From positions 3,240,001 to 3,272,000 of the forward strand of contig NC_009664.2 of assembly GCF_000017305.1 (NCBI RefSeq): a stretch of 32,000 nucleotides of DNA. Direction: 5' to 3'. Each line of letters opens with the position of its first letter. The stretch's first letter is position 1. This stretch comes from Kineococcus radiotolerans SRS30216 = ATCC BAA-149. Its GTDB lineage: Bacteria; Actinomycetota; Actinomycetes; Actinomycetales; Kineococcaceae. This document shows, piece by piece, positions 1-32,000 of the stretch. The notes under the pieces were generated by a model. That model was not told the origin of the DNA. It saw only the letters and a program-made list of their open reading frames with translations, and did no database searches. A program made the translations under genes and the position numbers.

Positions 1-127
1 CGACAAGCTGGACTACATCAAGGCCGTCGTGCGCCTGGCCACCGAGCGCGCCGACATCGGACCGGACCTGCGCGAGTGGCTCGGCGAGTACGTCGCCTCC
101 GGCGCGGGCGCGAGCACCTCGGCGTGA
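1..127 (+). CDS. galU: UTP-glucose-1-phosphate uridylyltransferase, 3' end (5' part outside window)
   Basis: Reading from nt 2 gives DKLDYIKAVVRLATERADIGPDLREWLGEYVASGAGASTSA, ending at TGA 125-127. This fits the GalU C-terminal pattern (DKLG/DY-x-KA ... WL). Its position directly upstream of moeA matches actinobacterial galU-moeA synteny. Confidence 0.6.
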   Translation, partial: DKLDYIKAVVRLATERADIGPDLREWLGEYVASGAGASTSA

Positions 128-161
128 CCGGCCGCGGGCGCGGTGGCGCGACGGGCCCGGG

Positions 162-1451
162 GTGCCCCGACGTGACAACCTTCCGGGTGTGAGCGTCGAG
201 ACCCTGACCACCGTCGCGGCCCACCGCCAGGCCTGCCTGGACCTGGTGCGCCCGCTGCCGCCGCTGGACCTGGCGCTGCGCGACGCCCTCGGCTGCGTGC
301 TGGCCGAGGACGTCGTCAGCCCCCGGGCCCTGCCCGCCTTCGACAACTCCGGCATGGACGGCTACGCCGTGCGGCTGCGCGACGTCGAGGGCGCCGGCGA
401 GGACGCCCCGGTGGGGCTGCCGGTCGTCTCCGACATCGCCGCCGGGCGGGCCGACGCGGTGCGCCTCACCGGCGGGACGACGGCCCGGATCATGACCGGG
501 GCGCCCGTCCCGGCCGGTGCCGAGGCCGTCGTGCCCGTGGAATGGACCGACCGCGGCGTGTCCCACGTGCTCATCCGGCGCGTCCCCTCCCCGGGGCAGC
601 ACATCCGCCGCGCGGGCGAGGACGTCGACGCGGGGACCCTCGTCCTCGAAGCCGGCACGCGGCTGGCCCCCCGCCACATCGGGGTCCTCGCCGCCCTGGG
701 CCGGGCCCGCGTGCGGGTCCGCCCGCGCCCGCGCGTCGTCGTCGTCTCCACCGGCACCGAGGTCGTCGAACCCGGTGCCGCGCTCGCCCGGGGGCAGCTG
801 CACGACGCCAACGGCTACCTGCTGACCGCGGCCGCGGAGGAGGTCGGGGCCCTGGCCTACCGGGTGGGCGTCGTCGCCGACGACGCCCGCGAGCTCGCGG
901 CCGTCCTCGACGACCAGCTCGTGCGCGCCGACGTCGTCCTCACCTCCGGCGGGGTCAGCGAAGGCGCCTACGACACCGTCAAGGAGGTCCTCTCCGGACC
1001 CGGCGCCCACGCCGTGCGCTTCGACCGCGTCGCGGTGCAGCCGGGGATGCCGCAGGGGTGCGGGACGCTGGGGGAGGCCGGGGTCCCCGTCTTCACCCTG
1101 CCCGGCAACCCCGTGAGCGCGTTCGTCTCCTTCGAGGTGTTCGTCCGGCCCGCGCTGCGCCGCATGCTGGGCGCGGAGGGCCCCGACCCCGAGCGCCCGC
1201 GCGTGCGGGCCCTGGCCGGGGCCGCGTGGACCTCCCCGCCCGCCAAGGAGCAGTACGTGCGCGCGGCCTGGACCCGCGACGCGCAGGGCCGGCTGGTGGT
1301 GGAACCGGTGTCCGGGCACGGGTCGCACCTGGTGACCGGGCTGGCGCGGGCGACGTGCCTGGTGGTCGTGCCGGTCGGGGTCGCCGCGGTGGAACCCGGC
1401 GACGAGGTCGAGTGCGTCCTGCTCGGGCCGCTGCCGGTGGAGGACCTGTGA
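162..1451 (+). CDS. moeA: molybdopterin molybdenumtransferase MoeA
   Basis: 429-aa ORF with the MoeA N-terminal signature (PAFDNSGMDGYAVR), the TGAPVP motif, and the MoCF-binding domain (VVVSTGTE...SGGVSEGAYD, LPGNPVSA). The true start may be GTG 189 (VSVETLTT) rather than 162. Confidence 0.9.
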   Translation: MPRRDNLPGVSVETLTTVAAHRQACLDLVRPLPPLDLALRDALGCVLAEDVVSPRALPAFDNSGMDGYAVRLRDVEGAGEDAPVGLPVVSDIAAGRADAVRLTGGTTARIMTGAPVPAGAEAVVPVEWTDRGVSHVLIRRVPSPGQHIRRAGEDVDAGTLVLEAGTRLAPRHIGVLAALGRARVRVRPRPRVVVVSTGTEVVEPGAALARGQLHDANGYLLTAAAEEVGALAYRVGVVADDARELAAVLDDQLVRADVVLTSGGVSEGAYDTVKEVLSGPGAHAVRFDRVAVQPGMPQGCGTLGEAGVPVFTLPGNPVSAFVSFEVFVRPALRRMLGAEGPDPERPRVRALAGAAWTSPPAKEQYVRAAWTRDAQGRLVVEPVSGHGSHLVTGLARATCLVVVPVGVAAVEPGDEVECVLLGPLPVEDL

Positions 1452-1924
1452 GCGAGCGCCTGACCCACCTCGACGCCGCCGGGCACGCGCGGATGGTCGA
1501 CGTCTCGGCGAAGCCGGTGACCGCGCGCGAGGCCCGCGCCGAGGGGTACGTGCGCTGCTCGCGGGCCGTGCTCGACCTCGTGGCCGAGGGCGGGCTGCCC
1601 AAGGGCGACGCCCTCGCCGTGGCGCGGATCGCCGGTCTGCAGGCGGCCAAGCGCACCCCGGACCTGATCCCGCTGGCCCACCCCGTCGCCGTGCACGCCG
1701 TGGAGGTCGACGTCGTCCCCGTCGAGGACGGGGTGCGCATCACCGCCGCCGTCCGCACCGCGGACCGCACGGGCATCGAGATGGAGGCGTTGACCTGCGT
1801 CGTGGTGGCGGGGCTGACGTTCGTGGACATGGTCAAGGCCGTCGACCGGCGCACCGTCCTCGACGGGGTGCGGGTGACCGCCAAGAGCGGGGGACGGTCG
1901 GGGGACTGGAGCGTCGATGAGTGA
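1448..1924 (+). CDS. moaC: cyclic pyranopterin monophosphate synthase MoaC
   Basis: Starts at GTG 1448, overlapping the moeA TGA (GTGA). The translation VSERLTHLDAAGHARMVDVSAKPVTAREA...IPLAHP...GIEMEALT is a typical MoaC. The longer track ORF 542..1924 is an Arg/Pro-rich upstream extension in the same frame. Confidence 0.9.
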   Translation: MSERLTHLDAAGHARMVDVSAKPVTAREARAEGYVRCSRAVLDLVAEGGLPKGDALAVARIAGLQAAKRTPDLIPLAHPVAVHAVEVDVVPVEDGVRITAAVRTADRTGIEMEALTCVVVAGLTFVDMVKAVDRRTVLDGVRVTAKSGGRSGDWSVDE

Positions 1925-2420
1925 ACCCACCGCCCTCGTGGTGACGGTGTCCAACCGCGCCTCGGCCGGGGTGTACGCCGACACCTCCGGGCCGATCGTG
2001 GTGGACGGGTTGCGGGACGCCGGGTTCAGCGTCGACGGCCCGCTCGTCGTCCCCGACGGCGATCCCGTCGAGGAGGCCCTGCGCGACGCCGTCGCGGCCG
2101 GCTACGACGTCGTCGTCACCAACGGCGGCACGGGTCTCAGCCCCCTGGACCTCACCCCCGAGCGCACCCGCCGGGTCCTGGACTACGAGGTCCCCGGTGT
2201 GCCGGAGGCGATCCGCGCCGCGGGAGCGGCCGCCGGGGTCGCCACCTCGGTGCTCTCGCGCGGCACCGCCGGCGTCGCGGGCCGGACCTTCGTCGTGAAC
2301 CTGCCCGGTTCCCCGGGCGGGTGCCGCGACGGGGTGGCCGTGCTGCGGGGTTTCCTGCGCCACGCCGTCGACCAGGTCCACGGGGGCGACCACGCCCGTC
2401 CCGGCGGGGGCGGCGCGTGA
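1917..2420 (+). CDS. mog: MogA/MoaB family molybdenum cofactor biosynthesis protein
   Basis: 167 aa with VVTVSNRAS...DVVVTNGGTGLSPLDLTPE...VNLPGSPGG, the MoCF-biosynthesis domain. ATG 1917 overlaps the moaC stop (ATGAGTGA). Confidence 0.85.
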   Translation: MSEPTALVVTVSNRASAGVYADTSGPIVVDGLRDAGFSVDGPLVVPDGDPVEEALRDAVAAGYDVVVTNGGTGLSPLDLTPERTRRVLDYEVPGVPEAIRAAGAAAGVATSVLSRGTAGVAGRTFVVNLPGSPGGCRDGVAVLRGFLRHAVDQVHGGDHARPGGGGA

Positions 2421-3019
2421 CGCCGAGCTGGCCCGTCGAACTGCGCGAGGGACCGGTCCGGCTGCGGCCGCTGCGCCGCGGCGACGCCGCGACCTGGCGG
2501 CGGGTGCGGGCGGCGAACGCCGCGTGGCTGCGCCCGTGGGAGGCGACCAGCCCCGAGGGCAGCGGCCCCGCACCCACGTTCGCGCAGATGGTCCGGGGTT
2601 TCTCCCGCGAGGCGCGGGCGGGACGGATGCTGCCCTTCGTCGTGGAGCTCGACGGGAACCTCGTCGGGCAGATCACCGTCTCCGGCATCACCTGGGGTTC
2701 GCTGCGCTCCGCGCACATCGGGTACTGGATCGACCAGCGCGTCGCCGGGCGCGGCACGATCCCCGTCGCGCTGGCCCTGGTGGGCGACCACTGCTTCCGG
2801 GTCCTCCGGCTGCACCGCATCGAGGTCAACATCCGGCCCGAGAACGCGGCCTCGCTGCGGGTCGCGGAGAAGCTCGGGATGCGCGACGAGGGACTGCGCA
2901 AGGCGTTCCTGCACATCGACGGCTCCTGGCGGGACCACCGGACGTTCGCGCTGACGACCGAGGAGGTCCCGGAGGGGTTGCTCACCCGCTACCGGACCTC
3001 CCGCACCACCCGCGGATAA
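2417..3019 (+). CDS. rimJ: GNAT family N-acetyltransferase, RimJ-like
   Basis: GTG 2417 overlaps the mog TGA (GTGA). The translation VRLRPLRRGDAATW...GYWIDQRVAGRGT...LHRIEVNIRPENAASLRVAEKLGMRDEG is a RimJ/RimL-type acetyltransferase. Position after moeA matches the rimJ synteny. The track ORF start at 2321 is an Arg-rich extension. Confidence 0.8.
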   Translation: MTPSWPVELREGPVRLRPLRRGDAATWRRVRAANAAWLRPWEATSPEGSGPAPTFAQMVRGFSREARAGRMLPFVVELDGNLVGQITVSGITWGSLRSAHIGYWIDQRVAGRGTIPVALALVGDHCFRVLRLHRIEVNIRPENAASLRVAEKLGMRDEGLRKAFLHIDGSWRDHRTFALTTEEVPEGLLTRYRTSRTTRG

Positions 3020-3105
3020 CCCGCGCGCGGCCCGCGCGCAACCGCACCGCGCGACACGCCCGGCGCGTCCGCGATCTCGATGTGGCGTGGCCCTACGGTT
3101 GCGCC

Positions 3106-3912
3106 GTGCCCGCCAGCAGCCTGATCTTCCTCGTCATCGTCGTCCTGTGGGCCGCCTACCTCGTGCCCAACGCGATCCGGAAGCACCGGCGCACGGCGTC
3201 GGCGCGCCAGGCGGACCGGGACTCGCAGGCGATGCGGGTGGTCGTGCGCCGCGGTTCCGCACCGGTGGGTTCCGCGCTCGCGGCGGCTGCCGTGAACGCC
3301 GCCTCCGCGCACGCCGTGGCGGGGTCCTCCAGCCGCCCGGTCCTCGGCCCGGGCCCGCGCGCCCTGCCGGGGGCCGCACCGGTCCCGGCCCGGGTGCCCG
3401 CACCGGCCCCGGTCCGCACCACCTCCGCCGTGGTCCGGCGCCGTCGCCGGCTGCTGGCGAGCGTCGCGGCGCTGACCGCCCTCGGCTGGGCGGCGGTCGC
3501 GCTGGTGTCGGCGCCCTGGGGTGTCGGCGCGCTGCCGACGCTGGGGCTGCTGCTCGTCGTCGCCGTCCTCTCCCGCCACGGCGCGGCCCGCGCGGCGCGC
3601 CCGGTCGCCCCGGCCGCGGCGCGGTTCCCCGAGGCCCGGCCGACGCCGCGGGTGGTCCGCCCCGCCGCTCGCGCCCCCCGCACCGCCCCCGCCGCGGTGC
3701 CCGGGCCGCGCGAGGAGCGCACCTCCCCGCTGGCCGGGGACCGCAGCTGGCAGCCGGTGGCGGTCCCGCTGCCGACGTACCTGCTCAAGGACAAGGCGCC
3801 CTACGCGGTCCCGCCGCTGCCGGCGGTCGCCCTGGTCCCCGGGGTGGACGAGGACGACGTGCCCACCCGGGTGATCGACCTCCGTGATCACGTGCGCGTC
3901 GTCAACCAGTAG
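3106..3912 (+). CDS. conserved actinobacterial membrane protein, Ala/Pro/Arg-rich, function unknown
   Basis: In the frame of track ORF 2524..3912. There is an N-terminal TM helix (SSLIFLVIVVLWAAYLVPNAI), a second hydrophobic block (LLASVAALTALGWAAVALVSAPWGVGALPTLGLLLVVAVL) and a C-terminal SWQPVAVPLPTYLLKDKAPYAVPP. The start is GTG 3106 or GTG 3082 and is not resolved. Its position resembles Rv0996-type genes. Confidence 0.6.
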   Translation: MPASSLIFLVIVVLWAAYLVPNAIRKHRRTASARQADRDSQAMRVVVRRGSAPVGSALAAAAVNAASAHAVAGSSSRPVLGPGPRALPGAAPVPARVPAPAPVRTTSAVVRRRRRLLASVAALTALGWAAVALVSAPWGVGALPTLGLLLVVAVLSRHGAARAARPVAPAAARFPEARPTPRVVRPAARAPRTAPAAVPGPREERTSPLAGDRSWQPVAVPLPTYLLKDKAPYAVPPLPAVALVPGVDEDDVPTRVIDLRDHVRVVNQ

Positions 3913-3981
3913 CGCCGGGGGCTGGTAACCTCTTCTCCGTTGCCGCGTCGTCCCGGGTACGGGTCCGGCGCGCGACGGCAA

Positions 3982-4056
<75 letters not shown>

Positions 4057-4063
4057 CTTCGAA

Positions 4064-4104
4064 AGAGGCCCTCACCGGTGTCCCGGTGGGGGCCTCTGCT
4101 GTTT
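4064..4104 (+). terminator. strong stem-loop terminator downstream of tRNA-Ala
   Basis: AGAGGCCCTCACCGG-TGTC-CCGGTGGGGGCCTCT forms a 15-bp stem (4064-4078 with 4083-4097) with one G-U pair and a 4-nt loop. It is followed by GCTGTTTCC. Confidence 0.75.
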
Positions 4105-4151
4105 CCTGCGCTGGTGGCCGATAGAGTTCGTCCCGTCGCGGAGAGCGAGGA

Positions 4152-5189
4152 TTGTCCCCTGTCGTGAGGAGCAGCTGCGTGGAGACCCAAGATCCGGCGC
4201 CCGTCAGCACGACCGCGCTGGTTGAGGGCCTGCGGGCGCGCCTGCTCGATGTGGTCGCGGAGCTGGGGCTGGGCTCCCGTCCCTGGACGGTCGTCGACTA
4301 CCCCAACCACCTCAACTGCGGTGACGCAGCGCTCTACCTGGGCCTCGAGAACATCGCTGCCTCCGTGGGTGCACCCGTCCTGCGGGTCCTAGACCGGTCC
4401 TCCTACCGGCCCCAGCACCTCGACCCCGGCTCCCTCATCGTGCTCCAGGCCGGCGGCAACTGGGGCGGCCTGTACCCGACGCACCACCGCCTGCGGGTCC
4501 GCCTGCTCGGCGACAGCCGCGGTCGTGACGTCCTGCAGCTGCCGCAGTCCATCCAGTACGCGGACGAGCACCACCGCGAGGAGCTCCGGCGGGCCGTGGC
4601 CGAGCACGGTCGTACGACGCTCCTGGTCCGGGACCAGCGCAGTTACGACATCGCCGTCCGCGACTACGACTGCCCGGTGTTCCTGGCTCCCGACGCCGCG
4701 TTCGCCCTGGGCACCATGGAGCGTCTTGCGCCGCGCACGCCGTTGCGTCTGCAGGTACGCACCGACAAGGAGGGCAACGCGCCTGCGGACCTCGCCCTCG
4801 ACGGTGAGGTCTTCGACTGGCTCACGGCCCGACGCGGCTCGCTGTCCTGGACGACCTGGCAGGCGATGATGGCCGTCAACCGGCTGCAGCGGTTGCCGCT
4901 GGGCGCCGCGGCGCGGGTGGCCACCGTTCGCGCCGCCCACGACCTGGCGCGGCACAGCGTCCTGCGGGCCCGCGACCTGCTGTCGGCCGGCGAGGTCGTG
5001 GTGACGGACCGCCTGCACGGTCACATCCTCTGCACCCTGCTCTCCATCCCGCACGTCGTCGTGGACGACAAGTTCGGCAAGATCAGCGCTCTGCGGAACA
5101 CCTGGACGTCGATGGACCGCGGTCACCGCTTCGCTGCGGACTGGACCGAGGTCACCGCGGCGGTCGATGACCTCCGTCGCTCCCGGTGA
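4152..5189 (+). CDS. polysaccharide pyruvyl transferase family protein
   Basis: 345-aa ORF with the family hallmarks: the N-terminal NCGDAALYLG motif, QAGGNWGG, and the C-terminal VVTDRLHGHILCTLLSIPHVVVD motif. The start is TTG 4152 or GTG 4164 and is uncertain. Confidence 0.8.
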   Translation: MSPVVRSSCVETQDPAPVSTTALVEGLRARLLDVVAELGLGSRPWTVVDYPNHLNCGDAALYLGLENIAASVGAPVLRVLDRSSYRPQHLDPGSLIVLQAGGNWGGLYPTHHRLRVRLLGDSRGRDVLQLPQSIQYADEHHREELRRAVAEHGRTTLLVRDQRSYDIAVRDYDCPVFLAPDAAFALGTMERLAPRTPLRLQVRTDKEGNAPADLALDGEVFDWLTARRGSLSWTTWQAMMAVNRLQRLPLGAAARVATVRAAHDLARHSVLRARDLLSAGEVVVTDRLHGHILCTLLSIPHVVVDDKFGKISALRNTWTSMDRGHRFAADWTEVTAAVDDLRRSR

Positions 5190-6316
5190 ACGGACTGTCA
5201 GGTGCGCCGGTGATCAGAAGGATCGCGGTCGTCGCCCTGGGTGGCCTCCGTCGCGGTGCCGTGGCCTCGCTCGCCCGACGTGACGCGGAGTTCGCCGCCG
5301 CGCAGGGGGACCAAGTCACCCTCGTCGCCCTCGGCGGGCGGGAGGAACCCCTCTCGCTGCCCAGCGGTGTCCGGATCGTCCGTGTGGGCGGGCCCCTGCC
5401 GAAGACGGCCCGTCACCTGCGGCGGCGTGCCGCGGGGTTGTCCCGACTCCTGGAGCTCGTCGCGGCGGCACCCGCGATCGGTGCGGTGGTCCGCAGCCAC
5501 GACGTCGTCGTCTCCCACGGCGGCCTCGAGGCGGCGCTCGCGTCGACGCTGCCAGGCCGGGCTCGCACCGTCTTCCGGATGCACAACTACCAGGCCGGGG
5601 TGGCCGCCGCAGGCCGTTCCTACCGGCGTGGTGAACGCTGGCTCTTCGCGGTGGCCGACCGGGTGGGGGTGCGCCGCTCGAACGCCGTCGTCGCGGTGTC
5701 AGCCACCCTGGCGGACCAGGTGGCCCGGGGTGCGGGGCGACGGCCCGAGGTGGCGATCAACGGGCTCACTCCCGCCGCGACGCCGGACGTCGACGCCCCC
5801 CGCGACGTCGACGTCCTGTTCGTAGGCCGACTGGTGGCGGAGAAGGGTGTTCGGCTGCTGCCTGACCTGGCCGGAGTGCTGCGGGAGGGGGAGACCCTCG
5901 TGGTCGCGGGCCAAGGGGTGCTCGGAGCCGACCTCGCGCGCACCCTGGCGCCGAGCCCCCGGGCGCGGTTGCTCGGGGAGGTCCCGGCGCACCAGGTCCC
6001 CTCGCTGATGGCGCGTGCCAAGATCGTCGTCGTGCCCTCGCTCGACGAGCCGTACGGCATGGTCGTCGTGGAGGCGCTGACGGCGGGTGCCTGCGTGGTT
6101 GCCAGCGCTGTGGGCGGCATCCCCGAGATCCTGGCCGACGGTGAGGGCGGCCGGCTCCTGCCGCCAGGTGCCACCGCAGCGTGGCGCGCGGAGGTGCGAC
6201 GGTTGCTCGACGACCCCACTGCGCGGAAGGCGCTGGTGGCTGCGGGGCGGCAGCACGCCGCACGGCACGACGAGAGCAAGACGCTTCCGGCCCTGCACGG
6301 CGTTTACGCCGGGTAG
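5186..6316 (+). CDS. glycosyltransferase family 4 (GT-B)
   Basis: GTG 5186 overlaps the upstream TGA (GTGA). The C-terminal domain reads FVGRLVAEKG...VVPSLDEPYGMVVVEALTAGACVVASAVGGIPEIL, which is an E-x7-E type GT4 motif. Confidence 0.85.
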   Translation: MNGLSGAPVIRRIAVVALGGLRRGAVASLARRDAEFAAAQGDQVTLVALGGREEPLSLPSGVRIVRVGGPLPKTARHLRRRAAGLSRLLELVAAAPAIGAVVRSHDVVVSHGGLEAALASTLPGRARTVFRMHNYQAGVAAAGRSYRRGERWLFAVADRVGVRRSNAVVAVSATLADQVARGAGRRPEVAINGLTPAATPDVDAPRDVDVLFVGRLVAEKGVRLLPDLAGVLREGETLVVAGQGVLGADLARTLAPSPRARLLGEVPAHQVPSLMARAKIVVVPSLDEPYGMVVVEALTAGACVVASAVGGIPEILADGEGGRLLPPGATAAWRAEVRRLLDDPTARKALVAAGRQHAARHDESKTLPALHGVYAG

Positions 6317-6526
6317 GAGCGACACTCGGGGCAGGACTTCGAGATCTGTGGCTGCAGGTGACCAATCGTGGACCAGCCGTGGAGGTATTGCGGCGAACGG
6401 GTGATGGGCCGCTACGATAGGTACTGTCAGGTCACCAGCCGTGAACGCAGGCTGCTCATGGGCCGCTCGGCGGGCCTGACATCCACGCCGTCGTGGACTT
6501 TCTGCAGGACGACCGACGGGGGAGCC

Positions 6527-8083
6527 ATGGCTGCGGACGAAGTGCGACTGGTGCCGGTTCAACAGCGCAGGACCCTCGGTGGCGCCGCGCCCACCGGCGA
6601 GCGCCCCACGGGGGTCTCGCAGTCGCTGCTGCCCGGTCGACGCCACCGCACGTCCCGGTCCTCGGGGCGCCGGGCGGTCTGGCAGCGCGAGTACGTCCGG
6701 GCCATCGTCGTCGGCGACGGCCTGGCCGCCCTGTTGGGCGCCCTGATCGGCTGGGTGGTGCGGTTCGGCGACACCGCCTCCGCGCAGGGGGCTGCAGGCA
6801 TGTCCGCGTTGATCACGATGACGCTCCTGCCACCCGTGTGGGTCCTGACGATGCTTCTCTTCCGCGCCTACGAACCCCGCTTCCTCGCCGTCGGGTTCGA
6901 GGAGTTCCAGCGGGTCCTGCTGGCCGGGACGACCGTCGTCGCCATGGTGGGAACGGCCTCGTGGGCCCTCCAGCTCGACGTCGCCCGGGGGTTCGTCGTG
7001 GTCGCGCTGCCGGTCGCAGGCTGCCTGACCGTGCTGACCAGGTTCGGCGTTCGGCGCTACCTCCACGTCCGCCGCGCGGCCGGGGAGTGCATGCAGTCCA
7101 CCGTCGTCGCCGGGCACCCCTCGGCCGTTGCCGCTCTCGTGCAGCAGGTGCGTCGGGAGACGAACCACGGACTCCGGGTCGACGCGGCGTGCACCCCGGG
7201 GGGCGAGACCGACGCGCAGCTCGATGCGCTCGGCGTTCCCGTGCTCGGGAACCTCGAGCAGATCGCCGGCGTCGCCGAGGCGCTGGACGCCGACGTCGTC
7301 GCCACCTTGACCTGCCCCGAGCTCGACGGGCCTGTGCTGCGCCGGCTCGGCTGGGAGCTCGAGGGCACCCGCGCGGACATGATCGTCGCGCCCGCCCTCA
7401 CGGACATCGTCGGACCGCGGGTCGTCATCCGCCCCGTGTCCGGGCTGCCCCTGCTGCACGTCGACCGACCCGAACTGCGGGGTGTGCGCCATGCGGGCAA
7501 GGCGTTCTTCGACCGGGGCAGTGCCGCGCTGGGACTCGTCGTCCTCGCGCCGTTGTTCCTCGTCATCGCTGTCGCTGTCAAGCTCGACTCCCGCGGCCCG
7601 GTGTTCTTCCGCCAGACGCGCGTTGGTCGCGACGGCCGGGAGTTCTCCATGGTCAAGTTCCGCTCCATGGTGGTCGATGCGGAGAACCTCCTCATCGATC
7701 TGCGGACGAAGTCCGAGGGGAACGGCCTGCTGTTCAAGATGCGCCGGGATCCGCGAGTCACCCGCGTCGGCTCGCTGCTGCGCCGCTACTCCCTCGACGA
7801 GCTGCCGCAGTTGTTCAACGTGCTGGGCGGCAGCATGTCCCTCGTCGGACCGCGGCCTCCGCTGCCCAAGGAGGTCGCCGAGTACGGGAACGACCTGCGC
7901 CGACGCCTGCTCGTGAAGCCCGGGCTGACGGGCCTGTGGCAGGTCTCCGGCCGCTCCGACCTCGACCTCGATGAGTCGATCCGGCTGGACCTGCAGTACG
8001 TCGAGAACTGGTCGCCCACCTTTGACGTCATGATTCTCGCCAAGACGCTCAAGGCCGTGACCGGCGGTCGCGGGGCCTACTGA
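6527..8083 (+). CDS. polyprenyl-phosphate glycosylphosphotransferase (WbaP/CpsE-type priming sugar transferase)
   Basis: The C-terminal catalytic domain reads KLDSRGPVFFRQTRVGRDGREFSMVKFRSM...DPRVTRVGSLLRRYSLDELPQLFNVLGGSMSLVGPRPPLP...KPGLTGLWQVSGRSDL. Several N-terminal TM segments precede it. The ORF is open from 6368. ATG 6527 (MAADEVRLV) was chosen, but GTG 6368 and ATG 6413 remain possible. Confidence 0.88.
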   Translation: MAADEVRLVPVQQRRTLGGAAPTGERPTGVSQSLLPGRRHRTSRSSGRRAVWQREYVRAIVVGDGLAALLGALIGWVVRFGDTASAQGAAGMSALITMTLLPPVWVLTMLLFRAYEPRFLAVGFEEFQRVLLAGTTVVAMVGTASWALQLDVARGFVVVALPVAGCLTVLTRFGVRRYLHVRRAAGECMQSTVVAGHPSAVAALVQQVRRETNHGLRVDAACTPGGETDAQLDALGVPVLGNLEQIAGVAEALDADVVATLTCPELDGPVLRRLGWELEGTRADMIVAPALTDIVGPRVVIRPVSGLPLLHVDRPELRGVRHAGKAFFDRGSAALGLVVLAPLFLVIAVAVKLDSRGPVFFRQTRVGRDGREFSMVKFRSMVVDAENLLIDLRTKSEGNGLLFKMRRDPRVTRVGSLLRRYSLDELPQLFNVLGGSMSLVGPRPPLPKEVAEYGNDLRRRLLVKPGLTGLWQVSGRSDLDLDESIRLDLQYVENWSPTFDVMILAKTLKAVTGGRGAY

Positions 8084-8145
8084 GATGCGAGGTCACCGCA
8101 CCACCCTGCGGCAAGGGCGGGGCGGTCACCGCGCGGGCAGGACCG

Positions 8146-9693
8146 TCACGGGACGGGGGAGGCAGGGACCTCCTGGTCGCTGCCCGCGGTGCTGCGGGCG
8201 CGGCGCCGGCTGACGATGTTCCGGACGTCGACAGTGAATTCCCGGGCCACCGGTCGCGCAAACAGGAGAAGCAACCCCGGGTAGACGACCCCGGCGACTC
8301 CCGCGGAGACGGCGACCCGCACCCATCGCACGTCCGTCGTGAGCAGGTGCAGGACCGCCAGCACGATCCCGGCCATGACGACAGCGGCCAGCAGCACCCG
8401 GGCCGAACGCAGCAGGCACCGGTATGGGATCCCCACGGCGCGGTGCAGGACGATCTGGCGCACTGGGAACGTCGCCGCCTGCCGCACCAGCAGCGCCACC
8501 GCGAGGGCGAACAACCCGTGCGAGGCGGCCAGCACGACGACGGCCAGGTGGCTGACGACGATCCCGAGCACCAGCAGCAGTTCCGGGCGCAGCTTGCCCA
8601 CGGCGACGAACACCGTGCGGTCGAAGTAGCTGAAGACCCCGATGGCCGCGGTCACAGCGGTCACCTGGGCAATGCTCCCCGTGACGGCCCACTGCTCGCC
8701 GAGCAACCACGGGACGAGGTCGGTGCTGGTCGCGGCGAGGAAGAGCATGGCGGGGAAGATCAGCGCACCACTGGCAGCCATGGCTGTTTCGTAGGCGCGG
8801 CTCATCCGCGGCAGGTCGTCCTGGATCTTGCTGAACGTGGGGGTGGCGACACTGCTGATGACTGAGGAACCGGTGTCTTGCACGAGCTTCACCAAACGGG
8901 TGCCGACGGTCCAGTACCCCAGCACGGTGGCGGATGCGATACCAGCCAGGACGAACTCCTCGCCGCGGTCCCGGGCCTGCATCAGCAGGTCGATGCCCAG
9001 GAGCTTGCTGCCGAAGGCGAGCATCTCCCTCGCTTGACGACGGTCGAAGCTCAGGTGCGGACGCCAGGACACAGCGCACCACAGCATGACGGTGTTGGTG
9101 AGCGATCCGACGAGCACCTGCGCGACCAGGGACCAGACCCCCGCGCCAGCCAGGGCCGCGACGATGGCGGTGACTGAGCCCACCAAGGTCGCGGCCGTTG
9201 CGCGGGCGGCCAGGGCCTTGAAGCGCAGTTCGCGACGCATGAGGGCGTTGGGCAGGCTGTTGGCCCCGGCCAGCAGCAGGTTGAGGGACAGCCAGAGCAG
9301 GACCGGGACGAGCTCGGGCTGGTCGTAGGCGTCGGCCAGCAGCGGAGCGCATGCAGCGAGGGCTCCGGCCAGGGCGATCGAGAGTCCCAGGCTGGTCCAG
9401 AACGCGGTGCTGCGCGTCCGCTCGTCGACCACCGGACGCCGGATGACGTAGGTCGCCAGACCGCTGTCGCTGATGATCGTCAGGACCGCGATGATTCCGG
9501 TGGCGAGGGCGACCAGGCCGAACGCGGAAGGTTCGAGCTGTCGCCCCACGACGACGAAGGCGGCGGCGCTCAGGGCCCGGCTCGCCCAGATCTGCCCAGC
9601 CGTCCACATCACTCCGACGGCCGAGCGGGCGCGGAGCCCCCCACCGGGCCGGGACTGATCGGTGTGCGGTCGGTCCGGTCCGCTCGATGACAT
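8146..9693 (-). CDS. wzx: Wzx-type polysaccharide flippase (MOP superfamily)
   Basis: Polytopic membrane protein with GRQLEPSAFGLVALATGIIAVLTIISDSGLATYVIRR...STAFW and LRFKALAAR typical of Polysacc_synt flippases. ATG 9693 (MSSSGPD) is preceded by GGGAGGAA about 12 nt upstream. The track start at 9756 is less likely. Confidence 0.85.
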   Translation of the reverse strand: MSSSGPDRPHTDQSRPGGGLRARSAVGVMWTAGQIWASRALSAAAFVVVGRQLEPSAFGLVALATGIIAVLTIISDSGLATYVIRRPVVDERTRSTAFWTSLGLSIALAGALAACAPLLADAYDQPELVPVLLWLSLNLLLAGANSLPNALMRRELRFKALAARATAATLVGSVTAIVAALAGAGVWSLVAQVLVGSLTNTVMLWCAVSWRPHLSFDRRQAREMLAFGSKLLGIDLLMQARDRGEEFVLAGIASATVLGYWTVGTRLVKLVQDTGSSVISSVATPTFSKIQDDLPRMSRAYETAMAASGALIFPAMLFLAATSTDLVPWLLGEQWAVTGSIAQVTAVTAAIGVFSYFDRTVFVAVGKLRPELLLVLGIVVSHLAVVVLAASHGLFALAVALLVRQAATFPVRQIVLHRAVGIPYRCLLRSARVLLAAVVMAGIVLAVLHLLTTDVRWVRVAVSAGVAGVVYPGLLLLFARPVAREFTVDVRNIVSRRRARSTAGSDQEVPASPVP

Positions 9694-9932
9694 CTTGCCT
9701 CGGTTCCTCCCGACGTGCGCGGGCGTGGCATGGGCAGGGAACTCGTCAGACAGCAACGGGGTGCGAACCGGTACTCACGCCAAGTGACGGCGACGGGCAC
9801 GAGGCGCAGCCTACTAGCCCGAACGGCGCGCTCCCCTCACTCGCGGCCACTGTGTCATGCTCTGCGTCGTCACGAGCCGGCACCTTCAGGTGCGCGACCC
9901 AGGGAGACCTCGATGAGCGGTGGACAGCCCGG
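9694..9932. promoter_or_regulatory. divergent promoter region, wzx versus GT4-GT2 operon
   Basis: 239-bp gap between divergently oriented starts. Inferred from gene geometry only; no promoter hexamers were confidently identified. Confidence 0.3.
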
Positions 9933-11060
9933 ATGACGGTCGAGCCCAGAGGCACTCAACCGGGCGGGACCGACTCCAGCCACGCTGGGCAGGAACCGAT
10001 CACGGTCCACCTCTTCCCGAGTCCCGCCCGTCGCATGGTCAATCCCTACCTGTCGATGCTCACGGCCGCGCTGCGCGAGCAGGGCGTCGACGTCCAGGCG
10101 CTGCACGGGAGATCGGGTGCTGCTGGTGGGCGCGGGATCGTGCACGTCCACTGGCCCGAGCTGAACCTGCACTCCGGCAAGTTGAGGTGGGCGCTGTGGG
10201 GGACCGGGAAGCTCATCGTCCAGGTCGTCGCCGCCCGCCGTCGCGGACTGCCCGTCGTCTGGACCGTGCACAACCTCCAGGCCCACGACGGATCCCGGCC
10301 GGTGCTGCAGCGGATCTTGTGGGCCGCCTGGCCCCGCCTGGTGACCGGTTGGCTGTCGCTCTCCCGCAACGGCGTCGATCGTGCGCAGGACGCCTTCAGG
10401 CCCTTGCGTCGACGTCCCTCGCGCGTCGTCCCTCACGGTGACTACGCCCCTGTCGTCCACGCGCCCGACCGAGCGGTCGCCCGTGGGCGGCTCGGGCTCC
10501 CCCTCGAGTCCCGGGTCCTCGCTCTCGTCGGCCGGATCCGCCCGTACAAGGGGGCCGAGGCGCTCGTTGAGGCCGTCGCCGCCAGCCCATCGGAGGACCT
10601 CCGGCTCGTCGTCGGCGGTGCCTGCGACGACGCGCCCTTGCGGGCGGCTCTCGAACGCACCGCCGCTGCCGATCCGCGCGTCCGGCTGCTGCTGGAGACG
10701 CTCCACCAGGAACAGGTCGACGACGTGCTGGCTGCGGCCGACCTCGTCGTGCTGCCTTTCCGCTCGGTGTTCAACTCCGGCTCGGTCCTGTTGTGCCTGA
10801 CGGCTGGTCGACCCGTCCTGGCCCCGCGCACACCGGTGTTCGACGAGCTCGCCGCGGAGGTGGGGGCCGGTTGGCTGCACCTCTACGACGGTGACCTGAC
10901 CCCGGAGGTGCTGGAGCGGGTGCTCGCCGAGACCACGACGCTCACCGGCGAACCCGACCTGCGACGACACCGTTGGGAGAACGTGGCTGCCGAGCACCTC
11001 GCGTTCTACGAGCGACTGCTCCGACGCTCGACCGCGCGCGCCGGGGAGGGTCGACGGTGA
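9933..11060 (+). CDS. glycosyltransferase, GT-B fold (GT4-like)
   Basis: Contains IVHVHWPELN...VVWTVHNLQAHDG and a C-terminal LVGRIRPYKG...VVLPFRSVFNSGSVLLCLTAGRPVLAP. ATG 9933 (MTVEPRG) was chosen. The ORF is open from 9687, but that upstream part would overlap the wzx start. Confidence 0.75.
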   Translation: MTVEPRGTQPGGTDSSHAGQEPITVHLFPSPARRMVNPYLSMLTAALREQGVDVQALHGRSGAAGGRGIVHVHWPELNLHSGKLRWALWGTGKLIVQVVAARRRGLPVVWTVHNLQAHDGSRPVLQRILWAAWPRLVTGWLSLSRNGVDRAQDAFRPLRRRPSRVVPHGDYAPVVHAPDRAVARGRLGLPLESRVLALVGRIRPYKGAEALVEAVAASPSEDLRLVVGGACDDAPLRAALERTAAADPRVRLLLETLHQEQVDDVLAAADLVVLPFRSVFNSGSVLLCLTAGRPVLAPRTPVFDELAAEVGAGWLHLYDGDLTPEVLERVLAETTTLTGEPDLRRHRWENVAAEHLAFYERLLRRSTARAGEGRR

Positions 11061-11926
11061 GCGTCGACGTCTCCGTCGTCATCCCCTGCTTCAACGCCAC
11101 CCGCGACCTGCCGGCGCAGCTGGAGGCGTTGGCCGGGCAGAGCACCGTCTGCACCTTCGAGGTCGTCGTCTCCGACAACGGCTCGACGGACGGTCTGGCG
11201 GAGTTCGTAGAGGAGTGGTCGAGGCGGGTCCCCTTCATGCTGCGCCGGGTCGATGCTTCTGCCCGTCGCGGTGTCGCTCATGCACGCAACGCCGGGTGCC
11301 GAGCCGCCCTCGCGGACGTCATCCTCGTCTGCGACGCGGACGACGTCGTCGGCGTCGGCTGGGTGGACGCGATGGCGAGGGCGTTGGAACAGGCCGACCT
11401 CGTGGGCGGGACCCTGGTGCACGGGCACCTGAACACCGCGTTGGTGCAGCAGTGGCGTCCCACGTCCCCGCCCGGCGTCCTACCGACGAAGCTGTCGCAC
11501 TTGCCGTACGCGGTCGGGGCGAACGTCGGGTTGCGCCGAGAGGTGTTCGACGCCCTCGGGGGCTGGGACGAAGGTTTCGTCGCCGGGGGCGATGACGTGG
11601 AGTTCTCCTGGCGGGCCCAGCACGCGGGTTTCTGCCTCCGGTCTGCGCCGGACGCCGTCATCGCCTACCGCATGCGGACCACGCTGTCCGCGAACGTCAA
11701 GCAGTCCTACTTCTACGCTCGGTCCGACGCCCTGCTGATGCGGACGTTCAGGTCTGCAGGGGTCCCGCGGCGAGGCCTTCGACCGTTGATCACCGAGAGC
11801 AAGTGGCTGGTGCGCAACGTGCCACGAACCCGTGAGCCCGGCTTCCGGGGGCAGTGGCTGCGGCGGGCGGCGATGCTGGCCGGTCGGTTCGTCGGATCCG
11901 TGCAGCACCGCACCTGGGCGGTCTGA
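11057..11926 (+). CDS. glycosyltransferase family 2
   Basis: GTG 11057 overlaps the upstream TGA (GTGA). The translation VSVVIPCFNATRDLPAQLEAL...VVVSDNGSTDG...ARNAG...LVCDADDVV is a GT-A fold with a DxD motif. Confidence 0.88.
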   Translation: MSVDVSVVIPCFNATRDLPAQLEALAGQSTVCTFEVVVSDNGSTDGLAEFVEEWSRRVPFMLRRVDASARRGVAHARNAGCRAALADVILVCDADDVVGVGWVDAMARALEQADLVGGTLVHGHLNTALVQQWRPTSPPGVLPTKLSHLPYAVGANVGLRREVFDALGGWDEGFVAGGDDVEFSWRAQHAGFCLRSAPDAVIAYRMRTTLSANVKQSYFYARSDALLMRTFRSAGVPRRGLRPLITESKWLVRNVPRTREPGFRGQWLRRAAMLAGRFVGSVQHRTWAV

Positions 11927-12009
11927 CCTGTACGGCACGAACGCGGCCGTCCGGTCGCCGGAGCAGAACCCCGGTCACCGAACGGCCGTGCTCCTGCGCA
12001 GCCCGTCCT

Positions 12010-12939
12010 TCAGTAGGACAAGCCTTGCGTCACGGTGAGGTCCGGCCACTGCGACTTGTTCCAGACGGCCTTCCAGCTGAGGTTGGGGGCGGTGTTGATC
12101 CGGAAGTTCTGCACGGTGATCCTGACCGACGTGGACGTGGTCCCGTTGCGGGTGCCGGCGAGCCAGAGCAGGTAGGCGTGACCCGTGCGCGAGCCGTTGA
12201 GGGTGACGTTGGCCAGGTTCCACTGCCCGAGCGCGCCCTGACCGCGGCTGAAGGGCTGGAGGTAGAAGCCCTGGTAATCGAGGTTGTTCGCCGTGAAGCC
12301 GTTCACCTCGAGCTTGGCCGGGCCGCTCCAGGTCTGGAAGGCGTCGCCGCCGTCGTGCTGCCCCATCACGGCGCCCAGGTGCGTCTTCACCCCGTCGATG
12401 AGGATGTTGCGCATCCGCAGCGTCAGGGTGGTCCTCTCGGCCTTGGAGTCGAAGTTGATGCCCTCGTAGACGTTGCTGCCGGCGCAGTGGAAGCCGTCCA
12501 GCACGATGGTGCGTGCGGCCTGGGCCTTGGCGTTGCCCGCGATGTACAGGCACCGGTTGTCCTTGGCGGCCTCGCCGGTGACGTGGTACTCCTTGGAGAA
12601 GTTCACGGTGCCGCCGGTGCTGATGACGTTGCGGCCACCGATGAGCGTGAAACCGCCGGCGACGTCCAGCGGGGTTTCTGGCCAGTCGACGAGGACGTCT
12701 CGGTCGGCGGGAGCCGTGAAGACGTTCCAGGTGGGAGATGGCTTCCAGACGACCGGGTTGACCAGGACGGGGTCCGTCGCGGGGGCGGCGACGGTGCTGC
12801 TCGTCGTGGTGGTGGTGAGCGTCCGGACGGTGCTGGTGGTTCCGGTGGCCAGAGCAGGGGTGGCCGCGACCGCCGTCAGCGTGAGGGCGGCGACGGCGGA
12901 GCTCAGGGCGGTGCGCAGGGGGCGCGAGAACGTGGGCAT
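12010..12939 (-). CDS. secreted beta-helix-like protein, uncharacterised family (paralogue 1 of 3)
   Basis: ATG 12939 is preceded by AGAGGAAC. It has a Sec signal (MPTFSRPLRTALSSAVAALTLTAVAATPALA) followed by a Thr/Ser-rich linker. The body shows a ~25-aa periodicity of N-[IV]-x-[IL]-x-G-like coils (IGGRNVISTGGTVNF, IVLDGFHCAG, RNILIDGV, LEVNGFTANN, NVTLNGS, ITVQNFRIN). The track ORF start at 13089 is an upstream extension. Confidence 0.8.
   Translation of the reverse strand: MPTFSRPLRTALSSAVAALTLTAVAATPALATGTTSTVRTLTTTTTSSTVAAPATDPVLVNPVVWKPSPTWNVFTAPADRDVLVDWPETPLDVAGGFTLIGGRNVISTGGTVNFSKEYHVTGEAAKDNRCLYIAGNAKAQAARTIVLDGFHCAGSNVYEGINFDSKAERTTLTLRMRNILIDGVKTHLGAVMGQHDGGDAFQTWSGPAKLEVNGFTANNLDYQGFYLQPFSRGQGALGQWNLANVTLNGSRTGHAYLLWLAGTRNGTTSTSVRITVQNFRINTAPNLSWKAVWNKSQWPDLTVTQGLSY
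12449..12669. repeat. 221-bp tract 100% identical to 13804-14024
   Basis: Base-by-base comparison of the two tracts (offset 1355 nt) found no mismatch. It encodes LDVAGGFTLIGG...VYEGINFD in both paralogues. The flanking DNA is clearly diverged. Confidence 0.95.
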
Positions 12940-13279
12940 CGAGGGTTCCTCTGGTGGGGGGTGAGAGGTGGTGACAAAAAGGGGATCGTCGTCTTCCGGG
13001 GCCCTCTTGATGCGGGTCTCGAGGCCCCCGCAGGCTGTCACGGAGGGTGATTGTGCGCAGGCGGAGTTGTTTCCCGCATGATCGCTCACCCTCTGCCACC
13101 TCAGAGCCCGTACCGGGAGCGGTTGAAGGGTAGTCCGAGATCACGGGTGACCCGTTCGGACGTACGGTCCTCACCGACGCGCGCCGTCTCGTGAAACACG
13201 GAATCACCCGGTCGGCGGCGTGGTCGCCCAGCGTGGGCTCTCGGGACCTCGGGCTCGGAGACCGTCCCGGAACGACGAC
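12940..13279 (-). promoter_or_regulatory. long upstream/leader region of paralogue 1
   Basis: 340 nt lie between the paralogue-2 terminator hairpin and ATG 12939. The region contains a T5 run on the minus strand (12976-12980) and a CCTCT/AGAGG pairing that could occlude the SD. No known riboswitch motif was recognised. Confidence 0.3.
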
Positions 13280-13309
13280 GAGCCGCACCGCCAGGTGGCG
13301 GTGCGGCTC
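13280..13309 (-). terminator. perfect 13-bp stem-loop downstream of paralogue 2
   Basis: GAGCCGCACCGCC-AGGT-GGCGGTGCGGCTC lies about 60 nt after the stop codon at 13371-13373. There is no clear U-tract, which is common in high-GC actinobacteria. Confidence 0.6.
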
Positions 13310-13370
13310 GGGTGGTGCGGGTGGTTCTGGTGGACGCCTGCCGAGAGGGGTGATCCGCGTGCGGTCTTCC

Positions 13371-14288
13371 TCAGCTTTGGTTGACGCGGACGTCAGTCCA
13401 CTGCTCCTTCTTCCAGACGGCCTTCCAGCCCAACGCGGGAGCGGCGGTGAGTTGCACGTTGCGCACGTCTATGGCGACACCGTGGTATCCCGCGGCGTTG
13501 CGGGTACCGGCGAGCCACAGGAGGTAGGCGTGGCCGGACCGGGACCCGTTGAGGGTCACGTTGGACAGGGTCCACTTCCCCATGGCGGTGGCGTTGCCGT
13601 GGGCGTAGGGCTGCAGGAAGAAGCCCTGGTAGTCGAGGTTGTTCGCCGTGAAGCGGTTGATCTCCAGGTTCAACGGCCCGTTCCAAGCCTGGAAGGCGTC
13701 CCCGCCGTCGTGCGAGCCGACGCTCGCGCCCAGGTGGGCCTTGACCCCGTCGATGAGGATGTTGCGCATTTTCAGCGTGATGGTGCTGCTCTCGGCTCTG
13801 GCATCGAAGTTGATGCCCTCGTAGACGTTGCTGCCGGCGCAGTGGAAGCCGTCCAGCACGATGGTGCGTGCGGCCTGGGCCTTGGCGTTGCCCGCGATGT
13901 ACAGGCACCGGTTGTCCTTGGCGGCCTCGCCGGTGACGTGGTACTCCTTGGAGAAGTTCACGGTGCCGCCGGTGCTGATGACGTTGCGGCCACCGATGAG
14001 CGTGAAACCGCCGGCGACGTCCAGTGGGCGGTCGGGCCAATTGACCAGCACGTCGCGGTCGGCGGGTGCGGTGAACGTCTTCGTCGCCGCGGAGGGCTTC
14101 CAGACGAGCGGATCGACCAGGATGGGGTCCATCGCTGGGTCGGCGACAGGGAGGGCCAGCGTGCGGGTGGCGCGGGGCACCGGGGGAGCGGCGTCGGCTG
14201 ACGGGGCAGCGACGGCCGCCGATGCCAGTGCGACGAGCGCGGTGGCGGCGGCCAGGGCGGTGGACAACGGACGGGGCAGCGTGGGCAT
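13371..14288 (-). CDS. secreted beta-helix-like protein, uncharacterised family (paralogue 2 of 3)
   Basis: 305 aa. GAGGAAC lies upstream of ATG 14288. It has a signal peptide (MPTLPRPLSTALAAATALVALASAAVAAPSADA). It aligns end to end with paralogue 1 but lacks the poly-Thr linker. Confidence 0.85.
   Translation of the reverse strand: MPTLPRPLSTALAAATALVALASAAVAAPSADAAPPVPRATRTLALPVADPAMDPILVDPLVWKPSAATKTFTAPADRDVLVNWPDRPLDVAGGFTLIGGRNVISTGGTVNFSKEYHVTGEAAKDNRCLYIAGNAKAQAARTIVLDGFHCAGSNVYEGINFDARAESSTITLKMRNILIDGVKAHLGASVGSHDGGDAFQAWNGPLNLEINRFTANNLDYQGFFLQPYAHGNATAMGKWTLSNVTLNGSRSGHAYLLWLAGTRNAAGYHGVAIDVRNVQLTAAPALGWKAVWKKEQWTDVRVNQS
13804..14024. repeat. 221-bp tract 100% identical to 12449-12669
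   Basis: Second copy of the identical tract; see 12449-12669. Confidence 0.95.
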
Positions 14289-14710
14289 CGGAGCGGTTCC
14301 TCGGCGTCGGTCTCGAAGCGGTGTCCCGTACGAGATCGTCGTTACCGCGAGCAGCCTGAAATCGCCCGCTGCGTCCGCTGTCGTGGTGACTGCGGGTGAC
14401 GTTGGGATGTCTGGGGGACGGAGGGGGAGGTACGCGTGACTTGGAGTGACGGAATGGCTATCAGAAGGGCTGGTGCGCTCGGCCGCCGCGCGACCGGGTC
14501 ATTGGAACGGGTGTTGGTGTGTCACCGTCAGCAGCAGCGAGGCCACCGCGTCTTCACCCTTGAGGACCTGGACATTGCTTTGCGTAGTGGGTACTGGGAC
14601 CTCGCACAGTGGTCATCGTCACGCTGACGGGTGAAGGTTGGGTCGCGGAGCCCCTGGTACGGTCGCAGGAACCGACGCGACTGGACGCCAGGAGTGACGT
14701 CATCGACACG
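14289..14710. promoter_or_regulatory. divergent intergenic region between paralogue 2 and lipoprotein paralogue 3
   Basis: 422 bp and visibly less GC-rich than the surrounding genes. GTGAC/GTCAC pentamers recur, and a perfect TGACGTCA palindrome sits at 14696-14703, just upstream of ATG 14711. Confidence 0.35.
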
Positions 14711-15643
14711 ATGAGCCGCCGGATCGCCCTCGGCTTGCTGGCCACCGGGACCCTCGCGGCCTGCGCGGGCGAGAACCAGCGTCCGCTTCCGCCGGACCGC
14801 AGGCTCAGCTGGGCACCGCCCAGCTTGGACTCCGGGACGACCATCGAGGTCACGGCAACGAACCACCACCTCGAACTCGACGCGAGGACGGACTACCGGC
14901 TCCGGTTGCCGTCGGATGTCCCTCTGCGGGTCGAGGGCGGCCTGGTCGTCATCGGTGGTCGCAACGTCGTCATCGTGGGCGGCGAGATCCAGATTCCTGA
15001 GGGTCTGTCCCAGGAGGCCGACGAATGGACCGGTCGGCGCGGGCTTTACCTCAAGGACCAGTCCGGTGTCGTCCACGTGGAGGGTCTGCGGTTCTCCGGT
15101 GACCTGGCCGAGGGCATCGATCTCGCGCAGTCCCGTGATGCCACGGTCCAGCTCCAGAACATCTCGGTCGACAGCGTGCGGGGCAGCTACGAGGGCAACC
15201 ACGCCGACCTGCTGCAGGTTTGGGCGGGGCCACGGGTCCTGCGGGTCGACGGGTTCTCGGGGACCACGGATTACCAAGGATTCTTCCTGCTGCCCAACCA
15301 GCACTACGACGGTCCGCGGCCGGACCTGTTCGACCTTCGACGTGTGCGCATCCGCGGCGTCGAGGGCAGCGCTTACCTCCTGTGGGCCCCCAAGGGGGAC
15401 CTCGACTGGCTCAAGTTGACCGACGTGCGGTTGGCCGTCGACGACAGCCGCTCCCGCAAGCAACTGCTCCGCCCGGTGGACACCTGGTCCGGGGTGGACG
15501 TGGCCGGTGGTGACGAAGCCGTCGACCTGCTGACGGCGGAGGAGGCCACGATGCCTGAGGGAACGCCCGGTCTGAGCTACCGTTCGCCGGGCTACCGCGA
15601 CGATCCCCTCCCGGCGAGCACCCCGCTCGGCCGGAACAGCTGA
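14711..15643 (+). CDS. lipoprotein, distant beta-helix-like paralogue (3 of 3)
   Basis: ATG 14711 opens MSRRIALGLLATGTLAAC, a lipoprotein signal with an LAAC lipobox. It shares blocks with paralogues 1 and 2: GG-x3-IGGRNV-x3-GG, R-x-LY, EGI, H-x-D-x2-Q-x-W-x-GP-x2-L-x-V-x-GF...DYQGF-x-L-x-P, and AYLLW. Confidence 0.8.
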   Translation: MSRRIALGLLATGTLAACAGENQRPLPPDRRLSWAPPSLDSGTTIEVTATNHHLELDARTDYRLRLPSDVPLRVEGGLVVIGGRNVVIVGGEIQIPEGLSQEADEWTGRRGLYLKDQSGVVHVEGLRFSGDLAEGIDLAQSRDATVQLQNISVDSVRGSYEGNHADLLQVWAGPRVLRVDGFSGTTDYQGFFLLPNQHYDGPRPDLFDLRRVRIRGVEGSAYLLWAPKGDLDWLKLTDVRLAVDDSRSRKQLLRPVDTWSGVDVAGGDEAVDLLTAEEATMPEGTPGLSYRSPGYRDDPLPASTPLGRNS

Positions 15644-15645
15644 GG

Positions 15646-16668
15646 TCAGCGACGTGCGAGAGCGACGAGCAGCTCCTGCCGCTGCTCGGCCCAGCGCGCG
15701 CGCTGGAGGTCGAAGGCCGCGGCGACAGCCTGCGGATCAGTCGCGGCCAGCGCCTCCCGTACCGCGGCCGCCAAGGCGTCCGCGCGGTTGGCGGTGTGGT
15801 GAGCTAGGGGGAACGTTTCCCGCAGGACCGGCCAGTCGCTGACCACGAGCGCGCGTCCAGCGTAGACGGCCTCGTACGCAGCACGCATCACGGATGTCGG
15901 CTCGGTCGTCAGGGCGAGCAGGACGGCGGCCTCACGAACGTTGCGCCAGTACTCGCCGGTATCGAGGAACCCCACGAACTCGACATTGGCCGGGGCGGAA
16001 CGCAGCAGTTCCGCTGGGCACCGGTCCACATCGCCGGTGATCCGGAAGCGCACGCCGGGCAAGGCGCGGGCTGCCTCGACCACTTCGGCGACCGGTTCAT
16101 CGCCGGCGAAGACACCGACGAACAGGGCCACGGCCTTCCCGTCCGGTTCCGGTGGCAGCATCGTCCGCGCGGGCGGGGCCTCGTGGACGATGACCGCCCG
16201 TCCGCCCCAGGCCCGGACCTGGTCGGCCCAGGGTTGGGCGGCCACGGCGACGGCGGAGGCTCGACGGGCGAGCACCCGCGTCACCGGCAGCATGGCCCGG
16301 GTCACCGGGTTCTCCTTCACCCCGAACGAACCGGTGTGGCTGTCCAGCACGAACGGCCGCCCCGTCAGAGCGGAGTACGCGGCCACGATCAGCCCGGGCA
16401 CGACGGGTGGGTTGACGACCATGACGGCGCCGGGTCGGAGACGGGCCAGCGCCCACGCGGTGCTCATCGACGACAGCGCGTAGCGGACGACGTTGGGCAA
16501 GCGACGACCACCGGGCAGTCTCGGGTGGACCTGCAGGGCCTGCCCGCCGAGTGCGTCCGCGATCTCCCGGGCGCGACCACCGTGCCGTTGCCAGGTGATG
16601 AACAGCAGATCGGCGCGTTCCGTCTCGGTAGCCCCGTCGGTAGGGGCAGTGTTCACGTCGGTGCTCAC
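15646..16668 (-). CDS. glycosyltransferase, GT-B fold (GT4-like, divergent)
   Basis: GTG 16668 overlaps the wzy TGA (GTGA). It has two Rossmann-like halves (LLFITWQRHGG...VVNPP...VLDSHTG, then ALFVGVFAGDEP...FVGFL...TEPTSVMRAAYEAVYAGRALVVSD). The track ORF extends to 17076 over wzy and was rejected. Confidence 0.65.
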   Translation of the reverse strand: MSTDVNTAPTDGATETERADLLFITWQRHGGRAREIADALGGQALQVHPRLPGGRRLPNVVRYALSSMSTAWALARLRPGAVMVVNPPVVPGLIVAAYSALTGRPFVLDSHTGSFGVKENPVTRAMLPVTRVLARRASAVAVAAQPWADQVRAWGGRAVIVHEAPPARTMLPPEPDGKAVALFVGVFAGDEPVAEVVEAARALPGVRFRITGDVDRCPAELLRSAPANVEFVGFLDTGEYWRNVREAAVLLALTTEPTSVMRAAYEAVYAGRALVVSDWPVLRETFPLAHHTANRADALAAAVREALAATDPQAVAAAFDLQRARWAEQRQELLVALARR

Positions 16669-18122
16669 AGCGGACTCCGTTGCAGGGGGGGGACGGCGAG
16701 GTGCAGGTGGACGTGCGAGGCGCTGCGGCGGCTTCGGCCCGCCATCGCGGCCCCGGCGAAGGAGAAGAGGGCCAGCGGCAACCCGGCGTTCGTCAGGTAG
16801 GGCCAGATGGTCATCGCAGCCGGAACGAAGACGACGACCCCGACGAGCGCTGCCAGGGTTTCCCGATGGGTGCTCGCACGTCGGAACGCGCTGACCGCTT
16901 CGAGGAACATGACGATCAGGACGGCGATCCCGGTCGCTGCCAGCAGCAGGCCCCCGCGCAGGATCCAGGTGAAGTACTGGTTCTCGGTGTGGGCGAACTG
17001 CACCGTGGAGGGCAGGTCGTTGCCGACACCGGCTCCAGCCGCCTGGCGCAGCAGGGGCAGGAAATCGCGTTCCCACACCAGGACGCGGTAAGCGACCGTC
17101 TGCGGGAGCAGACCCCCGCCTGCCCCCGACGCCTCAGTGGTCTGCTGGGCCAGCCGGCTCTCCAGCACCGAGGAGAACACGGTCACTGCGGTGAAGCCCG
17201 CCAGGACGAGCACCACCAGCGAACGGCCGAGCCGGCCCAGGAGGGCAGCGGCGACGAGTACGGCCACGGCCAGCCAGATGAACGACGTCACGGTGACGGC
17301 CATCACGACGGCCGTCAGTTGGGCTGCCACGAGCACGACGAGCTGCCAGCGAGACGCGATCGAGCGCGATCCCGTCAGCAGCATCGAGAGCGTCAGCACG
17401 ACCGGTATCAGCAGGTATCCGCACAGCGAATGCCAGATCGGGAACGGTCCGGTGACGCGTGGACCGCTGCCGTCGTGGGGCAAGGAGTACACGTCGGAGA
17501 TGCTCTTGAGGAACGTGGGAACCCCGGCCAGGTCGAAGAACTGGGCCATGGCCAGCAGGGAGACGACGAAGCTGAGCGCCAGTACCCAACGCAGCACGAG
17601 CCTCAGGTCTCCCTGATCACCGACCGCGCGGTTCGCCGTCCAGAAGGCCAACCAGAGCAGCGCGGGCTGAGCGGCTGCGCGCAGGAGGCTGGCCAGCGAG
17701 CTCCCGTCGACGGCAGCGTGGTACCCCGCGAAGAGGGCAGCGGTGGCGGCGAAGACGAACGTGGCCACTTCGGTGGCGGTGGTCCGCGGCCACACCGCGG
17801 GGCGGCGGAAGAAGGTGACGAGCGCGCACCCGACGACGACGATCATCGCCAGGTTCAGTCCTGGGAGGGCAACGGTGAACTTCAACCCGGCCACGGCCGG
17901 AGCCACGGCCACGACCAGCACGGCAGCCACGGCCGGCCGCGCCCAGACTGCGGCGACGACGACGGCGAGCACGGCCAGACTGAGCGGGGCCGCAGCGTCG
18001 AGCCGGGCCGACAAGCCGGCCACCGCAGCCGCCCCCACGACCCCGACTCCAACGAGCGCCGTCTGCAGCGACTGCCGACGGGCGGAGGAGTCCAGGGGTC
18101 GAGCGGTGGCCGGCCGGTTCAC
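16665..18122 (-). CDS. wzy: O-antigen ligase/polymerase family membrane protein (Wzy-like)
   Basis: 485 aa and about 10 or more hydrophobic segments. It carries the Wzy_C-like motif FAHTENQYFTWILRGGLLLAATG. GTG 18122 overlaps the wzz-like TGA. Confidence 0.8.
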   Translation of the reverse strand: MNRPATARPLDSSARRQSLQTALVGVGVVGAAAVAGLSARLDAAAPLSLAVLAVVVAAVWARPAVAAVLVVAVAPAVAGLKFTVALPGLNLAMIVVVGCALVTFFRRPAVWPRTTATEVATFVFAATAALFAGYHAAVDGSSLASLLRAAAQPALLWLAFWTANRAVGDQGDLRLVLRWVLALSFVVSLLAMAQFFDLAGVPTFLKSISDVYSLPHDGSGPRVTGPFPIWHSLCGYLLIPVVLTLSMLLTGSRSIASRWQLVVLVAAQLTAVVMAVTVTSFIWLAVAVLVAAALLGRLGRSLVVLVLAGFTAVTVFSSVLESRLAQQTTEASGAGGGLLPQTVAYRVLVWERDFLPLLRQAAGAGVGNDLPSTVQFAHTENQYFTWILRGGLLLAATGIAVLIVMFLEAVSAFRRASTHRETLAALVGVVVFVPAAMTIWPYLTNAGLPLALFSFAGAAMAGRSRRSASHVHLHLAVPPLQRSPL

Positions 18123-19231
18123 GGACGCCCGGAACGGATGGACCCGGAGGTGCTGGGGGCCGCCGCGGCGCCGGCCGGGCCCCCGTCGCCGAGGTCGTCC
18201 GCAGAAGGCGCGGCCTGGGGCCCGCCCACCGCGCCGCGAACCTTCCTGGCGTCGCAGAACAGGTGAACGACGCGAGTCGGGCGGATATCGGACAAGTACC
18301 TGACAGCGGCCTGGTAGTCACCAGCGCGGGCCCTGCGCGGCACCACCGCGACCACGAAGTCTGCGAGCACGAGGGCCTCGTCCGAACCGCCGTCGGCGGT
18401 GACGGGCCGATCACCTGCCACCCAGCGAGTGGTGGAACCCTCCTCGCTGCGCGAGTTCATCGCCACGGCGACGGCTTCGGCCGTCTCCGGGTGGTGCTTC
18501 GTCATGTCCACCAGCAGCACCTCGCGAGCGTCGCCCACCCGGTTCGACAACACGAGCCGTTGGGCGGCGTCCGGAGTGCCGGACCAGCTGACCACGGGTG
18601 CGGCTCCCAGGGTGCGAGCGTCCTCCGCGCTGTCGACCCGTTGGTCGAGGCGCTGGAGCAGCACGGCTCCGCCCAGGCCGAGGACCAGTCCGGCCAGGAC
18701 GCCGATGACCGGGGCGAGAGGGGCGAGACCGGACTGCTCGGTGACTTCACCGGGGGAGCGGAGAAGCTCGATGTTCCCCGGGGGGATCTGCGGGGTGGCT
18801 CCCGTGCCCAGGGTCTGGGTCAGAGCCGGAAAGAACCGGCCTACCTCGTCCGCGCTGCCGGCGGTGAAGTCGACCCGCAGCACGTTGCTGCCGGACAGTC
18901 CCTCGGCGTTCAGTCCCGCCTTGACGGTCTCGGGGGTCAGGCCCGAGGCCGCGGCCACGGCCCCCTGCAACTGCTCGTCGTTCTCCATCACCACCGGGTA
19001 GCTGGTGGCGAGCCGTTGAGCGTCGAAGATCGTCGTGGGGTGGGAAGTCATCGCTTCCGCGGGAGCGGTGGGGACGATGTAGGTCGCCGAGGCCGAGTAG
19101 ACGACCTGGGCGGTGGCCTGCACCGCCCAGCTGGCCGCGACGCCGGCGACGACACCGCAGAGGACGGCGATGTACCAGAACCGCCGGAGTGCGAGGAAGA
19201 GAAGTCGCCACGAGGAGGCGTTGCCGACCAT
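18119..19231 (-). CDS. Wzz-like polysaccharide co-polymerase with a degenerate kinase-like C-terminal domain
   Basis: ATG 19231 has AGGAG 10 nt upstream. Topology is TM1 (FWYIAVLCGVVAGVAASWAV), a ~130-aa external domain, TM2 (LAPVIGVLAGLVLGLGGAVLL), then DQRVDSAEDARTLGAAPVV as seen in PCP2/BY-kinase linkers. There is no GK[ST] P-loop and no Tyr-rich tail. Confidence 0.7.
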   Translation of the reverse strand: MVGNASSWRLLFLALRRFWYIAVLCGVVAGVAASWAVQATAQVVYSASATYIVPTAPAEAMTSHPTTIFDAQRLATSYPVVMENDEQLQGAVAAASGLTPETVKAGLNAEGLSGSNVLRVDFTAGSADEVGRFFPALTQTLGTGATPQIPPGNIELLRSPGEVTEQSGLAPLAPVIGVLAGLVLGLGGAVLLQRLDQRVDSAEDARTLGAAPVVSWSGTPDAAQRLVLSNRVGDAREVLLVDMTKHHPETAEAVAVAMNSRSEEGSTTRWVAGDRPVTADGGSDEALVLADFVVAVVPRRARAGDYQAAVRYLSDIRPTRVVHLFCDARKVRGAVGGPQAAPSADDLGDGGPAGAAAAPSTSGSIRSGRP

Positions 19232-19465
19232 GAGTGTTGGGCTCCTGTCGTCGAGTACGCCGTCATGATGACAGACGTCAGCAACTAGTGGCAGACGCGT
19301 CACGTTCCGTTGCTGGTCGAGCCCAGTACCCTACGCCCGCGCCACTCCCCGTGTTCGTGCGTGCACCTGTGAGACGCAGATCACACGATCGGAGGGCGAT
19401 CACCAGTCGCCCGCTGCGTGGGCTGGCGAGGACAGACCGCTGCGACGACAGAACAGGATCTCTCC
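19232..19465. promoter_or_regulatory. divergent promoter region, wzz-wzy-GT operon versus GT2-GT2 operon
   Basis: 234-bp gap between divergent starts. Inferred from geometry only. Confidence 0.3.
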
Positions 19466-20368
19466 ATGAGCACCAGCCCTGGGATCGAACCCCCCTTCGT
19501 CTCGGTCGTGATCCCCGTCTTCGACGATCCCGAGCGCCTGACCCTGTGTCTGCAGGCGCTGCAGGTGCAGACGTACCCCGAGGACCGGTTCGAGGTCGTG
19601 GTCGTGGACAACGCCTCGTCGGCGGGAAGACTCCCCTGCGTTCCCGACGACCCGCGGTTCCAACTCCTGCACGAGCCCCGCCGGGGGTCGTACGCGGCTC
19701 GCAACCGAGCCCTCGAGCTGGCTCGCGGTGAGATCCTGGTCTTCACCGATTCCGATTGCCTGCCCGCCTCCGACTGGGTCGAGCAGCTCGTCGCGGGTTT
19801 GACCGCCGAACCTCGCGCGGACCTCGTCGGAGGCCGGGTGGAGGTCGCCTTCGAGTCGGGCTCACCGCAGACGGCGGCGGAGTGGTACGAGCACCTGCAT
19901 GCGTTCCCCCAGGAGTACTACCTGCGGACGGCCAACTTCGCGGTGACCGCGAACATGGCCACCTGGCGTTCGTGCGTCTCCGCGGTCGGCCCGTTCAACG
20001 CCGGGCTCCAGTCCCGGGGCGATGCGGAGTTCGGGCAGCGGGTCGCCGCCCGGGGCGGTGTCCTCCGGTACGTCCCGGACGCCGTCGTGGGCCACCCCGC
20101 GCGGGCCACTCGCACAGAGCTCCTGACCAAGCTGCGCCGGACGTCGGCCGGCACGCGGGACAACGACCTGGCCGCCGGCGCGGGTCGCGCACACTTCGTG
20201 GGCCTGGCGGCCCGCCAGTGGTACCTGTTCGCCCGCAGCGTGGGCGCGTCCGTGATCCCGGGTCGCGGTCCCGACGGCTGGTGGGCCACGGCGCGGTACC
20301 TGGGGCTGTACGCGGAGATGAGGATGATCCAGACGGGTGTCTACCTGCGTGCGGCTGCGCGACGATGA
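19466..20368 (+). CDS. glycosyltransferase family 2
   Basis: ATG 19466 opens MSTSPGIEPPFVSVVIPVFDDPERLTLCLQAL...VVVVDNASS...ARNRA...LVFTDSDCLP, a GT-A fold with a DxD motif. Confidence 0.85.
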   Translation: MSTSPGIEPPFVSVVIPVFDDPERLTLCLQALQVQTYPEDRFEVVVVDNASSAGRLPCVPDDPRFQLLHEPRRGSYAARNRALELARGEILVFTDSDCLPASDWVEQLVAGLTAEPRADLVGGRVEVAFESGSPQTAAEWYEHLHAFPQEYYLRTANFAVTANMATWRSCVSAVGPFNAGLQSRGDAEFGQRVAARGGVLRYVPDAVVGHPARATRTELLTKLRRTSAGTRDNDLAAGAGRAHFVGLAARQWYLFARSVGASVIPGRGPDGWWATARYLGLYAEMRMIQTGVYLRAAARR

Positions 20369-20428
20369 TCAGGGCGAGCCGACCAGCGGCTCCTTGGCCG
20401 GTTCGACGGCAGCCACTATGGTGACGGC

Positions 20429-21373
20429 GTGAGTGCACAGTCCGTCGAGGAGTCGACACACCCTGTGGTCCCCGTCTTGCCGCGCGTCAGCGTGGTGATC
20501 TGCACCTACAACAGGTCCGCCCTCGTGCGCGAAGTCGTCGAATCCGCCCTGGCCGACCCGACCACCCACGAGGTCGTCGTCGCCGACGACGGGTCGAGCG
20601 ACGACACCGTCGAGGTGCTGCAAGGGCTCGCGGAGTCCGAGTCCCGGTTGGTCGTCGTCCCGTTGGGGAGCAACCAGGGGCGCAACGTGGCGCGGCAACG
20701 CGGGGTCGAGACCGCGACGGGGGAGATCGTCCTCCTGCTGGACGACGACGTCGTCCCGGGTCCGGACATCGCCCGCAAGCACGCCGAGCACCACGTGCGT
20801 GAGCGGGATGCCGTCGTCGTGGGTTTCATGCCGGTCCGCACCACCGAGGCGACGAACATCACCAGCCGGATATACGCCCAGGAGTACCTGGGCCGCATCG
20901 CGAAGTACGAGCAGGATTCGGCGAACGTGCTGGAGAACCTCTGGGGCGGGCACTGCTCGCTGCCGCGCGCGGCTGCGCTCGCGACGAGCGTGAACGCGAC
21001 GGGTTTCGAGAACTACTACCACCAGGATCGCGACTTCGGGCTGCGTTGCCGGGCCAACGGTATGCACGGGGTGTTCGACAGGCATCTGGTCAGCGAGCAC
21101 CGGCACACCCGCAGCCTGGACGCTTTCCTCAAGGACGCGAACCGGCGCGGCAAGGGCCTGTCCCTGCTGCGCGACCGGCACGGGGAGATCGCCATGGATC
21201 CCGCTCCACCCATCGCCCTCCTCGGCCGACCGCAGGTGCTCCCGCTGGCCAGGACCGCGACTGCTCCGCTCCGTCGATTGGGCGGGCGACCGCTGGTCCT
21301 CTCGGTCAAGCTGCTGCGCCGTCTGGCGACCTGGCAGGGGGCCGAGGAGTACCGCCGTTCCATCGCCGGCTGA
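20429..21373 (+). CDS. glycosyltransferase family 2
   Basis: Reads VSVVICTYNRSALVREVV...VVVADDGSSDDTVEVL...NQGRNVARQRG...VLLLDDDVVP. Confidence 0.85.
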   Translation: MSAQSVEESTHPVVPVLPRVSVVICTYNRSALVREVVESALADPTTHEVVVADDGSSDDTVEVLQGLAESESRLVVVPLGSNQGRNVARQRGVETATGEIVLLLDDDVVPGPDIARKHAEHHVRERDAVVVGFMPVRTTEATNITSRIYAQEYLGRIAKYEQDSANVLENLWGGHCSLPRAAALATSVNATGFENYYHQDRDFGLRCRANGMHGVFDRHLVSEHRHTRSLDAFLKDANRRGKGLSLLRDRHGEIAMDPAPPIALLGRPQVLPLARTATAPLRRLGGRPLVLSVKLLRRLATWQGAEEYRRSIAG

Positions 21374-21379
21374 AGCGAC

Positions 21380-21946
21380 CTACGTCGCCGGGGTCCCGTC
21401 TTCCCGATGGGCGGAGCCCCCGTCCGGGTTTCCTCCTACCGTGGTAAACGGCTCGACGAAGTGAACAGGCGGTTCCCGGTCCACCGTCACGGGTTCCGCC
21501 ACTGCAACGGCGGTTCCGCCTCGCCGCAACTGGCCGTAGTGACCGACTTCGATGCCAGTGCGGATGACTCGGGCCGGTGATCCCGCCACGATCGAGGCGG
21601 GGGGAACGTCCTTGGTCACGACGGCGCCCGCAGCAACGATCGAACCGTCTCCGATCGTCACGCCGGGCAGCACGATGGCACCCGCTCCGACGAAGCAGTC
21701 ACGGCCAATCCGGGTGTGAACCTTCTTCGCACGGGTCATGTCGTGGGCGAGGATGATCGCCTCAAGAGCCACGTACGACCACGCCCCTACGTGGATGCCT
21801 CGCGGGTACGTGCGGTCGAAGCGGGCGGACAAGCTGAACGTGGCCGTGGGGTCGATGTCCATGCCCCACACGCGGGTGTAGTAGAACCGCCGACCACCCA
21901 CGACCACCTTGCGCAGCCGACGGAACTGGTTCAGCGACTTCAACAC
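21380..21946 (-). CDS. hexapeptide-repeat (LbH) O-acetyltransferase, WcaF/maltose-acetyltransferase-like
   Basis: GTG 21946 is preceded by GGAGG with a 6-nt spacer. The translation [50 protein letters not shown] is a left-handed beta-helix acyltransferase. The upstream 300 aa of track ORF 21380..22861 is Arg/Pro/Gly junk that overlaps the next gene. Confidence 0.8.
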
Positions 21947-22011
21947 GAATGACCTCCGGGTCGTATGGCGCAATCGGGTCACCGCCGGGCGGCCGGTGCA
22001 GGGTAGCGGAC

Positions 22012-22058
22012 GGCGAAGCAGGAGGTGAGTCCCCTGGGGATGATCACCTCCTGCTTCG
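22012..22058 (-). other. perfect 16-bp inverted repeat (intercistronic stem-loop) carrying AGGAGG/CCTCCT
   Basis: GCGAAGCAGGAGGTGA (22012-22027) pairs perfectly with TCACCTCCTGCTTCGC (22043-22058), leaving a 15-nt loop. It lies 8 nt downstream of the GT28-like stop and about 65 nt upstream of the acetyltransferase start. Confidence 0.7.
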
Positions 22059-22065
22059 CTGGAGC

Positions 22066-23007
22066 TCACAGGGCCAGCGGCCGCGCGTCCTCGCGCAGGT
22101 CCACGACGCTGCCGGCGGCCAGCTCCAGGTCGGCCAGGTTCACCTGGTCCGCCTCCCGCACCACGGCCAGGCCGCGGTGCTTGAGCATGGCGGCGATCTG
22201 CTCCTGGTGGTCGTCCACGTGCTCGGCGAACTCCGCCCGGCGCGGGATGAGGACGGGCAGCTTGCCCGCGTTCAGGGCCTCCAGGGCCACCCCGGTCCCG
22301 GCGTGGGCGATGACGAGGTCCGCCTCGCGCATGGCGGCGGAGAGCTCCTGGGCGGGGACGGCGGGGCGGGGGTCCAGGACGGGCAGCCCCGTGGTGTCGG
22401 TGGTCCCCGTCTGCCAGAGCACCTCCGCGCCGAGGTCCTGCAGCAGGGGGGCGATGCTCTCCACGAGGCGGCGGAACCCGTAGGTGCGCGAGGTGCCGAG
22501 GGAGACGACGACCTTGGAGACCTTGGGCCGTTCCGGCAGCTGCTGCGGTTCCCAGCCGTCGAAGACCGACCCGGCGTACTTCCACTTCTTCGAGGCCCAG
22601 GAGGCGTTCTGGGTGTACAGCTCCACGCCGGGGATCTTCGCGAGCAGGCGGCCGCTGAGGCTCGGCCCGTGGGTGCGGGTCGCGCTCTCGATGTAGTACG
22701 ACGGCGTCCCGTGCAGGCGCGCCTGGGGGAGGACGGAGACCGCGAGGCTGGACCCCGTGCTCACGACGGCGGAGATGCGGCCGCGCCGGAAGAGCGAGGA
22801 CGTGATGACGGCGTTGTGCAGGGCCGCCTTCAGGTCGCGCGTCGGCCCGGGCTTGACCCACAGCACGTCCTCCCCCTCGAGCAGGGACAGGGACTGAGGT
22901 GTCGGCACCGTGACCCAGCGGAAGGTGTCGGTGATCGGCAGCCGCTTCGCCAACGACTTCAGCTGTGCCAGGTGTCCGCCGTCATTGGCTACGAGAAGAG
23001 CAGTCAT
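22066..23007 (-). CDS. fused Alg14-like/Alg13-like (GT28/MurG-type, PssD-PssE/Cps14F-Cps14G-like) glycosyltransferase
   Basis: ATG 23007 is preceded by GAGGA. The N-terminal half reads [13 protein letters not shown]...[19 protein letters not shown], the Alg14 signature. The C-terminal half reads VVVSLGTS...LWQTG...[28 protein letters not shown]...[10 protein letters not shown], matching Glyco_tran_28_C/Alg13. Confidence 0.75.
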
Positions 23008-23211
23008 CGGCGTCCTCTGGATCGTGGCCGCCCGGACGGGCGAACCTGTGACGAACCGCACCCTAGCGACTGCTGAGGGTGACCGCCAGGAGGCCCTCGT
23101 CACACCTCCGCCGCACCTCGATCACCCGATCGACGGATCCGCGCGCCCCGGACGTGGCCGGGAGGATCAGGAGCGCAGGTCAGCGGCCGTGCGCCCCGAC
23201 GGGGGGACGCC

Positions 23212-24840
23212 TCAGATCCAGCTCGGCAACCACATCCGCCGGCTCCAGGACTCGTAGGGGACGACCTGCGCCGTGTAGACCGGCCAGAAGAACGCGAAGC
23301 AGGCCACGCACAGCACCACGACGGTCCCGGCCACCACGGCCCCCCCGCGCCGCCGCCACAGCGCCGCCTCGACCCGGGCCCCGCCCCGCAGCACCGCGGC
23401 GCTGGGGTCCGGACCCAGGACCAGGCCCAGCAGGTAGGTCACCGCCAGCACCACGAAGGGGACGAGGACCACGGCGTAGAAGGTGAAGATCGTCCGGTGC
23501 TGGTACTGGAACCACGGGAGGTACGCGCCGGCGTAGCCGGCCAGGACCGCCCCGGCGCGCCAGTCCCGCCGGAAGGCCCAGCAGAACAGCAGGACCGCCA
23601 GCGCCGGCACCCCCACCCACCACAGGACCGGGTTGCCCAGCGAGGTGATCGCCTTCGAGCAGTTCTCCACCGCGCAGCCCTCCACCCCCTGCGCCTTCGC
23701 CTCGTAGAAGAACGACGTCGGGCGCCCCTGCACCAGCCACGACCACGGGTTGGCCGAGTACGGGTGGGGGCTGTCCAGCCCGACGTGGAAGACGTAGGCC
23801 TGCTGGTGGTAGTGCCACAGGCTGCGCAGGGCGTCCGGGACGACGTCGCCCAGCCCCCGGGAGGGGTGCTCGGCGCCCCAGTGCCGGTCGTAGCCCGCGT
23901 CGCTGCGGAACCAGCCGGCCCAGGTCGCGACGTAGGTGAGGACGGCGACGGGGACCAGGAGCAGGAAGGCGCCCACCCCGTCGCGCCACACCGCCGCCGC
24001 GAACCAGGGCCGCACCCCGATCGCGCGCCGGGCCCCCGCGTCCCACAGCACGGTCATCAGCCCGAAGACCGCGAGCACGTAGATCCCCGACCACTTCACC
24101 CCGCAGGCCAGGCCCAGGCTCACCCCCGCCGCCAGCCGCCACCCCCGGAAGCCGATCCGCGGGCCGAGGCCCTCCACGCCGTGCACGGCCACCGCCCGGG
24201 CCAGCCGCTCCCGGGCGTGGTCGCGGTCGACCAGCAGCAGCGCGAACGCGACCAGCACCCACCACATGAGGAAGACGTCGAGCAGGCTGGTGCGGCTCTC
24301 CACGAAGTGCACGCCGTCGAAGGCCAGCAGCACCGCGGCGGTGACGCCCAGCACCGTCGAGCGGAACAGCCGGCGGGCGACCCGGCCCAGGAGCAGGATC
24401 GACAGCGTCCCGACCAGCGCCGCGGAGAAGCGCCACCCGACGGAGGAGTCGATCCCGAACAGCCACTCCCCGAACGCGATCATCCACTTGCCCACCGGGG
24501 GGTGGACCACGAAGTCGCCCGCGGTGCCGAAGACGTCGGGGGTGCCGCGGGTGAAGAGCTCGTCGGGCTTGGCGATCCCGCCGTCGGTGCGCAGCTCCAC
24601 CCCGTGCCGCAGCAGCGAGTACGCCTGCTTCACGTAGTAGGTCTCGTCGAAGACGAGCTGGTGGGGCCGCCCGAGCTGGAAGAAGCGCAGGAAGCCGCCG
24701 ATCGCGGTGACCACCAGCAGCGCCGTCCAGGACCGCCACCGGGACTCCCCGGTGATCTCCGAGGGCCCTCCCAGCAGGCGCTCGCGGGCGTCGGCCGGCC
24801 CCGCCGGCCGGGTCCGGGCGGGGGTGCCCACCGCGCTCAC
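23212..24840 (-). CDS. pmt: protein O-mannosyltransferase (GT39, polyprenol-phosphate-mannose dependent)
   Basis: 542-aa polytopic protein with the loop-1 motif RFFQLGRPHQLVFDETYYVKQAYSLL and the C-terminal YHQQAYVFHVGLDSPHPYSANPWSW. Its divergent pairing with rsmI matches M. tuberculosis Rv1002c/Rv1003 (from memory). Confidence 0.9.
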   Translation of the reverse strand: MSAVGTPARTRPAGPADARERLLGGPSEITGESRWRSWTALLVVTAIGGFLRFFQLGRPHQLVFDETYYVKQAYSLLRHGVELRTDGGIAKPDELFTRGTPDVFGTAGDFVVHPPVGKWMIAFGEWLFGIDSSVGWRFSAALVGTLSILLLGRVARRLFRSTVLGVTAAVLLAFDGVHFVESRTSLLDVFLMWWVLVAFALLLVDRDHARERLARAVAVHGVEGLGPRIGFRGWRLAAGVSLGLACGVKWSGIYVLAVFGLMTVLWDAGARRAIGVRPWFAAAVWRDGVGAFLLLVPVAVLTYVATWAGWFRSDAGYDRHWGAEHPSRGLGDVVPDALRSLWHYHQQAYVFHVGLDSPHPYSANPWSWLVQGRPTSFFYEAKAQGVEGCAVENCSKAITSLGNPVLWWVGVPALAVLLFCWAFRRDWRAGAVLAGYAGAYLPWFQYQHRTIFTFYAVVLVPFVVLAVTYLLGLVLGPDPSAAVLRGGARVEAALWRRRGGAVVAGTVVVLCVACFAFFWPVYTAQVVPYESWSRRMWLPSWI

Positions 24841-24923
24841 GCCGGGCCTGGGTGCTGGGTCGTGATCACCGATCCATCGTAGGCGTGCACGGGCCCGGCC
24901 CGTCGGTGCGGCACGATGGCGGC
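24841..24923. promoter_or_regulatory. short divergent pmt/rsmI promoter region
   Basis: 83-bp gap between divergent starts. Its size depends on the uncertain rsmI start. Inferred from geometry only. Confidence 0.3.
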
Positions 24924-25823
24924 GTGAGCGGGGACGACGGCGAGGGCACCGGGACGGGACGGCTGGTGCTGGCGGGCACCCCCATCGGCAACGCCGGGGA
25001 CGCCACCCGGCGGCTGGTCGACCTCCTGGAGACCGCCGACGTCGTCGCGGCCGAGGACACCCGCCGGCTGCACCGGCTCGCCGCCGCGCTCGGGGTCACC
25101 CCGCGCGGGCGGCTGCTGAGCTACCACGAGCACAACGAGACCGAGCGGACCCCGGAGCTGGTGGACGCGGTGCGCGGGGGGGCGACGGTGGCCCTGGTGA
25201 CCGACGCCGGGATGCCCTCGGTGTCCGACCCCGGCTACCGGCTGGTCCGCGGCTGCGTCGACGCCGGGCTGGCGGTGACGGTGGTCCCCGGCCCCTCGGC
25301 GGTGCTGACCGCGCTGGCCGTCTCGGGGCTGCCCTGCGACCGGTTCGCCTTCGAGGGCTTCGCCCCGCGCAAGCCGGGGGAGCGCGCCCGGGTGTTCGCC
25401 GACCTCGCCCAGGACCCGCGGACGCTGGTCTTCTTCGAGTCCCCCCACCGCACCGGCGCCACCCTGGCGGCGATGGCGGAGGCGTTCGGGGCGGACCGCC
25501 CGGCGGCGGTCTGCCGGGAACTCACCAAGACCTACGAGGAGGTCGTGCGCGGCACGCTGGGCGAACTCGTCTCCTGGGCCGCGGCCGAGGTCCGCGGGGA
25601 GGTGTGCCTCGTCGTCGCCGGTTCGGCGGGGCCGCGGCGGGCCGCGTCGGCGGGGGAACTCGTGGGCGAGGTCTCGGAACTGGTCCGGTCGGGGTACCGG
25701 ATGAAGGACGCGGTGCGGGTGATCGCCGGCCGGCACGGGGTTCCGGGCCGGGAGTTGTACGACGCGGTCACGCTGGAGCGCCGGGAGCGGTCCGTCCGGC
25801 CCACGGCCGGGCACGGGGAGTAG
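24924..25823 (+). CDS. rsmI: 16S rRNA (cytidine1402-2'-O)-methyltransferase RsmI
   Basis: Reads LVLAGTPIGNAGDATRRLVDLLETADVVAAEDTRR...SDPGYRLV...VVPGPSA...FEGFAPRK...FFESPHR. GTG 24924 was chosen; GTG 24885 and GTG 24906 are also in frame. Confidence 0.88.
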   Translation: MSGDDGEGTGTGRLVLAGTPIGNAGDATRRLVDLLETADVVAAEDTRRLHRLAAALGVTPRGRLLSYHEHNETERTPELVDAVRGGATVALVTDAGMPSVSDPGYRLVRGCVDAGLAVTVVPGPSAVLTALAVSGLPCDRFAFEGFAPRKPGERARVFADLAQDPRTLVFFESPHRTGATLAAMAEAFGADRPAAVCRELTKTYEEVVRGTLGELVSWAAAEVRGEVCLVVAGSAGPRRAASAGELVGEVSELVRSGYRMKDAVRVIAGRHGVPGRELYDAVTLERRERSVRPTAGHGE

Positions 25824-25828
25824 CGTCA

Positions 25829-25878
25829 CCCCCGTCACCCGTCCGCCGCATCGGAGTGGGCGACACAGATGACGGGGG
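25829..25878 (+). terminator. imperfect long stem-loop just after the rsmI stop
   Basis: CCCCCGTCA (25829-25837) pairs perfectly with TGACGGGGG (25870-25878). Inner partial pairings (TCCG/CGGA, CCC/GGG) are present. There is no U-tract. Confidence 0.35.
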
Positions 25879-26817
25879 CGGGCGTCGAAGCAGGGGACGC
25901 ATTCTCGTCTCAGCCACCTGGAAGCCCCGTGATCCCCCTTGCGCCCTCGCCGGGAACCACTGCGCCGGCGACGGGGAGATCGACCTCACCGGCAAGTTCG
26001 GAGCGGTGAAGCTGGTCGCGAAGCTGTACAGCGGGAAGCACATGGTGCAGTCGGTGACCAAGTACCTGCGCGCGATCCCCGTCGTCACGACACAGATCCC
26101 GGCCGGGTTCCCGACGGCGGCGACCGGTGTCCCGGCCGGCACGACGCTGTCCACCGACCTCGACGTCTAGGAGGCCGGGGCCGACCTCGACGTGCAGGGC
26201 TGCCCCACCGTGCACGACCCCCGACGTGGCCGTCCACACCTCCCGCATCACCTCCCGGGACGCCACCCTGCGCGGTGAGCCTCCTCGACGCCCCTGGGGC
26301 CGTCGTGGAGGACTCCGAGACCGTCAGCGACGGCGGCACCGAGGGCACTGACGGCCGGAGCGGGTGCAGCGCGCGGCGGGTGGGCGTCCACGGCACCCAG
26401 GACGATCCCGGCTCGAGATAGACGTCGTGGACAGCTACGTGCACGACCTCATCCGCAGCGACGGGGTGCACACCGACGGCCTCCAGTCGACCTGGGAGTG
26501 AACATCGTCGTGCGGTGCACCACCGTCGATCCGCGCCGAGCCCGCTCGGACGACCTCCTGAACTCGGTGGTCCGGCTCGGGACCGAGGCGGGCTGGCAGT
26601 GCCTGGGGAACCTGCTCCTCGAGGACAACCTCTTCAACGGGCAGCTGCTCGGTCAACGTTGAGGTGCTCGGCCGCCGTAAAGAACGGGGTCTTCCGCGGC
26701 AACCGCTACAGGCACAGCAAACGGTACGGGGCCGCCGTCTCCGTCTCCGCCGTCACCTTTACCGAGGACTGGTGGGCCGACGCCGGGAACCTGGTCCGAC
26801 CGGCCGCGGCCTGCTGA
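25856..26817 (+). pseudogene. decayed gene: GC3-rich coding fragments broken by an in-frame TAG and several frameshifts
   Basis: Fragments with a good codon signature succeed one another in different frames. The first (GEIDLTGKFGAVKLVAKLYSGKHMVQSVTKYLRAIP...TDLDV) ends at TAG 26168. The frame then continues (EAGADLDVQGCPTVHDP) and shifts at a C5 run near 26218-26222 (DVAVHTSRITSRDATL). Further shifted pieces follow: VSLLDAPGAVVEDSETVSDGGTEG...VGVHGTQDDPG, EIDVVDSYVHDLIRSDGVHTDGLQSTWE, NIVVRCTTVDP...NLLLEDNLFNGQ, and KNGVFRGNRY...TFTEDWWADAGNLVRP, which ends at 26817. No intact ORF of gene size exists on either strand. Confidence 0.4.
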
Positions 26818-26875
26818 CCGAACGAGTTCGACCTTTCATGTGGTCCCAAGGCGATTGAGGTGTCAATCTTCTGCG

Positions 26876-28036
26876 GTGCGGTCCAACCAGCGAGTCGGGT
26901 GGAGGTACCTGCTGGCGAGCGCCATCGGGTACCGCCTCTCCTCCGGGCGCGCGTGGTGCCGCTCACTCCTGGCGCGGCGAGTCGACATGGTCTCCCTGGA
27001 GCAGTTGCGCGAGAACGGGGCGACGCTCCGGGAAACCCTTCCGTCACGTAAGGTTCGGTTGACGGTCCCTTCCGACCTCCGCGCTTCCGACCGCAGCGCG
27101 CTGAGGATGCGTGACGTGCGCGAGGTTCCCGCGCAGGCGGTCGTGGAGTTGAGCGGCGCGACGGTGCTGGGGCGGGAGGGTTGGGTCTTCGTCGACGGGC
27201 GGCTCGTCGACGGGATCTGGCAGGAGGTGGGCTTCCCCGCCCGTCGGATGCTCCCGCGCGGCCGGTTGGAGAAGCCCGCCCACCTCGGAGGGACGACGGC
27301 GTCGCTGCTCATGCCCTGGTTGCCGAACTACTACCACTGGACGACGCAGGCGGTCCCCCGGGTGCAGATGGTCAAGGACGTCGCCGGTGACGACGTGGAC
27401 CACTGGCTGATCCCCGCCGATCCCCCCTCCTACGTCCTGGAGTGGCTCGACCGGCTCGACGTGCCGGTGGAGCGCCGGGTCGAGGTCCGTGGTCGCCGTC
27501 AGGTGTTCGCCGTAGACCGGCTCGTCGTGAGCAGCGTTCCCGGCGCGAACCGCTGGGTCCCCTCGTGGGTCGTGGACCACCTGCGCAAGCAGTTCCCTCC
27601 GCCCCCGGAGCACGGGGAGCGGGTGTTCGTCGACCGACCCGAGACCGACCGGCGGCGCATGCTCAACCGCGAGGATGTCGTCGCCGCGCTACGTGGACGG
27701 GGCTTCCGGATCGTCGACCTCGCCAGTCTGACGGTGCAGGAGGAAGCTGTGCTCTTCGGGTCCGCGGCCGTCGTCGTCGGTGTCCACGGTGCGGGGCTCA
27801 CCAACCTCGTCTTCTGCCGACCGGGGACGGTCGTGCTGGAGTTGGCTCCCCGCGGGCTCGTCTTCCCGACCTTCGCCAAGCTCGCCGATGCAGCACAGGT
27901 CACCCACCACCTCCTGGTCGGGACGGAGCCCGCGCTGCCGAGGCCCCTGCGCTTCCCCGACGTCCTGGCCGACGTGGTCGTCGACATCCCCGCCCTCACC
28001 CGGCTCCTCGACCCCGTGCTCACCAGGCTGGGGTGA
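26876..28036 (+). CDS. glycosyltransferase family 61 / DUF563 protein (tandem copy 1)
   Basis: Reads LLMPWLPNYYHWTTQAVPRV...DHWLIP...RVFVDRPETDRRRMLNREDV...VVVGVHGAGLTNLVFCRPGTVVLELAP. GTG 26876 was chosen because VRSNQRVGWRYLL aligns with the MRSVNAGWDYLV N-terminus of copy 2. ATG 26987 is an alternative start. Confidence 0.8.
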   Translation: MRSNQRVGWRYLLASAIGYRLSSGRAWCRSLLARRVDMVSLEQLRENGATLRETLPSRKVRLTVPSDLRASDRSALRMRDVREVPAQAVVELSGATVLGREGWVFVDGRLVDGIWQEVGFPARRMLPRGRLEKPAHLGGTTASLLMPWLPNYYHWTTQAVPRVQMVKDVAGDDVDHWLIPADPPSYVLEWLDRLDVPVERRVEVRGRRQVFAVDRLVVSSVPGANRWVPSWVVDHLRKQFPPPPEHGERVFVDRPETDRRRMLNREDVVAALRGRGFRIVDLASLTVQEEAVLFGSAAVVVGVHGAGLTNLVFCRPGTVVLELAPRGLVFPTFAKLADAAQVTHHLLVGTEPALPRPLRFPDVLADVVVDIPALTRLLDPVLTRLG

Positions 28037-28108
28037 GATTGCTCACCCGGTTGAGACCGCCCGCGGACGAGCGTGACCCCGTGCTCGCTCTGTGCCATCG
28101 TCTGTGCC

Positions 28109-29287
28109 ATGAGGAGCGTGAACGCCGGCTGGGACTACCTCGTGCGCCGAGGGGCCGATCACCACGGCCGACGGGTGCGCAAGGCGCTGGCTCACGTTCG
28201 CCGCGCCCCGGTACCGCTGGTGGGGTCGCTCGACCTGGCTGCCGCCGGCCGTGCCGCCCGGGTCGAGGTCCAGCCCGGCCAGGACGTGCGGATGGAGCGA
28301 CCGGCCGCCCTCAGCCCCGCCGATTGGCGCGCCTTCCGGCACCGTGACGTCTCCACCCTGCCGCCGCAGTTCGTCCTTGACGTCCCCGACGCCCTCGTCT
28401 TGGGACGCAACGGCTGGGTCGCGGTCGAAGACGGGGGTGCGCGACGAGTGGTGTCCGATCTGTGGCAGGAAGTCGGTTTGGAGACCGGAGACATGGTCCA
28501 GCCGGGGTTGCTGGCCACGCGCCCGGACGAGCGGCTGCCCGGGACCACGGTGTCGCTGCTGCTCCCGTGGATGCCCAACTACTACCACTGGACGTTGCAG
28601 TCGGTGCCGCGCTTCGACATGGTCGCCGGCGTCCTGGATCCCGCGTCGGTGGACCAGTGGCTGGTGCCGCCGCAGAGCTCGCCGTTCGTCCGGGAGTGGC
28701 TGGACCTGCTGGGGATTCCCCAGGACCGCCGGGTGGAGGTGGAGCCTTCCGGGCGGGTGCTCTCCCTGGAGCGTCTCGTGGTGGCCTCCGTCCCCGCCCG
28801 GAACCGTTACGTCCCGCCCCACGTCCTGGACTCCGTGCGCGCGCGCCTGGACCTGAGGCGGCGGGACGACCTGCCGCGCCGCATCTTCCTTGACCGCCCG
28901 GCGACCGACAAGCGACGGTTGTTGAACCGCGACCGGGTCCTCACTGCGGTGCGTTCGGGGGGTTTCGAGGTGGTCGAGGCCGGCGCCCTGTCGGTCGCGG
29001 ACCAAGCGGCCCTGTTCGCGTCGGCGGACGTGGTGGCCGGGGTGCTTGGAGCGGGACTCACGAACCTTGTCTACTGCTACCCGGGGACGACGGTGGTGGA
29101 GATCTTGCCGCGGAACCTGATGTTCCCGGCGTACTACAAGCTCTGCGCAGCGGCCGGCCTGGATCACCGGTTGGTCACGGGCCGGGAACCCCGGCTCATA
29201 GGGCCGCTGCGCTTCCCCGACACCGAGGCGGACGTGCTCGTGGACGTCGCTACGCTCGAGCAGACTCTCCAGGACGTCCTCACCTGA
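28109..29287 (+). CDS. glycosyltransferase family 61 / DUF563 protein (tandem copy 2)
   Basis: Reads LLLPWMPNYYHWTLQSVPRF...DQWLVP...RIFLDRPATDKRRLLNRDRV...VVAGVLGAGLTNLVYCYPGTTVVEILP. It is collinear with copy 1. The start is ATG 28109. Confidence 0.8.
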   Translation: MRSVNAGWDYLVRRGADHHGRRVRKALAHVRRAPVPLVGSLDLAAAGRAARVEVQPGQDVRMERPAALSPADWRAFRHRDVSTLPPQFVLDVPDALVLGRNGWVAVEDGGARRVVSDLWQEVGLETGDMVQPGLLATRPDERLPGTTVSLLLPWMPNYYHWTLQSVPRFDMVAGVLDPASVDQWLVPPQSSPFVREWLDLLGIPQDRRVEVEPSGRVLSLERLVVASVPARNRYVPPHVLDSVRARLDLRRRDDLPRRIFLDRPATDKRRLLNRDRVLTAVRSGGFEVVEAGALSVADQAALFASADVVAGVLGAGLTNLVYCYPGTTVVEILPRNLMFPAYYKLCAAAGLDHRLVTGREPRLIGPLRFPDTEADVLVDVATLEQTLQDVLT

Positions 29288-29379
29288 CTCCTCCCGGGGG
29301 TCTGGTGGGAGCTGGCCGTTGTCCCGGGAGCGGTCCTCTCGGTAGCTTGCGGCAGCGCAGCCGAGGTGAGGAGTCCCGC

Positions 29380-30339
29380 GTGACCGTCGAACCGACCGTT
29401 GCGGCCCGGACCGGTGGCCCATCCGGGACCCCTCGCCCGCGCCAGGCGTGGATGGATGTGGTGCCGGGTGTGGCGGTCCTGCTCATCCCGCTCCTCCACG
29501 CCGGCACGCTGCTCCGCCACGGCGACCTCCCAATCCTGGTCGCGGCCGGTGTCCTGGCCGCGGCCCCCCTCCGCAGTCCCCGGCGGGTGTTCTCAAGCGC
29601 GCCCCTTCCTCGGTCGGTGGACGAGGGGAGCAGGCGCTACCCGTGGGGCGAGGTGGGGGTGGCCGTCTGGTCCTTCCTGCTGTGGACGACCGGGTACGCC
29701 GTCTGCAACTGGCCGGGACGGCTCGATCCGGTGCGCTGGTACCTGCCGAACCCGCTCCGCGGGGGGAGCTGCCTCTGGTACGTAGGTCGTCCCTGCGCCT
29801 CCTACCCGCTCGCGCCTCGACGCCGCCTGCTCGTGCCGCTCGTCATCCTGCTGTCAGAGGTGCTGTGCGACGACACGAAGCACCCGGAACGCCCCACCCA
29901 CCTCTTCGCCCTCTCCGGCCTCGGTCGGTGGGCGGCCGACCGGCCCGGTCGGCTGCAGGTGATCGTGGGCTCCCCACGCGTGTTCTCCGCGGCGGCGCTG
30001 GTCCTCGGCCCCGCACTCCTCAGGGCGCCGAGCTCCGGCTGCGTCCCGTGCTCGGTCCTCGCGACCCTGGCCGGGCCCCTCGTGGTCGTCGAGGTCGGCC
30101 ACCGGTGTGCCGACCAGCCGCTGCGCTTCACGGGGCGGGACCTGGTCGTGTTCTTCGTCGGGTACTTCCCCGCCCTCCACGTCGTCGTGCACGTGGCGCC
30201 CCGGCGGGGAGACGTCCCCCCCGGGGACCTGCTTCTCACCGAGGCGGGAGCCGCGGTCGCGTCCCTGGTCTCGCGCCGGCAGCCCGTGCGGTCGTTCACC
30301 GCGCCCCCCCTCCCCGTGTGGACGCGGGGTGCCGTGTGA
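29380..30339 (+). CDS. hypothetical membrane-associated protein, no recognisable family
   Basis: GTG 29380 is preceded by GGTGAGGAG with a 6-nt spacer, and third-codon positions are GC-rich throughout. It has several hydrophobic stretches (VVPGVAVLLIPLL, VGVAVWSFLLWTTGYAV, LLVPLVILLSEVL, LVVFFVGYFPALHVVVHV) and is rich in Trp, Cys, Pro and Arg. Its stop overlaps the start of the next gene. The other frames in this interval are Arg/Pro junk. Confidence 0.5.
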   Translation: MTVEPTVAARTGGPSGTPRPRQAWMDVVPGVAVLLIPLLHAGTLLRHGDLPILVAAGVLAAAPLRSPRRVFSSAPLPRSVDEGSRRYPWGEVGVAVWSFLLWTTGYAVCNWPGRLDPVRWYLPNPLRGGSCLWYVGRPCASYPLAPRRRLLVPLVILLSEVLCDDTKHPERPTHLFALSGLGRWAADRPGRLQVIVGSPRVFSAAALVLGPALLRAPSSGCVPCSVLATLAGPLVVVEVGHRCADQPLRFTGRDLVVFFVGYFPALHVVVHVAPRRGDVPPGDLLLTEAGAAVASLVSRRQPVRSFTAPPLPVWTRGAV

Positions 30340-31499
30340 TCGAGCGGGACCCGGTGGGAGCGGTCGGAACCGGCGTGGCCGCCTCGGCGCAGCCAGGTCC
30401 TGGCCGGGGACGCGTGGACGGCCTGACGGTGCTGCGCGGAATCGCCATCGCCCTCGTCCTGCTCCGGCACGCCGCCCCGGACGTGTTCGGCGGCGCGGGC
30501 GTCGTCGGGGTCACGGTCTTCTTCGCCCTCTCCGGCTGGCTCATCACGGGCGTGCTACTGGCCGATCTGGACCGCTGCGGTCGGGTCTACTACCGCCGCT
30601 TCTACTTCCACCGGATCCTCCGCCTGTACCCTGCGCTGCTGCTCCTCGTCGTCGGCCTCGTCCTCGTGGGAACCCTCGCGGACCCGTTGGACGAGGGACC
30701 CGCGTGGCGCTGGGCCGTAGCCGTCGCCCTCACGTACACCGCGGACCTGCCGCTCGGACTCCCGGTGAGCACTGCCTCCACCCACCTGTGGACCCTCGCC
30801 GTGGAGGAGCAGTTCTACCTGCTGTGGCCGTTCCTGCTGGTGCTCGCCTCCCGCCGCGCCCTGCGCCGGGGTGTCCTGGTCGCGGTGCTGCTGTGCTGGG
30901 CGGCGGCGGTGGCGACCGTCGTCGCCGCCGGGGACGTCGTGGTGCGCGCCTACTTCCTGCCGACGTCGTGGTTCGTCGCCCTCGCGGTCGGAGGACTGGC
31001 GCGCACGCTGGACCCGGCTCGGCTGAGCTCGGCGCTGCGGCACCGCACCGTGCTCGGGGCGACGGTGGTGGTTCTCGCGGGCACGTGCCTGGTGCCGGAC
31101 CTCAACGCCAACCGGTTGACCTACCTCCTGGGAGGTCCGGTGATCGCCGTGTGCACCGTGGTCCTCGTCGTAGCAGCTCTGCCCCACCAGCGGGTGCGGA
31201 GCCTCCCGGCCCGGGCGTTGGTGGGACTGGGCACGGTCTCCTACGCCACCTACTTGTGGAACTGGCCGCTGGTGACGTGGGCCGGAGCCCTGCTGCCCGA
31301 TCAGCCGACGGTGTTGGTCGGGGCGGGGGCCGCGGTGGCGTCCGTCGGCGTCGCCACGGTGAGCTGGTACGCCCTCGAGCGGCCGGTGGGTCGGGCCCGT
31401 GCCCGCTGGGGTCGGGGGTCCACGTCGGCTCCCGCCGCGTGCACCCCCGACCTCGGCTCGATCAGTGCTCCGTCGCCTTCTCGGCGCCGGCGCCGGTGA
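30336..31499 (+). CDS. acyltransferase family 3 (OafA/WecH-like O-acyltransferase) membrane protein
   Basis: GTG 30336 overlaps the upstream TGA (GTGA). Reads LTVLRGIAIALVLLRHA...VTVFFALSGWLITGVLL...YYRRFYFHRILRLYPALLL...THLWTLAVEEQFYLLWP...VSYATYLWNWP. The N-terminal 296 aa of track ORF 29448..31499 was rejected. Confidence 0.85.
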   Translation: MIERDPVGAVGTGVAASAQPGPGRGRVDGLTVLRGIAIALVLLRHAAPDVFGGAGVVGVTVFFALSGWLITGVLLADLDRCGRVYYRRFYFHRILRLYPALLLLVVGLVLVGTLADPLDEGPAWRWAVAVALTYTADLPLGLPVSTASTHLWTLAVEEQFYLLWPFLLVLASRRALRRGVLVAVLLCWAAAVATVVAAGDVVVRAYFLPTSWFVALAVGGLARTLDPARLSSALRHRTVLGATVVVLAGTCLVPDLNANRLTYLLGGPVIAVCTVVLVVAALPHQRVRSLPARALVGLGTVSYATYLWNWPLVTWAGALLPDQPTVLVGAGAAVASVGVATVSWYALERPVGRARARWGRGSTSAPAACTPDLGSISAPSPSRRRRR

Positions 31500-32000
31500 G
31501 GCTGCGCACCTCCATCTCCGCCGCCCGCCGCTCGTTGCCGTGCTCGCGCCCGGTCACCGACCCCAGCCAGCCCAGGAGGAAGGCCAGCGGGATCGTCACC
31601 AGGCCGGGGTTCTCCAGGGGGAACCAGGAGAAGTCGACCCCGGTGTCGGTGATCATCGACAGCGACGCGCCGGTGGCGGGATCGGTCTTGCCGGAGACCA
31701 CCGGGGAGAACGCGATCAGCACCAGGCAGGACAGCAGCCCGCCGTACATGCTCCACAGCGCCCCGCGCGTGGTGAAGCGGGACCAGAACAGCGAGTAGAG
31801 GATCGTCGGCAGGTTCGCGCTGGCCGCGACGGCGAAGGCCAGGGCCACGAGGAAGGCGACGTTCTGCCCGTTGGCGAAGATGCCGCCGACGATGGCCACG
31901 GCCCCGATGACGACGATCGTCGTCCGGGCCACCCGGACCTCGGCGGCGGGGGACACCTCGCCCTTCTTGATGACGCTGGCGTAGATGTCGTGGGCGAAGG
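31462..32000 (-). CDS. actP: solute:sodium symporter, cation/acetate symporter ActP-like, 3' part (5' end outside window)
   Basis: The frame stays open to the window edge (FAHDIYASVIKKGEVSPAAEVRVARTTIVVIG...NVAFLVALAFAVAASANLPTILYSLFWSRFTTRGALWSMYGG), which is typical of the ActP/SSF C-terminus. The stop codon is at 31462-31464. Confidence 0.8.
   Translation of the reverse strand, partial: FAHDIYASVIKKGEVSPAAEVRVARTTIVVIGAVAIVGGIFANGQNVAFLVALAFAVAASANLPTILYSLFWSRFTTRGALWSMYGGLLSCLVLIAFSPVVSGKTDPATGASLSMITDTGVDFSWFPLENPGLVTIPLAFLLGWLGSVTGREHGNERRAAEMEVRSLTGAGAEKATEH

Follow-up and report, generated by a model that had tools for sequence, protein, structure and literature searches.

The window, a stretch of 32,000 nucleotides from Kineococcus radiotolerans SRS30216, carries three open reading frames, A, B and C, at the coordinates and on the strands reported in an initial annotation of the same DNA:

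12010-12939, minus strand: gene A, a 309-aa secreted, predicted beta-helix paralogue of the A/B sub-branch.
13371-14288, minus strand: gene B, a 305-aa secreted, predicted beta-helix paralogue.
14711-15643, plus strand: gene C, a 310-aa lipoprotein-type, predicted beta-helix paralogue of the C-type sub-branch.

The three proteins are paralogues, as first proposed: A and B share 69% identity, and BLASTP aligns C with B at 34% identity across 173 residues (E=4e-24). Public databases list a K. radiotolerans 'hypothetical protein' with 100% identity to B. In both A and B the ATG is preceded, at 6-8 nt, by a Shine-Dalgarno-like GAGGAA. The public gene model of C begins at a GTG at 14609 and gives 344 aa; the N-terminus of C is MSRRIALGLLATGTLAAC. 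Export signals, judged from sequence by eye and by Kyte-Doolittle hydropathy, bear out the earlier view that all three are exported. The N-terminal region is basic in both A and B, hydropathy over 15 residues peaks at 1.84 and 2.18 (Kyte-Doolittle), and AxA-type cleavage sites are present, the signal peptide of A covering approximately residues 1-31. C has a LAAC lipobox whose Cys18 is its sole cysteine, and the SRRIAL ahead of it is a possible Tat motif. The mature forms of A and B have just two cysteines each, spaced by 22 residues and invariant within the A/B sub-branch. This fits a disulphide of an exported protein, probably formed in A by Cys130 and Cys152.

A and B also share a tract that the initial annotation missed:

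12451-12669, minus strand: gene-conversion tract, copy in A, 73 codons with zero nucleotide differences from B.
13806-14024, minus strand: gene-conversion tract, copy in B, matching the copy in A.

This difference-free run of 219 nt, spanning rungs 1-3 from LDVAGGFTLIGGRNV to YEGINFD, points to recent gene conversion between the two members of this tandem pair of the secreted sub-branch. Outside the tract, where dS is 0.57-0.86 and dN about 0.21-0.25, the two genes are under purifying selection.

All three proteins are named 'hypothetical' in every source consulted. At E<=1 neither Pfam-A nor PHROGs matches A or B, C has a single PHROGs match of unknown function (E=0.12), and the sole NCBIfam match (E=0.72) falls inside the signal peptide of A. 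The family profiles matched none of the PDB sequences, and across Foldseek, family profiles, Pfam, NCBIfam and PHROGs no significant match to any characterised enzyme family was found. The impression of an unrecognised family was thus correct. A, B and C belong to an extracytoplasmic right-handed beta-helix family without an earlier name. Clustering it at 50% identity gives about 1,700 clusters, most of them from Actinomycetota and some from PVC-group bacteria and phages. The C-type and A/B-type proteins form separate sub-branches with different distributions, the C-type being widespread; this split had been overlooked.

The fold had been guessed from sequence periodicity, and at fold level AlphaFold2 models of C (pLDDT 90.6, pTM 0.86) and B (pLDDT 88.1, pTM 0.81) agree with that guess, supporting a right-handed beta-helix of approximately 6-7 rungs. 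The Foldseek neighbours of both models are almost all right-handed beta-helix polysaccharide lyases, hydrolases and phage depolymerases or tailspikes, including PL6, PL1, PL3, GH49, GH87, FdlA, VexL, RbmB and tailspikes, and every match is weak (E>0.1).

Two groups of conserved residues stand out on this scaffold. Conservation was computed over 264 family domains from several phyla, with residues numbered as in C:

12319-12357, minus strand: cluster 1 core in A, H195-DGG-D199-AF-Q202-T-W204-S-G-P.
13674-13712, minus strand: cluster 1 core in B, H193-DGG-D197-AF-Q200-A-W202-N-G-P.
15200-15283, plus strand: cluster 1 core in C, H164-A-D166-LL-Q169-V-W171-A-G-P through D187-Y188-Q189-G-F.
15074-15250, plus strand: most of cluster 2 in C, with H122, E124, Q147, R178 and D180.

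The motifs quoted in the initial annotation, GGRNV, H-x(1-3)-D-x2-Q-x-W-x-GP and DYQGF, are present in A, B and C, and no other polar feature in the family is conserved as strongly as the latter two together: H164 98%, D166 99%, Q169 98%, W171 98%, Y188 97% and Q189 98%. Together with R110 and E134 these residues form cluster 1, conserved at 91-99% family-wide, whose core we place on the T3/PB1 side of rungs 4-5. At least 10 polar residues are conserved at 90-99% over the 264 domains, a pattern across phyla that fits a catalytic centre better than a fold. Cluster 2, which had escaped notice, consists of outward-facing PB2 positions conserved at 72-96% in the family, its remaining member, R210 of C, lying 3' of the listed span at 15338-15340. 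C keeps it, but A and B retain none of its residues and would be inactive if cluster 2 were catalytic. From sequence periodicity, DSSP and analogy, we infer that cluster 1 is the active site. The PB1 face further bears a conserved outward aromatic stripe of W171, F192 and Y222. A, B and C lack the canonical catalytic motifs of GH28, PL3 and AlgG.

The three genes lie within a polysaccharide assembly locus, as the initial annotation had recognised:

4152-5189, plus strand: polysaccharide pyruvyl transferase.
6368-8083, plus strand: priming polyprenyl-phosphate sugar-phosphate transferase (Bac_transf; TIGR03025 E=1e-120).
8146-9756, minus strand: Wzx-type MOP flippase (Polysacc_synt_3).
15646-17076, minus strand: GT4-type glycosyltransferase, convergent with C; translation probably begins around 16668, where it would overlap the Wzy-like stop codon.
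16665-18122, minus strand: Wzy-like polytopic membrane protein, 485 aa, its sole Pfam match being weak (Wzy_C E=0.0028).
18119-19303, minus strand: Wzz/PCP-like protein, 394 aa, with two transmembrane segments; its Wzz match is very weak (E=0.32), yet at the expected N-terminal position.
22066-23103, minus strand: GT28C-type glycosyltransferase, related to WelK, PssD and PssE below curated cut-offs.

The pyruvyl transferase implies that the polymer is anionic (pyruvylated). The expected association with Wzx/Wzy genes in other actinobacteria was recovered, with at least two homologues of the window's assembly genes at 19 of the 32 well-flanked genome loci. The actinobacterial C-type cluster is syntenic and comprises priming transferase, flippase, Wzy-like, Wzz-like, GT2, GT4 and GT28C genes. 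The Wzy-like and Wzz/PCP-like genes are co-conserved with the C-type gene, and the GT4-type gene with the beta-helix family. The priming transferase homologue directly adjoins the C-type gene in several other genomes, and the GT28C gene lies directly 3' of it in Nanopelagicales, Longivirga and Acidothermaceae loci. Across Actinomycetota, the C-type protein is a constant member of a syntenic assembly cluster for a Wzx/Wzy-type surface glycopolymer. The triad with split localisation had been thought unusual, and this did not hold: 13 of the 32 loci carry arrays of 2-4 paralogues (the maximum of four in Cellulomonas aerilata, L029), and pairings of membrane-anchored C-type with secreted A/B-type proteins recur (L003/L030, L008 and L057).

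Family members are also fused to a carbohydrate-binding module (malectin, in many cases), to SLH, CWB2 and dockerin anchors, and to a second beta-helix domain (PF12708). Accessories of this kind are typical of glycan-active enzymes and favour an enzymatic role. Fusions to unrelated catalytic domains occur as well, namely PhoD (twice), Metallophos, a PF04185 phosphoesterase and FGE-sulfatase. Homologues are present on IMG/VR viral contigs, one of them (L081) adjoining a portal gene. The Lentisphaerae and Phycisphaerales homologues are secreted and stand alone, with AraC-type sugar regulators and a GH130 gene as neighbours, a setting that looks catabolic.

Evidence leans towards an enzyme rather than a binding protein. 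By analogy, we give about an even chance to a new family of glycan-cleaving beta-helix enzymes, hydrolases or lyases, acting on the polymer of their own locus. A, B and C would perform endo-acting cleavage of that polymer, C as the lipid- or membrane-tethered core form cutting at the outer face of the membrane, and A and B cutting in the wall or medium. Cleavage might serve chain-length control, polymer release or remodelling. The candidate site is a groove of T3 turns and PB1 strands in rungs 2-5, which would be lined by R110, E134, H164, D166, Q169, W171, Y188 and Q189. From the earlier glycan-acting interpretation this retains the unnamed exported beta-helix paralogues, the conserved cluster and the Wzx/Wzy link, and drops the unusual split-localisation triad.

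It is rather unlikely that the proteins are instead non-catalytic polymer-binding proteins, whether surface adhesins, matrix organisers, scaffolds or wall anchors, comparable to the beta-helix adhesins PfbA and SRRP-BR and, in function, to SLH and CWB2 domains. The weak Foldseek neighbours of B include PfbA and SRRP binding regions, the aromatic PB1 stripe would suit sugar stacking, and a catalytic motif is not recognisable in A, B or C. Counting against the cleavage reading, targeting or binding could be the task of the beta-helix in the PhoD, Metallophos, PF04185 and FGE-sulfatase fusions, where it would act as a wall-targeting module. However, the near-invariant His, Asp, Glu, Gln, Tyr and Arg set is denser than binding modules usually need, a binding domain would have no need of fused malectin, SLH, CWB2 and dockerin modules, and the PVC-group copies stand in catabolic-looking contexts. 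We consider it improbable that the proteins tailor the polymer without cutting it, for instance as uronic-acid C5-epimerases after polymerisation or through another modification. AlgG and AlgE epimerases are beta-helix proteins active outside the cytoplasm, the family is a fixed part of a biosynthetic cluster, and the similarity of the GT28C protein to the beta-1,4-glucuronosyltransferase WelK (its closest relative, E=1.5e-32, far below the curated cut-off) hints at uronic acid in the polymer. Yet the DPH[DE] motif is absent from A, B and C, none of 94 members reaches the Pfam threshold for Beta_helix (PF13229; weak in 3 of 94, best E=0.0093), NosD is not among the listed matches of family members, and stand-alone, phage-borne and carbohydrate-binding-module copies fit degradation better.

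A connection with phosphoesterases would make the proteins enzymes or recognition modules for phosphodiester wall polymers of the teichoic-acid or phosphoglycan type, one setting being the turnover of wall polymer when phosphate is scarce. Teichoic acid is degraded both by B. subtilis PhoD and by the phi29 gp12 beta-helix; 4 of 20 multidomain members scanned carry a phosphoesterase domain from one of three families, and the window flippase is similar to TuaB, which flips teichuronic acid (E=1e-39, below cut-off). Such fusions are nevertheless a minority, the window and the syntenic loci hold no obvious teichoic-acid genes, and no sequence or structural match to a phosphodiesterase was found, which leaves this a slim prospect. 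Very improbable indeed is a family of divergent PL3 pectate lyases acting by Ca2+-dependent beta-elimination. With B as query, phmmer returned nine C. bescii PL3 chains (best E=5e-4 over 107 residues), aligning E157 and D197 of B with E84 and D107, both mutated by the PL3 depositors, and these chains recur in the Foldseek lists at target-normalised TM-scores of 0.31-0.42. This lead from B failed the profile tests, however, as neither the whole-family nor the A/B sub-branch profile matched PL3 at E<=10. C alone as query gave no PL3 match, the PF03211 Pfam match is absent, K108, which we take to be the catalytic base of PL3, is replaced in the alignment by Ala (A and B) or Leu (C), and the Foldseek E-values are 0.5-2.6.

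Among known systems, the best structural neighbour of C is the PL6 alginate lyase BcAlyPL6 (7dmk; Foldseek probability 0.98, TMq 0.46, 248 columns), likewise a right-handed beta-helix, with an anionic polysaccharide as substrate. It differs in having 730 aa and two domains, and the match is distant (E=0.16, 11-13% identity, rmsd 6-7 A). The C. bescii PL3 pectate lyase (3t9g, 4yza and related) is a small beta-helix of about 200 aa, two of whose carboxylates align with B in the single-sequence phmmer match. AlgG/AlgE mannuronan C5-epimerases are, similarly, extracytoplasmic beta-helix proteins integral to polysaccharide biosynthesis, whereas A, B and C differ in their lack of DPH[DE] and the sub-threshold Beta_helix matches of their family. 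WceF of Pantoea stewartii belongs with AmsF and WcaM of enterobacterial EPS clusters. It is a Tat-exported beta-helix glycanase encoded within the stewartan biosynthesis locus, it cleaves its own polymer, and its loss yields larger polymer (PMC7949094). WceF is a 736-aa, trimeric, tailspike-like protein of the Gram-negative periplasm, whereas A, B and C have about 300 aa and are lipid- or membrane-anchored or secreted in a Gram-positive organism; it has no detectable sequence similarity to them and is absent from the best 50 Foldseek matches. The likeness lies in an exported right-handed beta-helix encoded inside a Wzx/Wzy-dependent exopolysaccharide locus, and in the RR motif of C, which may indicate Tat export. 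RbmB, a Vibrio polysaccharide lyase, and VexL, the Vi-antigen depolymerase, are beta-helix enzymes for the producer's own exopolysaccharide or capsule. They rank 15 and 22 in Foldseek for C (E about 1-1.5, TM-scores about 0.2) and differ in sequence family and export pathway, VexL serving an ABC-transporter-dependent system (title of entry 6fi2). WceF, RbmB and VexL are the analogues on which the proposed cleavage of the locus's own polymer would be modelled.

The genes for the three exported beta-helix paralogues were recovered exactly where the initial annotation had placed them: A at 12010-12939 (minus strand), B at 13371-14288 (minus) and C at 14711-15643 (plus). Judging by the predicted products around them, their neighbourhood is a Wzx/Wzy-type assembly locus.

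Genes of the predicted assembly locus, in window coordinates
4152-5189, plus strand: pyruvyl transferase
5186-6316, plus strand: GT4
6368-8083, plus strand: priming phosphoglycosyl transferase (TIGR03025, E=1e-120)
8146-9756, minus strand: Wzx flippase
9687-11060, plus strand: GT4
10973-11926, plus strand: GT2
12010-15643, mixed strands: A, B and C
15646-17076, minus strand: GT4
16665-18122, minus strand: polytopic 485-aa protein (weak Wzy_C similarity, E=0.0028)
18119-19303, minus strand: two-transmembrane 394-aa protein of Wzz-like layout (Wzz, E=0.32, at the N-terminal transmembrane segment)
19418-21373, plus strand: two GT2 genes
21380-22861, minus strand: hexapeptide acyltransferase
22066-23103, minus strand: GT28C-type transferase

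The 485-aa Wzy-like and 394-aa Wzz/PCP-like proteins resemble a divergent pair of polymerase and co-polymerase. Neither gene has a Pfam or NCBIfam assignment, and both are conserved together with the beta-helix gene in loci across actinobacteria; the Wzz/PCP-like protein has two transmembrane segments and a C-terminal cytoplasmic domain, and searching PDB sequences with it gave no match. The GT4 frame at 15646-17076 and the Wzy-like gene have a same-strand overlap of about 410 nt, and the first ~136 codons of the GT4 frame are Arg/Pro-rich and fall outside the GT domain. The real start of this frame is probably a GTG near 16668 that overlaps the upstream stop codon, suggesting translational coupling.

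A tRNA-Ala(CGC) gene (3982-4056) stands directly upstream of the first polysaccharide gene, and there the GC fraction falls from about 0.79 to about 0.71, remaining at 0.67-0.73 throughout the locus. The locus is bordered by a MoeA/Moco gene block in the window (162-1451) and likewise in Cellulomonas bogoriensis (locus L005), so the arrangement is old and not a recent island. At 26840-29287, downstream of a protein O-mannosyltransferase gene (23212-24840) and rsmI, two adjacent GT61 glycosyltransferase genes and the gene of a 683-aa Acyl_transf_3 protein may form a second glycan-related module.

The export signals agree with the division into two free and one tethered protein that had been proposed from the sequence. 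A and B each have a putative Sec signal peptide, recognised by inspection and hydropathy, with a basic N-terminal region, a hydrophobic core and an AxA cleavage site; a ribosome-binding-like GAGGAA lies upstream of the ATG in both. C begins with MSRRIALGLLATGTLAAC, in which a lipobox (L15-A-A-C18, matching [LVI][ASTVI][GAS]C) follows IALGLLATGT, and it is predicted to be lipidated at Cys18, its sole cysteine. An SRR-x-x-L motif ahead of the lipobox could direct C to Tat export; a possible twin-arginine motif, SRRIAL, is thus combined with the lipobox LAAC in the N-terminus encoded at 14609-14764. The public gene model of C begins at a GTG at 14609, 34 codons upstream of our start, and the export signal would be intact with either start codon. 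The AGGAG nearest to the ATG at 14711 is 16 nt off, a poor spacing. Long antisense frames over A, B and C (e.g. 11854-13050 plus, 14528-15463 minus) were dismissed as high-GC artefacts, since homologues match the sense frames. Scanning 11800-15800 for promoters and terminators gave no match, and the Rfam models matched only a tRNA in the whole window; the intergenic regions of 420-430 bp contain no riboswitch.

A and B are 69% identical to each other, and B is 100% identical to a K. radiotolerans 'hypothetical protein' in public databases. C shares 28% overall identity with A/B, and the relationship is secure given a BLASTP match of C to B with E=4e-24 and 34% identity over 173 residues. A and B are tandem duplicates. 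A tract of 219 nt (73 codons) has zero nucleotide differences between them (12451-12669 in A, 13806-14024 in B), while the flanking coding sequence shows dS of about 0.57-0.86 and dN of about 0.21-0.25 and the non-coding flanks do not align. An identical tract amid diverged flanks indicates recent gene conversion between what are otherwise old paralogues under purifying selection.

The initial annotation could not place these proteins in a named family, and profile searches bear this out. Pfam-A gave no match to A, B or C at E<=1, including PF13229 Beta_helix, PF05048 NosD and PF12708 Pect-lyase_RHGA_epim. NCBIfam returned a single line (WGxxGxxG, E=0.72) that falls inside the signal peptide of A and is noise, and the sole PHROGs match was of C to a function-unknown entry (E=0.12). 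PF13229 matches just 3 of 94 family members, at best with E=0.0093, and all database sources name A/B/C-type proteins hypothetical. When 1.84 billion representatives of clusters at 50% identity were searched exhaustively with a profile, 1,681 members were retrieved at E<=1e-3, of which 1,364 reach E<=1e-10, making this a real, medium-small family. C belongs to a widespread sub-branch (C-type; 399 homologues in a word-indexed search) whose members typically start with a cytoplasmic tail and one transmembrane anchor, or with a signal peptide, and then have a conserved L[ST]WAPPxLxxP motif. The A/B-type sub-branch is rare, with 14 matches in Kineococcus, Aquipuribacter and metagenomes; its members are secreted and often have an N-terminal malectin domain.

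The fold was examined with AlphaFold2 models of C and B built from a 94-sequence alignment (pLDDT 90.6 and pTM 0.86 for C; 88.1 and 0.81 for B). DSSP resolves about 6-7 rungs of three short strands each, with a turn of 1-2 residues, Gly or Asn, between the second and third strand. In these models the rung layout corresponds to the PB1-T1-PB2-T2-PB3-T3 order of right-handed beta-helices. Foldseek against PDB and BFVD gave nothing at E<=1e-3, and with all E-values above 0.1 the comparison is evidence at fold level only. The best neighbour of C is the PL6 alginate lyase 7dmk (E=0.16, probability 0.98, TMq 0.46), and the weak neighbours are almost purely right-handed beta-helices: PL1, PL3, PL6, GH28, GH49, GH87 and the fucoidan lyase FdlA, together with VexL, RbmB, tailspikes, phage depolymerases and the adhesins PfbA and SRRP. 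The models thus support the right-handed beta-helix guessed from the periodicity of the sequence, and the weakness of the matches leaves the family without a close structural relative. In mature A and B, exactly two cysteines lie one rung (22 residues) apart and are invariant in their sub-branch, which points to a disulphide. C-type proteins have a C-terminal tail motif, consensus GxGYxSPGY, at C residues 281-300 (window about 15551-15610; G287 89%, Y290 86%). It is placed with high confidence in the model (pLDDT 87-96), where it may serve as a cap, a lid or an interaction element, and A and B do not have it.

Two sets of polar residues stand out when 264 family domains are aligned to the family HMM (C numbering). 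Cluster 1 is the H..D..Q.W.GP / DYQGF motif that had been singled out as a candidate active site; it is intact in A, B and C and highly conserved across the family (D61 98%, R110 91%, E134 86% plus 12% Asp, H164 98%, D166 99%, Q169 98%, W171 98%, Y188 97%, Q189 98%). From rung to rung, R110, E134, D166 and Q189 fall at equivalent positions, and so do Y113, N/D137, Q169 and F192. From DSSP and the rung periodicity we infer that cluster 1 would lie at the T3 turn ends and PB1 of rungs 2-5; in pectate-lyase-like enzymes the substrate groove lies at the T3 turn ends and PB1. Cluster 2 (H122 90%, E124 94%, Q147 84%, R178 72%, D180 96%, R210 83%) should occupy outward-facing PB2 positions beside the T2 turn, on the opposite face of the model. 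All of its residues are kept in C (in part at window 15074-15250). In A/B they are replaced throughout, by V, D, R/K, E, N and A/S, so that A and B score 0 of 5 on the scored positions, with the sixth, R178, also replaced (Glu), and are the most extreme outliers among the 264 domains. The converse, with cluster 1 absent and cluster 2 kept, is found in a few other members, mostly second domains of tandem proteins. Both clusters thus appear functional, and either may be the catalytic one.

One genome per species was scanned, and 59 family loci were found. Most are from Actinomycetota (Kineococcus, Pseudokineococcus, Quadrisphaera, Cellulomonas, Actinotalea, Longivirga, Nanopelagicales, Acidothermaceae, Solirubrobacterales and Acidimicrobiia); the others are from Lentisphaerae, Kiritimatiellia, Planctomycetota, Abditibacteria and Dehalococcoidia. 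The loci were searched by tblastn with the window's proteins, and counts were made on the 32 with at least 18 kb. The anticipated association with wzx/wzy loci is seen in 19 of the 32, which encode two or more different homologues of assembly genes from the window (Bac_transf, Wzx, Wzy-like, Wzz-like, GT4, GT2, GT28C). The C-type gene often directly adjoins the priming transferase (L001, L005, L006, L034, L036), and elsewhere it directly adjoins a GT28C/GT4 pair (L007, L009, L010, L016, L027). Between two and four family copies occur in 13 of the 32 loci, and pairings of a C-type with an A/B-type gene recur (L003/L030, L008, L057). The triad, which had been thought unusual, is therefore a typical state of the family. 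A/B-type homologues in Kineococcus and Aquipuribacter stand alone in some cases.

Outside the actinobacteria, the Lentisphaerae gene (L031, 9959-10873) lies between two AraC regulators and beside a GH130 gene, and the Phycisphaerales gene (L042, 9974-10858) comes after genes for a periplasmic-binding/AraC hybrid regulator and a DUF1559 pseudopilin-like protein. Gene content makes this setting look catabolic, as against biosynthetic in actinobacteria; both homologues are stand-alone secreted proteins. An Abditibacteriaceae homologue makes up the C-terminus of an 861-aa protein that also has a PF12708 beta-helix domain, and another beta-helix gene follows; the other non-actinobacterial contexts have no obvious theme. 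Relatives also occur on 18 IMG/VR viral contigs (L071-L088), none of which carries the polysaccharide genes of the locus. Searches with five ORFs flanking these homologues gave one informative match, a portal-protein homologue of Arthrobacter phages two genes upstream of the L081 relative (4962-5837). On L081 and L080 the order is a portal-like ORF of ~705 aa, an ORF of ~600-690 aa, an ORF of ~96 aa and then the family gene. With C as tblastn query, GenBank phages gave no match and plasmid records one partial, irrelevant match.

The best-supported reading of these data is that the proteins represent a new family of glycan-processing enzymes with a beta-helix fold. In actinobacteria the core member, the C-type, would act on the polymer that its own Wzx/Wzy locus makes. 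We favour chain cleavage over all rivals as the function, giving it about an even chance. The adjacent-rung carboxylates E134 and D166, with the His, Tyr, Gln and Arg around them, appear compatible with hydrolase and lyase alike. The pyruvyl transferase and a weak WelK-like similarity of the co-conserved GT28C are a weak hint of an anionic, perhaps uronate-containing polymer, which would allow lyase activity. Fusion partners in other members include malectin (carbohydrate-binding, in many cases), fn3 and Gmad2 as accessory domains, and SLH, CWB2 and dockerin as anchors. Such binding modules and wall anchors commonly accompany glycan-active enzymes. Catalytic partners are PhoD-like phosphatase (two cases), Metallophos, a PF04185 phosphoesterase, FGE-sulfatase and a second beta-helix domain. 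Phosphoesterase fusions account for 4 of 20 scanned multidomain members (P0201, P0244, P0252 and P0149: PhoD twice, Metallophos with dockerin, and PF04185), and the FGE-sulfatase fusion is P0185.

These phosphoesterase fusions keep two rivals alive. Together with the sulfatase fusion they may mean that the beta-helix targets its partners to the wall, as would fit pure, non-catalytic polymer binding, which we consider unlikely; or they may point to phosphate-containing wall polymers and a phosphodiester-related role, for which the chance is slim. Tailoring without chain cleavage, of the AlgG/AlgE type, is rather improbable, as the C5-epimerase motif DPH[DE] is absent from A, B and C. A PL3-type pectate lyase is highly improbable and was rejected. 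In its favour, phmmer with B matched nine C. bescii PL3 pectate-lyase chains (best E=5e-4, B residues 145-251) in a statistically insecure alignment that sets B E157 and D197, the family positions E134 and D166, opposite the Ca2+-binding carboxylates E84 and D107. PL3 K108, the catalytic lysine of the C. bescii enzyme, aligns with Ala in B and A and Leu in C. E84, D107 and K108 are the residues mutated in deposited structures, according to PDB entry titles. Against PL3, phmmer with C alone gave no PL3 match, whole-family and A/B-only profiles found no PL3 chain among PDB sequences at E<=10, and PF03211 did not match A, B, C or the scanned family members; the resemblance is kept solely at fold level. 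A GH28 polygalacturonase was likewise rejected, the NTD, G/DD, GHG and RIK segments being absent from A, B and C and PF00295 giving no match.

More tentatively, the preferred reading of a glycan-processing family can be extended, and we regard the following combination as possible though doubtful. The family would be the founding set of a new GH or PL family, and its membrane-tethered member would be indispensable, outside the cytoplasm, to a Wzx/Wzy pathway conserved in actinobacteria, for example in release, sizing or handover of nascent polymer. Two separate functional sites would lie on opposite helix faces, and A and B would be derived paralogues that kept one site and hence have a different activity or partner. 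If the proteins are enzymatic, they would constitute a new CAZy-type family and show that Wzx/Wzy-dependent glycopolymer assembly in Actinomycetota, where surface polysaccharide pathways remain poorly characterised, includes a conserved step outside the cytoplasm that has so far gone unannotated. As small single-domain beta-helices of about 270 aa, they would also be candidate depolymerases for the matrix or wall polymers of actinobacteria. Some 1,700 clusters labelled 'hypothetical protein' gain a testable annotation, with H164, D166, E134 and Y188 against H122, E124 and D180 as defined mutational targets.

The sequence family is unannotated and without a close structural relative. A literature search found no description of the family or of the K. 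radiotolerans locus, and the family's fixed place in a syntenic actinobacterial Wzx/Wzy cluster is undescribed in the literature searched. Like WceF / AmsF / WcaM-type proteins, A, B and C are exported and encoded in a Wzx/Wzy locus. They differ from WceF in size, at about 300 aa against about 700 aa for that trimeric, tailspike-like protein, and WceF is not among their top 50 Foldseek hits, nor do they match PF12708. The fold, and the idea of a beta-helix glycan-processing protein in an EPS locus, are established and not new: WceF of Pantoea stewartii, a product of the stewartan locus, is a beta-helix glycanase exported by the Tat route, and loss of WceF leads to a larger polymer (PMC7949094), and RbmB, VexL and AlgG follow a similar logic.
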